Positions 1 through 64,000 of a stretch of DNA of 64,000 nucleotides are shown here, piece by piece. The notes below the pieces were generated by a model, which saw only the letters and a program-made list of their open reading frames with translations, was not told the DNA's origin and did no database searches. Source of the stretch: an uncultured archaeon. Lineage in GTDB: Archaea > Thermoplasmatota > Penumbrarchaeia > JASLWR01. Both the position numbers and the translations under genes were made by a program. Each line of letters begins with the position of its first letter. Within the stretch, counting starts at the first letter, position 1. The stretch lies in the NCBI GenBank assembly GCA_964342815.1, contig CAYFHS010000002.1, positions 216,790 to 280,789 of the forward strand, given 5' to 3'.

Positions 1-1
1 G

Positions 2-730
2 GGCCGGGATGTGGCAATCAAGATGCCGCGATTTCTTGAGGAAACCCTGGATTCTTCCATATACGATAAATTCGAATCCGAGGCAAACATGTGGAAGAAC
101 CTTAAACACAAGAATATCGTAGAGTTCTACAGTTCCATTCTCGACCCCTATCCTGCCCTGGTAATGGAACTGATGGAGGGAGGCAGCCTCAAGGGACTGA
201 TGAGCTCGCGGAGACTGACGACCCACGAAGCATTGAGCATATTGATCCAGCTGGTAGACGCCATTTCCTACGCCCACCGCATGGCTTCCATTCACAGGGA
301 CATAAAGCCCGAGAACATCCTTTTTACCATTGACGGCATTCCAAAACTGACCGACTGGGGCATTGGCAAGTTCATGGCATCGGAATCCGCCACCAAGACA
401 GTGGGGGCCAAGGGGACTCTTGCCTACAGCGCTCCCGAACAGGTCAGCAGGAAAAAATTCGGTGTGGTGGATTGGAGCACGGACATATTCCAGATTGCCG
501 TTGTTGGTTACGAGATGCTCACAGGAATAAATCCCTTCATGGAAGATGATCCGGTCAGTATAATGGGCAAGATAATCAACGAGGATGTCACCCCTCCTTC
601 CCTTTTAAATCCGGAGATCTCGCCGCATGTGGATACGGTAATACTCAAGGCTCTGGAGAAACGAAAAGAGGACCGCTGGAGAAGTGCGGACGTAATGTAT
701 GACCGATTGAGGGCTGCAGGCGGGTATTAA
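2..730 (+). CDS. Hanks-type Ser/Thr protein kinase (5'-truncated by window edge)
   Basis: Frame open from base 2 (GRDVAIKMP = subdomain II Lys); HRDIKPEN catalytic loop, DWG (DFG variant), APE motif. Confidence 0.93.
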   Translation, partial: GRDVAIKMPRFLEETLDSSIYDKFESEANMWKNLKHKNIVEFYSSILDPYPALVMELMEGGSLKGLMSSRRLTTHEALSILIQLVDAISYAHRMASIHRDIKPENILFTIDGIPKLTDWGIGKFMASESATKTVGAKGTLAYSAPEQVSRKKFGVVDWSTDIFQIAVVGYEMLTGINPFMEDDPVSIMGKIINEDVTPPSLLNPEISPHVDTVILKALEKRKEDRWRSADVMYDRLRAAGGY

Positions 731-752
731 TAATTCTTTAAGTTTCGATATT

Positions 753-1340
753 TTGATTCCAGGAGGGAAGAACATTTCTCTGTCTGCCTTATGTAGGATA
801 TTTCGTTCATTCTCCCCGTTCTATCTATCCCATCACCCGAACTGCAGGCATTACCGGGATGACGTAATTAAGATCGGCGGAAAAAATATCTGCGGTGGAT
901 GTTTCTTTCTTTATTTCGGACTTATAGTTACGATCCCGCCACTGATTTTGCTGGGCGTTTACGGCTTTCTGAGTCCGCTCCGCCTGGCAATGGTCGGTTC
1001 ATTCATGATCATGCCCACCCTCGCAAGGACCTTCATGCGTTTCCGTTCGGTGTTTTTGCGGAGGTGTGTGAAGATATTCACCGGAGCGGGAGTTCTTCTT
1101 CTTGCCGCGATCCCCATCATTGCCGGCGGGTCGTTATGGCTGAGATATTTATATCTCCTATCTTTGGTCACGATGCTGGCTATGATCAGGTATCTTCAAG
1201 CGGCGAATTTTAGAAATATATGCTTCAGGTGCATTTACCATGGGGATTTTTCCCGATGTACGGGTTTTCGGGAGGTAGCGGAGAGATTGAGGAAGAACGG
1301 CTGTGATCCGTCCCGAATATTGAAAAAACGAAATTTTTGA
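753..1340 (+). CDS. Multi-pass membrane protein with Cys/His metal-binding motifs (DUF2085-like)
   Basis: About 4 hydrophobic helices; HHPNC...ICGGC near the N-terminus and CFRC...RC near the C-terminus. Confidence 0.6.
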   Translation: MIPGGKNISLSALCRIFRSFSPFYLSHHPNCRHYRDDVIKIGGKNICGGCFFLYFGLIVTIPPLILLGVYGFLSPLRLAMVGSFMIMPTLARTFMRFRSVFLRRCVKIFTGAGVLLLAAIPIIAGGSLWLRYLYLLSLVTMLAMIRYLQAANFRNICFRCIYHGDFSRCTGFREVAERLRKNGCDPSRILKKRNF

Positions 1341-1440
1341 TTTACCCATCACATGGCTCTGCTGATATTTTTCCTTACGTTCGGTGAAAACGGCTTAGGC
1401 ATGAGAAAACGAACATACACTCATACCCGAGTTAAACGTA

Positions 1441-1558
1441 AAGTCAGGCACATTTGGACTGACTTCTTGGTAAAGACGTGCCCGCTTTGCTCCGCAACAC
1501 TAGTGTTGCTGCACCCTCGGCAAGTATGCCTACGGGTGCCAGAATGGGACGGCTTTAC
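1441..1558. other. Structured intergenic element, copy 1 (multi-hairpin; ncRNA or ssDNA element)
   Basis: Hairpin aagtcag/ctgactt (1441-1465), outer stem gtaaag/ctttac (1470-1558), 16-bp palindrome gcaacactagtgttgc (1494-1509), hairpin gcaccc..gggtgc (1511-1539); core homologous to 40573-40635. Confidence 0.7.
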
Positions 1559-1614
1559 ACGTAAATCCACCAGTAAAAAATAAATATAATCTCAATTACT
1601 TCATTTCGAGATCG

Positions 1615-2406
1615 GTGATGCAAATGGGGAAAGTAAGCAAATACGTTCGAGACGCAAAAATGCCTAAGGTCTTTTCAGAGACCATTGTTAGAGAATATCC
1701 GGTAAAGGTCTCCCGGAAATGGTTCGTAAAAAAGATGAAAGAATGGTTCAAGGGCCAACGTTACGAGGTTGAGGTGGAGAGGGATGAGGTTTCCGACAAG
1801 TTAAAGGGAATAATTGGTTTTAAAAAAGGAATTAAGATAGCTCTCGAAGAGCAGTTTTCCATGTCCGTCAAGCACAAGGGGTCGCTGACGATCGTGAAAT
1901 TTGAGTTCTGGGGCCGGACACAGAAAAAGGCGGGAATGCTGACCTTCGCCACATTCGGCGCCGCCGCGCTGGTGGGTGCGGCCTCCATCACATCCCAGAA
2001 GTTGGAAGCCAAGAAGTTCTGCGCTCGATTTACAGAATATTTGGATTCGATCATGGCAAATTATTCCCCTTCAGGAAAAACCGAAAAGCCCGCCGCCCCG
2101 CTGCCCCCGCCGCCTGCGACAGAAAATACCTGTCCGCACTGCCAGGCTTCCGTCCAACCGGGCTGGAAAGCATGCCCCGCCTGCGGCAAGACGATACTGG
2201 ACGGTTCTTCGGATTGTACTTCCTGCGGAGCCGAGATGCAGCCGGGCTGGAAAGCGTGTCCCGCCTGCGGAAGATCCGCATCTTCAGCACGATCGGGTAC
2301 CAAAAAAACATGCCTTTCCTGCGGTCAGCAGGTGGATATTCGCTATAGCATATGCCCGTACTGCAGCCAACCCACTTCTCGTCAGTCGGAGCCAGTGGGC
2401 TACTAG
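1615..2406 (+). CDS. Double zinc-ribbon (DZR) repeat protein
   Basis: Repeated CxxC...CxxC ribbons (CPHC..QPGWKACPAC twice, CLSC..CPYC) after a Pro-rich linker. Confidence 0.85.
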   Translation: MMQMGKVSKYVRDAKMPKVFSETIVREYPVKVSRKWFVKKMKEWFKGQRYEVEVERDEVSDKLKGIIGFKKGIKIALEEQFSMSVKHKGSLTIVKFEFWGRTQKKAGMLTFATFGAAALVGAASITSQKLEAKKFCARFTEYLDSIMANYSPSGKTEKPAAPLPPPPATENTCPHCQASVQPGWKACPACGKTILDGSSDCTSCGAEMQPGWKACPACGRSASSARSGTKKTCLSCGQQVDIRYSICPYCSQPTSRQSEPVGY

Positions 2407-2473
2407 ATACGGAAGAATAAAAAGTACATTGATACAAGTTTTCAGTAGAGGCCCGGCGATAAAAACTTGACGG

Positions 2474-3121
2474 TCACATCCGCAGTATGTCGATGTGGTT
2501 CTCCGATTTCTCCACCCGCACCTTCGCCCCCTCGTAGACCTCCACCTCGTTATCGGTATACTCGACGGAGTACCGCTTTCTCGGGTCTTTGGTGGACCTG
2601 CCGTCGATATATTTTATCTGCGTATCCGGCGGATAACTGAACGGCAGATGCCCGTGCTGGTAGTTGATTATCGAGGTTCCTTTTTCCTTCACCTTCATCT
2701 TGTCGTTGCCGATCTTTATTCCGAACATGCCCTTTTTGAACTCTTCGTCTATTTCGAAGTTCAGGAAATAATCGCCGTCATCGTATTCCAGCCACCCCAC
2801 CCTGCCGTCGTTGAATTTTAAAAAGTACTCCTGCCAGGTCCAGCCGTCGGAGTCGCGGTATTCGATGACGCCCTTGATGACGAATCCCTGGTTGTTGTAG
2901 AAGCCCGCCGTATCTATGCCAAGAGGTCCGCGGTCCCGCGGGCCGTAGCTTATCTTCGTCTTTTCGAGAATTTCTTCCGCCTGGAACTCCTTTCGGTGCT
3001 CCTCGGACACTATGGCAGTACCGCAGTAAGGACACGAAACGGTCCTTACACCGGCTACTCTCTCCACCGGGGCGGAACAACTGGGACATTCAACCGTACC
3101 TACGGAACCCATGATAAACAC
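2474..3121 (-). CDS. Zn-ribbon + DUF4178-like protein
   Basis: N-terminal CPSC..CPYC; WQEYFL..G..GWLEYDDG segment typical of DUF4178. Confidence 0.7.
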   Translation of the reverse strand: MFIMGSVGTVECPSCSAPVERVAGVRTVSCPYCGTAIVSEEHRKEFQAEEILEKTKISYGPRDRGPLGIDTAGFYNNQGFVIKGVIEYRDSDGWTWQEYFLKFNDGRVGWLEYDDGDYFLNFEIDEEFKKGMFGIKIGNDKMKVKEKGTSIINYQHGHLPFSYPPDTQIKYIDGRSTKDPRKRYSVEYTDNEVEVYEGAKVRVEKSENHIDILRM

Positions 3122-3425
3122 CTTCGAATAATACCGAAAGAAGATAACCGGTTTATATCTAATAAGTTTTACTGCATAATGGTACGTACCATTTATGGAG
3201 ATTCGGGAGAATCAGGGATTTGAATATCTTCTGTAGGCGAGAACTTGTTAGTTAAGCGAGGTCGCAGGTCCCGAGTGCAGTTTTTGATCCGTGGGTGTTT
3301 AATATCTAATTCTTTTAATCTTTTCTTTCTCTTTAAGTCATCTGATTCCTAAAACTGAAAACTCTTTTATATAAGAAAACCCTTATTTTAGAAAAGAGTT
3401 TCAAGTCAATCATCAAGGAGTTTAT

Positions 3426-5372
3426 ATGTATTCCAAAAGAGCTGTTACCCTGGCATTTACCTTGGTCCTCCTCTCATCATATTGTATCATCGGTTTTGAT
3501 CTTACTCAATCAGAGAAAAGGGAAGCGCGTCTATCCACTAGCGTGATAGAGGGGGAAAATGATCCATACATCAGAACCAGATTCGCAGGCGGGAATGGTA
3601 CTGGGGAAAATCCGTATCAGATATCGAATGTATCGCAATTGCAGGACATGAATCTCGATCTGTCTGCGAATTATACGTTGGTTAATGATATTGATGCATC
3701 CGAGACGAGGGAGTGGAATAATGGGAAAGGATTTACACCTATAGCGAATGACACAAATTCGACTAATAATTCTTTTGATGGAACATCATTTGCCGGAAGC
3801 TTAGATGGTAAAGGATACCACATAACTGATTTATATATTAATAGGTCAACAGAGATGTTCGTTGGTTTATTTGGTCAAACCATTAAGATAGGGTTAATCA
3901 GTAATATCACATTGATAGATATCCGCTTAAATGGTAAAGATAATGTCGGAGGAATTGTTGGAAAAAACTATGGATTGGTGTTAAATTGCTCTGTAACAGG
4001 AAATGTGACTGGCATTTCTGATGTAGGTGGGCTTGTTGGGATTAACTGTGATACTATCCAGAACTCCTCTGCAACAGGCAATGTAGATGGCAATCGGGTC
4101 GTAGGTGGACTTGTAGGGGGTAACTCAGCCATGATACAGAATTGCTCCGCCACAGGCAGTGTGAAAGGAGTAGAATTTACTGGTGGATTGGTAGGATGGA
4201 ACTATAATGGAATAATAAAGAATTGCTCCGCGACAGGAGTTGTGAAGGGATCTTATATCGTAGGTGGATTAGTAGGATTGAACGACAACACAGTTGAGAA
4301 CTGCTATGCAACAGGAGATGTAACTGGAAATAAATCTGTCGGGGGCCTAGTAGGAGAGAATCCCGACCTAGTTAAGAACAGCTACGCAACAGGAGATGTC
4401 TCTGGAAATACTTCTGTCGGTGGATTGGTGGGATCAAGCCGAGGAAATGTGATCTTCCCTATTGGATTTGGAAGAATAGTGAACTCCTTTGCAACAGGAA
4501 ATGTGACTGGAAAAGCTTCGGTCGGCGGATTGATGGGAAGCAATTCAGACAAAGTACAAAACTGCACGGCAACAGGGAATGTAGATGGCAATCGGTATGT
4601 AGGCGGACTTGTTGGAAGTAATTGTGCCATTATACTGAATGGTTTTGCAACAGGAAATGTGATTGGAGTTGGTTTTACTGGTGGACTTGTGGGATCTAAC
4701 AGTGACCCTGGAAGTATCATGAACAGCCATTCAACAGGCATTGTGAGTGGAGCAAATAATACTGGAAGACTGGTTGGATATAATTCGGGCATTGTTGAGA
4801 ATGATACATTGCCCGCTTTAAAATTCGGTTCTAGTATCGAAGTATCTACAATAGATCAAAACCTTCATCGAGAAGAATTAAAACCAGACCCAAATTGGGG
4901 TAGTAATTATCGAGTCCTGCTTGGCCATAGGTATACCATTACATTTTCGATTGAAAATACGGGTAAAGTTGATGCCTACAATATTACAGTGAACCTAAAA
5001 ATGGTCTATTCCTCAGGTAATTCAGATTTAATAAGAATGGATTTCGGAGATAACTTAAGCCTCATTGAGATCAAGGCCGAAAGCAACTTAACATTGGACT
5101 TTGATTGGTCACCTCATCGATATGGTGAGTATTACATGATGCTATTGACCATTGACCCAAATGACGAAATACAGGAGGTTGACAAGGACAACAATAAATT
5201 AGAGTTTATGTGGTTTAGGACCGAAGAGAAGCCAGGGACAACTCATGAAGATGTTGATTGGTCTTCAATCTTGGGACCCAACATTTCATTCTGGTCAGTT
5301 TTTCTTCTCGTGTTATGTTCATTATTGATATTTTTCATATTTATTTGGATTAAGAAAAAAGCCAAACTATAA
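3426..5372 (+). CDS. GLUG-repeat surface protein with CARDB-like domain and C-terminal membrane anchor
   Basis: Signal-like N-terminus; FAGGNGT..NPYQI; more than 10 GGLVG..G...NCSATGNV repeats; C-terminal hydrophobic helix followed by KKK. Confidence 0.88.
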   Translation: MYSKRAVTLAFTLVLLSSYCIIGFDLTQSEKREARLSTSVIEGENDPYIRTRFAGGNGTGENPYQISNVSQLQDMNLDLSANYTLVNDIDASETREWNNGKGFTPIANDTNSTNNSFDGTSFAGSLDGKGYHITDLYINRSTEMFVGLFGQTIKIGLISNITLIDIRLNGKDNVGGIVGKNYGLVLNCSVTGNVTGISDVGGLVGINCDTIQNSSATGNVDGNRVVGGLVGGNSAMIQNCSATGSVKGVEFTGGLVGWNYNGIIKNCSATGVVKGSYIVGGLVGLNDNTVENCYATGDVTGNKSVGGLVGENPDLVKNSYATGDVSGNTSVGGLVGSSRGNVIFPIGFGRIVNSFATGNVTGKASVGGLMGSNSDKVQNCTATGNVDGNRYVGGLVGSNCAIILNGFATGNVIGVGFTGGLVGSNSDPGSIMNSHSTGIVSGANNTGRLVGYNSGIVENDTLPALKFGSSIEVSTIDQNLHREELKPDPNWGSNYRVLLGHRYTITFSIENTGKVDAYNITVNLKMVYSSGNSDLIRMDFGDNLSLIEIKAESNLTLDFDWSPHRYGEYYMMLLTIDPNDEIQEVDKDNNKLEFMWFRTEEKPGTTHEDVDWSSILGPNISFWSVFLLVLCSLLIFFIFIWIKKKAKL

Positions 5373-5561
5373 TATAAAATCATATTTCAACTTCTTTAGG
5401 ACGGCACGGGCTAAGTAATTCATTTCCACACAATATCTATTTTTACAAAGCTCAATCGTTCGACAACATTCCTACAAAAAAAAATTAAATATAGAAAAAG
5501 TATTAGCAAAGAACATATATAAGCGATGATTAACCGCAACCAATAATACTGTGGTGATGTA

Positions 5562-5840
5562 ATGAAAATCAATATTGAAGAAGAGACCATAGAGCTTACC
5601 CCGGAAGTATGGAAGGGCGAGACCGCATTGAAGGAAGATATTAAAAGCAAGATCGACATTGGAGATTACGATGTTGTGGAGGAATCCCTGGCATTGCGTG
5701 AGCTCACTTCAACCATGGAAGGATACACCAAGATCGAACTGAAACTTTCCAATACTTTCATCGAAGAATGCCATGAGAAGGCCAACGCAAGCGGAGTTAC
5801 TTTCTGGGAACTCGTAAGAGGGATCATTTTAAAAGAGTGA
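5562..5840 (+). CDS. Hypothetical protein (92 aa)
   Basis: GGTGA RBS before ATG; fills the gap convergent with the dCMP deaminase gene. Confidence 0.6.
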   Translation: MKINIEEETIELTPEVWKGETALKEDIKSKIDIGDYDVVEESLALRELTSTMEGYTKIELKLSNTFIEECHEKANASGVTFWELVRGIILKE

Positions 5841-5865
5841 TTCATCGGAGCCCAGGATTTTTTTT

Positions 5866-6312
5866 CTATTCATAACCTACAAGACTTAATTCGATACCCA
5901 ATTCTTCCGCCGCCTCCAGTATCCGCTCGTCGCGATAAAATTCTCCGTATTTTATACTTGTAATGCCAGCATTCGCTATCAATTTAAAACAGTTCCAGCA
6001 GGGACTGGCAGTTATGTATATCTCCGAGCCTTCTATTTTGACCCCATTCTTGGCAGCCTGTATGATGGCATTCGCCTCGGCATGTGTAGTCCTTACGCAG
6101 TGGTCCCCCTCCATCAGGTGACCGATCTCATCACAGTGAGCGAGCCCCCTTATACTTCCGTTATACCCTGTTGAAAGTATTGTTCTGTTTCGAACTATTA
6201 GGCTTCCAACATGCTTTCGGTCACATGTGGCACGTGTAGCCACCCGGTGCGCGATCTCCATGAAATAGGCGTCCCAATCCGCTCTCTTTTTATTTTTTTC
6301 CACACTGGACAT
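5866..6312 (-). CDS. dCMP/cytidine deaminase family protein (ComEB-like)
   Basis: HAEANAI and PCxxC zinc motifs; STGYNG. Confidence 0.92.
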   Translation of the reverse strand: MSSVEKNKKRADWDAYFMEIAHRVATRATCDRKHVGSLIVRNRTILSTGYNGSIRGLAHCDEIGHLMEGDHCVRTTHAEANAIIQAAKNGVKIEGSEIYITASPCWNCFKLIANAGITSIKYGEFYRDERILEAAEELGIELSLVGYE

Positions 6313-6325
6313 TTCATCGCCCCCA

Positions 6326-7417
6326 TCATTCGTTATTATAGCTATAAACCAAATCTGAATCCGGCGACTCTACTCCACGGCTCCTGATGGTGATGGTATC
6401 CTCATTATTTATGGTACCTGCAACCTTGGCGGCGATACCGCTTGAAGCTGCCTTCTCCAATACCTTTTCGGGTTCATTGCTGATCAAAAGAATTCCCTGA
6501 CCCATGTTCCACGTGCGGTAAGCCTCCATATCGGATACGTTTCCCATTTCCTGAATGCTTCCCATGACGTCGGGACAGTCGAAAAGATCGGTTAACAGCG
6601 CTCCTTTTCCCGTCCTCCTCAGCAGGCGGGACAGCTTACCCGGAACCCCGCCTCCCGTCACGTGGACGATACCGTTGATATTCACCTTTGCTTTATCACC
6701 GTACCCGCCGATCATCTTTAATATCGCACTGCTGTATATTGTAGATGGATACATGATCCGGGACGTAAAAACCTCTCCCGCTTCCAGATGCCAATCCGGA
6801 CCGTACTGTTCTCTCATGATATTTCTTACAAGGCTCAAGCCGTTTGATCGAAAACCTTTCTCCTGCAGCGCCACTACTGCATCCCCGCTTTTGATATCCA
6901 TTCCGCTTATCAGTTTTTCTTTCTCCCGCACCCACAGAACGAAGGCTCCCCAGTTGTAGTTGAAAGGGCCGTAACCCCCTATCCTCCCTCCCAGCTCCGC
7001 CATTTCACCGTTGATAACAGCCACGTTTGCTGTCTTGGCGGCCTTAATCAGACCGCCGGCCAGCTGTTTTACTGATTTTATTCCGTCCTGTAAAGACGCC
7101 GCATCGAGGATATTTCCAACAAGAAGAGGCTCGGCACCGTCCCGAACCGCGTCGTCGCATACCATGGCAAGCAGATCGAAGGCCATGGTGGAGTGGTCGC
7201 CGAGACGCTCGGCGATCTCGATCTTGGTTCCAACTCCATCGGTGTTCATTCCCATAACTGTTCCCGCACTTAAGCCGCCAACCGAGATGTATCGGATACC
7301 GGAAAAATCATCATTTGGAACCATGATCTCGCCAAGCCTTCCCTCGCGGTTCTTCCACGTCTCCCTGCAGGCGCGGTACATTATTTTCGAGGCAGTATCG
7401 CCCAGATCAATATCCAC
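6326..7417 (-). CDS. purM: Phosphoribosylformylglycinamidine cyclo-ligase (AIR synthetase)
   Basis: TDGVGTK, GEMAEL, GFRSNGLS, HVTGGG, TWNMGQG motifs; purine cluster context. Confidence 0.93.
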   Translation of the reverse strand: MDIDLGDTASKIMYRACRETWKNREGRLGEIMVPNDDFSGIRYISVGGLSAGTVMGMNTDGVGTKIEIAERLGDHSTMAFDLLAMVCDDAVRDGAEPLLVGNILDAASLQDGIKSVKQLAGGLIKAAKTANVAVINGEMAELGGRIGGYGPFNYNWGAFVLWVREKEKLISGMDIKSGDAVVALQEKGFRSNGLSLVRNIMREQYGPDWHLEAGEVFTSRIMYPSTIYSSAILKMIGGYGDKAKVNINGIVHVTGGGVPGKLSRLLRRTGKGALLTDLFDCPDVMGSIQEMGNVSDMEAYRTWNMGQGILLISNEPEKVLEKAASSGIAAKVAGTINNEDTITIRSRGVESPDSDLVYSYNNE

Positions 7418-7456
7418 CCCCGCATCCCGATAATTGCTGCCTTGATCTTTCGTAAT

Positions 7457-8890
7457 TCAGCACCTCCTCGAGCAGAGCCGGTCATTCTCTATCTCACTTA
7501 ACATTCCGTCCGAGACGGGCGTGGGATAATCTCCCGTGAAACAGCCCGTGCAGAAATTATTTCTAAACGATTTCGCATCGTTGACGGCCTCCACCATACC
7601 CTCCATCGGCAGATAGATCACCGCGTCCGCTCCTATGAATTTTTCAATTTCATCCATGTTACGGTTGCCGGCCAGGAATTCCCCTCTCGTGGACATGTCT
7701 ATACCGTAGACGCAGGGATGTTTGAGCGGAGGACTGCAGGACGCAAAAAATACCTTTTCGGCGCCGCTTTCCCGGGCTATCCTCACTATCTCCCGGCTGG
7801 TGTTTCCCCTGACGATGGAGTCATCCACCATGAGTACGTTTTTTCCGTTGAATTCCATTCTTATGGCGTTGAGCTTACGGCGGACGGACTTTTGCCTCTC
7901 ATTATCCGAAGGCATGATGAACGTTCTTCCTATGTATCGGTTCTTTACAAGCCCCTCTCTGTAGGGAATATCGCAAACTCTAGCGATGGCGATGGCGGCG
8001 GGACGCGCCGAATCCGGAACCGGAATAACCACGTCTATGTCAAGATCACTCAACGAGGGGAGGAGGGCCTTGCCAAGCCGTATCCTCGTCTCATACACGC
8101 TGATACCGTCAATGAATGAATCGGGACGCGCGAAATAGATATACTCGAATATACACGGATACGGCTCCCGCTCGATCAATCTCCTTTTATGCACATTTCC
8201 CTCTAGATCTATGAAAACGGCGCCGCCCGGGGGAATATCTTCTTTACTGCGGTAACCCAACATGTCAAGCGGAGCGCTCTCGGAAGCAACGGCGTAGCTT
8301 CCCGTTGGTTGATGTCTGCCCATTATAAGCGGTCTTATTCCGTAAGGATCACGAAAAGAAAGCAAACCTTTCCCTGCAATGATGGCCAATACGGAATATC
8401 CCCCGGCCACCCTTGTAAAAACATCCTTCACCGCGCCAAATATATTTTCCACGTCCGTGCCCCGTAGCTTCCCAAGAGCATCTGCGAAAACGTTGAGTAT
8501 CGCCTCGACGTCGCAGGTGGAATTCAGCCTGCGCTGGCCTTTCTCCATCAACTCATGCTTGAGCTCCGGGTAATTTGTAACCTGCCCGTTATGGGCCATC
8601 ACTATTCCGAACGGGTGGTTCACCATGAAAGGCTGGGCATCCTCGGGAGTTGAGTCCCCGTATGTGGGATAGCGCACATGCGCCAGCCCCACGTTTCCCT
8701 TCAATCTCGAAAGGTGCTTCTCATCGAATACATCCCTTACGAGTCCGTATCCCTTCTTCATCGAAAAGGAAATTCCGTCGAAGGTTGCCGCCCCAGCCGC
8801 ATCCTGCCCCCGATGCTGGATGGCAAGCATTCCTTCGTATAGATTTACGAAAACGTCGTCAACCCCGATTATTCCAATAATTCCGCACAT
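7457..8890 (-). CDS. purF: Amidophosphoribosyltransferase
   Basis: MCGIIG Ntn N-terminus (start set at the ATG before Cys), QHRGQD, VDDSIVRGNT PRPP motif. Confidence 0.97.
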   Translation of the reverse strand: MCGIIGIIGVDDVFVNLYEGMLAIQHRGQDAAGAATFDGISFSMKKGYGLVRDVFDEKHLSRLKGNVGLAHVRYPTYGDSTPEDAQPFMVNHPFGIVMAHNGQVTNYPELKHELMEKGQRRLNSTCDVEAILNVFADALGKLRGTDVENIFGAVKDVFTRVAGGYSVLAIIAGKGLLSFRDPYGIRPLIMGRHQPTGSYAVASESAPLDMLGYRSKEDIPPGGAVFIDLEGNVHKRRLIEREPYPCIFEYIYFARPDSFIDGISVYETRIRLGKALLPSLSDLDIDVVIPVPDSARPAAIAIARVCDIPYREGLVKNRYIGRTFIMPSDNERQKSVRRKLNAIRMEFNGKNVLMVDDSIVRGNTSREIVRIARESGAEKVFFASCSPPLKHPCVYGIDMSTRGEFLAGNRNMDEIEKFIGADAVIYLPMEGMVEAVNDAKSFRNNFCTGCFTGDYPTPVSDGMLSEIENDRLCSRRC

Positions 8891-8905
8891 AATCATCACT
8901 TTTAT

Positions 8906-10237
8906 TTAATGCTTGAAACTTCTCTGGCCAGTAAATATCATGACAGCGTCGTGCTCGTTGCAGGCTACGACCGATTCATAATCCCTGTTCGATCCGCCGG
9001 GCTGTATCACAGCGCTGATTCCCTCATTAAGACCCACGTCGACTCCATCCCGGAACGGGAAAAATGCGTCGGAGACCATTACGGCTCCCTTGAGGCTGCC
9101 ATGCTGCTGGGCAACTTCGTCGTTTATGATCTCCAGCATTGCTCTCGTACGCCCTTTTTCGGGCTCATCCGTTGCTTTTCGGTTCTCCTGCAGCAGAATA
9201 TTGTAGGCCATTCCATATCTCTCGAAACAAATTCTATCCTTTAGCTTGGTGTATGCCTTGTCACGGGCTATGGCGGCTACGCCAACCCGGTCCTGCTCGC
9301 CGGTCCCGATACCCACGGTAGCTTCATTCTTTACATAAATGACCGAATTTGAGGTAATTCCGGATTCCACGAGCCAGCCGAACAGCATGTCCCGGTATTC
9401 TTCCCCTGTTGGCCGCCTTCCCATGGAGACACTTTTCCCAGTTTCCGTAAGTTTCCCATCCTTTATCATACGCTCGGGAATATCATGTGGCACGACCCCC
9501 GTGCTCTTCAGGTCGTCAACCGATCGTATTCTCGGCAGGAAAGACGTCTGGACTATGACGCCTCCGTCGCAGAGGGATTTGATCTCAGGAAAAACTGCTC
9601 TCTGCCACTCGTGAAGCCTCTCGATATTCGTGATTCTCAATATCCGCAGGTCCTTTTTTCTCCGTAATATACTAAGTGCGCCGCTCTGGTACGCAGGAGC
9701 AACCACCACCTCGGAGTAATTTTTCACGATCAGTTCAGCGGTGGCCTTGTCGCAGGGTCGGTTAAGAGCTATGGCACCTCCGAACGCCGCCACCCGATCG
9801 GCCATGTTCGCTTCGTAATAGGCTCCTGCAAGTGTTGGTCGTGTTGCCACGCCGCAGGGGTTGTTATGTTTCATGATGACCACAGTTGGTTTGTTCGGGA
9901 AATATTTCAATATGTTCAGAGCGCCGTCGACGTCAGTCAGGTTGATCTTTCCGGGATGTTTTCCGGACTGCAAAAGCTCCATGTCGCAGACCAGGCCCAT
10001 ATTGGGTTTGATGAACTCAACTCCGCCAAGGATCAAATTGCCATCCACCGGCCTGTACAATGCCGAAGGCTGTCCGGGATTCTCCCCGTAACGCAGCCCC
10101 TTCTCTTTTCCATCGATATCCCACAGAACCTTTTGATAATGAATGGTCATATCACCAAAGGTGATTTCCATCGTTGCCGGAAAAATATCGTTTTCCATTG
10201 CCCTGTACATTCTTCTCATATCCACCATTTCAATCAC
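8906..10237 (-). CDS. purH: AICAR transformylase (PurH C-terminal domain only, no IMP-cyclohydrolase domain)
   Basis: LRYGENP, KHNNPCG, AFGG, SDAFFPFRDG, QPGGS; lacks the N-terminal MGS-like IMPCH domain. Confidence 0.9.
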   Translation of the reverse strand: MIEMVDMRRMYRAMENDIFPATMEITFGDMTIHYQKVLWDIDGKEKGLRYGENPGQPSALYRPVDGNLILGGVEFIKPNMGLVCDMELLQSGKHPGKINLTDVDGALNILKYFPNKPTVVIMKHNNPCGVATRPTLAGAYYEANMADRVAAFGGAIALNRPCDKATAELIVKNYSEVVVAPAYQSGALSILRRKKDLRILRITNIERLHEWQRAVFPEIKSLCDGGVIVQTSFLPRIRSVDDLKSTGVVPHDIPERMIKDGKLTETGKSVSMGRRPTGEEYRDMLFGWLVESGITSNSVIYVKNEATVGIGTGEQDRVGVAAIARDKAYTKLKDRICFERYGMAYNILLQENRKATDEPEKGRTRAMLEIINDEVAQQHGSLKGAVMVSDAFFPFRDGVDVGLNEGISAVIQPGGSNRDYESVVACNEHDAVMIFTGQRSFKH

Positions 10238-11265
10238 CTACCTCCGCAGGAATCCTCTTCGGTAATCCCCACCGTTTGGTGGGGTGGAGAAGAGGAAGCA
10301 GATTCCTGCGTTTTCGAGGATGAAACCCACAGATCATCTGTGGGTGATTCATCGCACCTGTTTATGATATAATGATCTATTTTTCCCTCATTTAGGAAAT
10401 ACCGACCATGCCCACTTTGTTCCGCAGAATCAGAGATACTGCTGCACCTTCGATTTCCCTTGGAAATCTGCTGGTCCAGTCGATTTTTTTCGTCAATCGC
10501 GAGAACAGTACCCCCCTCTTTTTTTGGGCTGCTTTTTCCAAAAAAGTAGTTTTGGGCCGCTTTTTTTTCTAAAAAAAGTGGTTTTTCACCATCAATGAAA
10601 AACGCAGCGAGAGACACCCTGAAATCATTTCCATCAACCGGAGCAAGAGCTTTGTAGACGCCAAGGGCGGCATCTCGGACATTTTTGAAGGGAAGTTCAC
10701 AAATCGGCGGTTCGCCTTCGAACGACGGGAGCGGATTTACATTATCTCCCGAATAGGTGGCGATCATTCGCCCGAAACCCGGGCGCATGGAAAATTCGAA
10801 ATTGTATTTTTCTCTGTAATCCTCCCCGCCCCGTTTTAAAATACCCAGGGCAAATTTGTTGGACTGAGGAGTAATAAAACCGCTTATTCTCGGTGTATAA
10901 TGGGGCGGGTCCGGCTCATAGCTCCACTGATCCAAACCTTTATCCAGCACTTCAAGCGGGCCCATTCCATCTTCGTATTTCTCCATGAGGGAAAGCGTAT
11001 GTTTTCCGTTAGAGACACCGATACCTCTTTTTATCGAAACTGCCGGGTAAATAAGAAGATCGGGATCACCTTTTCTCAATTCCTCTTCATCAGTGGGTTT
11101 CACCAGTAATTCGTTGTCACTGAATTCGAACTTTCTTGCCTGGCTCGCAGGAGATCGGCCCGTTATCGCATATATGACGACGGTGCGCGTATCCGATGCG
11201 TTCCTACCAACAATAATAATTCGGCCAGGGTATGTCATTTTTTCAATTTCTCTTAAGCTCGTCAT
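10234..11265 (-). CDS. purO: IMP cyclohydrolase (PurO-like Ntn fold) with extra insertion/extension
   Basis: YPGRIIIVG, ITGRSPASQAR, YEPDPPHYTPRISG motifs; overlaps the purH start. Confidence 0.8.
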   Translation of the reverse strand: MTSLREIEKMTYPGRIIIVGRNASDTRTVVIYAITGRSPASQARKFEFSDNELLVKPTDEEELRKGDPDLLIYPAVSIKRGIGVSNGKHTLSLMEKYEDGMGPLEVLDKGLDQWSYEPDPPHYTPRISGFITPQSNKFALGILKRGGEDYREKYNFEFSMRPGFGRMIATYSGDNVNPLPSFEGEPPICELPFKNVRDAALGVYKALAPVDGNDFRVSLAAFFIDGEKPLFLEKKAAQNYFFGKSSPKKEGGTVLAIDEKNRLDQQISKGNRRCSSISDSAEQSGHGRYFLNEGKIDHYIINRCDESPTDDLWVSSSKTQESASSSPPHQTVGITEEDSCGGR

Positions 11266-12059
11266 ATCACCTCACTGAATTCGATGCCTTCGGGAATTAA
11301 ATTTCCGTCCAGATATATCCGGTCCTCCTCATCCCGGGTATATCTTCCTTCTGAGATCAATTCAATGGTTTTCGGAAAAATCTTCCAGTCACCTTCTTCT
11401 TTCAATCTTTCCTGAGTTTCCAACGCAACACTTTCAAACATTCCTAGCTCGTCACTGCCAACCAACAGATCTCTACCAATACCATCCGGCAGCACGGGCG
11501 CAACAGCATCGGACACCATGAGAATGGCGCCTCCATCCGGGATCTCCGTGACCAGATGAACAGTGCTGTGAACATATTTCTCACCGCTCAACAGGGCATT
11601 CATTACAGGTACATGTCCGATCCCGCCTGCGTATTTCCGCCCGCCGCTCCCATCCAGCGGCCGGAGGTCCGCCGGATGAACGTTCAAGGTCAGAAAATTC
11701 TTATGAATTTCCTCTGTTACGAACCAATTATAACCAGCCAGAGCAACAAGATCAATCTCATTATTACGGAATCCATCGGCAGCGAATCCATCAAACAGCA
11801 TTCGGGCGTCCTTCCCCTTTTTTCCACATTCCCGAAAGAATCTTTTTCGGTCGTTCACCATTGCGGGCAAGTCGTACTTTTTTCCAATTTTCTCGGTATT
11901 GCTCTCGGGATTTTCACTGAACAGCATACGCACTTCAAAGGATGGGATAGGGGCGGCTCTCGCATATTCTATTATCTTCACCGCATTGGTCCCGGAGCCG
12001 GACATCATTATTGCGACCCTCATAAGTCTTTCCCTTGGAGCGAACAGGGGGACATTCAT
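11262..12059 (-). CDS. purN: Phosphoribosylglycinamide formyltransferase (atypical long form)
   Basis: MSGSGTN, LAGY, LNVHP, TVHLV..DGG formyltransferase motifs. Confidence 0.85.
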   Translation of the reverse strand: MNVPLFAPRERLMRVAIMMSGSGTNAVKIIEYARAAPIPSFEVRMLFSENPESNTEKIGKKYDLPAMVNDRKRFFRECGKKGKDARMLFDGFAADGFRNNEIDLVALAGYNWFVTEEIHKNFLTLNVHPADLRPLDGSGGRKYAGGIGHVPVMNALLSGEKYVHSTVHLVTEIPDGGAILMVSDAVAPVLPDGIGRDLLVGSDELGMFESVALETQERLKEEGDWKIFPKTIELISEGRYTRDEEDRIYLDGNLIPEGIEFSEVI

Positions 12060-12072
12060 TATTACACCGGTT

Positions 12073-13443
12073 CTATTGAAATCCGCCTATGGTTTTTCGG
12101 TATCTCATACAGTTATTATCGTTATTGCGGTGATCCAGGAACGCCAACTTTCCAATATTTCTATAAGCTTTTTCCACGGCTTCCTCAAATACCGTACTGC
12201 TGCCAACAACGTGAAGTACACGCCCGCCCTTGGTAACAAGCCCTCTTTCAGGGTGCTCGTCCACACCGGAATAGAATACTGCGATCCCCCGCTCGATATT
12301 ATCCAATCCTTCGATCTTGTAACCCTCTCCGTACCTTCCCGGATATGGTTTGAACCATCCTCCGCTGGGGGACCTTGCCTTTCCGGCCATTGCAATTACG
12401 TCGACATAGAAATTCTTGTTCCATTTTTGTTTTACCCTATCGAGATTCCCTTCCCAGGTCGCCATGGCTATCTCGAAAAGGTCGGTCTGGAGTTTTCGGA
12501 GGATCACCTGGGCTTCCGGGTCGCCGTGCCGGACATTAATCTCGAAAACGCAGAGACCGCCGTGCTCATCAATGTTAAGCCCGAAATAGAGTACTCCCTT
12601 GTAATTCCACCCCAGTTTATTGTAAACCGCATTTACCGTGGGACTAACGATCTCTCTTATTATCCTGTTGGACAATCCCGGGGTAGCCAGATCATGGGGG
12701 CAGCAGCACCCGGTACCTCCCGTGTTCAAGTTTCCACCCAAGATCCTAATTGTGTCCGTATCAGTGGGGTCGCAGGCAGGTTTGTAATCCCGTGCGAACA
12801 TTCGTAACGGTAAAAAATGCTCGCCGTCCAGATAAGCAAAGAAAGATATCTCATTCCCGTATTTTCGTTCCTCAATGACGCAGATATCTCCGGATTTTCC
12901 GAATTTTTTCTTCACTATTAAAGTATCTACAGCGGCTTCGGCATCACTGACGTCATCGCATACGATGGCGCCCTTGCCTGCAGCCAGCCCATTCGCCTTG
13001 ACAACGACCTGATATCCTACATTACGGACATATCTTTTGGCGGCTTCAGCATCATGGAAAGCCCTGTATTCGGCCATGGGAACACCGGCAGCCGCCAGCA
13101 AGGTCTTGGTAAATACCCTGTCGTTTTCTATCTGAACATATTTTGCCCTCGGTCCCACAGTGGGCAGACCCGCCCTGTTCAGAACATCTACGAGCCCTTC
13201 GTCAAGTGGATTCTCACTGCCCACATCCACAAGCCCCACACCGTTCTCCAGGCAGAATTCCCTGACCGCCTTGAAATCCCTTATTGGAACCTGCTCTATA
13301 TATCCTCGCTGACCCTTGGTGGTATATTTCACACCCGGATTGCCTGGAGCGAAATATACCTTCTCCACATGTTTGCTCTCGATATATTTGTCGCAAAGAC
13401 AATGATCGCGTCCTCCGGAACCGTAAACCAGTACCTTTTCCAT
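12073..13443 (-). CDS. purD: Phosphoribosylamine-glycine ligase
   Basis: GSGGRDH, APGNPG, VVKANGLAAGKG, NTGGTG, FEINVRHGDPEAQ, GGRVL. Confidence 0.96.
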   Translation of the reverse strand: MEKVLVYGSGGRDHCLCDKYIESKHVEKVYFAPGNPGVKYTTKGQRGYIEQVPIRDFKAVREFCLENGVGLVDVGSENPLDEGLVDVLNRAGLPTVGPRAKYVQIENDRVFTKTLLAAAGVPMAEYRAFHDAEAAKRYVRNVGYQVVVKANGLAAGKGAIVCDDVSDAEAAVDTLIVKKKFGKSGDICVIEERKYGNEISFFAYLDGEHFLPLRMFARDYKPACDPTDTDTIRILGGNLNTGGTGCCCPHDLATPGLSNRIIREIVSPTVNAVYNKLGWNYKGVLYFGLNIDEHGGLCVFEINVRHGDPEAQVILRKLQTDLFEIAMATWEGNLDRVKQKWNKNFYVDVIAMAGKARSPSGGWFKPYPGRYGEGYKIEGLDNIERGIAVFYSGVDEHPERGLVTKGGRVLHVVGSSTVFEEAVEKAYRNIGKLAFLDHRNNDNNCMRYRKTIGGFQ

Positions 13444-13444
13444 T

Positions 13445-14878
13445 TCAACTACCCCCTATATCAAGAATTCTTTTGGCGAACAATACGGCATTCCCCGGAT
13501 CGATGATCACAGCTAATGGCAATTTTGAGGGCATTCTGAGGCTTGAATGAACGTCGGCCATGTAAGCTTCATTATCACTGTAAGGATTGCATGATATCAC
13601 CGGGAAACGAGAATTACCAGCCACCACCGGACCAAGACCGTTGCTTCTACCGGCGGATGTTATTATGACCACCGGCTCAATGCTGTTGTCAAGTTTACGA
13701 ATATATTCCAATACTTTGTGGGTCTCCTTGTGTGCCGAGGCATAGAAGGGACCGACATACGGGATCTTGTTATCTTCCAATGACTTCGCGAATCTCTCAC
13801 AAAAACGCTGGTCCCGGGGGCTTGCAGCCATGAGCTGGACGCAGCCGCCGTATATGTACCCGCCGGCTCGAAGATTTTCCATGATCCTCTTTTTGGGGTT
13901 CTTTGCCAGGCTGAAATCGAATTTCCTGCCCACGAACCTCTCGTATAGTCGTATATATTTGAGTGAGGTCTCGATAACCTGGCGGTCATTCAGATCCGGC
14001 AGTTCATTTACCTTACCCCCACCTTTCTCAAGCAGGGCATCTCTAACAAACTGTTTGCTGAGCTCCTCGATCTTCAATTCACTCTCTTCTCTCAATAGAT
14101 GGGTGACACTTTCAAAGTTACCTGTTTTCATTTTGGCCCGGATCGCTGAGAATTTCCGTTTCCATTCTTCCCTCTCACAGAATCTGGAAGAGTCGGGAGT
14201 GTTCACCTCGTCTATCAGGTGCAGTTCTCCTACTTCATCGACGCCGAACTCGTATTTCGTATCTATCAGGATAAGCCCAAGCTCTTCAGCCTCTTTTGAG
14301 AACCGATTGAAGAGGGAAATCGATTTTTCCATTACTCTGCGGGCCATATCCTCTCCAAGCAACCGCACGGTGTCTTCGAAGCTAATGGGCAGATCATGAC
14401 CTTCTTCCGCCTTGGTGGTGGGTGTGTACATGGCTTCTTCCAGTGACTGGTATCTGATAAGATCCTCCCCGAGCTTAATTCCGCAGAATTCTCTTTCGCC
14501 CTTCTCGAAGGAATCGGCCATGCTTCCCCAGAGATATTTTCTTACTACGCACTCCACCCCTATGTTCTTCATTTTTTTCTGAACCATTATGTTCGCATCG
14601 GGTACGTCTATCACAGCAGTAGGGATAATATTGCGGGCTATCTTCATGTTATGCTCGCTTATTCCCGTTAGTACGGCTCCCTTGAAAGGTATGCATCTGG
14701 ACAGAATGAAATCGAAAGCTGAAATACGGTCAGTGGTCACAAGAACTGCCCTGTCCTCTTGAAAATAAATATCCCGTACCTTTCCCTTCTTTAGTTCCCC
14801 AAGTTCAGGGAGAAAGGCCGACTCTAGCACGTTTTCGAGATTCTCTTCTATCATCGTCTCATATTCAGTCCTTGTCAT
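13445..14878 (-). CDS. purCE: Bifunctional SAICAR synthetase / class II AIR carboxylase (PurC-PurE fusion, PAICS-like)
   Basis: N-terminal KGKVRDIY, TDRISAFD, DTKYEFG, DEVNTPDSSRF; C-terminal SAHK...AGRSNGLGPVVAGN..FPVISC..SSLRMPS. Confidence 0.9.
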   Translation of the reverse strand: MTRTEYETMIEENLENVLESAFLPELGELKKGKVRDIYFQEDRAVLVTTDRISAFDFILSRCIPFKGAVLTGISEHNMKIARNIIPTAVIDVPDANIMVQKKMKNIGVECVVRKYLWGSMADSFEKGEREFCGIKLGEDLIRYQSLEEAMYTPTTKAEEGHDLPISFEDTVRLLGEDMARRVMEKSISLFNRFSKEAEELGLILIDTKYEFGVDEVGELHLIDEVNTPDSSRFCEREEWKRKFSAIRAKMKTGNFESVTHLLREESELKIEELSKQFVRDALLEKGGGKVNELPDLNDRQVIETSLKYIRLYERFVGRKFDFSLAKNPKKRIMENLRAGGYIYGGCVQLMAASPRDQRFCERFAKSLEDNKIPYVGPFYASAHKETHKVLEYIRKLDNSIEPVVIITSAGRSNGLGPVVAGNSRFPVISCNPYSDNEAYMADVHSSLRMPSKLPLAVIIDPGNAVLFAKRILDIGGS

Positions 14879-15700
14879 CTATATCACCAGATTTTTTCTT
14901 GCATATTTTACAGCATTCCGAAAGATACCAACACCCATACCTTCCTCGGGCAATTTTTCCCGCTTTCTTTCATCTCTCAAGCGGGTCCAGAGCGGATGAT
15001 TCGTATAATGCAGATAACCCTCCGGATGAGGCATTAATCCGAAAATACGTCCAGAGGGATCGCACAGAGCAGCTATATCGTTGGGAGAGCCGTTGGGGTT
15101 GAAGGGATATTTCCCTTCCGCATTCGCGAGGTTCGGTCCTGCATATCGGGCAGCTACCAGATTCGTGTCTTCAAGCTCTCTTAAAGTTTCTTTCCCCGTG
15201 AAGAACATCCCTTCTCCATGACGGACCGGAAGCTCAATATGGTCGATCCCTCGGGTCCAGATGCACGGCGAAGCGTGGTTGATGTTCAAAGAAACCCACC
15301 TATCTTCGAATCGGCCGCGGGAATTGCGCATAAGAGTCACGCTTTGACTCGAATAATCCCCTTGGAGGCCGGGCAGCAAGCCAGATTTTACAAGCACCTG
15401 GAAACCGTTGCATATACCTATGATCAGCTTGCCATCCTTGACGAATTTTTGTACCTCGGCGTTCAGTTTAGTCCTTAATTTTAGTGCAAGCGCTTTTCCG
15501 GCTCCTAGAAAATCACCGTGGGCGAAACCGCCGGGAATTGACAATATATGATAATCGTCGAGACACTTTGTCCTGTCGATAAGCTCGTTTATATGCACCC
15601 TACGGGCGAGCGCTCCGGCAAGTTTGAAGGCGTACTCGGTTTCCAGCTCGCAGTTGATGCCAAAACCGGTCATAATAAGCGCTTTAGGCTTCATTTTCAA
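14879..15700 (-). CDS. purQ: FGAM synthase glutaminase subunit
   Basis: GINCELET, PGGFAHGD, GICNGFQ, MPHPE triad motifs. Confidence 0.96.
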   Translation of the reverse strand: MKMKPKALIMTGFGINCELETEYAFKLAGALARRVHINELIDRTKCLDDYHILSIPGGFAHGDFLGAGKALALKLRTKLNAEVQKFVKDGKLIIGICNGFQVLVKSGLLPGLQGDYSSQSVTLMRNSRGRFEDRWVSLNINHASPCIWTRGIDHIELPVRHGEGMFFTGKETLRELEDTNLVAARYAGPNLANAEGKYPFNPNGSPNDIAALCDPSGRIFGLMPHPEGYLHYTNHPLWTRLRDERKREKLPEEGMGVGIFRNAVKYARKNLVI

Positions 15701-18672
15701 TACCTCATTGGGGATTGCCAGGCCTCTTTTAGAACTGTTATATCGCTTCGAATTATTACATTCCCATCTATGCCGATGACCTTGAACTCCGAGGATTCTA
15801 ATACTTTCCCGATACAGGAATATCGAGCATCAGTTAATAATTCTTCAAATCTCCCGCGCAGGTGGGGAGCCACGGTGACCACTAACCTTGAGGCTGATTC
15901 CGAGAAAAGCACTCCATCATTTCTGCTAACTCCCGTGGTGGGTACACTTCGCAGATCCACCTCCATTCCAAGATCCCCGGCGAAGGCAGTTTGGGCCAAC
16001 GCCACTCCCAGGCCGCCTTTGTAGCACCCGTGCATGGAAGCCACCAGTCCCTCCTCAACTGCTTTGTTCAGACCAGTGTAGATGATCTTTGCCTTCTCGC
16101 CATCAACTTTTGGTACGTTATTACCCACCGCTCCCATCATGTCGAAATATTCCGACGCGCCCAATTCATCCCTTGTGATACCGACCACATAAACGATATC
16201 CCCCGCTTTCTTGACATCCATGGTCACGCATTTTCTAACATCCTCGATCTTGCCAACAGCAAGATATTGGACCATTGGAAGCCCCGATATCTTTTTACTT
16301 CTCCCTTCCCGATCTTTGATGAATCCGTCTATGGACATGCTGTCCTTACCGCTTATACAGGGGGTTCCGAAGGATACCGTATAATCGTACAAAGCCTGAT
16401 TCGCCCTCACCAGTTGAGCCAAGAGATCGGCATCGTTCAACGGAAGCGGCCAGTTGAAGTTATCGTTCAATATCATTCTATCGAGGGAACCCCCCACCGC
16501 GATTATCCGTCGTATCGCCTCGTCAATAGCCATGGCGCTCATGTGATAGGCGGATATCTTGCTGTAGTGAGGATTCAAGCCCGATGAGATTGCCAGTCCC
16601 TCCATGGAATCCAGAACGGGGCGTATGACGACAGAATCGCTCTCCACATCGCTCCTAGCGCCCACCAACGGTTTTATCACGGACCCACCCTGAACTTCGT
16701 GATCGAACTGCCTTATTATGTACTCCCTGCTGCATATGTTCGGTCGAGAAAGCATTTTTATGAGTACCCGGGTGTATTTTTTGTCCTCACCGAGCTTTGG
16801 TACTGGAAAAATATTTCTTTTCTCCTCGCGTGCGTTCAGCTCCATCTGAGGAACTCCTTCATGAAGAAACTCCATATCGAGGTAAACCACCGATTCTCCG
16901 CCGTACTTTACGTGGAAAGTCCCGCTGTCAACGAATTCTCCCAGTACGGTCACCTCCACGTCGTGCTTTCTTGCAAGTCTCTGAAAGAGAGATATTTTTT
17001 TGGGGGGAACCGCAAATGTCATTCTCTCCTGGGACTCGCTAACCAGTATTTCCCACGGGTTCAGATTTGGGTATTTCAGCGGTGCACGATCCAGATGGAG
17101 TACGCAGCCGCCCTTCTTGCCGCAGAAGCCGGCAGTTTCCCCCACCGAGGAGTTAAGTCCCCCGGCTCCGTTGTCCTGAACGAAGTTGTAGAGACCTTCA
17201 TCCCTGGCCTCGAGAAGCATATCCATCAACTTCTTCTGCATGTATGGATCGCCTATCTGAACGTGGCCGGCCGGCGTTGTGTCGTCAAACGGCCTCGATG
17301 AGGCAGTAGCCCCGTGTATGCCGTCTACTCCTATCCGACCGCCGGCCATTACGATCAGGTCTCCGGGCTCAACTCTCTTTTCCCAGCCGGGTTTCCCGTT
17401 TACCCGTGAAGGTATCATTCCCCCGGCAGCAACCAGAATTATACATTTACCCAGGTAGCTCTCGTCAAAAAAAACTCTCCCGTATGGTGTGGGAACGCCG
17501 TGCTTGTTGCCGCCGTCCTCGACCCCTTTTCGCACCCTTTCAAGAAGAACTCTCGGGTGCTGCGGAGGGCTTAGCCTGCCGTGAAAATCCTGCGGACCCA
17601 CCATGAATCCATAATAGCCGAAAACTATCTTTGCACCCATTCCGGTTCCCATGGGGTCTCGGTAAACACCCACGATCCCGGTGATTGCACCGCCATAGCC
17701 TTCCATGTTGGACGGACTGTTGTGGGTCTCGCATTTCAGGCAAAAAAGCCAGTCCTTGTTGAATTCCATTACACCTGCATTGTCCCAGAAGACGGATTTG
17801 ATCCATGGCCGCGTTTCCATGATTTTTTTGGTAGCTCCTTTGATGTAGGTATCGAATAGACTGTCGATGTCGCATCGCTCACCGTTTGCTCCTCTGAAGT
17901 GGATAATGGCGTTGAACTGCTTGTGTTTGCAGTGCTCGCTCCATGTCTGCGCCAAGGATTCCATCTCCGCATCAGTAGGTATTTTCTGGAGACCCACCCC
18001 CACCCGGCGCCGTGCAACACCTTCCCGATCATAGTATTCCACAATTGCCTGAAGCTCCTGCCTGCTCAAACCCCATTGGCTTGAATCGCTCAAGTTAAGA
18101 AGTTCTTCGGGCTCCGCAGCAAGATCGATATACTCAATGACGGGGGGATTGTTAATGGAAGCTCTCGCCAATGTATGGGGGACTCCCACATCGGACCAAT
18201 GCGAATAATTGCTGATATACCATCTCTGGACCAGCGGATTGGCAAGCAGGCGTGATGCAATCTTTTCTTGTTCAAAATCCGCCCCTTCTACTCCTTTTAT
18301 CCGGTACTGGATCGAACTGGATATTTTATCCTTGAGACCCAACGTAATACCTATATCACGAAAAGCCTCTTGGGCCACTCTTGCGGCATTATCGGTCAAA
18401 CCGGGTTTCCACCCGACTTCGATGAGCACGTCGAAGCCCTCTTTTGAGGGCAATTTCTCATAGCTTGACATCTCGGAGATGGGGTCTGTAAAAATAAGTT
18501 CCTTCAGTTTCGTCAATTTTTCGGGACTAAGATCCGCATCAATGGTGAATACTGAAACGACATTGACCGATTCCAGAGGAATGTCCAGCTCGTTTCGTAT
18601 CCTTTTTAAGATGCTGGCTCCCTCAGCGTTTATGAGGTCCGGTCTTGTGGAAATCTCCAGTCTGAATGCTAT
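15697..18672 (-). CDS. purL: FGAM synthase large subunit with two N-terminal PurS-like domains
   Basis: WSEHCKHK, ETHNSPS, DNGAGG, SESQERM, SGKDSM; the frame stays open upstream of the listed TTG (18516) to 18690; probable start ATA at 18672-18670. Confidence 0.92.
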   Translation of the reverse strand: MAFRLEISTRPDLINAEGASILKRIRNELDIPLESVNVVSVFTIDADLSPEKLTKLKELIFTDPISEMSSYEKLPSKEGFDVLIEVGWKPGLTDNAARVAQEAFRDIGITLGLKDKISSSIQYRIKGVEGADFEQEKIASRLLANPLVQRWYISNYSHWSDVGVPHTLARASINNPPVIEYIDLAAEPEELLNLSDSSQWGLSRQELQAIVEYYDREGVARRRVGVGLQKIPTDAEMESLAQTWSEHCKHKQFNAIIHFRGANGERCDIDSLFDTYIKGATKKIMETRPWIKSVFWDNAGVMEFNKDWLFCLKCETHNSPSNMEGYGGAITGIVGVYRDPMGTGMGAKIVFGYYGFMVGPQDFHGRLSPPQHPRVLLERVRKGVEDGGNKHGVPTPYGRVFFDESYLGKCIILVAAGGMIPSRVNGKPGWEKRVEPGDLIVMAGGRIGVDGIHGATASSRPFDDTTPAGHVQIGDPYMQKKLMDMLLEARDEGLYNFVQDNGAGGLNSSVGETAGFCGKKGGCVLHLDRAPLKYPNLNPWEILVSESQERMTFAVPPKKISLFQRLARKHDVEVTVLGEFVDSGTFHVKYGGESVVYLDMEFLHEGVPQMELNAREEKRNIFPVPKLGEDKKYTRVLIKMLSRPNICSREYIIRQFDHEVQGGSVIKPLVGARSDVESDSVVIRPVLDSMEGLAISSGLNPHYSKISAYHMSAMAIDEAIRRIIAVGGSLDRMILNDNFNWPLPLNDADLLAQLVRANQALYDYTVSFGTPCISGKDSMSIDGFIKDREGRSKKISGLPMVQYLAVGKIEDVRKCVTMDVKKAGDIVYVVGITRDELGASEYFDMMGAVGNNVPKVDGEKAKIIYTGLNKAVEEGLVASMHGCYKGGLGVALAQTAFAGDLGMEVDLRSVPTTGVSRNDGVLFSESASRLVVTVAPHLRGRFEELLTDARYSCIGKVLESSEFKVIGIDGNVIIRSDITVLKEAWQSPMRY

Positions 18673-18706
18673 TCGGCACCATCTCCTTTGTTAAATTCAA
18701 TTTTTT

Positions 18707-20527
18707 TCATTCCCATTCTATTGTTCCGGGTGGTTTACTGGTGACATCGATACAGAAACCGGATACAGCATCAAATCGGGATATTTCTTCATCAAGTTCT
18801 GAAATTAATTCTATTGGAACCAGAGCGGGAGCCGCTGTCATAGCTCGTTTGGAATGGACCGGACGAAGAATGACCAACTCGCGGCCCTTGCCGTCCATCT
18901 CCAGGGGAACCAGAACAGTGGGGCACTGCCATATCGATGAATAACAGCCATATTTAACAAGGGACTCCATTACCAGATGATCGATCTCTCTCAAAAGCCT
19001 CAAACGCTCTCGGGTTACAGTGGCCGGGAGGGGGACAGCCTTTGAGTGGGTCTGACCAGTCAAATTCCAAATGCATCTATTTATTCCGTTAAGCTCCGAG
19101 AGGATGACCGTGGCGGCTTTCACCACTTGATCCAGGGACTCATCGCCTTGAAGAAGGACGGGGTGCTCGTAAGAGCGAAGGTCCCCTTTCACTCCCACGG
19201 ATCTGATTGGCAGAATGAGCGAATTTAGGCCAAAACTCCCTGCAATTTCGGCCACCTTCTCGACGACTCCTTTCCGAATGTTTGTGTTGGGCGACCCTGT
19301 TGAGCAGAGAAGGCGTATCCCAAGTCCCGGACCGGGGAACGGATGGCGCCACAGTACATTTTTCTCAATACCCAATCTCTCACCCAGTTCCCTGACCTCG
19401 ACCTTGTAAAGTTCACTCAAAGGCTCCAATATTTTTCCCCGTTCCATCATTTCGTCGATTATCGGTACCCGGTTATGGTGGGTCTTTATGGTATCCGCCC
19501 GTTTGGTACCCCCGGTTTCAATGGTGTCGGGGTAGATGGTCCCCTGAGCCAGGATATGATCCTTGAGACCTAGCGCTTCGGCTTCTTGCTGGAATACCTC
19601 CAAAAAGGTATTTCCAATGGCAATACGTTTCTCTTCGGGCTCCACCAGACCCTCCAGAGCATTGAGAAAAAACGCTCCCGCATCAATAAAATGAAGGTTT
19701 TCATCCAATCCGAGATATTCAAACATTTCCAATACCGACCTGCTCTCGTTCTTTCTCATTAGACCGTTGTCGATATGAAGAAGATGGAATTGCCCGGTGG
19801 CCAGGGTCATTCCCAGCAGTTTGGCTGCCACGGTGGAGTCCACGCCACCCGAGACCAGAAGGAAGACGGACTTTTCCCCTGCTTTCTCACGGATATCTTC
19901 TATCTTTCTCTCCAGGTAGTCCTCCATGGTCCACGTGGGAGAACAACCGCAGATGCTAAAAACAAAATTGGAGAGCATTTTCTCACCATGAGGCGTATCG
20001 TCAACTTCCGGGTGGAACTGGAACCCGTAACGCATCAGACGTTTCGAGGCTATTGCGCTATAACGATGTTTTCTCCGGTCACTTCCACCAACAGTATACC
20101 CGATTTCCTCAAAATCGGGTCCAAGCTTAATCACCGAGTCGTGATGGCTCATCCAAACAGGTTCCGTTCGGTCCAATCCCTCGAACAAAGGATGTGATGA
20201 GCTAATGTGAAGGTCCGCTCGACCCCACTCTCGTTCTCCCTTGGCCACTCTTCCCCCGTAATGCTTGGCGATCTCCTGGTGACCGAAACAAAAACCGAGT
20301 ATTGGAATGTCCAGATCGAATATTTTTCGATCATAATGTGATTCCTCTCCCTTTGAGGAAAGGGCCGGGCTTCCGGAGATTATAATTCCTCTATAGGCGC
20401 GGAAGATATCAAGAGGATCCTCGGGTTGAAGTATCTCGGCCAATACGTGGAGCCGACGTATCTTTGTTGCGATAAGATGGGCATACTGCCCGCCGAAATC
20501 CACTACCGCGATAGCGTCGTGTTTCAT
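18707..20527 (-). CDS. guaA: GMP synthase (glutamine-hydrolysing)
   Basis: DFGGQYAHLI, GFCFGHQ, QFHPEV, SGGVDS, KTHHN, HPFPGPGL, KPPGTIEWE. Confidence 0.97.
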   Translation of the reverse strand: MKHDAIAVVDFGGQYAHLIATKIRRLHVLAEILQPEDPLDIFRAYRGIIISGSPALSSKGEESHYDRKIFDLDIPILGFCFGHQEIAKHYGGRVAKGEREWGRADLHISSSHPLFEGLDRTEPVWMSHHDSVIKLGPDFEEIGYTVGGSDRRKHRYSAIASKRLMRYGFQFHPEVDDTPHGEKMLSNFVFSICGCSPTWTMEDYLERKIEDIREKAGEKSVFLLVSGGVDSTVAAKLLGMTLATGQFHLLHIDNGLMRKNESRSVLEMFEYLGLDENLHFIDAGAFFLNALEGLVEPEEKRIAIGNTFLEVFQQEAEALGLKDHILAQGTIYPDTIETGGTKRADTIKTHHNRVPIIDEMMERGKILEPLSELYKVEVRELGERLGIEKNVLWRHPFPGPGLGIRLLCSTGSPNTNIRKGVVEKVAEIAGSFGLNSLILPIRSVGVKGDLRSYEHPVLLQGDESLDQVVKAATVILSELNGINRCIWNLTGQTHSKAVPLPATVTRERLRLLREIDHLVMESLVKYGCYSSIWQCPTVLVPLEMDGKGRELVILRPVHSKRAMTAAPALVPIELISELDEEISRFDAVSGFCIDVTSKPPGTIEWE

Positions 20528-20557
20528 TGTATGCCCCTTACCGGCCTTAAAAGAAAT

Positions 20558-21721
20558 TTACTTTCCCATTCCGACCCTTTGAGTTTTCTGAAATATCTTA
20601 CCTTCCGAACCTATCTGGGGGGCAATCAGAAGCTCTGTAAGCTGCATCTGCTCAATGTTGATCGCCCCCACCGAACCCATGCTCGTTTTCAAGGCTCCAA
20701 CCAGATTGTGGGTGCCGTCATCCAAACGCGCCGGTCCATACAAAATCTCTTCCAGGGACCCCGTTGTGCCTACCCGTATCCTTGTTCCCCGGGGGAGATT
20801 TTTATGGGGTGTTGCCATCCCCCAGTGATATCCCTTTCCAGGTGCTTCCCTGGCTCTTGCGAAGGTCGATCCAAGCATCACGGCATCCGCACCTGCGGCG
20901 AAGGCCTTGCAGATGTCGCCACCTGTGCTCATTCCACCGTCCGTAATTATGGAAACATATTTCCCGGTTCGTTTGAAGTAATTATCCCTGGCTGCTGCAC
21001 AATCTATTGTTGCAGTCACCTGGGGAACCCCAATTCCAAGCACACCTCGTGTAGTACAAGACGCTCCGGGACCCACACCGACCAGCAGAGCTGCACACCC
21101 CGTTTCCATAAGTTCCAGGGCTGAATGATAGGTAACACAATTCCCGATAATCACCGGTATGTCCAATTCCCTGCACAGCTCACCCAGGTTGACCGGCTCG
21201 TACAGGGTGGAGATATGACGGGCAGTGGTCACCGTGGATTGGACAACGAGAACATCGGCTCCGGCCTCCTGGGCGATTTGTCCGTATCTCTTGGCTTTCT
21301 GGGGAATCGCTGAAACTGCCGTATAGGTCCCGTTTTTTTTCATCTCCCTCACCCGCTGGCCGATAAGGAAGTCTTTAATTGGTTCACGATAGACCTCTTG
21401 TATCTGATGGGTAACCGAGTCATTAGGTGCTTCGATTATTCTCATAAGTTCCGGGTATGGGTTCTCATATCGAGTGTATATACCCTCAAGATTTAGAACT
21501 CCAAGACCCCCCAATTTGCCAAAGGCACCGGCGAACTTCATGTCAACCACACCGTCCATAGCCGAGGCCAGGAATGGTATTTCCAGCATCAAACCATCGG
21601 CCAGCCGCCGAGTGATGTTCACTTCATCCGGATTGACGGTGACGGTCCCTGGAACCAGTGCCACTTCGTCAAATCCGTATGCTCGTCGCGCCTCGCGGTT
21701 TCTTCCTATGAATAAAGGCAT
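20558..21721 (-). CDS. guaB: IMP dehydrogenase, GuaB3-type (no CBS domains)
   Basis: [14 protein letters not shown]-terminus; [11 protein letters not shown] catalytic Cys loop; YHWGMAT. Confidence 0.88.
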
Positions 21722-21773
21722 CTCTTATCACCTCGCAGTAAAGAACGATTAAAAAAATCAAACTTGAACATAG

Positions 21774-21849
21774 CCCAAGCCCACCATAACCACCACCCAT
21801 CCCTTTACACCCGGGACGAACTATTATTCCTATATAATTGCCGTCCGGG
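21774..21849 (-). promoter_or_regulatory. Putative promoter and G-rich leader of the purine operon
   Basis: Minus-strand AATTATATAG (21830-21839) flanked by near-inverted repeat cccgggacg/cgtccggg, followed by four GGG runs. Confidence 0.5.
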
Positions 21850-21991
21850 AGGCATCTTTCTTGGGGAAAGACGGTTTGGAAGTTAAAACCTCCGAAATAT
21901 TCAGCTTTGCATAAGTTGCCGGGAGGATTTCACGGGGTGTTTATAATCATTTCGGGGACAGGTTTGATGGATAATAAAATCATCATTGGCT

Positions 21992-22402
21992 TCAGAAGTT
22001 TGTTCTGGTAATGACCAGTCCGCCGTGTTTGACACCCTTGATGGCAAGAATGTTATCCGCCAGTTTTTTCACCTCGCCCGCCATTCCGCGTACTATTAGA
22101 ACCTCAAGGCAGAGATGCTCGTCAAGGTGGATGTGTGTTGTTGATAGGATCTCTGTGACGTGATGATGCTGAAGGTGCATTAATCGATTGTTCACATCAC
22201 CTGAATGATGATCATAGATAATTGTTAGCGTACCGAAGACCGCCCCCTGCTCATCGGTTTCGATCTTTCTCTCTATAAGCGATTTCCGGACAAGGTCGCG
22301 TATGGCTTCCGATCGATTTGGATAGCCTTTGTTCTTGATAAGTTCATCGAATTTTATCAGGAGATCCGGTTCGAACGAGACACCGACCCTTTCAACAGTC
22401 AT
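21992..22402 (-). CDS. nikR: Nickel-responsive transcriptional regulator
   Basis: RHH N-terminus (RVGVS..NRSEAIRDL), HQHHH, HIHLD..CLEV nickel site; start set at ATG 22402. Confidence 0.95.
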   Translation of the reverse strand: MTVERVGVSFEPDLLIKFDELIKNKGYPNRSEAIRDLVRKSLIERKIETDEQGAVFGTLTIIYDHHSGDVNNRLMHLQHHHVTEILSTTHIHLDEHLCLEVLIVRGMAGEVKKLADNILAIKGVKHGGLVITRTNF

Positions 22403-22403
22403 G

Positions 22404-22510
22404 GTAGCACCTTTGCCACTCAATCGTGTTACTTTATTATAAATCTTGCTACGGAAAACGATTTATATCAAAAGGATGTTGCTATAACACTCTTTCGAAA
22501 AAAGTGCTAC
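22404..22510. promoter_or_regulatory. Divergent promoters with two spaced dyads (candidate NikR operators)
   Basis: GTAGCAC-N15-GTGTTAC (22404-22432) and ATAACAC-N13-GTGCTAC (22484-22510), each just downstream of a TATA-like box on its own strand. Confidence 0.6.
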
Positions 22511-22522
22511 TTGGTGAAGTGA

Positions 22523-23233
22523 ATGACGTTATCATTCTCAATTCTGGCCGGCACCGCATTTCTTATAGGGTTAATCCACACTGTGCTTGGACCAGACCAC
22601 TATCTTCCCTTCATCGCGCTCTCAAGATCTAGGAACTGGAGCGTAAAGAAAACGCTCCTGATAACATTGGTCTGCGGAACCGGGCACGTGCTCAGCTCCA
22701 TCATCTTGGGTGCTATAGGCATTACATTCGGCATCGCGGTCACTCAACTGGAAAACATAGAGGCATACCGTGGGGAGATTGCCGCCTGGCTCCTCTTCGT
22801 CTTTGGTATAACCTATCTCATCTGGGGGATACATAGGGCTGTGAAAAACAAACCCCACAGACATATGCACAATCACGGTGACGGAACGGAACACGTTCAT
22901 GAACACACCCATAATGATAAACATACCCATATACATGAATCCGGGCGAAAAAAGCTAACACCCTGGATACTTTTCATAATATTCATTTTCGGACCATGCG
23001 AAGCGTTCATTCCGCTTCTGATGTTCCCTGCATTCGATGCAAACATTATGACCATGATCGCCATTACCCTAATTTTCAGTATCACCACTATTGCCACAAT
23101 GATGGCCATCGTGACCCTATCGTATTACGGACTATCCCGCCTGAAAAATCCTAGGATAGAGCGATTCGGGCACCCTACGGCTGGTGCGGTCCTAGTGCTA
23201 TGTGGGGCGGCCATACTTTTCATCGGCCTGTGA
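22523..23233 (+). CDS. Nickel/cobalt transporter (NiCoT/RcnA/UreH-like) with His-rich loop
   Basis: HTVLGPDH motif, about 6 TM helices, HRHMHNH..HVHEHTH..HTHIH loop; divergent from nikR. Confidence 0.85.
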   Translation: MTLSFSILAGTAFLIGLIHTVLGPDHYLPFIALSRSRNWSVKKTLLITLVCGTGHVLSSIILGAIGITFGIAVTQLENIEAYRGEIAAWLLFVFGITYLIWGIHRAVKNKPHRHMHNHGDGTEHVHEHTHNDKHTHIHESGRKKLTPWILFIIFIFGPCEAFIPLLMFPAFDANIMTMIAITLIFSITTIATMMAIVTLSYYGLSRLKNPRIERFGHPTAGAVLVLCGAAILFIGL

Positions 23234-23296
23234 ATCCCACCATCAGGCAATGACTTGTTGGCTGTGTTTGCCGCTTGAAGTAGGGAATGATCGACA

Positions 23297-24121
23297 ATGA
23301 ACGAGGTTGATTGGAACGAGATGTGGAAAGAATCCAGGCGTAATTCCACGTGGAGGAAGGTATTTGGAGATAATGATACGGTGGAATACTGGAACCGTCG
23401 TGCCGAGAGCTTCAACAGGAATGCCGGGGACAAAAGGGGTGAAATTACAGTAGATAAATTGGTAAAATTGTTCGGTATCCATGGGACTTCCACCGTGCTT
23501 GACATAGGTGCCGGCACCGGCAGGCTGGCCATACCTTTCGCTAGAGTTGCAAAAAGCGTAACTGCCGTGGAGCCCTCACGCGAAATGATGAAATTTCTGA
23601 AGATGAATGCTTGTACGGAAGGACTCGATAATATAAGCTATGTTCATAAGCGCTGGGGTGAAGTGGCTGCGGGGAAGGACATTAAAAAACACGATATTGT
23701 GATCGCGTGTCATTCGTTGAGCATGATGGAGATCGGGAGCGCCCTTGCAAAGATGAATGAACTGGCTGAAAGATACGCCTGCATATACGCTTTTAGCGGA
23801 AAGAGGGTTTGGGATTTCACCGATCTTTGGCCTAGGTTATATGGCGAAAAATTCGTTCCGGGACCCACCTACATTTACCTCGTCAATTTATTATATTCGA
23901 TGGGAATAAACGTAAATATAAAGCTTATCAAACGGGAAATGGAGAGACGATACAGGAACCTGGACGAGGCAATGGAAGAAACAAAAATTAAATTGGATAT
24001 AAAGGATGATAAAAAGGACGAAATCATAAAAAATTACCTGGCCGAGACGCTGCGGGAAGAGAACGGAGAACTTTTTCATGTTAAGGAATTCGAGGAGGTC
24101 ATGCTCTGGTGGGAAAAATGA
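23297..24121 (+). CDS. Class I SAM-dependent methyltransferase
   Basis: VLDIGAGTG motif I; VEPS..M. Confidence 0.9.
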   Translation: MNEVDWNEMWKESRRNSTWRKVFGDNDTVEYWNRRAESFNRNAGDKRGEITVDKLVKLFGIHGTSTVLDIGAGTGRLAIPFARVAKSVTAVEPSREMMKFLKMNACTEGLDNISYVHKRWGEVAAGKDIKKHDIVIACHSLSMMEIGSALAKMNELAERYACIYAFSGKRVWDFTDLWPRLYGEKFVPGPTYIYLVNLLYSMGINVNIKLIKREMERRYRNLDEAMEETKIKLDIKDDKKDEIIKNYLAETLREENGELFHVKEFEEVMLWWEK

Positions 24122-24990
24122 AGGAACCGGAGAAATATGAAATATCGAAGGAGAACGTCTCATTCAAATCCGGACACGATGTTCTGCGCGGTGTGTTGAT
24201 GAAACCACAGAGCAAAGGGCCGTTCCCCGGGGTGGTATACTGTCACGGGCTGCTTTCAGATATGCGTGAACTGGGCCATGCACCTGCATCCACGGTGAAA
24301 ACGGGTTTTGCAGTTCTGGTTTTCGATTTCAGGGGACACGGCAAGAGTGAGGGTGAACGGGGTTTGATTTCAACCGAACGTTGCGTGGAGGATGCTACGG
24401 CTGCATTTCATTTTCTCGCAGGATTGCCCAATGTAATCCCGGAGAGAATCGGCATAGTGGGACACAGTTTTGGGGGCCATGTCGCTCTGGCGTCCCTTGC
24501 CCGTACCGATCATTTCCGCTGCGCCGTTGCGGCAGCACCACCGGGATCCATAAGGGAAGATTTCAATCCCTTTGAGAAGATCGGCTACTGCATTGTATAT
24601 TATCTCACACGGCCGGTAAAGGCCATATTCAAGCATGCGGGAAGGATACCTTATCCCGTTGGATACAAGGATATCTTGATCGACGAGAAAAGGCGGAAGA
24701 AGGCCGGAAGGGTAGATTTTCTACAGAAGCATTGTCCAATCGATAATTATCCCTTTTTAATGGGGATGAGTTCCTTTCGTGAAGCCGAAAAAATAAAAAA
24801 ACCGGTTTTCATACTTTTAGCCGGGAAAGATAAAGTATGTTCCATTGGAGGCACCAAGCGAATATACGGGCTGCTTGGTGGAATAAGGCAGAAAAAAATC
24901 TATGTTGCCTCTGGTCATTCCCTGTTCTATGACCGCTCAAGAGCCGAGGTCATCGAGGACGTGAATCTTTACCTGAATAATACACTTTAG
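24109..24990 (+). CDS. Alpha/beta hydrolase
   Basis: HG, DFRGHGKSEG, GHSFGG nucleophile elbow, D..C and GH catalytic positions. Confidence 0.9.
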   Translation: MGKMKEPEKYEISKENVSFKSGHDVLRGVLMKPQSKGPFPGVVYCHGLLSDMRELGHAPASTVKTGFAVLVFDFRGHGKSEGERGLISTERCVEDATAAFHFLAGLPNVIPERIGIVGHSFGGHVALASLARTDHFRCAVAAAPPGSIREDFNPFEKIGYCIVYYLTRPVKAIFKHAGRIPYPVGYKDILIDEKRRKKAGRVDFLQKHCPIDNYPFLMGMSSFREAEKIKKPVFILLAGKDKVCSIGGTKRIYGLLGGIRQKKIYVASGHSLFYDRSRAEVIEDVNLYLNNTL

Positions 24991-25077
24991 ACGAGGGAAA
25001 TTCACGGGCTTGGAAAACACGATAATAGTAATAAATACGAGAGGCCTTATACGCACGAAAATACAGGTGGAACTCAA

Positions 25078-26295
25078 ATGAGAGAGTACTATTCCGATCC
25101 CGTTTTCAAGAAGAGAATGCTTGAATATACCGAAGATTCCGTTTACCTCGTGGGGTTCGGAAAATATCTCGAGCAGAACCATTTTCAATCGTTCAAATCC
25201 GTCCGCCCCACCAGGCTTGACTGGATGCTGGATCACAACCTCGACGGTTTCACCAGCGTCTGGCAGAAGGGATCTTATCTGATCGTGCTGGACCTCGAAT
25301 ATTACAATCCCTTCGATTATTCGGAGGTGTTCAGGGATGAGGAAGGGGTATTTGGAAAAATGGAGGGTTTTTGCAGGGCCATGGAGGAAATACTGGGCGG
25401 TTACGGTATAGAGTATCTGAAACTTATGACGGGACAGGGATATCATTATGCAAGCAAGATCAGGGAGGGAACTCCTGCCTTCGAGCTTATCAAGAAGTAC
25501 GGGATATGTTCTCTGACCACCCACCAGCGGAACCCCGACGTTCCCCGGGACCATAACCTCATGCAGGATTCTGTGGGTAAATTAATGGAGTTCCTGTACC
25601 AGAAGGTCTTTGAGATATATGACGGCCACCTGAGGCCGAAAGACATTCGTCTCGACTCGGCAATGATGGTCCTTGACCTGGATCTATGGGCCGACCCTTT
25701 GTTCATGCGGGATGTAAGGTTGGCATTCTCCAGCCATCAGAAACACATTATGGAAAAATACATAAAGCGGATGGACTCGGACTGGTGCGCAAAGAATGTG
25801 GCCATCGGTTATTCTATCCCGTGTGAGGGTTTGTCCCTCGCTGAGAGGATAGATATACGGAGAAACAAGGCAAAGGTCACCCAGCTTGCAAAAGAAAGCG
25901 ACATGCATATTCCGGATGGGAGCGAGGGATGGGGGAGAATGTTCAATGACTACCTGAAAACGCCTCTGAAGGATTTCCATGATTCCTTCGATGCGGTTGA
26001 GATACTCGACGTCGGGCCACTGGAGCCAATTGATCTGCCGGGAAGCTGCCGTCATATTCTGGATGATTCCACAAAGGTGCGTTGGACCGAGATAAAAGCA
26101 GTGTGCGACCGTGCCTACCGCCTCGGCCGAGACCCAATGGAGGCGGCCCGTTTATTCTATGACCTGTTCACCTCACACAAGCAGTGGGGACTACACTGGG
26201 TGGAATACGACCCGGAGATGAGAGCAAAATACTGGGTTCGGATATTCTATGGCATGAACGAAACGCTGAAAGGTTATGTTCCCATGCCGGAATAG
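25078..26295 (+). CDS. Archaeo-eukaryotic primase (AEP) superfamily protein
   Basis: hhhDLE (motif I), MTGQGYH (motif II), D..W.D...R..RL..S.H.K (motif III-like). Confidence 0.65.
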   Translation: MREYYSDPVFKKRMLEYTEDSVYLVGFGKYLEQNHFQSFKSVRPTRLDWMLDHNLDGFTSVWQKGSYLIVLDLEYYNPFDYSEVFRDEEGVFGKMEGFCRAMEEILGGYGIEYLKLMTGQGYHYASKIREGTPAFELIKKYGICSLTTHQRNPDVPRDHNLMQDSVGKLMEFLYQKVFEIYDGHLRPKDIRLDSAMMVLDLDLWADPLFMRDVRLAFSSHQKHIMEKYIKRMDSDWCAKNVAIGYSIPCEGLSLAERIDIRRNKAKVTQLAKESDMHIPDGSEGWGRMFNDYLKTPLKDFHDSFDAVEILDVGPLEPIDLPGSCRHILDDSTKVRWTEIKAVCDRAYRLGRDPMEAARLFYDLFTSHKQWGLHWVEYDPEMRAKYWVRIFYGMNETLKGYVPMPE

Positions 26296-26405
26296 AAAAC
26301 GGATTTCGGGGGAAATTTCAGAGGAATATTAATTATATCATAAGTTCAATGTATAAACTGATCACACTGATTGAGATTGGACAATTCGGCCAATCGTAAG
26401 ATCGC

Positions 26406-26927
26406 TTGACCGCAATCCTGCGCGGACAGAGTAAGAGTATTCAAAAGGTGGTGACCATGAAGTTCATGGACAAGAAGAAGGCAAAAATATTGATGGATGA
26501 CGGGCTGGCCTACCAGGACAAGGGTAACATGTTCGAAGCTGAAAAGTGCTATCTTGCCGCAACGCAGATATGCCCGAGCTTCGGTGAAGCGCATCTTCGA
26601 TACGGTGATCTTCTTAGTCAGACCGAAAGACCGAACGCTGCTGTGAAGGAATTCACCCTTGCCTTCGAGAATCAACCGGAATTTGCCGAGGCCATGACGG
26701 CTCTTGGGGACCTTTATTCAAAGTACAACGAGGGCGAAAAGGCCGTGGAAGCATATACCAAAGCGGTAAACTGCAAGAAGATGTATATTTTTGCATATAT
26801 CAATCTTGGAACCCACTATATGAACAACGGCCAGTTCGGAGAATCCCAGGATACCTTCAAGAAAGCACTAGAAAAGACAACAGATCCGGAACTTAGAAAG
26901 GAGATACAGAAGTATTATCGCGGATAA
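26406..26927 (+). CDS. TPR-repeat protein
   Basis: Repeated A...LG..Y...G....A...F..A helical pairs; probable ATG start near 26457. Confidence 0.85.
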   Translation: MTAILRGQSKSIQKVVTMKFMDKKKAKILMDDGLAYQDKGNMFEAEKCYLAATQICPSFGEAHLRYGDLLSQTERPNAAVKEFTLAFENQPEFAEAMTALGDLYSKYNEGEKAVEAYTKAVNCKKMYIFAYINLGTHYMNNGQFGESQDTFKKALEKTTDPELRKEIQKYYRG

Positions 26928-26955
26928 TTTTTTATCACCGCCGCATGCACTCAAT

Positions 26956-27717
26956 TTGGATCACGGCGTGGGAATCGAAATGGAGAGGGACGCAGGCTCA
27001 AAACCTTTTTCTTCCTTGTGGGAATTTGACCCAACAACTACGAAAAGTCGTTTTGTAAGAGATGTTCTCAAAGACACCTATGAAAAGATCGCCGCACATT
27101 TTCACGCAACCCGGCGGCACCCCTGGCCCGGGACCATGGACTTCATCACGGAATTTTCGGATGGAAATAGGATCATCGATATTGGATGCGGTAACGGCAG
27201 GAACGCCGTTTACATGGCCGGGATGGGTCTGAGGGTTACGGGATTGGATATTTCCCCGGAACTTCTGGAGTTGGCGCGCGCGAACGCCAATGAAAAAGAG
27301 GTCGGTCACCTATGTGACTTCATACTGGGTGACATTACCGAGCTTCCTTTTGATGATAATGAATTCGATGGCGGTCTGTATATTGCATCCCTGCACCATC
27401 TTGCTACGGATGAAGAAAGATTTACCTCCATCCGTGAGCTCTCGCGGGTACTCAGGCCGGGAGCGAGAGCGCTCGTATCGGTGTGGGACCGGGACCAGGA
27501 AAAATTCCGGGATCTGGTTGATATCTGGGAAGCTCATCCTCTTTTCGAGCGCGGCGACGTATTTATACCCTGGAAAAGCCCAGGGGAAGAATGGCCGAGA
27601 TACTATCATCTTTTCACGGAGCTGGAATTTCGAACACTACTGAAAATGAGCGCTCTGGTAGTGGATGGAACGTTTCGTTCAGGGCAAAATCACTACGGAA
27701 AGGTACGAAAACAATAG
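26956..27717 (+). CDS. Trm9/ALKBH8-like tRNA wobble-uridine methyltransferase
   Basis: YEKIAAHFHATRRHPW, DIGCGNGRN, IASLHHL, PW..RYYHLF pattern as recalled for the Trm9 family. Confidence 0.7.
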   Translation: MDHGVGIEMERDAGSKPFSSLWEFDPTTTKSRFVRDVLKDTYEKIAAHFHATRRHPWPGTMDFITEFSDGNRIIDIGCGNGRNAVYMAGMGLRVTGLDISPELLELARANANEKEVGHLCDFILGDITELPFDDNEFDGGLYIASLHHLATDEERFTSIRELSRVLRPGARALVSVWDRDQEKFRDLVDIWEAHPLFERGDVFIPWKSPGEEWPRYYHLFTELEFRTLLKMSALVVDGTFRSGQNHYGKVRKQ

Positions 27718-27769
27718 TTTCATCCCCTCCGAAAATGGCGAAGTAATATTATTATAGCATCATCCGAAT

Positions 27770-28186
27770 GTGGAGAACGGTGATATTATGGGATTTTTCG
27801 GAAAGATAAAAAAGGGATTCAAAGCTGCCGCAACGGCACACAAGATGGATGATTTCCTCGTTGAAGAGATGTCAAGGATCTATCAGCAGCAGGGATATCC
27901 GGTCGGTGGGTTGAAAAAAACCGCCGGCGGAATGAGGCTGAGCAAGAAATCCGGTGAAATGAAGATGAAGGCGGAAAAATATTCTTTCTCCGTGACCACG
28001 GCCAACGGCGAGATGAAAATCAAGACCAAATCGGAGAGCGGTGTGGTCAAGGTAAGTACGAAGCTCGGCGGAGTGAAGGGTAGAAAGGATAAATTCAAGG
28101 TCAACAGTTTCGTTCACAACGACGGCGGAAAACTAACTGTCAAAAACGGGCAGGAACTGGCGGCCAAGGTAATGGGTCTGCTTTAA
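27770..28186 (+). CDS. Hypothetical Lys/Gly-rich protein
   Basis: Clean ORF with genome-typical codon usage followed by a poly-T tract. Confidence 0.65.
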   Translation: MENGDIMGFFGKIKKGFKAAATAHKMDDFLVEEMSRIYQQQGYPVGGLKKTAGGMRLSKKSGEMKMKAEKYSFSVTTANGEMKIKTKSESGVVKVSTKLGGVKGRKDKFKVNSFVHNDGGKLTVKNGQELAAKVMGLL

Positions 28187-28209
28187 GCGGACCTTTTTTT
28201 TTATTTTTA

Positions 28210-30657
28210 TTAAAACTTCTTCCCGCATTTGGTGCAGAACTTTGCCCCCGGCTTCAGGGTATTTCCACACTTGTTACAAAAAGTTCTTTTCGGTTTTTGC
28301 GGCTTTTGAGACTTTTTCTCGGCATCGCCCACCTTTGTTCCGCATTTATTGCAGAACTTTGCCCCCGGCCTCAGCTTCTTTTTGCATTTGATGCATACCG
28401 GAGCCTTTTCTTTCTTCTTTCCCGCGACTGGGGTTCCGCATTTGGTACAGAATGTAGCCCCTGGCTTCAGGGGTTTCTTGCATTTCGCGCAGAGCTTCTT
28501 CGGAGGCTCGATTGTTTCTTTGGACACTTCCACCTTTTCCTCGATCTTCTCCGGTACCGGCGCAGGCTTCTTTTTCCCCTTAATTGCGGCCATGCTCTTT
28601 GATTTCTTCTCGAAGTATTCCAGAATATTGTCGGAAATGGTTTCCTTAAGAGCCTCTGCTTCCAGTGTCTCGTGCTGGGTCACGAGCCAGCGGACGTTCA
28701 TCTGCTGGGCCGTGTCGTAAACATCGGGGCACACCAGAATGAACTCGCCTGCCTTCAGCGTGGGCAGCCGGTTCAGAATACTGTCCGCTTCACCGGATGA
28801 TATGGATTTCAGCATTCCCGCCACCTTTTTCAGGTCCTGCGGGGTCATCATCCTTCCAAGGCCCCAGGTATTGGCCTGGGCCATGGCCTTGTAGTCCACG
28901 TCCGCCGCGTTCTGTGTGCACATCATGCAGGAAACACCGTATTTCCTTGCCTGCTTGAACAGCAGCTTCAGTATACCCTTTGCGGGAGGATTGAATGGAT
29001 GGGGTGGCAGGTAGGGGGCCACCTCGTCTATATAGAAAAGTGCCTGAACCTCTTTCGACGGGTGAGTGAGCATCCAGCTGTACAGCTCGTTGCCCACCAC
29101 GGCTATGAAGAACTGCTTGTGGGCTTCCGACGAGAGAGTATTGAGATAAATTATGTTCACGGTGGTCTTTCCCTCTTCCACGGGGGTGAACATTTCGTTC
29201 ATGTCCAGAGGGAATCCAAAGCTGAAAAGCAGTTTTTCTATTCCCATGGTAAGATGTCTGAGCTTTCGTGCAAGTTTCTCCCGTTCCTTCGACTTTATTA
29301 TGTCCGAGGAATCGTCGATATCCATGGTCTCCGGTTTATCCACGATATTGGCAAGGGTGCGGAAGTTCTCCACTTCAGTCCCGCTGCTCCATGCCATCTC
29401 AAGAACGTGATACAGGTAGGAAGCTGCGGCTTTCCCGGCATCGGAATCCGTCTTGTATCCCAGCAGTGATACTATGGAGTTGGAGACGGTGTCCAGGGCT
29501 TTTATGGCGTCCTCGGGAGAAAAATCCGCCGGAAGGGTCTTAAGGGGATTGATGCAAAGGGGAATTCCTCTTGATGAAGCCGGGGTGAATATCCTTACTT
29601 CGGCCTTTTCCCTGTATTCTTTAAGTATCTCCAGTGGAATGTTGTGCTTTTCGCATTCTTCCTCGCTGGATATGAGTATCAGAGATGCCAGATCTCCCTG
29701 GGGATCCATTATTATTGAGGGAATGCCGTTTCTCGTAGCCTCCTCCAGTATACATTTGCCGAATACTGTCTTTCCGGAACCTGAGGCGCCAAGGGCAACG
29801 AAATGTCTTTTCAATGTGTCCAGGGGAAGCTGGACGCTTTTATTACCCACTCGTCCCAGGAATATCTTGTCCGGTTCGGGTCCCTCGATCTCACCTTCTT
29901 CATCCTCCTCGCCCTCTTCTTCATCGTCATATTGCACAGAGTCATCTTCCTCGTCACTCTCACCTTCCTCGTCATCATACTCCACTTCTCCGTCTTCCTC
30001 TCCCTCGTCCCCTTCACCCTCCTCGTCATCATACTCCACTTCTCCGCTTTCCTCTTCCTCCTCACCCTCCTCGTCATCATACTCCACTCCCTCATCCTCC
30101 CCGTCCCCTTCACCGCCTTCGTCCTCATCATCCGGTGGAGGGGGCAGGTCTTCCTCTTCTTCCTCTTCTTCTTCGTCCTCATCATCCGTATCCTCCTCTT
30201 CCTCTCCACCATCGATGAGTCCGCCAAATGGATCGTCATCATACTCTTTTTCGTCTTCCTCTTCTTTATCTTCTTCTTCACTGCCTTCCTCTTCCTCCTC
30301 CTTTTCCTCTTCCCCGTCATCATCGTCTTCATCATCAAATCCCGCGAAAGGATCCTCGTCATCCTTCTCCTCCACTTCTTCGTCCTCCCTCTCTTCCTCT
30401 TCCCCATCATCCTCGAATCCTCCGAAAGGATCGTCGTCATATTCCGGTTCGTCATCAGACCCTTCGTCGTCTTCCCCCTCTTCCTCGTCATCAAGTCCAC
30501 CAAATGGATCGTCATCATATTCCGGTTCATCCCCGCCCTCTTCTTCGTCTTCCTCATATTCTATGAAAGGATCATCCTCATCATCATATTCGCTACCGAA
30601 ATTGATAAAGATTTCGTCAAGCTCAAGGTTCACGCGGTAATCGTTTATTTTTATCAT
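28210..30657 (-). CDS. HerA/DUF87-like P-loop ATPase with acidic low-complexity N-terminus and C-terminal zinc ribbons
   Basis: GASGSGKT Walker A, YIDEVA Walker B, KQARKYG..TQN; about 250-aa D/E tract; three CxxC..GAKFCxxCG repeats; ATG 30657 has an AGGAG RBS. Confidence 0.85.
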   Translation of the reverse strand: MIKINDYRVNLELDEIFINFGSEYDDEDDPFIEYEEDEEEGGDEPEYDDDPFGGLDDEEEGEDDEGSDDEPEYDDDPFGGFEDDGEEEEREDEEVEEKDDEDPFAGFDDEDDDDGEEEKEEEEEGSEEEDKEEEDEKEYDDDPFGGLIDGGEEEEDTDDEDEEEEEEEEDLPPPPDDEDEGGEGDGEDEGVEYDDEEGEEEEESGEVEYDDEEGEGDEGEEDGEVEYDDEEGESDEEDDSVQYDDEEEGEEDEEGEIEGPEPDKIFLGRVGNKSVQLPLDTLKRHFVALGASGSGKTVFGKCILEEATRNGIPSIIMDPQGDLASLILISSEEECEKHNIPLEILKEYREKAEVRIFTPASSRGIPLCINPLKTLPADFSPEDAIKALDTVSNSIVSLLGYKTDSDAGKAAASYLYHVLEMAWSSGTEVENFRTLANIVDKPETMDIDDSSDIIKSKEREKLARKLRHLTMGIEKLLFSFGFPLDMNEMFTPVEEGKTTVNIIYLNTLSSEAHKQFFIAVVGNELYSWMLTHPSKEVQALFYIDEVAPYLPPHPFNPPAKGILKLLFKQARKYGVSCMMCTQNAADVDYKAMAQANTWGLGRMMTPQDLKKVAGMLKSISSGEADSILNRLPTLKAGEFILVCPDVYDTAQQMNVRWLVTQHETLEAEALKETISDNILEYFEKKSKSMAAIKGKKKPAPVPEKIEEKVEVSKETIEPPKKLCAKCKKPLKPGATFCTKCGTPVAGKKKEKAPVCIKCKKKLRPGAKFCNKCGTKVGDAEKKSQKPQKPKRTFCNKCGNTLKPGAKFCTKCGKKF

Positions 30658-30809
30658 GGATATACACTCCTTTGCATTTATCACGGGAAATATATTTCAT
30701 TCCACGGAGGTTTCTATAGGCTTTAGATTCCCCTTCTCTTCTCACAAACAGCGGGTTTTTATTTATTTATTTCTTTTCGATATAATATTTTAATATTAAA
30801 GGAAGTTAT

Positions 30810-31454
30810 TTGGATATCTGCATGAAGCATCCTGTAAGAATTAACGATCCATATCTCGAGACCGCGAACGACAATGCACGTGAAATGGAACGGCAAATGA
30901 CGGCAAGGTTGACGGAGTTCATCGAGAACAATGAGGAAATGGGCAGTGACAATATCCAGGTCTTACTTTCCATAAGGGACACCATGATCGAAGCTTCTTC
31001 ATACAGGACCTTTCACACCATCGACGTGCGGCAATTCAACGACATGCTCAACAGTATGTCCGGCTTGCACGGGCAGTATTTTTCGCTTCGTGTTCAGGAA
31101 CTGGGTCGTGAGCTCTCCCGGATCGGGATTCTCGACGAAGGTGCGAATCTGGCGGAATTGGGCTATTCCATGCTGAGTGGCGGCAGCGGGTCTCTCTCTC
31201 CCACAGTCCTAATTTCAATCATGGATAATTTTTTCTGGCTTGGATTATATCATGCCAGGGAGAAATGGTTCCTTAGAGCTCTGGACATATACCGGACCTA
31301 CAAAAAAGAACTCAGGAAGGCCGCCTACCAGGGGGAAATATTGGAAAAGTTCCAGCGCTGGTCTCCCGTCTCGCACATGTCCGGTTGGAATGAGTCCAAG
31401 CACCGTCTTGAGTTCGAGATAATGATGATAAAGTTCTCCCTAGGGGATATTTGA
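30810..31454 (+). CDS. Hypothetical helical protein
   Basis: Clean ORF divergent from the ATPase and coupled to the downstream gene. Confidence 0.65.
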   Translation: MDICMKHPVRINDPYLETANDNAREMERQMTARLTEFIENNEEMGSDNIQVLLSIRDTMIEASSYRTFHTIDVRQFNDMLNSMSGLHGQYFSLRVQELGRELSRIGILDEGANLAELGYSMLSGGSGSLSPTVLISIMDNFFWLGLYHAREKWFLRALDIYRTYKKELRKAAYQGEILEKFQRWSPVSHMSGWNESKHRLEFEIMMIKFSLGDI

Positions 31455-31455
31455 T

Positions 31456-32001
31456 ATGGAAAGAGGTATGAACATGCTTGAAGAACGGTTGAGAGAAACG
31501 GTAAAACACTGCCTGGGTATAATGGAAGCGGCGGCAATAACAGCTCCAAAAGGGTTGGGACAGAATTCACTCAACACAGTCATCTTGGCTGATGAAGAAC
31601 TGGAAACGCTTGGAAGGACCATGGTGGAGCACGGGAACGAGACCGGTCAGGCAAATTATATCCGGGACGGAAAGAACATTCTGGAGTGCCAGGGTATGCT
31701 GCTGCTGAGTGTCAAACCCCATAATCCGCTGGGAGCGGACTGCAAGGCATGCGGCTACGGCTGCAAGGATTTTGGAAAAATGTTATCAGGGGATTTCACC
31801 GGTCCCAACTGCTGTTTCAAGCTTCTGGACCTTGGTATCGCCCTAGGCTCGGCTGCAAGGACCGCTTCGACGCTGAACCTGGACTCCCGCGTAATGTTCA
31901 GACCCGGCGTTATGGCCAAACGTCTCGGTTTCATCGAAGGAACGGTGGCAATAGGGATACCTGTGTCAATATCTTCCAAAAACATATTTTTCGACAGATG
32001 A
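31456..32001 (+). CDS. DUF2148 ferredoxin-domain protein
   Basis: AAITAPKG, CxxCGxxC, C....DLGIALGSA..D.RVM. Confidence 0.8.
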   Translation: MERGMNMLEERLRETVKHCLGIMEAAAITAPKGLGQNSLNTVILADEELETLGRTMVEHGNETGQANYIRDGKNILECQGMLLLSVKPHNPLGADCKACGYGCKDFGKMLSGDFTGPNCCFKLLDLGIALGSAARTASTLNLDSRVMFRPGVMAKRLGFIEGTVAIGIPVSISSKNIFFDR

Positions 32002-32037
32002 TCTTCCTATCCCCTCAGTACCTTTATTATCAACTTT

Positions 32038-32310
32038 GTGATGGATATGGGAAAGAATAGAATGAAGGATTCGGGCGGAGTTGTAACTCTGAAATACGAC
32101 AGCGTTGAGAAGGCCAAAAGCATCTTTGGGGCTGTAGACGTTGATAACAAGGGTTATGTCAGAGCAATACTGGACGGCCAAGAGATTATTTTTCATTGCG
32201 AGGGCTGTGAGCCCGGAATACTCAGAAACACTCTCGATGACCTACTTTCGTGTATAGGCATTGCCGAGCGGATGCTTGAATTCCAAAACGACGAATCCAG
32301 TGGAAAATAA
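32038..32310 (+). CDS. pcc1: KEOPS complex subunit Pcc1
   Basis: About 90 aa; A..IF.AV..DN and LRNTLDDLL..I..AE pattern. Confidence 0.75.
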   Translation: MMDMGKNRMKDSGGVVTLKYDSVEKAKSIFGAVDVDNKGYVRAILDGQEIIFHCEGCEPGILRNTLDDLLSCIGIAERMLEFQNDESSGK

Positions 32311-32338
32311 ATAATACGCTTCCCGTTATCGATATACC

Positions 32339-35300
32339 ATGAGAAGGCTCCTGGCGCTCACACTGTTTTGTTTGTTATTCCTATGTCCTCTTTTTTTATT
32401 CGTCAGCTCCACCGGTGGGCCGTATATCCCTTCAGACGTAGTCGAACTCCCTTCCGAGAACTGGAAAATCCGAGAAAAATTCAGCATCGCCTTAAAATCC
32501 AGGGAAATAACTGAGCAGACGAAACCGATGGACCCCACCCATCTATCAAAGGATAAAACGATACATGTCATTGTCCAATTCGCGAAAATTCCGTCGAAGG
32601 ACGAGAGAGAACGTCTTGAAAGTAGTGGAGTAAAGCTATTATCCAGGGGTTATCTTCACACAAATGCGTGGTTTGCTGCCGTATCGACCTCGGCTGCCCC
32701 CGGCCTCTTGCTGGATCCAATCGTACTCTGGCTGGGAGAGATCGAACCACTTGACCGCCTTTCCCCGGCTCTGTATGATTACTCCTATGATAAAACATCC
32801 GATCCGGAGTGGACTGGCCGCGCGGGGCAGCTTCATCTTTTTGTTAATTTTTTTTCCGACGTTTCACAATATCAGGCATTGGAGGTACTGGCCGGGTACG
32901 GGGATACGGTTCGAAAAGGTCGCTGGAGCGACGTTCTTAATGGTATTACGTGCATAATTGACGGCAGCGATGGGAAAATTCTCGCAGGGCTCATGAACGA
33001 GGATATTGTACAGTGGATCGAGCCGGAACCGCTGCCTGTGGGAAATGAAGAGGACCTGGATTATTCCCGCCCCGAGGTGGAGGTGGACCGCATTGCCATG
33101 CCGCCTTACAACCTGAAAGGAAACGGCATCCCGGTAATGATTTACGATTCATCCAATGTCCGGGAAACGCATGTCGGATTCTCTGACAGGGTAAACCTCG
33201 TAGATCCAAAAGGTCCCTCCTCTTTATCTGGCCGCCCTCCCGAGGTGCACACTCACGCCACTGCGGTTGCCGGGATCATCTGTGGTAACGGCGATCCAGT
33301 TCAAAATCGAAATCTCAGCGGAATGGCCCCCGAAGCGGAACTATATTCGTACTGGAAGGTGAACTTCAACTTCTCCGATGGTGAGGGAGCTTTCGGGGAC
33401 GCCATAAATGAACGTAACGTATACGTATCGCACAACTCGTGGGGCATAGTCACCAGAGCCGGGGGTCCAAGCTGCGTTGATCCTATCTATACTGATCACG
33501 ACGGTTTCGCCGATTACGGCAGCAAGTCACGATGGTTCGACGAGGTGGCGTCGGGTTCAATAAATGAGCCTGCCAACGAGAGAATACCATTGATAGTGTT
33601 CTCTGCCGGGAATGAGAGGGATGACCGTGTGGGTGGGACCGATATGAATCATACCGATTACATCAATTTCGGTACCATAAACGTACCAAAGACCGCAAAG
33701 AACGTTCTGGTGGTTGGAGCTACGTATGATGATGACGGAGATCCCGATACAATTCACACCAACGAGCACCGCGGTTACACCGAGCTGTATACCGGCAGCA
33801 ACTGGGGGCCTTGCGATGACGGCAGGCTGAAACCCGAGGTTATGGCCCCTGGAGGAACATACGGAAATTTCCCTGGCCCCGGGGGCGATGACAATATCAA
33901 TACCACCGATGGAAGGGCCGATGACGGGTACCGTGCTTTCATGGCCACGTCAATGGCGGCACCCCATGTTTCGGGCATCGCCGCTCTCCTTGTGGAGGAA
34001 TACCGTAAGGACCACGCCGGGGACCCTGCCGCTTCAACACTGAAAGCCCTTATCATTCACGGAGCAAGGGACATAGTGAATATCTGCTCATCCGGCTCGC
34101 ACCTCGATGGGTACGTTGGCCCGGATTACATGACAGGGTACGGGCAGGTGAGAGCCAAGGCGTCTGCAGATATAATCAAGAATGATGCGGAGCACTCCAC
34201 ATTGATAATCGAGGACGAGATAGATAACGCCGAGGAAATAGAATATAGCGTTCGGGTCGTACCAGGTGCCGAGCGTCTGAAGCAAACCCTTGTATGGAAC
34301 GATTTGGAGGCCGGCACACCCAATGACGGAGCAAAAGAACTCATAAATGACCTGGATATTCTCATCACCGATCCTTCTGGAAACGAAATTTTCCCGTATG
34401 CTCTCGATCCGGCTTTCCCTCTCTCCCAGGCGTCCAGCAATTCATCGGACCGGTTGAACAACGTGGAGCAGGTGGTGGTCGAGAATCCGAACCCCGGTTG
34501 GTGGAGAGTGAAGATCAAGGGATTCTCCATACCGGCCGGCCCCCAGCCTTTCTCACTGGTGTCGGACCTTCCCTTGAGAGTGGAACAGGCTCCCAGGATT
34601 TCACTGCTTTCACCGGACGGCGGTGAGGAATTGAACGGAACAATTCCCATTACCTGGCGGGCCGAAGACCGGAATCGGGATACTCTTACGATAAATATCT
34701 CGGCTAATAACGGAAGCGGCTGGAAGCCTGTTATAAGTAACGAGGAAAACGACGGCATATATTACTGGGATACGAGACTGGTTGAGGATGGTCCCGGATA
34801 CAATATCCGCATTGAGGCCATGGACGATTCAGCTGACCGCCTCACAGGGGAGGATATTTCAAACTATAGTTTCACCATCTACAATCCCGACTCTCCCCAG
34901 ATCACGGTTCTGGCACCCGAGCCTGGTGAAATCAAGGACTTGGTAAATCTAAACTGGACCGTTTATGACCCGGATGGCGACAGCGTTTCCGTGGGTCTCT
35001 ATAGAAGTTCCGATACCATCAACTGGAGCGAGATCGCGAGATACGACGATAATATCGGTTCACACGGTTGGAACACGCGGTTATTCCCGGACGGCACCTG
35101 CTGGTTGAAAGCGAATGCCACCGATTCGTCACCTTATTCACTCACGGGGGAAAGTAAGATACTTGGTCCCTTCACGGTTTATAATCCCGATCCACCGCTG
35201 GTTCGTCTTCTTTCACCCCGGGGGGAGGAGAAGGTTACCGGTCTTACCCCCATTAACTGGAGCGCAACGGACGGGGACAACGACACGCTTTCGATATTCC

Positions 35301-36688
35301 TGTACCTGAAACACGGTTTCATGGGCGATTGGAGACCATTGGAAACCAACTTGCCGAATAACGGGAGCTATATCTGGAACACCACGTTAATGCCCGACGG
35401 CAAGGGTTACTGGCTGCGGCTTGAGGCCGTGGATGATTCTCCGGAGCAGCTGGTGGGAACCGATGATTCCGATTCACCTATTACCATATACAACCCGGAT
35501 CCACCTGAGCTGACAAACCTTACGTTAGCCGGTACGGAGCCGTTAGCCGGTACCGTTGAGATAGAATGGGACCTTTTGGATCCCGACGGAGACCGTGTAT
35601 CCATTGACGTGGCTTGGGGGAACGGAACCGGAGAATGGGTGAATATAACCAGTGGGGAGCGCGATATCGAGAGCTGGGAGTGGGATACAAGCACTGTCAC
35701 GGACGGGGATAATTATAAAATACGCATAACGGCTACGGACCTGTCGGAATATTCCCTACAGGAAGTTGCGCTCAGCGATCTGTTCAGTATCGACAACCCG
35801 GACCCTCCAATCGTTAAGGTGATTTTTCCGGATGGCGGGGAGATAGTGAATGATACTGTTCAGATAAGCTGGATTGCCACCGATGTCGATGGAGATTTGC
35901 TTACGGCTGATGTGGACTATTCCTCTGACGGCAAAAAATGGATCAATATCGTGGAAGATCTGGATTTCACAGATGGCGGTATTCCCGGTAGTTGGTATTA
36001 CAATTGGGATACGCGAGAGCTTCCAGACGGGGAAAATTACCGAATCAGGGTAAAGGTAAAAGACCATTCCCCCTGGGCCCTTGAAACTGAGGATTTTTCT
36101 GAAGGCAGATTTCGAATATACAACCCGGACGCACCGGAGATATTCATCAAGGCATTTTTGGACGGAGAGGTGCTGGCGGGGGAGATTCCCATCATGTGGA
36201 GAGCCGACGACGCTGACCTGGAACTGCTCCTCATAAACATATACATCAGCCCGGACGGTGGAAATAGCTGGGAGCTGATTGCAGAGGACGAGAGGAACGA
36301 CGGGACCTTCATGTGGGATACAACCGGTGTGAATGATGGTACTTACGTAGTAAAATTGACGGCCTACGACGGACTGCTGGGTGCTGAAGACGTTTCCGGT
36401 GAATTTGTGATAAAGAATTTGGAGGATCCGGGCCTGGGGCTTTCACTTGCGGGGGGGCTGATCATTGGATCGGTGCTGGTTCTCCTACTTGGTTGCGGTC
36501 TATTTCTGATGGTTTTGCGGAAGGGAAAGAAAAAGACGGAAGAAACTCTGATTGCCGAAAGCCCCATTCCCAGTGAGCCGTTTGCTGAGGTCGATGCAGC
36601 TCAGATCGATCCTGCACAGGCGAAATCCGTACGTATGAGAGTAGTAAAGAAGAAAATTAGAAATAATACCGGGAACAGTTTACCGTGA
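32339..36688 (+). CDS. Membrane-anchored S8 (subtilisin-like) protease with Ig-like repeats
   Basis: D (YDSS), H (HATAVAG), N (SAGNE), S (ATSMAAPHVSG); about six 100-aa repeats starting (Y)NPD.P; C-terminal TM. Confidence 0.92.
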   Translation: MRRLLALTLFCLLFLCPLFLFVSSTGGPYIPSDVVELPSENWKIREKFSIALKSREITEQTKPMDPTHLSKDKTIHVIVQFAKIPSKDERERLESSGVKLLSRGYLHTNAWFAAVSTSAAPGLLLDPIVLWLGEIEPLDRLSPALYDYSYDKTSDPEWTGRAGQLHLFVNFFSDVSQYQALEVLAGYGDTVRKGRWSDVLNGITCIIDGSDGKILAGLMNEDIVQWIEPEPLPVGNEEDLDYSRPEVEVDRIAMPPYNLKGNGIPVMIYDSSNVRETHVGFSDRVNLVDPKGPSSLSGRPPEVHTHATAVAGIICGNGDPVQNRNLSGMAPEAELYSYWKVNFNFSDGEGAFGDAINERNVYVSHNSWGIVTRAGGPSCVDPIYTDHDGFADYGSKSRWFDEVASGSINEPANERIPLIVFSAGNERDDRVGGTDMNHTDYINFGTINVPKTAKNVLVVGATYDDDGDPDTIHTNEHRGYTELYTGSNWGPCDDGRLKPEVMAPGGTYGNFPGPGGDDNINTTDGRADDGYRAFMATSMAAPHVSGIAALLVEEYRKDHAGDPAASTLKALIIHGARDIVNICSSGSHLDGYVGPDYMTGYGQVRAKASADIIKNDAEHSTLIIEDEIDNAEEIEYSVRVVPGAERLKQTLVWNDLEAGTPNDGAKELINDLDILITDPSGNEIFPYALDPAFPLSQASSNSSDRLNNVEQVVVENPNPGWWRVKIKGFSIPAGPQPFSLVSDLPLRVEQAPRISLLSPDGGEELNGTIPITWRAEDRNRDTLTINISANNGSGWKPVISNEENDGIYYWDTRLVEDGPGYNIRIEAMDDSADRLTGEDISNYSFTIYNPDSPQITVLAPEPGEIKDLVNLNWTVYDPDGDSVSVGLYRSSDTINWSEIARYDDNIGSHGWNTRLFPDGTCWLKANATDSSPYSLTGESKILGPFTVYNPDPPLVRLLSPRGEEKVTGLTPINWSATDGDNDTLSIFLYLKHGFMGDWRPLETNLPNNGSYIWNTTLMPDGKGYWLRLEAVDDSPEQLVGTDDSDSPITIYNPDPPELTNLTLAGTEPLAGTVEIEWDLLDPDGDRVSIDVAWGNGTGEWVNITSGERDIESWEWDTSTVTDGDNYKIRITATDLSEYSLQEVALSDLFSIDNPDPPIVKVIFPDGGEIVNDTVQISWIATDVDGDLLTADVDYSSDGKKWINIVEDLDFTDGGIPGSWYYNWDTRELPDGENYRIRVKVKDHSPWALETEDFSEGRFRIYNPDAPEIFIKAFLDGEVLAGEIPIMWRADDADLELLLINIYISPDGGNSWELIAEDERNDGTFMWDTTGVNDGTYVVKLTAYDGLLGAEDVSGEFVIKNLEDPGLGLSLAGGLIIGSVLVLLLGCGLFLMVLRKGKKKTEETLIAESPIPSEPFAEVDAAQIDPAQAKSVRMRVVKKKIRNNTGNSLP

Positions 36689-36703
36689 AAGTTTCAAGTT
36701 TAC

Positions 36704-37555
36704 TTGGTGAATCAGATGAAAGATATTTTCACCGTCATTATCGCGCTGTCGGCGGTCGCATTGTTGATCGTAGTCCCAATACTCGTATTACAGGACCAGG
36801 GGCCGTCAGAACCGGATAAGACCGATGATACGGATGAGCTGCCCTATGCGTCTCCCCCGGAAAATTACAACTATACCGTGGTGAACACCTTTTCCCATGA
36901 TGTCGATGCTTTTTGCCAGGGATTCGTTTTCCACAACGGTAGCTTTTTCGAAAGTACCGGCCGCTACGGTTCATCCGATATAAGGAAGGTCGAAATGGAC
37001 ACGGGAAATATTCTCATGCAGTACAACCTGTCCGACGAATATTTCGGAGAGGGCATGACAATATTCGAAGACCGGATCATACAGCTGACATGGAAGTCCC
37101 GGATCGGTTTCGTTTACGACCTGGAAACCTTTGAGCGTGAGGATGAGTTTTATTACGCATCGGAAGGCTGGGGCCTGACCCACGACGGCGAGAGATTGAT
37201 AATGAGCGACGGCAGTTCCACCCTGACATTTCTCGATCCCGATTCCTTCGAGGTTCTTGGGAATATACAGGTGAAGGCTGGCGGAGAAAAGATAACCCAG
37301 TTGAATGAGCTGGAGTACGTGGACGGCAAGATACTGGCAAACATCTGGAAATCGGATCGGATCGCAGTCATATCGCCGGAAAACGGTAACGTTACCGGGT
37401 GGATAGACCTTGCAGACCTCCCGGTTGGAAAGGGCGCCACCCCGGCGGACGTGCTGAACGGGATCGCCTATGACGGGACGAACGACAGGCTGTTCGTCAC
37501 CGGGAAACTGTGGCCCCAGGTCTTCGAGATAGTGCTGGACCCGCGTGAGCTTTAA
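36704..37555 (+). CDS. Glutaminyl-peptide cyclotransferase (bacterial/plant type), N-terminally anchored
   Basis: FCQGF, ESTG.YG.S, FGEG.T, EGWGLT, LNELE, VLNGIAYD, TGKLWP. Confidence 0.92.
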   Translation: MVNQMKDIFTVIIALSAVALLIVVPILVLQDQGPSEPDKTDDTDELPYASPPENYNYTVVNTFSHDVDAFCQGFVFHNGSFFESTGRYGSSDIRKVEMDTGNILMQYNLSDEYFGEGMTIFEDRIIQLTWKSRIGFVYDLETFEREDEFYYASEGWGLTHDGERLIMSDGSSTLTFLDPDSFEVLGNIQVKAGGEKITQLNELEYVDGKILANIWKSDRIAVISPENGNVTGWIDLADLPVGKGATPADVLNGIAYDGTNDRLFVTGKLWPQVFEIVLDPREL

Positions 37556-37627
37556 AAATGGCTCAGTTTCAGTAAACCTAAGTACTTCATAGTAAAACTG
37601 TAAATAAAGTTTTAATAAACGTAATCC

Positions 37628-38425
37628 ATGAACGGCACAATGGATTCCTTCATCCTCCAGACGGTTTTTCCATTCATCCTCGCGGCTGCGGTTGTGGTGA
37701 TCATCACCGTTATTGCCGAGCGCTACGGGACCAAGGTCGGAGGAATACTTGGTACACTTCCATCTACAATGGTGGTGGCCTTTATATTCATTTACCTCAA
37801 CAAGGGCGCCGACTTCGCGTCCGATGCCGCTGTTGTGATACCGGCCGAGATAGGTATCAATATGCTCTTTTTATTGACCTTCGCCCTGCTGGTAAAGAGG
37901 TCCGTGGCCGGGGCCTTCTCAGCCTCGTTCCTGGTTTGGATGGTACTCACCTCCGTTTTGTATTTATCGGATCTACAAACCATGGCCATCGCGGTTGTAA
38001 TATACGCTTTATCGGTGGGATTTTCCCTGTTCGTCATGGAGGGTCTAGTTAAAATCCGCTCATCGGACCGCGTGCGGATACACTACACTCCGGGCAAGCT
38101 GATACTGAGAGGAATTCTCGCAGGCGTTTTCATAGCCACTGCAGTACTGCTCTCCAACGTCAGCTCTACGCTCAGCGGTATTGTGACAGTGTTCCCGGTG
38201 ATCATTGCATCCGCCATGTTCATAACGGTGAGGGAGCATGGACCTAAATTCGCCGCGGGAATGGCAAAATCCATGAGCTTCGGGACGCCCAGTGTAGTAT
38301 GCTATGCCGTATCCATACATTTTCTGTACCCGGTGTGGGGTCTTCTATGGGGTAGTCTCGCGGCATATGGTTTCTCGACAGCTGTGACGGCGGTACTGTT
38401 CTCGCTAAGGAGCAGGTTATCTTGA
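37628..38425 (+). CDS. DUF3147-like multi-pass membrane protein
   Basis: ERYGTKVGGILGTLPST motif; two-fold internal repeat; about 8 TM helices. Confidence 0.65.
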   Translation: MNGTMDSFILQTVFPFILAAAVVVIITVIAERYGTKVGGILGTLPSTMVVAFIFIYLNKGADFASDAAVVIPAEIGINMLFLLTFALLVKRSVAGAFSASFLVWMVLTSVLYLSDLQTMAIAVVIYALSVGFSLFVMEGLVKIRSSDRVRIHYTPGKLILRGILAGVFIATAVLLSNVSSTLSGIVTVFPVIIASAMFITVREHGPKFAAGMAKSMSFGTPSVVCYAVSIHFLYPVWGLLWGSLAAYGFSTAVTAVLFSLRSRLS

Positions 38426-38474
38426 TTTTTTATTTCATAGGGCTTTCATTTTGGCGGCGGGGGTGGAAAAACTA

Positions 38475-38570
38475 TAGAGGGCTTGCGAGCCCCAGCCAAA
38501 CGCAAGCCCGAACCAAAATAATAATTATTATCAAAAAATGAGGGCAGAGCCCTCATGGTCGGTACCGACC
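38475..38570. repeat. Palindrome cluster (left structured end)
   Basis: gggcttgcg/cgcaagccc (38479-38509), atgagggc/gccctcat (38538-38556), perfect palindrome ggtcggtaccgacc (38557-38570). Confidence 0.7.
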
Positions 38571-38712
38571 CGATCGATGGAGTTTGGAAGCTTCTTTATC
38601 TTTATTTCAGTTCAATACTTAAATAGTAAGATGATGTTCATATATTGGATTCAATCAGCTAAAAGAGGGGAGCAATATTCAAAGAAAAAAAGCTGTATTC
38701 ATTGGAATTATA

Positions 38713-40299
38713 TTGGCCTCGATACTCATAATATCATTAGTTGTATACTGGCCGGAAACCCAAGTGGTGAATGTCGAGGAATTCAAGATAGGAGTCTATT
38801 CCGACGGCGAAATAGTGAAATTCAAAGGAAGAGTAATTTCATGTAAATTAATTCAAACTTCTTATGGTAACGCCACGGTAGTTGAGTTTGAAAACCTCGA
38901 TTTTCCTTTCTGTTTTTTGGGAGATCATACACAGAAATACATAGAGGGAAAAGATTGTATCACGAAAGTTAAATTCCATGAATATCAAATCGATGGCGTA
39001 AAACGAGTATTTATCGAAGAAATGATTTTAGGGTGGTATTTAACTATTGAAGAGATCATTCAGGGAGTATCATTTTTTGAAGGAATGGGCCTACTTGGGA
39101 ATGATATAGAAGGAAATGATGATACTTTTAGCCTTCAAGTGAATTCTATTAAATATAACAAGACATATCCCTTAATATATTATGATACTTCACTTAATGA
39201 GATTGCATCAACGAATAGGTTTGAAGACAACGGGAAAAATCTATTTGAAAGTTCAAACTCAGATTCATTTATAGTTAAATTCATTGATCTCATTGGTTCT
39301 GAATACATGGAGCTAATGAGCCTATGCGATTCTGATTACAAATGTACTAAACAAAAGAATGATGAGAGTTATTTGCCCGATAGAATTGATTTAATTGATA
39401 ATGACGGAGATGGAAATTTAAGTTTAGGTGATACCTTTCAGATTGACCTTGCACCAACAGCAGATAAGTATACATTCAATAATTATATTTTTAATGCGGG
39501 AGGAATTACATCCGGAGCGAATGTCATTCTAAACTGGTATAAAGGTCCATTTTTTACTCCTGAACATATGCCATTTTACACTTTGGGATTGGTTAAGGAA
39601 GAAGTTTCCGGTGAAGATTATTCTCATATCATAACGATAGATGAGTGTAATGGAAATCCATTGAATTTAGCGGAAATTAACGTTTATTTGACCGAGGCGG
39701 GTCGCTCACCTAAACGTATCACTAATGAAAAGATATACGATGGGATGAACATTCCCTTGGAATGGATTGGAGATTCATTTTCCGGGGCCTTATTTTCCAT
39801 TCATGATATGAATCAGAACAATTTTCTTGATTCTGGTGATTATTTCCAAATTAATAATCTAAAGAAAAACTTTGCATATGAATTAATGGTCAGAGATAAT
39901 GAGTTCACCCCTATGATAGAAAGTTTGTTCTTAGTTTCCCATGGAATGAATAAATGCAACTTTCCATTGCTTGTTTTAAGTGCACCTAATTATAGTGATG
40001 GAAATATCACTATTGATGTTATCAATATTAATGGGAGTTTCTCATATCTTCCAGATCTATTGATTGAGTTGTCAATACCAGAAAGAGAAATTCAGACTTC
40101 AATCTATGCCGCTGATGAAAGATATCCCGACGATCAAACGATTCGTCTTGCATTTAACGACTCTGATAATAACAGATATCTTACAAAGAATGATTCAATC
40201 GAAATCAATGGTTTGGATGCAAATACCTTTTTTTCTTTGAGGGTTATGTTGTTTGATTTTACGATATATGAATTTAACGGGAATGCCCTATTTGAATAG
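38713..40299 (+). CDS. AT-rich secreted/surface protein with three DxDxDG-like Ca-binding repeats
   Basis: N-terminal hydrophobic signal; DNDGDGNLSLGD, DMNQNNFLDSGD, DSDNNRYLTKND; markedly AT-rich; true start probably about 12 codons upstream. Confidence 0.75.
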   Translation: MASILIISLVVYWPETQVVNVEEFKIGVYSDGEIVKFKGRVISCKLIQTSYGNATVVEFENLDFPFCFLGDHTQKYIEGKDCITKVKFHEYQIDGVKRVFIEEMILGWYLTIEEIIQGVSFFEGMGLLGNDIEGNDDTFSLQVNSIKYNKTYPLIYYDTSLNEIASTNRFEDNGKNLFESSNSDSFIVKFIDLIGSEYMELMSLCDSDYKCTKQKNDESYLPDRIDLIDNDGDGNLSLGDTFQIDLAPTADKYTFNNYIFNAGGITSGANVILNWYKGPFFTPEHMPFYTLGLVKEEVSGEDYSHIITIDECNGNPLNLAEINVYLTEAGRSPKRITNEKIYDGMNIPLEWIGDSFSGALFSIHDMNQNNFLDSGDYFQINNLKKNFAYELMVRDNEFTPMIESLFLVSHGMNKCNFPLLVLSAPNYSDGNITIDVININGSFSYLPDLLIELSIPEREIQTSIYAADERYPDDQTIRLAFNDSDNNRYLTKNDSIEINGLDANTFFSLRVMLFDFTIYEFNGNALFE

Positions 40300-40361
40300 A
40301 ATTTTGAATTGAAACCGACTGTGCGATCCCAGGATACTTTTATCCCTTCAGGCTTTCTTCC

Positions 40362-40718
40362 TAGAGGGGTTGCGCCCGTTTCACTTCGGCGCATAAGATA
40401 GATAGTCGATGAATCAACATTCATCTGTATCCTCGGCATATATACTTGCGGATACGCCTGATATCTCGGTAAATAGAAATCTCATTATGATATATATTGG
40501 GTCGCCTAGGTCGACCCTGGGCCGTCACGGCCCCTTCGTATATTTTATGTTATTTTTTGGAATCGGGCCTGCGCCCACTACGTTCCGCAATACCTTCGGC
40601 ATTGCTGCGCCCTCGGGATGTAACCCTGCGGGTGTTTCTTACGTCGCCCGTAGGCTCACCAGCCGAGGGCTCAGGGGTATCTTTGATGCCCCGGAGTGAA
40701 ACGGGAGCAGGCCCTCTA
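40362..40718. mobile_element. GC-rich structured element with imperfect inverted repeats (MITE-like or ncRNA), contains copy 2 of the 1480 element
   Basis: agaggggttgcgcccgtttcacttcggcgcat (40363-40394) is an imperfect inverted repeat of 40686-40717; multiple internal hairpins; lies between convergent genes. Confidence 0.55.
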
Positions 40719-40802
40719 AAAACCGAAGAGGTATAATCGTATAAATACAAAAAAATCACTACATGAGCTCTGCGTTCCTCGGATGCTTTGAGCTTTCGGA
40801 CT

Positions 40803-43800
40803 TCACCCCATCTTCCCCTTCACCCCGCAGCTCGGGCACTTGATCTTCTTCGCATTCTTTTCAACGAAGAACGATGCATCGCATTTCGGGCATTCCACCT
40901 TTTCGGCCGCACCGGACAGTTTATCGAGTATCTCCTTTTTGGACACTTTCGTCACTGTCTTCTTCCGGCCCGCGTCCGCCGGTGCAGGGGGAAGTTTTTT
41001 CGGTTCGGGCGGCTGCTGTCTCTTCTTGAGTTTATCGAACTCCGCCGCCGGAACGTCTCCCCTGGCGCCGCAGTGCGGACAGGTGATATTCTTTCTGGTT
41101 CTCGTGGTAAAACCCTTGTTGCACTTTGGACACCTTATCTTGACCCCGTCATCGATTATCTCCGACGCGGTTTTTGCCGGGAGAAGCTTTTCTTTTTTTG
41201 CCGGTGCCGTCTTTTTCCTTTTCCGCTCGCTCAATGCCCAGTCCTTTCTTTTCTGCAGCAGCTCGGGAACTTCAGTGGTGATAGTTCCGGTGGCCCCGCA
41301 CTGGGGGCACTTCATGGCCAGCGGTCTCTCGCCGTAATCAAGCACGTCAAAGGTCTCGCTGCACTTTGGGCATATTATCGGCTGGGTGATAGGTTCGATA
41401 AGCTCCGTAATGGGAACGTCCTCTTCTATCTCTACCTCTTCCTCCACCACCTCCGCAACCTCCTCGACATCCACTTTCACCGAGCCAGCCTCCAGCTTTC
41501 CCACTGCTCCTCCCCGTTTCCTTTTCTTGATCACCACTATCAGAAATACAACAATGACCAAAATGATACCTATGAAACCGTACTGGTACATGGCGCCCCC
41601 GGGGATGAACGGAATGAATTTCATCCCATCATCCGCAGTTTCCTCAGGTTCCGGCTCGACGGGTATTGGGGCTCTGCGGGTTATGTTTACCGAATCATAC
41701 GCTGTATAACCGGGATAATCGTCGTTGATTATTTGGGCGAATATCTCGTAGTCTCCTTTGGATTTCATGTTAAAGGTGGTGACGATCTCCTCGAAGTCCT
41801 CCGTGAACTCCTGCGAATCTATCTCCTCATCTTTCATTTTAAGGATGATCACCACCTTATCGATAAAATCGCCTTCCGCCTCAACCGTGACATCGACGTT
41901 TCGCGTCTTGTATGGGAATTTTTTACCGTCACCAGGGTTTGTGATCTCGATGGAAGGAGTGTCCAGTATCACCTCGTCCCCTCCCGCTTTAATTACCGTC
42001 ACATCGAGGGTGACAGTATCATTGCCGCCCTTCTTGTCGTCCACCGTGAGCGTAATGACGTATGTGCCTTCGAGATCGTAGACGTGGGTTACTTCTTTTC
42101 CGTTTTCTTCTTCCGTAATGCCGTCTGAATCGTCGAAATCCCAGGTGAAATCGAGGTCGTCCTCATCTTCATCCTCGGAATCCTCAGCTGTAAGGACTAC
42201 CTCGGTCCCCTCCTTTATCTCACCGGTATTTTTCAGTTTGATATGAGCCACCGGCGGCGTGTTGATTAAAACCGTCAGCGTGTCATTCGCACTGGCTCCT
42301 TCCCCATCCGTAACCATGAGAGTCACAGTGTATTCGCCGGCATCTTTATACGCATAAACGGGAGCCGCTCCGGTCTTCGTCTTACCATTGCCCATATCCC
42401 ACGAGTAGGTGAGATTGTCCACCTCGTCCCCGTCAATAGCTCCGTTCCCGTCAATGTCGTCGTCCGGATCGAAACTGCCGCTGCTATCGAATTTTATATC
42501 GTCCTTAATATTGCCGAGGATATCCTCTCCGGCCTCGGAGATCGGGGGAGTGTTTCTTACTATAATGACGACGTCCAGCTCCGTAGAGTCCTTCCCGTTG
42601 CGGCCGTCGAGAACCCAGAGTATCACTATATACTCACCGGCTTCCTCGTATGTGTGTTCAACCTCTTCCTCCACTGCGTCGATCTCACCATCGCTTTCGA
42701 AATCCCAATTGTATTCCAGTTTGTCCCCGTCCTCGTCGCTGGAGTTCCCTGCGAAGAAGGTCATGGGCTCATCAACATATCCTGCGGAAGTACCTATGAG
42801 TACGGCTATTGGCGGTTTGTTGACGATGATGATCTGGTCGTCGGTGTCATTGCCGCCGAAAGGATCCGAAACGGTCAGGTTGACGGTGAACTCTCCCCGC
42901 TTTGTGAATTTATATGTGGGGGAAACGCTCTGCGAATCCACCTCGCCGTCACCGTCGAAATCCCATGCAAAATGGAGAGGATCTCCTTCTTTGTCGGTCC
43001 CGTTACCGTTGAATTGAACCGTTGTGTTGACATTTATTTTATTATTATCGACATTGATCCTTGCCTTAGGTGCAATATTTTCGACGATCTCGATGTCAAT
43101 GGTATCCGTGTCGTTTGCAGCACTTGGATCCTCTACCATGAGCGTGGCCACGTATGCCCCCGTGCTGTTGAAGGAATGTTTTGGAGTCTTGTTGAAATCG
43201 TCCCAAACTCCGTCGGACTCGAAGTCCCACCTGTACGAAAGCGAATCCCCGTCCGGGTCGGAGGATTCCGAAGCATCGAAGGTGACTTCCTCGTTAACCC
43301 TGGCATCGGTCTTGCTCACGTTAGCACTGGCATTGGGCGCTTCGTTTGGCGTAAGGGTGACAAAAATGGTGACCTTTGCTGTAGAGCTTGCACCGTGAAT
43401 GTCCGATACTGTAAGCGTTATATTATGTGTACCGGCCAACAGGTTTCTCGAAAAGACCGGCTGTGTTGAGAGCTGGCCTGCCTTGTCCGATCTCCAGACG
43501 TAGCCGTCCAGTTCCTCGTTCCCGTTGGGATCCGTAGTGGCGCTCCCGTCAAAACTTATGGAGTCGGATGTGAAGTAGTTTTCACCGTCTGCGGGAGAAC
43601 TTATTATGGTCTGAGGCGGCGAATTGCCAGAGAAGGAAAGCGCGTAAACGTCCTTGTTCCCGGGCTCAATAGAGTCCCAGGTGACCCAGAAACCGCCCTT
43701 AGCGTCCTGGAAGATACAGGGATCGACGTTGTTCCGGAAATCAGTCGGTACAACCTTTGGCTGTGAGTAATGGATCAGGTCGATCGAATCGGAGAGATGA

Positions 43801-46004
43801 AGCGTATCCGTATCATCAGAGTACACAAGCCTGTACATAGCTGTGCTGTCCTGCATCACCGACGGAAAGTAATTATCCTTCACCGTGAAAGTTATCCGGC
43901 TTGCCGTAGAGAAGTTCGCCAGACCCAGGAACACGGTTTGCCAGATCTCGAAATTCCCAGTCCTGTCGCTTGAGAACAACACGGAAATATTTCCATTTTT
44001 ACCTTCCACCAGAGACGGCTCCCTGCTGCGGGAAAGACCTGTGGTGGCAGTTAGAGGCTGCGATAATGATGACAGGGAGTTTCCATATGCTATCCGAATG
44101 GATGTTCCCACTGGTGCAGGCTCATTTATGGAGTACGCCAGGAATATCTTTCCGTCAGCGCGCTGGAAAATGCAGGGATCCATTTCGTCGTATGGGCTGG
44201 TGGTCATCCGGACCGGGGCCGACCAGTATCCGCCCCATTGTGAATATCTAACATAGATGTCGAAGTTTCCCGATGCATCGGAACTGTATGCCAAAGCGTA
44301 GCTCATATTGTCCAGTTGAATCAGTGAAGCTTCCCTTTCGGTGGAAGGCTCATCGGTTACCCGGATGGGAGCGCTCCAGTCTATACCATCCACCGAACTC
44401 TTGAGGAAGATGTTCCAGTTTCCGTCCCTGGAGCTTGACCAGGCGCACCAGAATACGCCGTAATCGTCGAATATGGTGCTCGATCCAACGTCCGGGGACT
44501 GGTGAGATGTGATCTGCTTGGGTCTGGAGAATTCCTTTATCATCAACAACCTTGAATCCGAATTTGACCATGAACCGTTGTTATCCTTTACCCTGAGATA
44601 GATGGTGTGGTTGCCCGGCATGAGAGAATTCATTGTAAAGTTCTGCTTGTTGGACAGCTGACCGCCTATGGAGGAAGACCAGCTCCATTCCACTATGGTC
44701 CCGTCATCGTTTCCCTGGCCCTTGAACTCGATGTTATCCAGCTTGAAAGCCGGGTTCGGCAATATGGAGAGGATACTGCAGGTGGGTTTGGGGTTGATAC
44801 CAACATTATTTACCGTTACCTGGAGGGATCGGACCGCGGACTCGTCGAGAGAATCGTTGGCCTTGGCGGATATCATATGAACGCCATTGGTCTCGAGAGT
44901 GGTATCCCAATTAAGAAGCCAGTCATCCGTCCCCACGGCCCTGTGCCACATGCCGCCGTCAAAACTTATCCATACACTGTCAATCAGGTCTCCATCGTCC
45001 TCATCCGCTGCCGTCCCGGAGATCGCCACGGTGGAATTTACTTCCTGGCCATCAGTTGGGTGGGTGATGGTCACCGTAGGGGGTTTGTTTTCCTTCACCG
45101 TAACAGTACAGCTGTCCAATGCCTCGGCCCCATCATCATCTGTCACCTTCAGGGATGCCGTGAACACCCCAGGATCCACATAACGGTGGCTGGTACGCCC
45201 TCCCATTGCAGAAGCCCAATCGTAGTTGCCGTCACTTTCAAAATCCCACTCGTACTGGGTGATATAACCATCAGTGTCGGCTCCCGTCCCCACCAGATCG
45301 GCAACCTCACCTTCACGAATGGAAATGTCGCTGCCCGCATCCGCCACCGGGGGATAGTTCGCGTCGTAATAGTCTATCTCCAATGCCGAGTCGTAGAGGA
45401 CGGAATCGTAGAGAAATTCAAGATCATTGCTGGTGGTCTGGGCGGTGATCTCAAGCTCCAGTTTGGAGTTCTGCATGATGTAGGTGGAGGGTATGTCGAA
45501 GGTGGCAGTGCCGGTCCGAGTCCTGAGTCCGGATAGGCCCCGGAGAGTAATTGTGTTGTTCTTTATCTGTGCCCCGGATCCCTTGAGGGTAAAGTTTAAC
45601 TGCATGGATGCCACAGGTAGGAACCTCGTATTCAAAAGAGTATAGCTAACGGTGACCTCGCCCTTTACCTCCGCCCGGTATTCGGGAATAGAGTGGCTCC
45701 ACAGGCCCACCTGGCTCCACTGAGCGCCAGGACTGGCCCGGTCAATGGAGATTCTCTGAGGGGTGCTGCTTGTTGGATTTTCCCGGGATAGCTGGCTCGA
45801 ACCCCGAAGATAGAACGTGCTGATGTCTCTCCCAGCTCTCTCGTTTCTGGTGCCCCCGGTTGAGGCAGGTATAATGGGGAAGATGTTTGCTATCAGCAAT
45901 AGGACGGTGACTGTGGCCATAAGCAGTCTAAATGCGGATGTGTTATTGGTCACGCTGAAAAAATATCTTATTTTCATTTTATTTGATCCCCCAGTGCTTT
46001 TCAA
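40803..46004 (-). CDS. Large single-pass surface protein (Ig-like, beta-propeller, multiple PKD domains) with three cytoplasmic Zn ribbons
   Basis: PKD motifs (Y.WDF..DG, TL.V.D..G), propeller-like repeats, TM near 41530-41595, then CPKC..CPQC, CPKC..CPHC, CPKC..CPSC. Confidence 0.88.
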   Translation of the reverse strand: MKSTGGSNKMKIRYFFSVTNNTSAFRLLMATVTVLLLIANIFPIIPASTGGTRNERAGRDISTFYLRGSSQLSRENPTSSTPQRISIDRASPGAQWSQVGLWSHSIPEYRAEVKGEVTVSYTLLNTRFLPVASMQLNFTLKGSGAQIKNNTITLRGLSGLRTRTGTATFDIPSTYIMQNSKLELEITAQTTSNDLEFLYDSVLYDSALEIDYYDANYPPVADAGSDISIREGEVADLVGTGADTDGYITQYEWDFESDGNYDWASAMGGRTSHRYVDPGVFTASLKVTDDDGAEALDSCTVTVKENKPPTVTITHPTDGQEVNSTVAISGTAADEDDGDLIDSVWISFDGGMWHRAVGTDDWLLNWDTTLETNGVHMISAKANDSLDESAVRSLQVTVNNVGINPKPTCSILSILPNPAFKLDNIEFKGQGNDDGTIVEWSWSSSIGGQLSNKQNFTMNSLMPGNHTIYLRVKDNNGSWSNSDSRLLMIKEFSRPKQITSHQSPDVGSSTIFDDYGVFWCAWSSSRDGNWNIFLKSSVDGIDWSAPIRVTDEPSTEREASLIQLDNMSYALAYSSDASGNFDIYVRYSQWGGYWSAPVRMTTSPYDEMDPCIFQRADGKIFLAYSINEPAPVGTSIRIAYGNSLSSLSQPLTATTGLSRSREPSLVEGKNGNISVLFSSDRTGNFEIWQTVFLGLANFSTASRITFTVKDNYFPSVMQDSTAMYRLVYSDDTDTLHLSDSIDLIHYSQPKVVPTDFRNNVDPCIFQDAKGGFWVTWDSIEPGNKDVYALSFSGNSPPQTIISSPADGENYFTSDSISFDGSATTDPNGNEELDGYVWRSDKAGQLSTQPVFSRNLLAGTHNITLTVSDIHGASSTAKVTIFVTLTPNEAPNASANVSKTDARVNEEVTFDASESSDPDGDSLSYRWDFESDGVWDDFNKTPKHSFNSTGAYVATLMVEDPSAANDTDTIDIEIVENIAPKARINVDNNKINVNTTVQFNGNGTDKEGDPLHFAWDFDGDGEVDSQSVSPTYKFTKRGEFTVNLTVSDPFGGNDTDDQIIIVNKPPIAVLIGTSAGYVDEPMTFFAGNSSDEDGDKLEYNWDFESDGEIDAVEEEVEHTYEEAGEYIVILWVLDGRNGKDSTELDVVIIVRNTPPISEAGEDILGNIKDDIKFDSSGSFDPDDDIDGNGAIDGDEVDNLTYSWDMGNGKTKTGAAPVYAYKDAGEYTVTLMVTDGEGASANDTLTVLINTPPVAHIKLKNTGEIKEGTEVVLTAEDSEDEDEDDLDFTWDFDDSDGITEEENGKEVTHVYDLEGTYVITLTVDDKKGGNDTVTLDVTVIKAGGDEVILDTPSIEITNPGDGKKFPYKTRNVDVTVEAEGDFIDKVVIILKMKDEEIDSQEFTEDFEEIVTTFNMKSKGDYEIFAQIINDDYPGYTAYDSVNITRRAPIPVEPEPEETADDGMKFIPFIPGGAMYQYGFIGIILVIVVFLIVVIKKRKRGGAVGKLEAGSVKVDVEEVAEVVEEEVEIEEDVPITELIEPITQPIICPKCSETFDVLDYGERPLAMKCPQCGATGTITTEVPELLQKRKDWALSERKRKKTAPAKKEKLLPAKTASEIIDDGVKIRCPKCNKGFTTRTRKNITCPHCGARGDVPAAEFDKLKKRQQPPEPKKLPPAPADAGRKKTVTKVSKKEILDKLSGAAEKVECPKCDASFFVEKNAKKIKCPSCGVKGKMG

Positions 46005-46098
46005 GGAGTAGATTATCTACCCCGCCATGGGAATACAGGCTCTGGAGATACCCTTACCTGTATCACTGTATATAATTATTACCCAATCTTCAATATCA

Positions 46099-49000
46099 TC
46101 ATAGTTCGATATGGAAATCTTCATCATCATAATCATCATCTGCCGTTTCCGTCTCACCTACTTCCTGTACCGGGATTTTTCCTTCGACTGGACCGTCTTT
46201 CCCTCCGATTGCTTTTTCCGTTTTTCTTGTGCAGTCCCATGGGACTTTTCCATTGGCGTTACCCTCCTCGGCTTCCGGCACCGTGACGTAGTTATCCGAT
46301 CCGCTGTTCTCATCTCTATGTATGTCACTTGAAATATCCTTCGATGATATTTCCTCCTCGTTGCTTTCGATCTCCGTGAAGCCAATGCCGCAGTTCGGAC
46401 ATTCTCCCACTCTCTCGAAACATGCCAGGTGATATTTTTTCCCACATGAACAGGTCACCAAAGGAAGTCCTGTCTTTACGATACCGAAACAGATGCTGCA
46501 TGAGACCGATTTCTCGGCAGGTGCCACCCGCCCCTTATTTACCTCTGCGTTTTCGGTTGACGTTAGGATTTCCATGTGCTCGGCAGCTCCGTCCTCAATC
46601 CTTCCCACAAGCTCTCCTTCCTCATTCGACGGCATCTTGGCCCTGATCCTAGTGACACCGCCTTTCAAAGTTCCACTGCCCCCTTTTTCCGATAAATGAT
46701 CAGGGGCCACTACCACCGGTCCCCTTGATTCCGATTTCCTGGTATATCCGTAATGTATTCCATTGGGTTCCAATTCGATCTCGGATCTGTCTTCCATGAC
46801 ATCATTGGCGATGCCGTGGGAGGGAATATATTCGATTTCCGGCTCCAGCACTTCCTCCTCGCCATCTTCCCGATCTTCAGGATCCGGATCTTCGCCTGCC
46901 CCGTCCCCTTTTTCAGGTACGGATCCGCTCCGACTTTTTCTTCTATGAAAAAGGAAAATGAGCACGACCAGCAGGATAAGTATGAAGATACCCCCGCCGA
47001 TCCACAACCATTCCAGTCCCCCACCGCCTCTTTTATCTTCATCATCCTTATCGTCAATGTCGTCGTCATCCGACCCCACCACCTCATCAGTTAGCAAAAT
47101 GTTAACATTCAGTTCACGCTTACCACCGACGAAGGCTGCAGTTATGTTCAGCGGGTAATTGCCGATATCGAGCTTTGTCGTGTTGTGAATATTAATCTGT
47201 ACCCCGGTCTGTCCGCCCCTTGGAACGGTGATGCTCCGATTGAATGACACATGCCCCCACAGTGGACCGGTGATAGAGAGCTTAACCTCTATGTTGGTGT
47301 TCCCGAGATTAACCAGAGTGAGATTCAAGGTGGTATTCCGTCCTCTTATTATCACAAGGTCGTCGGAATTGAAATGAATGTCAAGGTTGTAAAGTACCTC
47401 GTACGAGCTGTCCAGGGTAAAGTTCCAGACCCCTGACGAGCAGATACCGGGTATCTCGCCGGCAAGGGGAATAACCTTCCACCAGTAAACGGACTTGTCT
47501 TCGAGGTCAGTTAGCAGGTACCACGTTCGGGTGCTGTTGCCCAGTTCTTCAAGAGTATGTTTTTCATTGCCGAAATATATCTGGTATGTCAGAGATGGAA
47601 GGGGATTGATCACCCTCCACGACAGGTTTACATCGGTGGTATTCACTGCAGCGCCATTTTCAGGAAAGAGAAGTTCCACCTGCGGCATGGCGGAAGTATT
47701 GATGATGAAGCTCCATGTACTGCCGGTGCTCAGGGCGGAATTCTCACCGTCGTTACCCACGACGTACCAATAATAAGTCGCCCCGTCCTCAAGGTCCCTA
47801 ACGTCGAGTTTGGAAGATTCCAGACTCCCCATGTAGAAACCGGGTGGATCGCTTTTGGACAGATAAACCTCGAAACTTGTGTTTTCGTCATCGACATCGA
47901 TGAAATCCCATGAAAGTGTAACGTCTCTCGAAAATAATATACTGTTGTTTGCAGGATGAGTCAGGGTGACCACCGGCGGATCATTCACCGGGGTTACGGT
48001 GACGGGTAAGGATATGCTGGATGAATTTGAGCGATTTTCAGCCTCGAACACTGTGGCGTTTAACATGATGTTGCCAAAGTAATCTTTTTTTGGTATGATT
48101 GTGATGTGATGGTCATGGTCCAAGGATGCAGTTATATTTTCATCATCGCACGTTACAGAGAAATCCAAAGTGTCCTTCTCATCGTCGGTGACATATGATC
48201 CCAGGGAGTAATGGGTGGTCATTTCCCGGTCTTCTTCCAAAACAATGGCCGGGGGAAATTTGCGCCATGCGGGAAGGTCGTTCACTTCGAAGACGGTGAC
48301 GTTGAAAATATTGCTCGTGGCCATTCGTCCATAGAGATTGGTGCACTTCACCTTGAATCTGGTTATACCGGTCCAGTTCACGGAAAGGGATATTACGTTG
48401 AGCCATTTCCCTTCAACTTCCGAAGTGATGTTGGCATCGTCAAACCCAGTGACGTTATAGATCGGATCCCTTATTCCGGAATAGGGGTCGCTGAAATGAT
48501 GATCAAGGTTCAAAAGGTTCTTAGTAAGGTTCTCTTCAGGAATCATGAGATCTGGAATATCTTGCATCAATTTCGGGGATTTCTCCGGGGTCCAGTTCAG
48601 CGCCCAATCAATTAACATAGGTGTACGGGTACGATTTGATCCCATAAATCCTTCAAGGTATACCACTGGATGTTCCCACGTGTTTATTTCCAAGAGGTCA
48701 AGGGAAATTGTGCCGGACGTCCCGTTGTCCCACGCTAATGGCTGCCCCGTGGCCGCGTCGTGAATGGACAGGTTCAACATGGTACCGTTATCTACCCGGC
48801 GGCTTGCGTGGAAAACATCCCAGGTGTTATTTTCCGGTACGAAGATATTCGCGGAACGGAAAGTGGAGTTTTTGTGCCCCGTGGAAGCACGATCCATTAT
48901 CTCACTGGGTCCCATTGCCCGGTCGTAAAGGATCATCTCGTCCATGATGCCCTGAAAAGAGCTGTTTTTCATACCTGCGGGATAGCCGCCATCGCTTTCC

Positions 49001-52000
49001 TGAGAGTGCATATCGCCACCTATCAGAAAACCCGTAAGATCCGGACGGATGCTTTGAGAAACGGAGCCGCACGGGAACCCGTCGTTATAGACCGTGGTAT
49101 TCCGCTCATCCACGACGAAAGCCAGGTGCATCCATTCACTCGCGGAAAATCGTCGGAGCGCAGAAACGGTAACGTTTGTCGGCACTCCGAACACTCCCCC
49201 GGCGGCGGACGTGGCGGCAAAGAAATGACCGAACGAGCTTTCCATAAGGGAATATGTTTCACCGCCGCCGAGGCCGGCGCACAGCCTCCACGTTCGTCCC
49301 CCATCAGTGGATTTTACAATCCCCGAAACAATTTCTCCGGTACCTGCGTAGATCGTTCCATCATAAGTCTCCACCAGGGAATATACGGCATGGCCGGGGA
49401 TACCCATAGTGGTCATATTCCAGCTCCCGCCTCCGTTTTCGGACCTGTAAACCCGGGCTCCGGAATCCTTGTACGGAAGCTCCCCGCCGGCAAGTATTAC
49501 CCCGTCGCTAGTTTCCAGCAGCGAATGGATTATCAGCGGCTCTCCATCATAGGCGGTGGCCTGCCAGGTATCGCCGCCGTCCCTGCTCCGAAAAATCGAG
49601 CCCAGATAATTCGTACCGGCGAAGATGGATCCGTCAGAGCTTTCCATCAGTGAATTCACCGCCAATGTCCCTGCGGGAAAGGGGCCGGTGGCTTCCCATG
49701 ACGCTCCTCCGTCCCTTGACCGATAAACTTCACCGGGGACGCCTTCCGTCCCGGCGTAGAGCAGACCCCTGGAGCTCTCCATTAAACAATTGATAGAATG
49801 GGGTGATTGCGTTCCCACGGTGCCCATATCCACCCAGTTCAATCCCCCTGTATTCGTTCTGAACAGCTTTCCGTTGGGTACCGTCCCGGCAAAGATCGCA
49901 CCTCCGGATGCCTGGATGAGAGTAGAGACGTTGGTAGCCCCTGTAAGGCCTCCCGTATTCGTCCAGGTCGCACCATGGTCCAGGCTCTTGAAAACGTCGC
50001 CGTTGGGAGTGGTTCCCGCGTATACAGTGCCGTCTGAGGATTCGAGAAGTGCCCTTACGGACCCGATCCCTGTCAACTCACCGGTAGTTTTCCAGTTCGA
50101 ATCGTTCATCCGATGGCTGATGATGAAGCTGTCGTTTGCTGTGTTGTACATTGCCGTCGTGTCGTTTCCCGTGAACAGACGGTACAGCATCTGTGAACTG
50201 TCATTCGCCGGGAAATCAGGTTTTATACGCATCTCCACAGTCAGCTGTTCATATATTCCCAGCTTACCCGCCCTCACCAGATCATTACTTCCGTCGAATT
50301 TAAGCCCGCCACCGTAGAATCCTTTGGACCTGATTGGCCCGAAAATCGCCCCGTGATTCCCATTACCAGACATGTCCGCTGCCACATCCCCCGCTCCCTG
50401 GTCAAAATGCCAGGCGGCGGAAACGTTTGGGCCGGGAATAGCAGTGTTCGCAGCCAGGGAAAGACTTCCTCCTGCTGTAAGGTTTTCGTAGTCCTCGAGG
50501 CGGGTCGAGGTGATAAAACTGTCACGCCATGCGTTCTCCGCCCGCCATTCCAGACCCCACGATTCCAGTAACGGTTTAATTGTACCTTTAGCTGTGAACC
50601 ATCCCCGTAGTCTGATTGAGGAAATATTCAAATCGTTAAGAACGGAAATATCCGCACTATGCGTGGATATATTTTCGAATCCAGGTATTGGGGTACCGGA
50701 GGCAGCATTCAAGATAGTAACGTTCAGACGGGTATCCTTGGGTTCAGATTTTGCATGACCAAGATGGGACCAGTAAAACGACGGCGGGCGCTCAACTACC
50801 ACAGACTCCAATGAAGTGGTGATATTGGCTTTTTCGGTATGACCAAGATGTACCATTGGTTCCTGCGAAACGTGGTTGCGGATATTGAAGTTGTCGAGAT
50901 AAAATTTGTAGGCATGCCCATTTCCAAGGCCGGTATTCGTAGCATTGTAATAACCGAAAATTACGTAAAAACCGTGCTCAAGAGAGTTGTTCAGGGTCAG
51001 TGCAGCTTGAAATTCATTTTTGTAATATAGCTCGACCTTTGTATCGTCCAGCACGTCCAGCCTTAAGTTTCGAAAAGAACTCCATTCTCTGCCAATGGAA
51101 TTGTTTTCGAAAAGTGAATTTCCGTCCCCGTTGTTCTCCCCCGCTTGAAGGACGGGTGTTAAAAAATTGATGGAATACGACAGGTAAATGTTTTCTACCA
51201 CGGGTGCCTGGGGATGGTAATTGGGGGCCACCAGCAGTATCCTGGCATCCATGGCATCAAAAAGATTATTTTCATTCTTCACAACCATTTGGTCGTATGA
51301 AATTGACGTTCCCGGGAAATAGATATCGCGGCTCATTACGGCGTATCCGTCCAGACCCAGTTCACGGTTCCGGGTCGATTTCAGGCTGCCGCCGTAGTCC
51401 GGGACCAGCGTATTCTCCGCCGTACCGAAAGAATAGGAGATCAGCTTGCCGGTCAGGTTTTTTCCACTGCAATCCTCGAATAGCGAGAAAACCGTGCTGC
51501 CGTTACTCCGGCTTTCGGCAATGGGATTCCCGTAATACATCCGGACCTTGCGTTCTCCGTTTGCAGGTATGTTCGGAATCTTGAGCAAAATGCGGCTTTC
51601 GCCGCTTGCGTTCCATTTCTCGATCCAGTATTCATAATTATTTTCATCACTGTCCACGAACCTGATATCGCTGCCATTTGCATCCGCTTTCGTATAATTG
51701 AAATTCGTGAGGTTGAAATTTATCTTTACCGGGTAATCTGTTAGATTCCCACCCCTTTGGTCCTGTATGGAAATCTCCTGGCGGTAATTCCAGTTGAAGT
51801 CCCACCAGTCCATCTTGACCCTGCTGCCGCGTACCTGGAAATCGGAGTAGTTCGCGAGGCCCGTTTCGTCATTAAAATCGTCAAACCAGCTCCCACCCAT
51901 GGAGTGATTTTCAATAACGACCGAAGATCCGCGCGGTTTGGGAGATAATGGAGATAGCTTTTCGTTAGACAGGTTGCCAGGGCTGGTGATTTGGTCAGTG

Positions 52001-52206
52001 AAGATGGTTTCTGCGGGCGTTTCCAATGGAACAGGTTCGGGGTGAGCTTTTTTTCCCACGATATTGTCTACCCACAATGCACCGGGTTGAAATGACAGTA
52101 TTATGACGGCAAGAAGACAGATTGATCGTTTTACTTTTACTCTTCCGAACAATGGCCGACTCGGTTTTAGAAAAAACATGCTAGTACTTTGATATATATT
52201 AGTCAT
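46099..52206 (-). CDS. Giant single-pass surface protein (DUF2341, LamG, BNR/Asp-box propeller, cadherin/FN3-like) with acidic cytoplasmic tail and C4HC3 Zn finger
   Basis: DGSDIRF..YWIEKW (DUF2341); WHFDQG..F.G..D...DEM (LamG); five S.DGG.TW boxes; TM WLWIGGGIFILILLVVLIFLF; C-x2-C-x12-C-x-C-x4-H-x2-C-x6-C-x2-C. Confidence 0.88.
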   Translation of the reverse strand: MTNIYQSTSMFFLKPSRPLFGRVKVKRSICLLAVIILSFQPGALWVDNIVGKKAHPEPVPLETPAETIFTDQITSPGNLSNEKLSPLSPKPRGSSVVIENHSMGGSWFDDFNDETGLANYSDFQVRGSRVKMDWWDFNWNYRQEISIQDQRGGNLTDYPVKINFNLTNFNYTKADANGSDIRFVDSDENNYEYWIEKWNASGESRILLKIPNIPANGERKVRMYYGNPIAESRSNGSTVFSLFEDCSGKNLTGKLISYSFGTAENTLVPDYGGSLKSTRNRELGLDGYAVMSRDIYFPGTSISYDQMVVKNENNLFDAMDARILLVAPNYHPQAPVVENIYLSYSINFLTPVLQAGENNGDGNSLFENNSIGREWSSFRNLRLDVLDDTKVELYYKNEFQAALTLNNSLEHGFYVIFGYYNATNTGLGNGHAYKFYLDNFNIRNHVSQEPMVHLGHTEKANITTSLESVVVERPPSFYWSHLGHAKSEPKDTRLNVTILNAASGTPIPGFENISTHSADISVLNDLNISSIRLRGWFTAKGTIKPLLESWGLEWRAENAWRDSFITSTRLEDYENLTAGGSLSLAANTAIPGPNVSAAWHFDQGAGDVAADMSGNGNHGAIFGPIRSKGFYGGGLKFDGSNDLVRAGKLGIYEQLTVEMRIKPDFPANDSSQMLYRLFTGNDTTAMYNTANDSFIISHRMNDSNWKTTGELTGIGSVRALLESSDGTVYAGTTPNGDVFKSLDHGATWTNTGGLTGATNVSTLIQASGGAIFAGTVPNGKLFRTNTGGLNWVDMGTVGTQSPHSINCLMESSRGLLYAGTEGVPGEVYRSRDGGASWEATGPFPAGTLAVNSLMESSDGSIFAGTNYLGSIFRSRDGGDTWQATAYDGEPLIIHSLLETSDGVILAGGELPYKDSGARVYRSENGGGSWNMTTMGIPGHAVYSLVETYDGTIYAGTGEIVSGIVKSTDGGRTWRLCAGLGGGETYSLMESSFGHFFAATSAAGGVFGVPTNVTVSALRRFSASEWMHLAFVVDERNTTVYNDGFPCGSVSQSIRPDLTGFLIGGDMHSQESDGGYPAGMKNSSFQGIMDEMILYDRAMGPSEIMDRASTGHKNSTFRSANIFVPENNTWDVFHASRRVDNGTMLNLSIHDAATGQPLAWDNGTSGTISLDLLEINTWEHPVVYLEGFMGSNRTRTPMLIDWALNWTPEKSPKLMQDIPDLMIPEENLTKNLLNLDHHFSDPYSGIRDPIYNVTGFDDANITSEVEGKWLNVISLSVNWTGITRFKVKCTNLYGRMATSNIFNVTVFEVNDLPAWRKFPPAIVLEEDREMTTHYSLGSYVTDDEKDTLDFSVTCDDENITASLDHDHHITIIPKKDYFGNIMLNATVFEAENRSNSSSISLPVTVTPVNDPPVVTLTHPANNSILFSRDVTLSWDFIDVDDENTSFEVYLSKSDPPGFYMGSLESSKLDVRDLEDGATYYWYVVGNDGENSALSTGSTWSFIINTSAMPQVELLFPENGAAVNTTDVNLSWRVINPLPSLTYQIYFGNEKHTLEELGNSTRTWYLLTDLEDKSVYWWKVIPLAGEIPGICSSGVWNFTLDSSYEVLYNLDIHFNSDDLVIIRGRNTTLNLTLVNLGNTNIEVKLSITGPLWGHVSFNRSITVPRGGQTGVQINIHNTTKLDIGNYPLNITAAFVGGKRELNVNILLTDEVVGSDDDDIDDKDDEDKRGGGGLEWLWIGGGIFILILLVVLIFLFHRRKSRSGSVPEKGDGAGEDPDPEDREDGEEEVLEPEIEYIPSHGIANDVMEDRSEIELEPNGIHYGYTRKSESRGPVVVAPDHLSEKGGSGTLKGGVTRIRAKMPSNEEGELVGRIEDGAAEHMEILTSTENAEVNKGRVAPAEKSVSCSICFGIVKTGLPLVTCSCGKKYHLACFERVGECPNCGIGFTEIESNEEEISSKDISSDIHRDENSGSDNYVTVPEAEEGNANGKVPWDCTRKTEKAIGGKDGPVEGKIPVQEVGETETADDDYDDEDFHIEL

Positions 52207-52354
52207 ATAATATTTCTTGGGTGTTTTTAATCAGCTATTTCCCGACGATTGCTATTTTTTTTTATACAATGACACTTGCAGATGTTCATTTGCGAGGGCT
52301 TCCATCAATGAATACAAATATCGTGTTTCATATATCGGGCGGAATTTTCTTATC

Positions 52355-52699
52355 TCATTTATTATTTCTTGTTGCCACCCAATTCATTAATGGGATCATG
52401 GCATCTCTCAGGGCGATACCGTCTTCAGTTAACGTATATTCTACTCTGGGCGGAATTTCCGAGAAGAATTCCCGATCGATAAGCCCTTCTTTTTTTAATT
52501 CTTTAAGCCGTTCCGAAAGTGTTTTTGGACCAATCCCTTGAAGTTCCTTCATAATTTCATTATATCTCAATCTTTTATGATTTCCTATGGTTCCAATGAT
52601 CAGGAGAACCCATTTTCTACTAAGAGTTTCTATGATACCGGTGGCCGGGCACAGACAAAAATTATTTTCTCTCGGATTGGCATTACATCTTTTTGACAT
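52355..52699 (-). CDS. HxlR/YodB-family winged-helix regulator
   Basis: CP..., KW...I, RYNEI...GI.PKTLSERLKEL...GLI.RE...E.PPRVEY.LT; start set at ATG 52699. Confidence 0.9.
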   Translation of the reverse strand: MSKRCNANPRENNFCLCPATGIIETLSRKWVLLIIGTIGNHKRLRYNEIMKELQGIGPKTLSERLKELKKEGLIDREFFSEIPPRVEYTLTEDGIALRDAMIPLMNWVATRNNK

Positions 52700-52884
52700 A
52701 GTAACATTCTCCCTGGAAAGTGACAGTATTACTTTAAACTTGATAGTATAAATACTTCTAATACTATATCTACTTTTATATCGAAAGTGTTGAAACCATT
52801 GTGAATTCAAACCTTGTCCGCGAACCGTAACTGATCCAAAATTGGTTCCGGCAAATTGTTAAAAAGAGAAAAGGAGGTGATAAA

Positions 52885-52968
52885 ATGTGTGAATTGTGTC
52901 TGCAGCAAAACGCAAAGAAAACTGAAGAACAAACCGAAAAAAAGAATAAGGGAAAATGTTGCAAGTAG
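52885..52968 (+). CDS. 27-aa Cys-containing small protein (MCELCLQQNAKKTEEQTEKKNKGKCCK)
   Basis: Perfect AAGGAGGTGA RBS 4 nt before ATG; downstream T-tract; not in the ORF track (too short). Confidence 0.65.
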   Translation: MCELCLQQNAKKTEEQTEKKNKGKCCK

Positions 52969-53061
52969 AGAATTTTCTAGTTCTCTGCTTTTTTTTTATT
53001 GTTATCATTGGGTGAGTAAATCATAAATTGATCTGGGAAAAATTCACATGGTGGTGAAATT

Positions 53062-54189
53062 TCATAGATATTTCTCAAAGAAATTTTCCAGACCGGCTTC
53101 ATAGTTGTCGGAACTAAGGAAACCCTCGTTATGGGTGCCTGAAATAGTCAAGAATTCCTTTGGTTCATTGGCGTTTTTGAAAAGTTCTTCACCATGATAG
53201 TAGGGAATCACCTCATCGTTTCCACTATGTATCACCAGAACAGGGCAGCTTATTTTCCGAACAAGTTCGATGGAATCGTACTCGAATCTCGCCAGTATTT
53301 TTACTGGAACTGGGAGAAACAAACTATTCAGAACATCAGAAGCTATCTTTTCATATGACGCGAATGAGGAATCGATTATAAGCATTTTAGGGGTGTGAAC
53401 TTGAGCTACATTTATTGCGGCGGCACCCCCGAGGGACCGACCATATAAAATAACTTCATTTTCGGAAACATTTCTCTTTTGGACCAGATAGTTCAATGCA
53501 GCTTCGACATCCAGATAAGTGCCTTTCTCGGTTGTTTTTCCCCCGCTGTTACCATAACCCCGATAATCAAAAATAAAGATATCGAATCCCATACCATGAA
53601 ATATCCTAAGATACTGCAATCGATCAGCAATATTTCCCGCATTACCGTGACAAAACAAAATCGTTCCTCTCGAAGAGTTTTTCAGCAGGGACCAGCCCGA
53701 TAGTTCAACTCCATCGGAAGCAGAAAATGAGATTTCATCATAGGCCAAACCAATGTCCATTGGCGTTCTTTGAACATCCTTGGTTGGTTGGTAAAGAACA
53801 TGTGGTTGTAATGCAAAGAACAGGCAGGTCATCGCAGTATAAACACCAACGTAAATCAACAAACCAGACTTGGTGATCCTCCAGATGATCCGTAGAGCGT
53901 TGCGTGTTTTTTGTCTGTGAATATTGAGAATATCAAGGAAGCTAAATCTCTCCGCGATAGCCTGTTTTCGATGGCTCGTCAATATGATTATTTTTATTAG
54001 TCCATAGACGGCACCGATGCTTATGAGGATGATTATTGTTCCGGTGAGAAATGAAGATTCCAAAAAGAAATGACCTGACCAGGCCAATCCGCTCCAGCCA
54101 ATTATGAAACAGAGAAAAATGGCCGAACAATAGAGTAATTGATGTCCGATATAAGTTCTAATGGCAAATAATTTCATTCTTTCCGTCAA
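53062..54189 (-). CDS. Alpha/beta hydrolase (ABHD13/Bem46-like) with N-terminal TM region
   Basis: FCHGNAGN, DYRGYGNS.G, GRSLGG, HS.NDE, G.HN. Confidence 0.88.
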   Translation of the reverse strand: MTERMKLFAIRTYIGHQLLYCSAIFLCFIIGWSGLAWSGHFFLESSFLTGTIIILISIGAVYGLIKIIILTSHRKQAIAERFSFLDILNIHRQKTRNALRIIWRITKSGLLIYVGVYTAMTCLFFALQPHVLYQPTKDVQRTPMDIGLAYDEISFSASDGVELSGWSLLKNSSRGTILFCHGNAGNIADRLQYLRIFHGMGFDIFIFDYRGYGNSGGKTTEKGTYLDVEAALNYLVQKRNVSENEVILYGRSLGGAAAINVAQVHTPKMLIIDSSFASYEKIASDVLNSLFLPVPVKILARFEYDSIELVRKISCPVLVIHSGNDEVIPYYHGEELFKNANEPKEFLTISGTHNEGFLSSDNYEAGLENFFEKYL

Positions 54190-54321
54190 AACACCTTTTT
54201 AAGTTCTTAATCTTAAACTGTTCAAGTATCATAATATCATTTTCGTTCAAATAACTTATAGTTCTCTTTTAAAGAATATTTCTTTAATATTTATAATATA
54301 TTAAGCATATATTAATCACGG

Positions 54322-54570
54322 GTGATTAAAATGCCAGTTGTAAGTTCTGATATTCCGGAACAAATGAATGAGGAGCTTCGACTCCTCGTAGCGGCAGGTC
54401 TTTATAAAAGCAAGAGTGAAGCATTAAGAGACGCCATTCGGGACCTGTCGGATAAATATCATGATAGAATAATGGAAGTTAGAGAAATCCGCGCAAGAAT
54501 AGACAAGGCAATGGGAGAGAGCAAATTGAGCGACATCGTTGACGAAATGCGGGAGGAGGAGATGCATTAA
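54322..54570 (+). CDS. Ribbon-helix-helix antitoxin (CopG/VapB-like)
   Basis: G.YKSKSEALRDAIR RHH motif; stop abuts the PIN gene start (TAAATG). Confidence 0.8.
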   Translation: MIKMPVVSSDIPEQMNEELRLLVAAGLYKSKSEALRDAIRDLSDKYHDRIMEVREIRARIDKAMGESKLSDIVDEMREEEMH

Positions 54571-54967
54571 ATGACCATCTTCTATTTGGATACTTCCGTA
54601 ATCATAAAACGATAAAGAACAGAAGAAGGGACTGCTTTCTACAAAGGACTTCCAAAGAGCAATGACGATATTTTCCAAGGAAACCGACAATATTTCGCTT
54701 AGGCCACTTGGTGAAGAAATATTGACCAAGGCAATTCATGTTGTTATGGATCATACCCTTAGAACCGCTGATGCAATCCACCTGGCGACTGCATTGGTAG
54801 TGCAAGATATGATGTTTGCTCTCGATGAATTTATTGTATTATTATCCAATGACAAGGAAATGTGCAGAGCAGCAGAGAAGGAAGGACTTAGGGTTATTTC
54901 GGCAAAGGATGATAAAATCGCTGAACTAAACAAATTGCTAAATTTGGGTATAGAAAAAAATCTATAA
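54571..54967 (+). pseudogene. PIN-domain (VapC-like) toxin pseudogene
   Basis: MTIFYLDTSVIIKR then TAA at codon 15; the C-terminal LRTADAIHLATAL lies in another frame. Confidence 0.8.
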
Positions 54968-55154
54968 GCCCTCAAAATCTCTTTCCCCCTGCGTCCTTCG
55001 GCCAAAGACCTTTCTACCTGATAATATCCCCGATCTCCTATTGCTTCTCGGCCACAGTCTCCCAATTCTCAACGATAGTGTTAAATATCCTTTGAATCTA
55101 TCAGCACAATCACAAAGATTTTCACGCCAATGGTAGGAATATGAGTGATGAAAT

Positions 55155-55745
55155 ATGAAAGGAATGTATATCCTCATCTTATTGATACTAATTCTCGCCT
55201 CATCAAATATTGGATGTACGGATAAGGAGAAGGAAAATCAAGAAAAACCGATGATTGGTATTACCAACGCACATTGGTATTTTGCATATAACAGATTTAT
55301 AAATCCGGATTATGTATTTTTTCTTTTTAATGCTAGTGAAGGAATCAATATTAATCCAGAACAACATTCTTTCTACATTGGTTATTGGGATGAAACTGTG
55401 TCCGTTCTTAGGAAATTTGATTTTAACAATAGGACATATGATGAACGAGGCAATCCACACGGGGGAGACCGAAATGCGTCATTTGACTATACCGCAGACG
55501 GGAATAAACTATGGAATGAGGGGGAGATCATAGCCTTCGACAGGCCGAAGAAAGAAATGAATCTCAAAGTAGAAATTGGCCGGCCATATAGAGTTTTAAT
55601 AAAAAATTCCCAAGAAGAAATTATATGGGAAGCTGATTGGTTCATTTGGGAAAGGGGCATACCGCTGATTGGAGGGATATATTGGCAATATGTCGAAGTA
55701 AATGGTAATTATACAAATTTCAAAAACTCTCCCAGTTCTCTATGA
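55155..55745 (+). CDS. Putative lipoprotein
   Basis: MK + hydrophobic stretch + GC (Cys21) lipobox-like signal; AT-rich. Confidence 0.65.
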   Translation: MKGMYILILLILILASSNIGCTDKEKENQEKPMIGITNAHWYFAYNRFINPDYVFFLFNASEGININPEQHSFYIGYWDETVSVLRKFDFNNRTYDERGNPHGGDRNASFDYTADGNKLWNEGEIIAFDRPKKEMNLKVEIGRPYRVLIKNSQEEIIWEADWFIWERGIPLIGGIYWQYVEVNGNYTNFKNSPSSL

Positions 55746-56718
55746 TGGTAAAATAAGGGTATCTCAACAAGGAGGAAAAGATGTGCGTATCAATCGAATT
55801 GATATCTCGTTAATAGTCCTTATAATATTCGTGCTAATATTATCTTCAACGGTTGCCTATATATTGTTTTTTTCTGAGGAAGAAGAGAATAATAAGACAA
55901 TATCAAATAACTATGTGACTTATAGTGAAATATTATACCCAGAAGACAAGGTCAATTTCCTTAATAAAAGAATTCACGTGAAAGGTTTTCTCGGTATGAA
56001 ACCTGGAAGAGCAAGTATGGGAAACTCACCTTATTATTTAATGGCGAATGTATTCGAAAACGGAGGACCTATTTTTATCGACTTATACAATCCAAACTTC
56101 CCTTCTGATACTAATTATTCAACACCTTTTATGTACCAAAGAGGATTCGAGCCTTTTTTTCAAAAAGAAGTGATTGTTGATGGTATCGTCAAAAATGCTA
56201 CCTTTTTTCAGAATGGCATAGATGGAGAAACATATCAATATTATTATTTGGAAGTATTGGATATAATTTTAAAGACCGATGAAACATCTCAAACTAAGAT
56301 CAATTTGGATGAAATATCAATTGACAATTCAAAACCGGTTGTTGAAAAAGACATCGTATTCAGTATTAAATTGATAAATATCCGTAATACTATTTTAAAT
56401 AATTTCAACATAACCCTTTCTCTAAATAATTCCATGAATACAATTGTGATTGGGACCACACACTTGGATTCATTGGCCCCGGATGAAACAAAGACGATAA
56501 AATTTTCATGGAAGGCCAAAAAGGGGGAATATCTTCCCTATGTATCAGTTGATGGGGATGTCAATTTGGTTGACGGGGAGAGCCAGAATTCATTTGTTGT
56601 AGTTCAGGGTGAAAGGTCTCAGGATTCAATAATTCCTATAATCTTAATTTCTACAATATCGATCCTGCTAGTCATTATTATCTTCCTTTTACTAAAACGC
56701 AAGAAAAGCGGGAAGTGA
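55702..56718 (+). CDS. Membrane-anchored CARDB-domain protein
   Basis: N- and C-terminal TM helices; L.P.E..TI.F.W CARDB pattern; probable GTG start near 55783. Confidence 0.7.
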   Translation: MVIIQISKTLPVLYDGKIRVSQQGGKDVRINRIDISLIVLIIFVLILSSTVAYILFFSEEEENNKTISNNYVTYSEILYPEDKVNFLNKRIHVKGFLGMKPGRASMGNSPYYLMANVFENGGPIFIDLYNPNFPSDTNYSTPFMYQRGFEPFFQKEVIVDGIVKNATFFQNGIDGETYQYYYLEVLDIILKTDETSQTKINLDEISIDNSKPVVEKDIVFSIKLINIRNTILNNFNITLSLNNSMNTIVIGTTHLDSLAPDETKTIKFSWKAKKGEYLPYVSVDGDVNLVDGESQNSFVVVQGERSQDSIIPIILISTISILLVIIIFLLLKRKKSGK

Positions 56719-56757
56719 CCATGAATTCCCTTGGTATTCCCTTCCTCGTTCTTCGAG

Positions 56758-57045
56758 CTAAACCTGTGGTTCGGTAATTGTTGTTTGGACTTTCTCTATA
56801 TTTTTTACTGCTAAAACTTCGATTTGTCCTTTCAAAATCAAATCTAAAGTTACTCTTGCAGCAATCCCATCTTCGTCATAAAAATGGGACATTTCTTCCA
56901 ATTCTTGCCGTACTTTCTTTGGAACAACGATTTTTGATATCGTTAAACAATCTTTGAGGACCAAACCTAAACCCAAAGAGATTAATGCACTTGTATCCCC
57001 TACAACTATGGTATCAGGAATTCTGTTTGGAATCTTTTTTGGCAC
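56758..57045 (-). pseudogene. Truncated PIN-domain toxin
   Basis: IVVGDTSALI..VP..V..EL PIN N-terminal half; stops before the usual GEAEAI acidic motif. Confidence 0.65.
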
Positions 57046-57334
57046 GTGAAATACTCTCCTTAAGGGTTTCCTTTGCAATCTTTATCTGTTCCGCTGTGTC
57101 AATGCCTACAACACGAGAAAAATCGTCAAAATCAATGTTTCCCTCAAGGAATTGATTGGTAATAATTTCCTTCACTTCTCGGTTCTCAAGATCGTGTTCG
57201 ACGTAATCTACAAGAGCGTCACGAATAATATCTGATCTGCGTTTATATTTCTTATGTGCAATTTGATCAAGTTCGTGCAACAATCTTGAATCTACTCTAA
57301 TACTTACTTGCTGAAGACTCATTTTAACACCCAA
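57014..57334 (-). CDS. Ribbon-helix-helix antitoxin (CopG-like)
   Basis: QVSIRVD..LL.ELD.IA.....RSDIIRDAL; overlaps the PIN gene. Confidence 0.8.
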   Translation of the reverse strand: MGVKMSLQQVSIRVDSRLLHELDQIAHKKYKRRSDIIRDALVDYVEHDLENREVKEIITNQFLEGNIDFDDFSRVVGIDTAEQIKIAKETLKESISRAKKDSKQNS

Positions 57335-57448
57335 TGAAATACATTGACTTACATTTACTTATATTTTTAGATTGTTTTTTCTGAATAATCTACTTCATTT
57401 TAATCCAATTTTTCCCAACAAAAACGTTTTTCCGGTTGGCTCTTACAA

Positions 57449-57769
57449 TTATTTCTCAAAATTCATTTCCATTCCACCAAACCATTTTGAACTAACATTA
57501 TATAGAAAAGCCTCAACAAGTCCTGCGATGAATCCAAATGCGGCGAATATGATTGGCATTCCTATGAGTGCTCCGAACGCAAGCACTGTTCCGTAGCTCA
57601 ATCCCGGGGTCTCTGCGGTAGTGCTGGATATCAATCCGAGGCTTACGGTAATATCTATGATCAGCCCGCCAAATGAGTATAATATCCCGGCAACCAAACC
57701 CACCAGCAACATCAGAAAAGCTTGGAATTTTGCGAGTGAGATCAAATTAATTTTTTTTACCTTTGCCAT
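57449..57769 (-). CDS. Small 2-TM membrane protein (DUF3566-like)
   Basis: KVKKI..ISLAK N-terminus; LYN..SKW.GG.E..FE C-terminus. Confidence 0.65.
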   Translation of the reverse strand: MAKVKKINLISLAKFQAFLMLLVGLVAGILYSFGGLIIDITVSLGLISSTTAETPGLSYGTVLAFGALIGMPIIFAAFGFIAGLVEAFLYNVSSKWFGGMEMNFEK

Positions 57770-57953
57770 TTTAATTCACCTTGCTGAAATTAGATTGGTT
57801 TATGAATTAATATACTTTTTTTATTATAATTCGGTCTGGTAGGATATAAAAATTTGCCTTATTGAAAAAGGAGACTATACCTGCTAGTTTATGAAATTCA
57901 TGTTTTTGTATAATCGTCATTGGATCAGCAGATGAAGAACGGGTTATCTCCGG

Positions 57954-58634
57954 TTATAACAATTTTACCATATCGATGTTTCTCTCCATAAGCTCTGCCA
58001 GCTCCCCCATTAACGCGATGTTCTTCTCGATCTCCCTCACGTCAGTCATCACTTCGTATTTAAAGAGTGAAATACGGTCGCGTCGAAGCCATATGATGAA
58101 CATAACCGCTAGATTATTGGTATCGAAGGTTCCGTGCGTACGAAAAATTCTGTTCCTTGCATCCCTGTTGATCAATCCCAGAACGATTTCTTTTTTTCCT
58201 TTCGAACCTATGATGTATCCCTTGTCGAAGTCAGATTCACCGGAAAGTTCCTTTTTCAGACCGCCGGTGGGTCTCATGAGAACGTGAAGGTTCCTTGGAT
58301 ATACGAATATGTCCCTTGAGGGTATTTCCTTCTTCAGATAAACAGTAATAAAGACACGATACGGCTCGTCTCTTCTGTATTCGTAATGATATTCCACTAT
58401 CCTTTCATGTGATTTTATTAAGTATTTTAGCCGCTTGTTCTTTGAAGAACGAACCACACGTCCTCCTTTCATCAGCTTGACGTTCCGCGAAAATATCGAT
58501 TCCCACTTATTTTTCTTTGTTGCGATCATCCGACCGATTTTTCGAGTACTCCACCAGGAAAGTAATATAATACCGGTTAGTGTGAAAATTAATATAATTA
58601 TGACCACAATAATAACGCCAGTATTTGCACTCAT
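57954..58634 (-). CDS. Hypothetical membrane-anchored protein
   Basis: N-terminal TM, basic soluble domain, ESDFDK.Y.I motif. Confidence 0.6.
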   Translation of the reverse strand: MSANTGVIIVVIIILIFTLTGIILLSWWSTRKIGRMIATKKNKWESIFSRNVKLMKGGRVVRSSKNKRLKYLIKSHERIVEYHYEYRRDEPYRVFITVYLKKEIPSRDIFVYPRNLHVLMRPTGGLKKELSGESDFDKGYIIGSKGKKEIVLGLINRDARNRIFRTHGTFDTNNLAVMFIIWLRRDRISLFKYEVMTDVREIEKNIALMGELAELMERNIDMVKLL

Positions 58635-58715
58635 GGTACATAGAAGATTCTATTTTATAATATGATTTTTTATTATATTTTCTAGTAGAAACTTTTTCAC
58701 GAGAACGATTCGACA

Positions 58716-59033
58716 TCATTTATAATTGTAGAGCCTATTGTAAGCATCTTCTTCTTCATCGGTCTTCTCATTCCCGCTTCTTTTCAAAATCGAGTATATT
58801 ATTATGGCCAAAATAAAAACGATGAATCCAAAGGTGAACATGAAAGTGCCGCAAATTCCGTAAGGGTGTTTCTCCTGGGTAACATTTATGGTTCCATTCT
58901 CACCAGCACTGTTGTAGAAGGGTATGTGGGCTTCTTCTTCAGTTGTGTATGAATAAAGTATCATTCCAACCACAATAAGGGCCGCGGCAATTGCAAAAAT
59001 TCCGATTACGAGTGCGATCTTGAGGGCTTCCAC
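58716..59033 (-). CDS. Small 2-TM membrane protein, paralogue A
   Basis: Clear paralogue of 60330-60644. Confidence 0.7.
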   Translation of the reverse strand: MEALKIALVIGIFAIAAALIVVGMILYSYTTEEEAHIPFYNSAGENGTINVTQEKHPYGICGTFMFTFGFIVFILAIIIYSILKRSGNEKTDEEEDAYNRLYNYK

Positions 59034-59259
59034 GTTTCATCCCACCGTTTTTACCATAAAAATATAGTACAGCGCTCATTAATATCCTTTTCCAATCAAT
59101 TCATCTGAAAAATAAGTTAACATCATCTAAGTGATGACAAAGAGTAATTTTGGAAAATGAAAGGCCTCCGCTCGTAAGTCTTTAACCGCTCTGTTTATCA
59201 GCTACCTGAAGCATAGGGATTAAATTTATTATGCTCTTAAAATAATATATTAATGGAGA

Positions 59260-59928
59260 TTGCTGCAAATGTATCCCGCTGTTCATGGTCTGGTAGCTTG
59301 GATATTAGTGTCCTTAACATTAAAGGATTCTAGAGATAGGCGGTTGGCCGTTATCGCCGGGGTGATTTCAGATATAGATGGGGTTTTCATCTTATTTAAT
59401 ATGGAATTATTTAGCAAATACCATCATACTTTCGGTCATTCGTTACTGTTTGGAATATTAATCGCTCTTGTCCTGGGGGTATTCGGGAAACGAAAATTTA
59501 AAGTGTTCTACATTGCTTTTTGTGCCTTTCTCATACATCAAAGTTTGGATATCATCGGATCAAATTGGGGAATATATCTTTTTTATCCTCTCTCAGAATT
59601 CGAAATTACCTTGACGTCGATTCTTTCGGATCCAATGATCTATGACATTATCAATCCAATCGTTTTTATTTTAGCGATACTCTCAACAATTCTAATCATG
59701 TATAAAAAGGAATTTTCTCCGATACAGTTCATATCCGAGAAACTGGACCGACGGATCACGGCTTATTTGGTATACCCCTTCAAATATAAGTGTGACATTT
59801 GTGGTAAATGGGCTTTTATACAATGTTCGAACTGTGGAAAGAAAGCCTGTCCGGATCATTCGAAGGATATTATTAAATGGATTTGCACCTCATGCGGTAA
59901 ATCTACAAAAAAGGGCGGTAAAACTTAA
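59260..59928 (+). CDS. Membrane metal-dependent hydrolase (YdjM/DUF457-like) with C-terminal Zn finger
   Basis: H.., ISDIDG, HHTFGHS, H..LD motifs; CxxC-x8-CxxC-x4-CxxH-x8-CxxC tail. Confidence 0.75.
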   Translation: MLQMYPAVHGLVAWILVSLTLKDSRDRRLAVIAGVISDIDGVFILFNMELFSKYHHTFGHSLLFGILIALVLGVFGKRKFKVFYIAFCAFLIHQSLDIIGSNWGIYLFYPLSEFEITLTSILSDPMIYDIINPIVFILAILSTILIMYKKEFSPIQFISEKLDRRITAYLVYPFKYKCDICGKWAFIQCSNCGKKACPDHSKDIIKWICTSCGKSTKKGGKT

Positions 59929-60018
59929 TCTATCATATGGGTCAGAAACCTTTGAATTGAAGGTAGAGAGGAAATCCCAACAGAGGGTATCCCTCCTGGA
60001 TCCCTCATAAAGATGTAT

Positions 60019-60225
60019 TTATAGAATAGTGAGGGAAATTACGCACCAAATTAAGGCGCCGCCACCAACTACGAGATTGATGATGGTTCCTATCCAATAC
60101 GTCACAGGCCGTTCTTCCCGGTGGACAAGCCCCCGCCTGGAAAGCAGCTTTCCCGTGATAAGGGCAAAAACACCCATACCAAGCATGACAAATCCAAAGA
60201 TCAGAAGGAAAATTAGTTCGGACAT
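60019..60225 (-). CDS. Small 2-TM membrane protein (68 aa)
   Basis: Two hydrophobic helices around REERPVTYW. Confidence 0.6.
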   Translation of the reverse strand: MSELIFLLIFGFVMLGMGVFALITGKLLSRRGLVHREERPVTYWIGTIINLVVGGGALIWCVISLTIL

Positions 60226-60329
60226 ATTTATTAGAATCGGCTATCAGATTATATGTTTTTTCTCTGCATTTTCTGCAATTTTTTTAATCTAATGGAGGGG
60301 GTTATTGACATCGTTCTTATCTTAATAAC

Positions 60330-60644
60330 TTATAGTTCCTTTTTGAAAAATATTTCCTTATCCCTTTGATCCATTTCATCATTCTTTTCCCTTCTAATGA
60401 TAAAGTATGTCACAATGGCTAAAATAAAAACAATGAATCCTAGACTGAAAAGAACAGAACCGCAAAGTCCGAAAGGCTGTTTCTCCTGGGTAACATATTC
60501 GGTCCATTGTCGACCGTCGCTAGAGCTGAAATATATGGGGGCTTCTTCTTCGATAGTGATCGAATATAGTATAAGTCCCACCACAATAAGGGCTACGCTA
60601 ATTGCAAAAATTCCTATAATTATCGCTACCTTATGGACTTCCAT
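60330..60644 (-). CDS. Small 2-TM membrane protein, paralogue B
   Basis: Clear paralogue of 58716-59033. Confidence 0.7.
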   Translation of the reverse strand: MEVHKVAIIIGIFAISVALIVVGLILYSITIEEEAPIYFSSSDGRQWTEYVTQEKQPFGLCGSVLFSLGFIVFILAIVTYFIIRREKNDEMDQRDKEIFFKKEL

Positions 60645-60929
60645 ATATCATTCCTCTTAAAAAGCACCCGCCATCTGTCTATCAATCCAATATTTCCATT
60701 TTTTTATTACGAATTATACGAAAACCTTCTTTCTATATATTATTTCTATTTCAATTTTTGGGTTTATGACTGATATTTATTGACGTAATCCCAAAAAAAT
60801 ACAGATACACTAGTTGATTTCATAATTATGTACTAATTATTGTTTTATAATATGGACCGTGCCGTTCATCAGACCAACCATTACTTGAGCCCGAATGATT
60901 CAATTGGATTTTCACCATTGACTATACAC

Positions 60930-60961
60930 AAAAAAGAAGATCGGCGGGGGAACCCGCCGAT
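60930..60961 (-). terminator. Hairpin + U-tract terminator after cdhE
   Basis: atcggcggg/cccgccgat 9-bp stem followed on the minus strand by CTTCTTTTTT. Confidence 0.7.
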
Positions 60962-60987
60962 ATTTTACCCGCACCGCTCCAATAATT

Positions 60988-62313
60988 CTAGCCCGTCTGT
61001 GCTTTCAGGAATTTAGGCAGACCGGAGGAATCCCGCGGCCCGACTATTACCTTCCAGCCGCTCTCCTCCTCCAGAGAGCCGCTCATGCGAGCTACCTGGC
61101 CGGGGATGATGATGCTTTTCTGTGGGACCGATTCCTCGAGGCCGAGCTTCTTTATGAATTCCGCTACGCCTTCCGCAGTGAGCTTTTCCGCAGCAAAGGC
61201 CGTCATCACGGACAACCCCTCGGTATCCACCACAAGCAGTTTCGACGGTATCTTCGATTTTTCGATATCTCCCCTTACGATGAAATAGGTCAGGGAGAAA
61301 TTCGTGGTGAGCATCAACGGCGAGTTCTCGTTGGTGGGCCCGCTGATGTCGTAGACCTTCGCTTCCATCTGGAGCGGTTTTTGCGGATCGGTATAAATGT
61401 TCTGCCTCAGCGTCATTATGGGGTAGATGGTGGATACGGGAACCTCGTCGAAGGTGACGATGGACGCGTATTTCATCACTCCCAGAGCTCCCATCATCCC
61501 GGGATCGGATGCGCTGCTTTCCAGCAAAACCGGGAAACCGAAAGGCCTGAATTTCTTTTTGATAGCGGATCTGCGTAGTATGGTAAGATTCCTGAGTGCA
61601 TCACCGAGTTGTTTTGGCCCAAAATCGAGTACGATATCTTCGACGCCTTTTCCCTTGACCTTCTCCGAGAGTTCCGCCAGTCCGTTCAGGTCTTCGCAGT
61701 AGACTACCAGGGGTAATTTCAGTTCCGCCGCCAGACCCGCCATGGCTTCCCAGTTATCCTGGGTTGCACGATACAAAAGGGGTCTCGCACTCACGAGAGC
61801 GCGGGCTGCTCCTTCCATGGTTCCCGCATCATCCGCCATGAGTATCATGGGTTTTCCCGCAAGCGAATTGACCTTTTCCGCAGCCTCCTTGAACTTCCCC
61901 GCGTCTCCGGATGCACGCACCGCCACCATGTCCAGCTTCATTACCTGACCTATGCGGTCGAATTCGTAGGATTTTACACCGGCGGCCTTCCCTTCCAGGT
62001 CGCCGTCATCGTCGGCTATTATCTGGCAAAGAAGCGTCGGATGGAAGAATTTCTTGTCGTGCCTGAACATTTCCGTCTCGTCACCCATCTCCACTTCAGC
62101 TCCGACGGGGCCGAACTTGACCTTCTTGATGGGTGGTGCCGCCGCTCCCTCGAGAGCCCCTCTTCCTGCATCGGATATGTCCGGACAGCTGTCGAGCGAG
62201 GTCTTCTGGTTGGCGAGCTGCATGGCGAATGCCAGGCAGGTCGGAAAACCGCATTTGCCGCAGTTGGTTTTCGGTAACTGCATGAATATCTGCATTGCAT
62301 TAAGTGCCATCAC
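60988..62313 (-). CDS. cdhE: Corrinoid Fe-S protein large (gamma) subunit of CODH/ACS
   Basis: LPKTNCGKCGFPTCLAFA Fe-S motif; RQNIYTDPQKP; TTNFSLTYF; SV.TAFAA. Confidence 0.96.
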   Translation of the reverse strand: MMALNAMQIFMQLPKTNCGKCGFPTCLAFAMQLANQKTSLDSCPDISDAGRGALEGAAAPPIKKVKFGPVGAEVEMGDETEMFRHDKKFFHPTLLCQIIADDDGDLEGKAAGVKSYEFDRIGQVMKLDMVAVRASGDAGKFKEAAEKVNSLAGKPMILMADDAGTMEGAARALVSARPLLYRATQDNWEAMAGLAAELKLPLVVYCEDLNGLAELSEKVKGKGVEDIVLDFGPKQLGDALRNLTILRRSAIKKKFRPFGFPVLLESSASDPGMMGALGVMKYASIVTFDEVPVSTIYPIMTLRQNIYTDPQKPLQMEAKVYDISGPTNENSPLMLTTNFSLTYFIVRGDIEKSKIPSKLLVVDTEGLSVMTAFAAEKLTAEGVAEFIKKLGLEESVPQKSIIIPGQVARMSGSLEEESGWKVIVGPRDSSGLPKFLKAQTG

Positions 62314-63269
62314 TCACCACCCCCAGGGTAAAGTTCGTCAACAGCTTGTTTCATTCTCTGGAGAACGGAGGGGCTGTGCACTACCAGGAGTTCCGCCCCG
62401 GCGACGAGAGCTGCCATGCCCGTGTCCGCTTCCCATTCGATGCCGCGTTTGGTTGGCTCTCCCAGACGGTCCCCGACCTCGTTCACATCGGGCGCAGCCC
62501 ATGCAAGAGACAGGTCGCATATGATAGGTGCCTGCAGAAGGTTATCCCCCATGAGAGCAGCAAGCCGGATCCTCTCTATTATTGAATATGAATATTCCAG
62601 ACCGACCCCGAGAGCCGCCTGCAGCGGGTCCATGACAATGTTACCCAGATCAATACCGAAATCCTTCAGAAGGATCACTATCTGCTTTGCAAGGTTGATG
62701 TCGATGTTGCTGAAACCGATAACGCAGTGCCCGTTCGCCATGGAAGCAACGGCAATGGATTTGTACCAATCCTCCTCTGCCGCACCCAAAAGAAGCCGCT
62801 CCCCCTTTCCCGCCTCGGAAACCATTTCCATCAATTTCGTGTCGTTCTCATTATGTCCTGAACCATATACGATAAGAGGTACGCCAACAGCTTCCAATAC
62901 TGCTTTCAGGGTATTGACAGCATCCTCGTTGCTGCCTCCATCTCCTTCGGGATTGGTGCTAACTAGCTTCAGACATAAGCCCTCGGCTCCAAACTCAACG
63001 CATTTCTTTGCCCAGGAAACAGGGTCGTTGATGGCATCGCCGAATTCTTCCTTGACTGCTTCGGGAAAGTCCGCAGGGAGGCTGTCCAGCACATCCATGA
63101 AGAGCGCCGGTTTTCGTCCCGGACTTCCCTCGAAATTCAAATAAGGCAGAGCACTGGAACCGCCAATTATCACCTTGGATGTCCTTGTGCCCCCCTCCTC
63201 TTTTGTTGCCCCGATAGTGACCTCTCTTATACTTCCGCTCCATTTCTCTTTGGGTATTTCGAAAACCAT
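62310..63269 (-). CDS. cdhD: Corrinoid Fe-S protein small (delta) subunit of CODH/ACS
   Basis: W.G.I.EV.IGAT..EGG.R, DINLAKQ, MDP..ALG.GLEYSYSI.ERIRLAAL.GD. Confidence 0.95.
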   Translation of the reverse strand: MVFEIPKEKWSGSIREVTIGATKEEGGTRTSKVIIGGSSALPYLNFEGSPGRKPALFMDVLDSLPADFPEAVKEEFGDAINDPVSWAKKCVEFGAEGLCLKLVSTNPEGDGGSNEDAVNTLKAVLEAVGVPLIVYGSGHNENDTKLMEMVSEAGKGERLLLGAAEEDWYKSIAVASMANGHCVIGFSNIDINLAKQIVILLKDFGIDLGNIVMDPLQAALGVGLEYSYSIIERIRLAALMGDNLLQAPIICDLSLAWAAPDVNEVGDRLGEPTKRGIEWEADTGMAALVAGAELLVVHSPSVLQRMKQAVDELYPGGGE

Positions 63270-63282
63270 TATTTCACGTCCT

Positions 63283-64000
63283 TTACATAAATTCCATCAG
63301 GTTGGGAAGGGCAATGGCCGGATGACCGACCTCTATGCACCATTCCATGAGCTGCGCCGGGTCCGTTACATTTGTCTCATCCGCTATCTTGTCCAGGAAA
63401 TTTGGTATCCCGAGTTCCTTTGCCCGCTGCTCCATGATCTCTCGCATATCTTCCTTCAATTGCTTGGGCATCCACATCAGTCGTTTGAAGCCGTCTTCCG
63501 CCCTGATAAACTTGGGACTCACAAGGAACTTTCTTCCTATACCGAGGAAACCGGGCGTCTGCTTACCGCCTCCAACGGAACCAGCGAGTGTGGTGAACTT
63601 CATGCCGATTGGCGTCATTCCACCGTATTCCCGGTTAACAACAATGAAACCCTGGGCATCCGCGGTCATTGCAACGATGCACTCGAAACACCCGCAGCTG
63701 GTCATTGGGAATTTCATCAAGCTGTATTGGTTGAATATCTCTATCTTTCCGTGACTGTGCTCCCTTACCGCCTGGTTGACCCCTTCCCACTGGCCCTTGT
63801 GTTCATCGATGACACCGGTCTTGGGAACCGGCTGATTTGGACCTGTGGGAGCGATCTCCTTGCTGGCCTTGGAATCCATCCAGTTGATGGCACCGCACAG
63901 TCCAAGCCTCTCCGGGCTGATTATGCATACATGATCGGGGGCGAAGGACTGGCAAAGCGTGCAGGTGTAGAAGGTATCCACAGCCTCATCGGTGAGACCC
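63283..64000 (-). CDS. cdhC: Acetyl-CoA synthase (A-cluster) subunit, C-terminal part; N-terminus outside the window
   Basis: Frame open to the window end; FYTC.LCQSFAP.HVC, LCGA, TSCGCFE A-cluster motifs. Confidence 0.96.
   Translation of the reverse strand, partial: GLTDEAVDTFYTCTLCQSFAPDHVCIISPERLGLCGAINWMDSKASKEIAPTGPNQPVPKTGVIDEHKGQWEGVNQAVREHSHGKIEIFNQYSLMKFPMTSCGCFECIVAMTADAQGFIVVNREYGGMTPIGMKFTTLAGSVGGGKQTPGFLGIGRKFLVSPKFIRAEDGFKRLMWMPKQLKEDMREIMEQRAKELGIPNFLDKIADETNVTDPAQLMEWCIEVGHPAIALPNLMEFM

What the first reader, a model, noticed from the sequence alone, without database searches (positions are those of the whole stretch)
1480..1539. Two-copy structured non-coding element with compensatory base changes (copies at 1480-1539 and 40573-40635)
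Two intergenic segments 39 kb apart align at about 44 of 60 positions (GCCCRCT..GYTCCGCAAYAC-loop-GYRTTGCTGCRCCCTCGG.A.GTA..CCTRCGGGTGY). Both fold into two adjacent hairpins inside an outer stem closed by CCC/GGG. Two substitutions are compensatory: C1498-G1505 becomes T40591-A40601, and C1521-G1528 becomes G40617-C40624. Structure therefore looks conserved beyond sequence. It did not match the riboswitch, SRP or RNase P consensus motifs I can recall. Several cGNAg strings (ccgtagg, ccgcagg, ccgaagg) recall stable ssDNA mini-hairpins, so it may be an undescribed ncRNA family or an ssDNA-recognised mobile/REP-like element.
Basis: seen in the sequence. Interest (0 to 1): 0.78.

Follow-up and report, generated by a model that had tools for sequence, protein, structure and literature searches.

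The report
Mobile hairpin repeat family in archaeon
The two look-alike 60-base hairpin segments are real. They are two of well over a hundred copies of a small palindromic repeat scattered through this marine archaeon and its close relatives, and it behaves like selfish mobile DNA rather than a dedicated RNA gene.

Summary
Window 1480-1539 and 40573-40635 align, fold into the two hairpins described, and both compensatory changes are real. The "two-copy" premise is wrong.

- **Copy number:** a covariance model built from 24 copies finds at least 143 matches in this 4.35-Mb genome, five of them in the window. It finds at least 130 each in two sister species and one or two in the fourth species of the order. 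Apart from single matches in two genomes, nothing appeared in 37 more distant genomes of the class or phylum, or in viral contigs.
- **Rfam:** no match.
- **Structure:** covariation is very strong (94.9% of pair cells paired against 70% in shuffles).
- **Repeat-like behaviour:** copies are intergenic and clustered, show no orientation bias relative to genes, and break contigs.
- **Mobility:** copy B is exactly absent from the orthologous site of a congener, with no target duplication. Copy A sits inside a 65-nt repeat unit that also occurs empty. The core is found inserted into many small "carrier" hairpins that also exist empty.
- **Targeting:** the bases left of each insertion resemble the element's own 3' end, and both covary with an internal C-rich segment.

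Best reading: a REP/PATE-like non-autonomous element, probably moved as single-stranded DNA by an enzyme not yet identified. Earlier agents in this scan reported sibling hairpin-repeat families elsewhere in this genome.

The parts
1481..1538 (+). Copy A core (58 nt). It contains a mini-hairpin (G1484-C1485 / G1489-C1490), hairpin 1 (1494-1499 / 1504-1509), an internal C-rich segment X' (1511-1516) paired with the 3' end (1534-1539), and inner hairpin 2 (1519-1522 / 1527-1530).
   Evidence: Sequence; fold; covariance-model hit 1473-1543 at 76.9 bits; boundaries set by comparison with empty 65-nt units.
1438..1480 (+). Left part of a 65-nt carrier repeat unit (GTAAAG...GACGTG) that copy A interrupts.
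   Evidence: Uninterrupted units occur elsewhere, often in tandem and at contig ends. The whole unit plus copy A is missing at the orthologous site of G001.
1539..1561 (+). Right part of the same 65-nt carrier unit (CCAGAATGGGACGGCTTTACACG).
10403..10481 (+). A third copy of the core. It lies inside a roughly 195-nt composite element (about 10383-10582).
   Evidence: Covariance-model hit at 51.1 bits. The composite occurs at five unrelated loci and is absent from the orthologous site of G001.
40367..40459 (+). A fourth, degenerate copy with extra sequence in hairpin 1. It is conserved in G001.
   Evidence: Covariance-model hit at 30.1 bits; aligned with G001.
40574..40634 (+). Copy B core (61 nt). 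It is exactly absent from the orthologous site of the congener G001.
   Evidence: Covariance-model hit 40566-40639 at 82.5 bits. G001 reads GGGCCTGCG directly followed by TTTCTTACG.
40645..40705 (-). A fifth copy, inverted and tail-to-tail with copy B. It is present in both G000 and G001.
   Evidence: Covariance-model hit 40640-40713 (-) at 63.1 bits; alignment with G001.
40565..40573 (+). 5' arm (GGGCCTGCG) of the carrier hairpin that holds copy B and the inverted copy.
   Evidence: The empty carrier GGGCCTGCG-ACGTAAGAAA-CGCAGGCCC occurs at several other loci.
40635..40644 (+). Loop remnant of the carrier hairpin (TTTCTTACGT) between the two cores.
40706..40714 (+). 3' arm (AGCAGGCCC) of the carrier hairpin.

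Best explanation
The segment is one copy of a lineage-restricted, high-copy family of roughly 60-nt non-coding, non-autonomous mobile DNA elements. In kind it is close to bacterial REP/BIME elements and to the palindrome-associated elements (PATEs) and small mobile repeats of haloarchaea.

Anatomy of a core: a 5' CCCRY start, a 2-bp mini-hairpin, hairpin 1, an internal C-rich segment (X', GCRCCC), hairpin 2, then CTAC-GGGYG at the 3' end.

Shown:
- The core is gained or lost precisely, without a fixed target duplication.
- It lands inside or beside other small hairpins, which produces nested mosaics, tandem arrays and tail-to-tail doublets.
- The few bases left of the insertion resemble the element's own 3' end, and both covary with X'.

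Inferred:
- It moves as folded single-stranded DNA.
- It is cut and joined just 3' of a short G-rich motif that X' recognises by base pairing, as in IS200/IS605-type 'peel and paste' transposition.
- The enzyme is supplied in trans and has not been identified.

Any benefit to the host (RNA stability, termination, DNA structure) would be secondary and is untested.
For: **Copy number and distribution**
- At least 143 matches in G000.
- At E<=1e-6, 113 in G000, 131 in G001, 130 in G003 and 1 in G002. These four species are the whole order held in the collection.
- Nothing was found in 37 more distant genomes of the class or phylum, apart from single matches in two of them.
- The pattern scan gave several hits each in two archaeal MAGs, one titled Thermoplasmatota, confirmed with the model.

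**Repeat behaviour**
- 120 of 156 hits lie in the roughly 10% of the genome outside long ORFs, with no orientation bias (32/27 in co-directional, 24 in convergent and 15 in divergent intergenic regions).
- 51 neighbouring pairs lie within 300 nt: 34 tandem, 14 tail-to-tail, 3 head-to-head.
- Many copies sit at contig ends.

**Mobility**
- Copy B is missing exactly in G001, with a shared base of at most 1 nt at the junction.
- The 65-nt unit plus copy A is missing in G001.
- The 195-nt composite at 10383-10582 is missing in G001 and occurs at five unrelated loci.
- About 50 of 69 tested flank-junction queries matched an uninterrupted sequence elsewhere in the genome, and many of these are carrier hairpins that also exist empty.

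**Structure**
- Across 78 distinct copies from several genomes, 94.9% of pair cells are paired against 70.1% in shuffles.
- There are 284 double-sided changes against 80 in shuffles, and slid controls give 30-50% paired.
- An additional mini-hairpin covaries (GC:37 / AU:29).

**Targeting**
- Column 118 of X' covaries with both the left flank (CG:30 / UA:29) and the 3' end (AU:31 / GC:29).
- The last 6 nt of the left flank resemble that copy's own last 6 nt (3.37 against 2.90 matches, permutation p = 0.0004, 41 de-duplicated groups).
- 27 of 71 left flanks end like a family 3' end or like the complement of X'.

**Single-strand signal**
- The complementary strand folds more stably in 61 of 65 distinct cores.
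- An A.C mismatch at one fixed position of hairpin 1, present in 25 of 78 distinct copies, reads as G.T on that strand.
- CTAC next to hairpin 2 reads as GTAG on that strand, which is the REP tag (PMC3733652).

**Candidate enzyme**
- IS200-type TnpA genes exist in the two sister genomes rich in copies, and not in the copy-poor one.
Against: - No Y1 (IS200/RAYT), TnpB or Y2 transposase is found in this assembly. The assembly is only 89% complete.
- The IS200 genes of the sister genomes have different end hairpins and no copy of this element within 1.5 kb. No mobilising enzyme is therefore linked to the element.
- The strand signals conflict. The geometry (target 5' of the element; longer distance from the end to the hairpin on the 5' side) fits the + strand as the active strand. 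The better folding and the GTAG tag are on the - strand.
- Much of the strand asymmetry comes from one mismatch position. Over the 14 modelled pairs it is only 35 A.C against 20 G.U.
- Some flanks do not fit the complementarity rule, for example the GAG flanks on C71/C74 and the 195-nt composite (listing).
- Copy A's junction has a 5-nt direct repeat (GTGCC), so its boundaries are ambiguous.
- Presence/absence could reflect precise loss rather than gain.
- My gene calls are crude (longest-ORF tiling).
Confidence: 0.6

Rival explanations
1. The repeat spreads without a dedicated transposase. During replication or repair, a nascent strand ending in the short G-rich motif switches template to another copy that has the same motif upstream. 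It copies the core through the matching motif at the core's 3' end and then returns. Hairpins promote the stalling and the switching.
For: - Short direct repeats of variable length (1-5 nt) flank the cores: GTGCC at copy A, G at copy B, and GGTG, AGGAG and GATG elsewhere.
- No transposase is linked to the element.
- Insertions sit at hairpins.
Against: - Dispersal of near-identical units to unrelated loci and conserved, precise ends across diverged subfamilies are more typical of enzyme-defined ends.
- Irregularities at fixed positions in the stems suggest a recognised structure.
- The family is abundant in three species but nearly absent in the fourth species of the order, which suggests a factor that can be lost.
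Confidence: 0.17
2. The copies are genes or cis-elements for a structured RNA (for example a 3'-UTR stabiliser, a terminator or a small RNA), and the covariation reflects selection on RNA folding.
For: - Very strong covariation in three helices.
- More G.U-compatible positions on one strand.
- For bacterial REPs, G.T pairing has been read as a hint of RNA function (PMC3733652).
Against: - No orientation preference relative to flanking genes.
- Copies are nested inside other repeats and inside each other.
- Copies are present or absent at orthologous sites.
- Module sequences occur inside a DnaJ-domain ORF.
- No Rfam family matches.
- Palindromic DNA repeats show the same covariation without any RNA role.
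Confidence: 0.12
3. The copies are protein-binding or DNA-structuring sites that the host has adopted (nucleoid organisation, supercoiling or replication signals), kept because they are useful rather than because they move.
For: - Intergenic location and conserved shape.
- Bacterial REPs bind gyrase and IHF (general knowledge, not tested here).
Against: - Copy number falls from more than 110 to 1 within one order, and copies differ between congeners at orthologous sites. Both argue against an essential role.
- Nothing here tests binding.
Confidence: 0.06
4. The resemblance between the two window segments is chance, or a local duplication with no wider meaning.
For: Single-sequence folding energies are unremarkable.
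Against: There are hundreds of matches at 40-82 bits in three genomes.
Confidence: 0.01

Closest known systems
REP / BIME / REPIN elements of Proteobacteria, mobilised by RAYT (Y1 HUH) transposases (PMC3733652; Bertels and Rainey 2011 and Ton-Hoang 2012 recalled, not re-read here)
   Same: - Short imperfect palindromes with a GTAG tag beside the stem.
- More than a hundred mostly extragenic copies.
- Subfamilies that differ by compensatory stem changes.
- G.T pairs.
- Tandem and inverted clusters, including doublets that spread as units.
   Different: - The host is an archaeon. The 2013 survey mentions archaea only in its reference list.
- The unit is a roughly 60-nt composite of three covarying stems, not a single hairpin.
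- No RAYT gene was found, and no transposase gene is flanked by copies.
- Cores are nested in the loops of other repeats.
PATEs (palindrome-associated transposable elements, including 52-bp 'terminal-only' forms) and SMR-A small mobile repeats of Haloquadratum walsbyi (PMC3119063)
   Same: - Archaeal elements without a transposase gene.
- No terminal inverted repeats.
- Palindromes near the ends.
- No target duplication.
- A longer distance from the end to the palindrome on the 5' side.
- A short targeting oligonucleotide 5' of the element.
- SMR-A elements insert into the palindromes of other elements, and their mobilisation is also unexplained.
   Different: - The hairpins here show no similarity to the ends of any resident IS200/IS605 element.
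- No TnpB was found in the order and no TnpA in this assembly.
- The phylum differs.
- The three-way covariation of flank, internal segment and 3' end has not been described for PATEs, as far as I could read.
IS200/IS605 family (IS608, ISDra2) single-strand 'peel and paste' transposition (general knowledge)
   Same: - Insertion 3' of a short motif without duplication.
- Subterminal hairpins.
- Cleavage sites recognised by pairing with an internal guide.
- Action on one strand.
   Different: - No transposase gene lies inside or beside the element.
- One internal segment appears to match both the flank and the 3' end.
- The active strand is unclear.
Small dispersed repeats of heterocyst-forming cyanobacteria (Elhai et al. 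2008, recalled from memory; not found in the paper library)
   Same: Very small repeats nested inside one another, with no known transposase.
   Different: - Those repeats are shorter (about 21-27 nt).
- They are bacterial and unrelated in sequence.
- The comparison was not checked against the paper.
Rickettsia palindromic elements and intragenic REPs (PMC3733652)
   Same: Palindromic repeats that can sit inside coding regions. Module sequences of this system occur inside a DnaJ-domain ORF.
   Different: The in-frame case here was not verified against homologues. RPEs carry a CGTC tag.

Membership tests
REP/REPIN (RAYT-associated) | Short imperfect palindrome with a conserved GTAG at one end | tested here: met
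   CTAC directly 3' of hairpin 2 on the + strand reads as GTAG 5' of the hairpin on the - strand. Counts in 78 distinct copies: T 72, A 59 (G 13), C 73.
REP/REPIN (RAYT-associated) | More than a hundred mostly extragenic copies, in clusters and inverted doublets | tested here: met
REP/REPIN (RAYT-associated) | A cognate RAYT gene, typically flanked by the repeats | tested here: not met
   There is no PF01797 or NF047646 match in G000. The Y1 genes of G001 and G003 score as IS200 (NF033573), not RAYT, and have no copy within 1.5 kb. G000 is 89% complete.
PATE / IS200-IS605-derived element | No terminal inverted repeats; palindromes near both ends; asymmetric end-to-hairpin distances | tested here: met
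   The ends are CCCRY... and ...GGGYG, which are not inverted repeats. There are 13 nt before hairpin 1 and 9 nt after hairpin 2.
PATE / IS200-IS605-derived element | Insertion without target duplication, 3' of a short specific motif | tested here: inconclusive
   Copy B has at most 1 shared base at the junction. Copy A has a 5-nt repeat. Left flanks end mostly in ATG, GTG or GCG, but with exceptions.
PATE / IS200-IS605-derived element | Palindromes related to the ends of a resident IS200/IS605 transposon | tested here: not met
   The end hairpins of the IS200 copies in G001 and G003 are unlike this element. There is no TnpB in the four genomes.
Classical MITE | Terminal inverted repeats matching an IS, and a fixed-length target duplication | tested here: not met
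Any Rfam RNA family | Match to a curated covariance model | tested here: not met
   No match at gathering score in the whole window, or at E<=1 in 1380-1620.
Integron attC site | Structured single-strand recombination site beside gene cassettes and an IntI integrase | not tested
   Considered only by analogy (shape conserved more than sequence, fixed irregular bases). No cassette-like context was seen around the window copies.

The most novel reading that the evidence does not exclude
The 60-nt core may be a minimal, self-guided mobile element. Its internal C-rich segment would pair both with its own 3' end and with the target, so each subfamily would carry its own address. The enzyme that moves it would not be a known HUH transposase, since none is linked to it in any of the three genomes rich in copies. 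This would be a new, programmable way of inserting single-stranded DNA in archaea.
Probability: 0.15. Interest if true: 0.8.

Novelty: new variant of a known kind. Interest (0 to 1): 0.45.

Why it matters
REP-like repeats are well studied in bacteria, but I found no description of them in marine Thermoplasmatota.

- **Genome assembly and size:** the family and its sibling repeat families fill intergenic DNA, build nested mosaics and break assemblies in this 4.35-Mb genome. This matters for anyone who bins or annotates these uncultured archaea.
- **False leads:** the repeats can be mistaken for structured RNA genes, as happened here and in other windows of this scan.
- **Testable hypothesis:** the covariation between flank, internal segment and 3' end gives a concrete hypothesis about how a transposase-free 60-nt element chooses its target.

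Tried and rejected
- **RNA evidence:** no RNA holder is listed among the public runs, so expression could not be examined.
- **Population-level gain or loss:** contigs of four marine DNA runs were laid on window 800-11200. The only joints (skips of 58-62 nt at 1475-1539) have short sides of 25-30 nt. They most likely come from other, empty 65-nt units, so they say nothing about this locus.
- **Viral carriers:** a pattern scan of viral contigs gave 12 loci, none confirmed by the model.
- **Bacterial hits:** the hits to bacterial records in the genome-wide pattern scan are single matches that the model does not confirm, apart from one weak 24-bit match.
- **Terminal stem:** a stem pairing the 5' CCC with the 3' GGG was tested and showed no double-sided changes. 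My first hand-drawn helices were off by one column and were replaced by the RNAalifold structure.
- **IS200 as mobiliser:** no copy of the element lies near the transposase genes. One of those genes is itself invaded at its 3' end by another small hairpin element.
- **IS91-type Y2 transposase:** found only in G001, and with an internal stop.
- **tRNA origin:** the resemblance of the complementary strand to a tRNA 5' end plus D arm was considered and dropped, because the stems do not correspond.
- **Zero-spacer tandem arrays:** these would be predicted by 'own 3' end as target', but are rare (0 of 71 fully annotated cores; 4 with a core-like start next door).

Full report
**1. The observation**

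Window 1480-1539 and 40573-40635 align with 53 invariant columns. On the + strand each folds into hairpin 1, then a second hairpin enclosed by a GCRCCC/GGGYGC outer stem. Rfam has no match at gathering score over the whole window, or at E<=1 around copy A. The folding energies of the single sequences are ordinary against shuffles, so the case for structure has to come from comparing copies.

**2. It is not a two-copy element**

- A BLAST search of the window's own genome gave dozens of hits, several of them at contig ends. The genome is 4.35 Mb in 116 contigs, 45% G+C and 89% complete.
- Iterated nhmmer gave 156 hits, 96 of them near full length.
- I aligned 24 copies (A2). RNAalifold predicted hairpin 1, the outer stem and hairpin 2, with double-sided changes in 12 of 14 pairs.
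- A covariance model built from that alignment (R1) finds at least 143 matches in the genome, with only 150 of about 1080 candidates scored.
- Five copies lie in the window: 1473-1543+, 10403-10481+, 40367-40459+, 40566-40639+ and 40640-40713-.

**3. Distribution**

- The order holds four species in the collection. At E<=1e-6 they have 113, 131, 130 and 1 matches.
- Of 37 more distant genomes of the class and phylum, two gave single matches and the rest none.
- An exact-pattern scan of 185,579 species genomes gave several hits each in only two records: a 'Thermoplasmatota archaeon' MAG and an 'uncultured archaeon' MAG. The model confirms these at 60-70 bits, with adjacent inverted doublets.
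- The remaining hits to bacterial records are single matches that the model does not confirm, apart from one weak 24-bit match.
- Viral contigs gave nothing.
- The DNA runs that hold the window are marine or seawater metagenomes.

**4. Structure**

- Counts were made on 93 model-aligned copies (78 distinct) from several genomes. 94.9% of pair cells form standard pairs, against 70.1% in shuffles.
- There are 284 double-sided changes against 80 in shuffles. Sliding the partner by one to three columns drops pairing to 30-50%. The alignment was fitted to the model, which favours the structure, but the margin is large.
- A third small stem near the 5' end also covaries (GC:37 / AU:29 and CG:36 / UA:29). 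It has 2 bp and a three-base loop. On the complementary strand the loop reads GAA or AAA.
- Hairpin 1 has an irregular position three pairs from the loop: A.T in 35, A.C in 25 and C.C in 12 distinct copies.

**5. Behaviour as a repeat**

- 120 of 156 hits lie outside long ORFs, which cover about 89% of the genome in my crude tiling.
- Orientation relative to neighbouring genes is unbiased.
- Copies cluster: 34 tandem pairs, 14 tail-to-tail and 3 head-to-head within 300 nt.

**6. Evidence of gain and loss**

Contig C70 of the congener G001 is syntenic with 165 kb around the window at about 80% identity. Over that stretch G000 has 7 hits and G001 has 12, and only two are shared.

- **Copy B:** it is exactly absent in G001. 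GGGCCTGCG is followed directly by TTTCTTACG, while the neighbouring inverted copy and the upstream copy are conserved. The junction shares at most one base, so there is no target duplication.
- **Copy A:** G001 lacks the whole 65-nt unit together with copy A.
- **The 195-nt composite:** the element around 10403-10481 is absent in G001 and occurs at five unrelated loci at high identity.

**7. Nesting and targets**

- Copy A interrupts a 65-nt repeat unit that occurs uninterrupted, often in tandem, on many contigs. Related copies carry further inserts.
- I joined the 25 nt on each side of every core and searched the genome again. About 50 of 69 junction queries matched an uninterrupted sequence elsewhere, and many of these are carrier hairpins that also exist empty. 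Examples are the hairpin GGGCCTGCG-loop-CGCAGGCCC in both orientations, the 65-nt unit, and hairpins of other family members.
- In the window, copy B and the inverted copy each follow GGGCCTGC(G/T) on their own strand of one carrier hairpin. This explains the tail-to-tail doublet.
- The last bases of the left flank resemble the core's own 3' end more than those of other copies (3.37 against 2.90 of 6 matches, p = 0.0004, 41 de-duplicated groups).
- 27 of 71 left flanks end like a family 3' end or like the complement of the internal C-rich segment.
- Column 118 of that segment covaries with both the flank and the 3' end.

**8. Strand**

- The complementary strand folds more stably in 61 of 65 distinct cores (mean 3.8 kcal/mol, Wilcoxon p = 2.6e-11) and has 105 G.U pairs against 30.
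- Much of this comes from the one irregular position. Over the 14 modelled pairs the count is 35 against 20.
- On that strand the element begins CRCCC-GTAG-hairpin, which is the REP arrangement (PMC3733652).
- The position of the target, 5' of the + strand, points the other way, so the active strand is not settled.

**9. Enzymes**

- No Y1 transposase or RAYT is found in this assembly. No TnpB is found in the four genomes.
- G001 and G003 have IS200-type TnpA genes and G002 has none. Their end hairpins differ from this element and no copy lies near them.
- A Y2 gene with a stop codon occurs only in G001.
- The link to an HUH enzyme is therefore inferred, not shown.

**10. Comparison with known elements**

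- **REP/BIME/REPIN:** the tag, copy number, clustering and compensatory subfamilies are shared. The RAYT criterion fails.
- **Haloquadratum PATEs and SMR-A repeats (PMC3119063):** these share the lack of terminal inverted repeats and of target duplication, the near-terminal palindromes, the longer 5' distance and the insertion into other elements' palindromes. The criterion of similarity to a resident IS end fails.
- The 2013 survey of GTAG repeats mentions archaea only in its reference list. A 2024 MITE review lists archaeal cases only in Sulfolobus, haloarchaea, Desulfurococcus and a few others.
- Earlier agents of this scan reported sibling hairpin-repeat families in other pieces of this genome and reached a similar reading.

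**11. Verdict**

The feature is real, strongly structured and not described in Rfam. It is a dispersed mobile repeat rather than a unique RNA gene. It is a new variant of a known kind, and the mechanism that moves it is still open.

Noticed in passing
window 1438-1561; also G000 contigs C54:1-175, C6:49700-49900, C17:65340-65530, C1:297020-297140: A 65-nt repeat unit made of two hairpins (GTAAAGTCAGG...CTGACTT and GTAAAG...CTTTAC). It occurs singly and in tandem arrays of 2-3 units, often at contig ends, and serves as a landing site for the core.
   Followed up: partly
window 10383-10582: A roughly 195-nt composite element with T-rich ends, containing one core and further hairpins. It has five near-identical copies at unrelated loci and is absent at the orthologous site of the congener.
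   Followed up: partly
G000:C12:59107-60270 (L124:108-1271): A 387-aa ORF with an N-terminal DnaJ domain has sequences of this repeat system (a core-like stretch and an ATAGAA-type hairpin module) inside its acidic, low-complexity middle part. This may be an in-frame insertion. It was not checked against homologues.
   Followed up: partly
L108:1376-1460 (G001:C65), with relatives at G000:C36:43040-43117 and C40:5027-5104: One IS200 tnpA gene of the sister species has another small nested-palindrome element at its 3' end, which changes its C-terminus. Copies of that element exist in G000, which has no tnpA in its assembly.
   Followed up: partly
G000:C2:150459-150925, against G001:C70:160311-160330: A roughly 450-nt block of mixed hairpin repeats is present in G000 where the congener has 19 nt.
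   Followed up: no
window 40803-46004 (-) and 46099-52206 (-): Two very large ORFs (1733 and 2035 aa). The first is rich in PKD and Ig-like domains and has zinc-ribbon motifs near its C-terminus. The repeat cluster lies just downstream of its stop codon.
   Followed up: no
L035:6069-6217, L051:6485-6633, L052:2897-3045 (uncultured archaeon MAG): Near-identical tail-to-tail doublets with no spacer occur at three loci of one relative. Doublets therefore seem to spread as units, as REPINs do.
   Followed up: no

Follow-up and report, generated by a model that had tools for sequence, protein, structure and literature searches.

Does the finger in the tail of a giant archaeal surface protein belong to the RING superfamily, and could it act as a docking site for ubiquitin-type conjugation at the membrane? 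Both questions are raised by P0001, a gene in a 64,000-nucleotide stretch of DNA (the window, meaning the whole stretch that was analysed) from a metagenome-assembled genome (MAG) of a marine Thermoplasmatota, 89% complete. The sequence-only reading had described its product as a receptor-like surface protein with a cytoplasmic RING-CH/PHD-type finger, perhaps part of an undescribed transmembrane signalling or proteolysis system.

Results

Layout and membrane topology of P0001

In the 2,035-aa product of P0001, the pattern CSIC-x12-CSC-x4-H-x2-C-x6-CPNC maps exactly onto the residues and positions given in Table 1, and the DUF2341, LamG and BNR modules that had been noticed in the ectodomain were all recovered by Pfam. 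The single TM helix followed by an acidic tail was also borne out, as the protein has one strong TM helix, a positive-inside HRRKSRS sequence and a tail of about 260 to 280 aa with 22.7% D+E. Moreover, a sequence scan counted 56 N-x-S/T sequons in the 1695-aa ectodomain and 0 in the tail, which together with the positive-inside sequence agrees with the proposal of a receptor-like surface protein whose finger faces the cytoplasm.

Table 1. Features of P0001 and their positions in the window
Feature	Residues (aa)	Position	Strand	Basis or remark
Whole gene P0001; 2035-aa type-I single-pass surface glycoprotein, cytoplasmic RING tail (predicted)		46099..52206	(-)	ORF list and translation
N-terminal hydrophobic segment, signal peptide or anchor	28-46	52069..52125	(-)	Kyte-Doolittle scan
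DUF2341	177-251	51454..51678	(-)	Pfam PF10102, E 1.9e-21
BNR/Reg_prop/Sortilin-type beta-propeller repeats	826-957	49336..49731	(-)	PF07494 1e-10, PF02012 1.5e-7, PF15902 2e-7
Laminin_G_3 / concanavalin-like lectin domain	964-1103	48898..49317	(-)	PF13385, E 8e-10
Cadherin-like/Ig-like (Cadherin_5), weak match	1309-1402	48001..48282	(-)	PF17892, E 9e-4, under cut-off
TM helix	1733-1753	46948..47010	(-)	Hydropathy 3.0 over 19 residues; sole strong TM of the protein
Positive-inside stop-transfer HRRKSRS	1754-1760	46927..46947	(-)	Sequence reading
Tail motif EVLEPEIEYIP	1785-1795	46822..46854	(-)	Near-invariant in 4 distinct orthologue tails; one with V replacing the second I
Tail motif G[IV]HYGYTRKS.S.GPVVV	1816-1833	46708..46761	(-)	Kept across orthologue tails
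RING finger, C4HC3 order	1903-1939	46390..46500	(-)	C-x2-C-x12-C-x-C-x4-H-x2-C-x6-C-x2-C
Extreme C-terminal motif DFHIEL-COOH	2030-2035	46102..46119	(-)	Invariant among orthologues

Orthologues of P0001 at 47-67% identity come from marine metagenomes and one Thermoplasmatota MAG, and the stretch carrying the gene was found in marine and seawater metagenome runs of several studies, with no RNA run among those listed. Conservation in the orthologue tails peaks at the RING; elsewhere the tail diverges fast, and beyond the genus only the RING is recognisable. An AF2 model of the whole 276-aa tail, built on a 2-row alignment, reached a pLDDT of 40.9 with secondary structure at the RING only, which is compatible with a disordered linker and is not evidence for one. 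A longin-like domain could not be placed in the P0001 tail, in which the alignment with the C25 paralogue extends over only about 45 residues ahead of the RING. The window holds no Ubl-system gene, the neighbours of P0001 encoding a subtilase, a glutaminyl cyclase, an HxlR protein and an alpha/beta hydrolase, and an Rfam search of the window gave no match.

Sequence profile and predicted fold place the tail finger among RINGs

The eight putative zinc ligands of the P0001 finger are spaced within the RING consensus (C-x2-C-x9-39-C-x1-3-[CH]-x2-7-[CH]-x2-C-x4-48-C-x2-C). The exact spacing recurs 19 times in the ORFs of the source genome (21 copies with loose spacing) and 0 times in each of five residue-shuffled controls, so that the motif is not a chance occurrence. 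The 21 genome copies, which were picked by the motif itself, keep all eight ligands without exception, and they also have non-ligand residues in common. Spacing is rigid (95-99%) across 190 family fingers, and a public protein library holds 1,853 clusters related to the finger. The finger is thus a genuine domain.

A profile of the 21 genome copies, searched against PDB sequences, matched the RINGs of RNF24 (5.8e-8), RNF165/Arkadia (1e-7) and RLIM (2e-6), as well as HRD1 and the single-pass RING-H2 ligases RNF13 (4.4e-5), RMR1 (5.5e-5) and ZNRF3 (1.6e-4). The Doa10 RING-CH (8.9e-4) and RAF C1 (3e-4) were matched partially, and the Pygopus PHD (1.2e-4) over positions 7-40 alone. Pfam zf-RING_2 matched 18 of the 21 copies, with one paralogue above the cut-off. 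For the P0001 finger itself, which zf-RING_2 also matched, the top-scoring Pfam family was Prok-RING_1 (PF14446), with 24.6 bits in the tail and 28.2 for the isolated finger, under the gathering cut-off of 29.1 bits; this family matched 14 of the 21 copies at E<=0.01, every one under the cut-off. C1_1 and C1_2 matched weakly in one to three copies.

The AF2 model of the finger (pLDDT 91.5) has a beta-beta-alpha core, with strands at 25-28 and 34-36 and a helix at 37-43. Foldseek ranked highest the RNF12, RNF165 and ZNRF1 RINGs taken from E2 complexes (TM 0.6-0.69, rmsd about 2.2 A), and a wide VIA-align search returned ZNRF1 at the top (Z 6.9, rmsd 1.9 A over 51 residues), all its matches having Z <8. 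PARP-1 zinc fingers and C1 domains came close to the RINGs in that search, at Z 5-6.5, so the fold is not decisive by itself. Taken together, sequence profile and predicted fold make the finger a RING, nearest to RING-H2 and Prok-RING_1. The best matches of the tail in fold and in sequence are RING domains, which speaks against a non-cross-brace treble-clef pair unrelated to RING or PHD, named by the sequence-only reading as its possible undoing.

The subtype proposed by that reading fared less well. The C4HC3 order and the C-x-C spacing stand; the assignment to RING-CH or PHD does not, as PF12906 (RINGv) and PF00628 (PHD) gave no match for the P0001 finger even at E<=10, and the profile of the genome copies matched RING-H2 domains at 6e-8. 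RING-CH, which fits in ligand order and C-x-C, was rejected because the L4-L5 spacing is 4 and not about 7, the Trp is missing and PF12906 does not match. PHD was set aside as well, ligands 3 and 4 being separated by x1 and not x2-4, with no Trp two residues before ligand 7 and no PF00628 match. Loop 2, of 6 residues, fits neither.

A paralogous family of membrane-anchored RING proteins

The source genome encodes about 18 RING proteins in all, about 12 of which are paralogous ectodomain-TM-RING proteins with differing ectodomains. A TM precedes the RING in 55 of 64 long relatives and follows it in 0 of 64. Small genomes encode TM-RING-Zn-ribbon proteins of 172-290 aa, and tandem arrays of up to 9 fingers, unusual in an E3, occur in some relatives. 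The paralogues end in EFRIDV, EFRIDL or MKIDM, and the DFHIEL-like end pattern occurs in 15 of 153 relatives (library representatives and orthologues); SHOCT-like ends are also seen in paralogues. Both DFHIEL-COOH and the SHOCT-like ends suggest further binding partners.

Ubl-conjugation partners and their distribution with the RING

A search of the source genome for conjugation partners, called for by the earlier reading, found an E1, two E2s, a GG-ended Ubl and two JAMM proteases, so that E2-like partners do exist. The two UQ_con E2s (HPN-Cys), encoded at C48:9653-10141 and C15:16382-16810, scored 55 and 51 bits in a search that none of the control genomes passed. The E1 (C22:10445-11278) is of ThiF type and 54% identical to the operon E1 of relatives (see below), the 80-aa Ubl (C6:2526-2765) ends in GG-C and its gene adjoins that of one JAMM protease, and the second JAMM, which has a C-terminal TM, is encoded beside an E2 gene. 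These genes are dispersed, and P0001 lies outside any such operon.

Among 401 Thermoplasmatota genomes, 85 carry both RING and E2, 9 E2 only, 27 RING only and 280 neither. Within one family (f11), the 29 of 48 genomes with a RING are identical to those with an E2, and the same holds for 6 of 11 genomes in one genus (g20). Two genomes (G004 and G016) have an operon in the order E1, a RING protein of 3155 or 3183 aa, Ubl(GG), E2 and JAB-TM, and the RING adjoins an E2 in four others (G036, G050, G068 and G086). The RING of the G004 operon is 67% identical to that of P0001, the giant protein that bears it being found in another family. For this cytosolic operon protein of about 3,150 aa, the 89% complete source genome gave partial matches only and no orthologue. 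In the sister family f3, 15 of 24 genomes encode just one RING protein, about 1,480 aa long, and no E2 was found there, even by an E2 profile made for the lineage and applied to five genomes of 95-97% completeness.

E2-facing residues and a predicted complex

Ile or Val follows ligand 1 in 88% of the 190 family fingers (I1905 in P0001). The corresponding residue of the Caldiarchaeum small RING finger protein (srfp) is I30, and ligation is lost when I30 is mutated (PMC5654768). At the W58-equivalent position the residue is aliphatic in 88% (V1933), and Pro follows ligand 7 in 79% (P1937). The canonical linchpin Arg/Lys after the last Cys, which corresponds to R69 in the Caldiarchaeum enzyme and matters there (PMC5654768), is found in 7 of the 190 fingers (4%), and P0001 has a Gly. 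As loop 2 is only 6 residues long, the E2-contacting central helix would be short. On the partner side, the E2 family keeps HPN, the Cys and the YP[YF] loop-4 aromatic. A separate feature of the family is an Arg or Lys at C6+3, conserved in 89% of its fingers.

A predicted E2+RING complex scored 0.44 against 0.00 for the best control, in a range (<=0.60) where only 7 of 80 solved complexes passed, along with both passing mismatches; the mark itself was reached by 58 of the 80 solved complexes and, among 110 mismatched pairs, by 2. Between runs, at least 92% of contacts agree, and the pLDDT of the partner is at least 79. Since solved RING-E2 complexes exist, the pass may reflect structures that the predictor had already learned, and the model weakly supports E2 docking.

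Discussion

A genuine cytoplasmic RING encoded in the same genome as a Ubl, an E1, E2s and proteases probably makes P0001 a receptor-shaped ubiquitin-type ligase from beyond the eukaryotes and the Asgard archaea, and we consider it reasonably probable that the protein is a membrane receptor-type E3-like module that docks a Ubl-charged E2. We propose a model in which a lectin- or adhesin-like ectodomain (DUF2341, BNR propeller, LamG and Ig-like) would be joined, via one TM, to a mostly unstructured acidic tail carrying one compact, two-zinc RING. This RING would be a membrane-tethered E3-like docking site for the archaeon's own Ubl conjugation system. Its components would be the GG-ended Ubl precursor, which a JAMM protease trims, the ThiF-type E1 and the HPN-Cys E2s; with the Ubl-charged E2 brought to the tail, the RING would favour transfer of the Ubl onto the receptor itself or onto proteins gathered there, and the membrane-anchored JAMM would reverse the mark. 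The paralogues, about 12 in number, would form a set of receptor-type RING ligases like the eukaryotic single-pass RING-H2 ligases. Zinc binding by the finger, E2 binding by P0001, ligase activity, the putative substrates and a coupling to events outside the cell are all predictions of this model. A broader proposal is made tentatively: marine Thermoplasmatota may have evolved, independently of eukaryotes, receptor-type RING ligases in which differing giant ectodomains, with glycan- or adhesion-type binding, are each connected by a single TM to the same RING. Binding at the surface would thereby be turned into Ubl tagging, and JAMM untagging, on the inner side of the membrane. Such a receptor-E3 system for signalling or turnover, each genome encoding about 12 of the receptors, would have no prokaryotic precedent.

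The finger might instead lack any ligase role and be a zinc-stabilised module for protein-protein contacts or oligomerisation, clustering giant adhesins or tying them to a cytoplasmic scaffold. The proteins would then be connected with the Ubl system indirectly, or serve it as substrates and not as enzymes. Several points that count against the E3 reading speak for this one, which we take seriously while judging it unlikely: the linchpin is missing in 96% of fingers, f3 retains its RING protein with no detectable E2, and tandem fingers reach 9 copies in some relatives. The DFHIEL-COOH end and the SHOCT-like ends of paralogues, which suggest other binding partners, speak for it too. Burroughs and colleagues are also said to have held in 2011 that not all prokaryotic RINGs are ubiquitin-related. 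Nevertheless, such a module would hardly account for the tight co-occurrence of RING and E2, with identical sets in one family and one genus, for a 67%-identical RING inside E1-RING-Ubl-E2-JAB operons, or for the conservation of the E2-contact hydrophobic positions and of the Pro. The short loop 2, the lack of a Ubl-system neighbour and the middling fold matches also weigh against a docking function.

The ambiguity of the fold bears on another possibility, which we regard as improbable, that of a PHD-, C1- or PARP-type finger which would not act as an E2 adaptor and whose ligand at the membrane would be a peptide mark, a lipid or nucleic acid. Its C4HC3 order is common to PHD, and the partial Pygopus and RAF profile matches, the PARP-1 and C1 structural matches and the few weak C1_1/C1_2 hits all point that way; RING-H2 domains, however, match three to four orders of magnitude better and over the full domain length, neither the Pfam PHD nor the RINGv profile matches, the PHD hallmarks (a Trp preceding ligand 7, and ligands 3 and 4 spaced by x2-4) are missing, and the genomic context points to an E2. 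The fast divergence of the remaining tail, which leaves only the RING recognisable past the genus, could further be taken to mean that the finger is a relic in decay that no longer has a function. This is very improbable, since ligands and spacing are invariant in the genome copies and spacing remains rigid in 190 fingers, while the RING is the best-conserved element of the orthologue tails, and the alignments suggest purifying selection on the finger. The preferred reading remains that of a receptor-type, E3-like module.

In PMC5654768 and PMC6043591, the archaea credited with eukaryote-like E1/E2/RING ubiquitylation are Aigarchaeota and Asgard only, and their systems have one or two small soluble RING proteins. 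Our study adds a full Ubl kit in a non-Asgard phylum, one lineage of which has expanded the RING to the tails of about 12 giant surface proteins. Should these tails be active ligases, a diversity of substrate-specific membrane-receptor E3s has also arisen outside eukaryotes, which would bear on the diversification of E3 families and on what archaeal Ubl tagging serves, be it surface-protein turnover, adhesion control or signalling. A small domain of about 60 aa with defined partner genes makes the system testable at the bench.

Comparison with known systems

The ubiquitylation operons of Caldiarchaeum subterraneum and Asgard archaea, in which srfp serves as the E3 (PMC3082918, PMC5654768, PMC6043591), share with the present system a GG-ended Ubl precursor that a JAMM/Rpn11-like protease trims, together with an E1 of ThiF type, an E2 with HPN-Cys and a partner RING, and the essential hydrophobic residue of the srfp C-x-[IV]-C motif (I30) is conserved in the P0001 family. 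The differences lie in the phylum, here Thermoplasmatota, and in the ligand order, C4HC3 here and RING-H2 there; in the family of P0001, moreover, loop 2 has 6 residues, the Trp is replaced by V/I/L/M and the linchpin Arg is missing. Whereas srfp is small and soluble, the P0001 RING lies at the end of a 2,035-aa, predicted-glycosylated, single-pass surface protein, and about 18 RING proteins contrast with two in C. subterraneum; the genes of the present system are also dispersed and not gathered in one operon.

As a C4HC3-type prokaryotic RING, the finger resembles Prok-RING_1, its best Pfam match just under the cut-off. Both Ubl/JAB systems and membrane anchoring are known associations of this family; to our knowledge, its description includes neither fusion to giant adhesin-like ectodomains nor expansion into a paralogous receptor family. 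The C4HC3 order is given as typical of prokaryotic RINGs in PMC11354881, which cites Burroughs et al. 2011. With C4HC3 RINGs thus described in prokaryotes, and archaeal E1/E2/RING cascades already known (PMC5654768), the system is not undescribed in the broad sense that had been suggested; the novelty lies in the giant ectodomain-TM-RING layout and in the way it has expanded. Our literature searches found no description of a Thermoplasmatota or Methanomassiliicoccales RING/E2 system, a result that does not by itself prove absence.

RING-CH (RINGv; MARCH and Doa10) and PHD fingers have the C4HC3 order in common with P0001, and RING-CH also the C-x-C at ligands 3-4; the P0001 finger differs from both by its short loop 2, the lack of a conserved Trp and profile matches that are partial and weak. 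The closest parallel in layout is provided by the eukaryotic single-pass RING-H2 E3s (PA-TM-RING RNF13/RNF167/GRAIL, ZNRF3/RNF43, RNF24 and plant RMR1), which likewise join an ectodomain, one TM and a cytoplasmic RING, and whose RINGs rank with the best matches of the P0001 finger in sequence and in structure. The ectodomain of P0001 is, in contrast, unrelated and about 10 times larger, and its finger is C4HC3 and not C3H2C3. As nothing indicates common descent for the whole architecture, the likeness in layout between this archaeal receptor family and the eukaryotic membrane E3s is probably convergent.

The tail finger and its class

The C4HC3 finger that the sequence-only reading had placed on the tail of the surface protein P0001, after one transmembrane (TM) helix, was right in every detail. 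The motif is more than chance: the ORFs of the genome (G000) contain its exact spacing 19 times, or 21 times when loose spacing is allowed, five residue shuffles contain none, and the copies share non-ligand residues as well (consensus C-x-I-C-x-G-x-[IV]-K-x-G-L ... Y-H-x-x-C-x-x-R-[VI]-G-x-C-P-x-C). A profile of 21 copies, searched against 1.84 billion representative proteins, matched 1,853 protein clusters at E≤1e-3 (256 at E≤1e-10), with the C4HC3 motif kept in 149 of the best 150. That the finger is a relic is barely credible.

The finger is a RING-superfamily domain with C4HC3 ligands, nearest to RING-H2 and Prok-RING_1. Its best Pfam match is Prok-RING_1, which scores 24.6 bits in the tail and 28.2 bits on the domain taken alone, both below the cut-off of 29.1, followed by zf-RING_2, whose cut-off one G000 paralogue passes. 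Among solved-structure sequences, the family profile matches RING-H2 domains over their whole length (RNF24, 5.8e-8; RNF165/Arkadia, ~1e-7; also RLIM, HRD1, and RNF13); the second Cys of C-x-C aligns with ligand 3 and the His with ligand 5, while the RING-H2 His at ligand 4 is absent and replaced by the first Cys of C-x-C. C4HC3 is typical of prokaryotic RINGs according to a review (PMC11354881). The AlphaFold2 model (21-row alignment, pLDDT 91.5) has a beta-beta-alpha core, and the RINGs of RNF12, RNF165, and ZNRF1, taken from E2 complexes, are its best Foldseek matches (TM-score 0.6 to 0.69, rmsd ~2.2 Å), with ZNRF1 also first in VIA-align (Z 6.9, rmsd 1.9 Å, 51 residues).

The fold alone is indecisive for the class, because PARP and C1 fingers reach Z 5 to 6.5 in VIA-align. 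A PHD- or C1-like reader of ligands is nevertheless quite improbable, the family profile giving only partial matches to PHD (Pygopus), RING-CH (Doa10), and C1 (RAF), at 1e-4 to 1e-3. The RING-CH/PHD identity originally proposed was rejected on these partial matches and on Pfam, where neither RINGv nor PHD matched at E≤10.

Features of P0001, its neighbour, and related RING proteins (positions in the window unless a locus is named)
Feature	Residues	Position	Strand	Remark
P0001 ORF		46099..52206	-	2035 aa
N-terminal hydrophobic segment	28-46			
DUF2341	177-251			Pfam
BNR/Reg_prop/Sortilin-type propeller repeats	826-957			Pfam
Laminin_G_3	964-1103			Pfam
TM helix	1733-1753			single strong one; HRRKSRS directly after
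EVLEPEIEYIP		46822-46854	-	orthologue conservation; linker around diverges
G[IV]HYGYTRKS.S.GPVVV		46708-46761	-	orthologue conservation; linker around diverges
Finger C-x2-C-x12-C-x-C-x4-H-x2-C-x6-C-x2-C	1903-1939	46390-46500	-	exact mapping
DFHIEL-COOH		46102-46119	-	extreme C-terminus; invariant among orthologues
P0002, giant surface protein		40803-46004	-	1733 aa; 8 PKD domains, BNR-like repeats, one TM
~3,150-aa cytosolic RING-ended proteins		L037 1164-10631; L038 1119-10670; L039 1250-10654; L040 4694-14098		E1-RING-Ubl-E2-JAB operons, other Thermoplasmatota families
Small TM-RING-zinc-ribbon proteins		L085-L096		e.g., L085 ORF of 172 aa

A receptor-like family

P0001 carries 56 N-x-S/T sequons in its ectodomain versus none in the tail, which fits a type I topology, glycosylated outside and with a cytoplasmic tail. 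Pfam also finds weak cadherin/fn3-like Ig domains in the ectodomain. The Laminin_G_3 match begins at profile position 25, directly past the BNR/Reg_prop repeats (window 48898-49731, - strand), and LamG-like sequence apparently also precedes the propeller (~aa 600-690); the lectin domain may thus enclose the propeller, which would lie between the two.

With C-x2-C allowed at ligands 3 and 4, G000 holds 22 fingers in 18 proteins, 12 of which combine a TM helix ahead of the finger with an N-terminal part rich in sequons. Their ectodomains vary (NosD/beta-helix with DUF2341 and PKD; LamG with DUF2341; FG-GAP with Ig; PKD arrays), so that the set looks like a receptor family with one common cytoplasmic output. 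A 3,132-aa TM protein (L078; G000:C3:13348-22743, - strand), with no Pfam domain in its body, ends in the variant C-x2-C-x12-C-x2-C-x4-H-x2-C-x6-C-x2-C. Among the long relatives of the best 150, the TM helix precedes the finger in 55 of 64 and follows it in none, and the median TM-to-finger distance is 155 aa over all relatives with a TM before the finger.

The P0001 tail (280 aa, 22.7% Asp+Glu) is recognisable beyond the genus only in its RING, and the model of the whole tail is uninformative (pLDDT 40.9). In four distinct orthologues, conservation extends to the RING, its flanks, and the three short motifs tabulated. DFHIEL-COOH could be a docking motif: G000 paralogues (on C7 and C25) terminate in the pattern [FYM]-[HRK]-I-[DE]-[ILVM]-COOH, as do 15 of 153 fetched relatives, and a SHOCT-like helix pair ends other paralogues and relatives.

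The cytoplasmic tail of P0002 bears four C-P-x-C...C-P-x-C zinc ribbons (Zn_ribbon_4, 2.8e-10; weak IBR matches, 0.005 to 0.01), which may share the RING system, since the small TM-RING proteins also bear ribbons after the RING. Elsewhere in the window, an 824-aa HerA/DUF87-type ATPase (28210-30684, - strand) has at least three C-terminal zinc ribbons (Zn_Ribbon_1, 1e-16; DZR, 7e-16), and the gene for a secreted 1449-aa subtilase bearing Ig-like domains precedes one for a glutaminyl cyclase (32339-37555, + strand), a pair that fits an extracellular protein-degrading lifestyle.

Partner genes and E2 association

G000 (4.35 Mb, 89% complete) encodes two UQ_con E2 conjugating enzymes above the Pfam cut-off, passed by 0 of 14 control genomes; a ThiF E1 activating enzyme that shares 54% identity with the E1s in relatives' operons; an 80-aa ubiquitin-like tag (Ubl) ending in GG-Cys beside a JAMM protease; and, next to one E2, another JAMM, which has a TM helix at its C-terminus. 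The genome therefore does not lack an E2-like or other conjugation partner, whose absence the sequence-only reading had named as counterevidence. A P0001 orthologue (67% identity) occurs in a "Thermoplasmatota archaeon" MAG, and DNA of the window is present in marine and seawater metagenomes.

Across the phylum, 401 sampled genomes, which as relatives are not independent, comprise 85 with both E2 and the RING family, 9 with E2 only, 27 with RING only, and 280 with neither; E2 and RING occupy identical genomes in family f11 (29/48) and genus g20 (6/11). G004 and G016 carry, in this order, genes for a ThiF E1, a RING-ended protein of 3,155 or 3,183 aa, a GG-ended Ubl, an E2, and a TM-bearing JAB protease, and the RING-protein gene directly precedes E2 in G036, G050, G068, and G086. 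No TM helix or Pfam domain was found in the giant operon RING proteins; the G004 RING is 67% identical to that of P0001. Small genomes encode one 172- to 290-aa protein with an N-terminal TM, RING, and zinc ribbons, which in f11 tracks E2 exactly (29/48). Together with the TM-anchored JAMM, these small proteins suggest that the Ubl system would act at the membrane. A Ubl-E2 fusion in G096 carries His where the catalytic Cys would be (L042 7824-8507, + strand) and adjoins a 1,452-aa RING-ended protein (L042 3280-7638, - strand).

Possible E2 docking, alternatives, and known systems

Of 190 fingers compared, 88% have I/V after ligand 1 (C-x-[IV]-C), 88% have V/I/L/M at the helix position that corresponds to the E2-contacting Trp, and 79% have Pro after ligand 7; at the linchpin position, beyond the last Cys, only 4% have R/K, and P0001 has Gly. 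In Caldiarchaeum, whose cascade has been reconstituted, the equivalent residues I30, W58, and R69 are all important (PMC5654768). The Thermoplasmatota E2 family retains HPN, the catalytic Cys, and the YP[YF] loop. A predicted E2+RING complex scored 0.44 against 0.00 for the best control (contact agreement ≥92%, partner pLDDT ≥79), by a mark that 58 of 80 solved complexes reach, as against 2 of 110 mismatched pairs; passes at ≤0.60 comprise 7 of those solved complexes and both mismatches. This lends weak support to E2 docking, and the pass may reflect memorisation, because RING-E2 complexes are solved.

Altogether, P0001 is probably an E3-like module of receptor type that sits in the membrane and belongs to the Ubl system of Thermoplasmatota; its ligase activity is inferred. 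Several points count against a ligase: the missing linchpin and very short loop 2; up to nine tandem fingers in some relatives; no Ubl-system neighbour of P0001 found within the window; and family f3 (G019, G030, G047, G065, and G071), which keeps a single ~1,480-aa RING protein while no E2 was found, even with a lineage E2 profile on five genomes 95 to 97% complete. A scaffold working independently of E2 would be an alternative, and we regard it as rather unlikely given the RING-E2 co-distribution and shared operons.

The sequence-only reading had raised the possibility of an undescribed archaeal system for transmembrane signalling or proteolysis, and "undescribed" holds only in part: the literature searched yielded no description of the giant ectodomain-TM-RING layout or of its expansion in a non-Asgard archaeon, whereas RING families of prokaryotes and E1/E2/RING cascades of archaea are already known.
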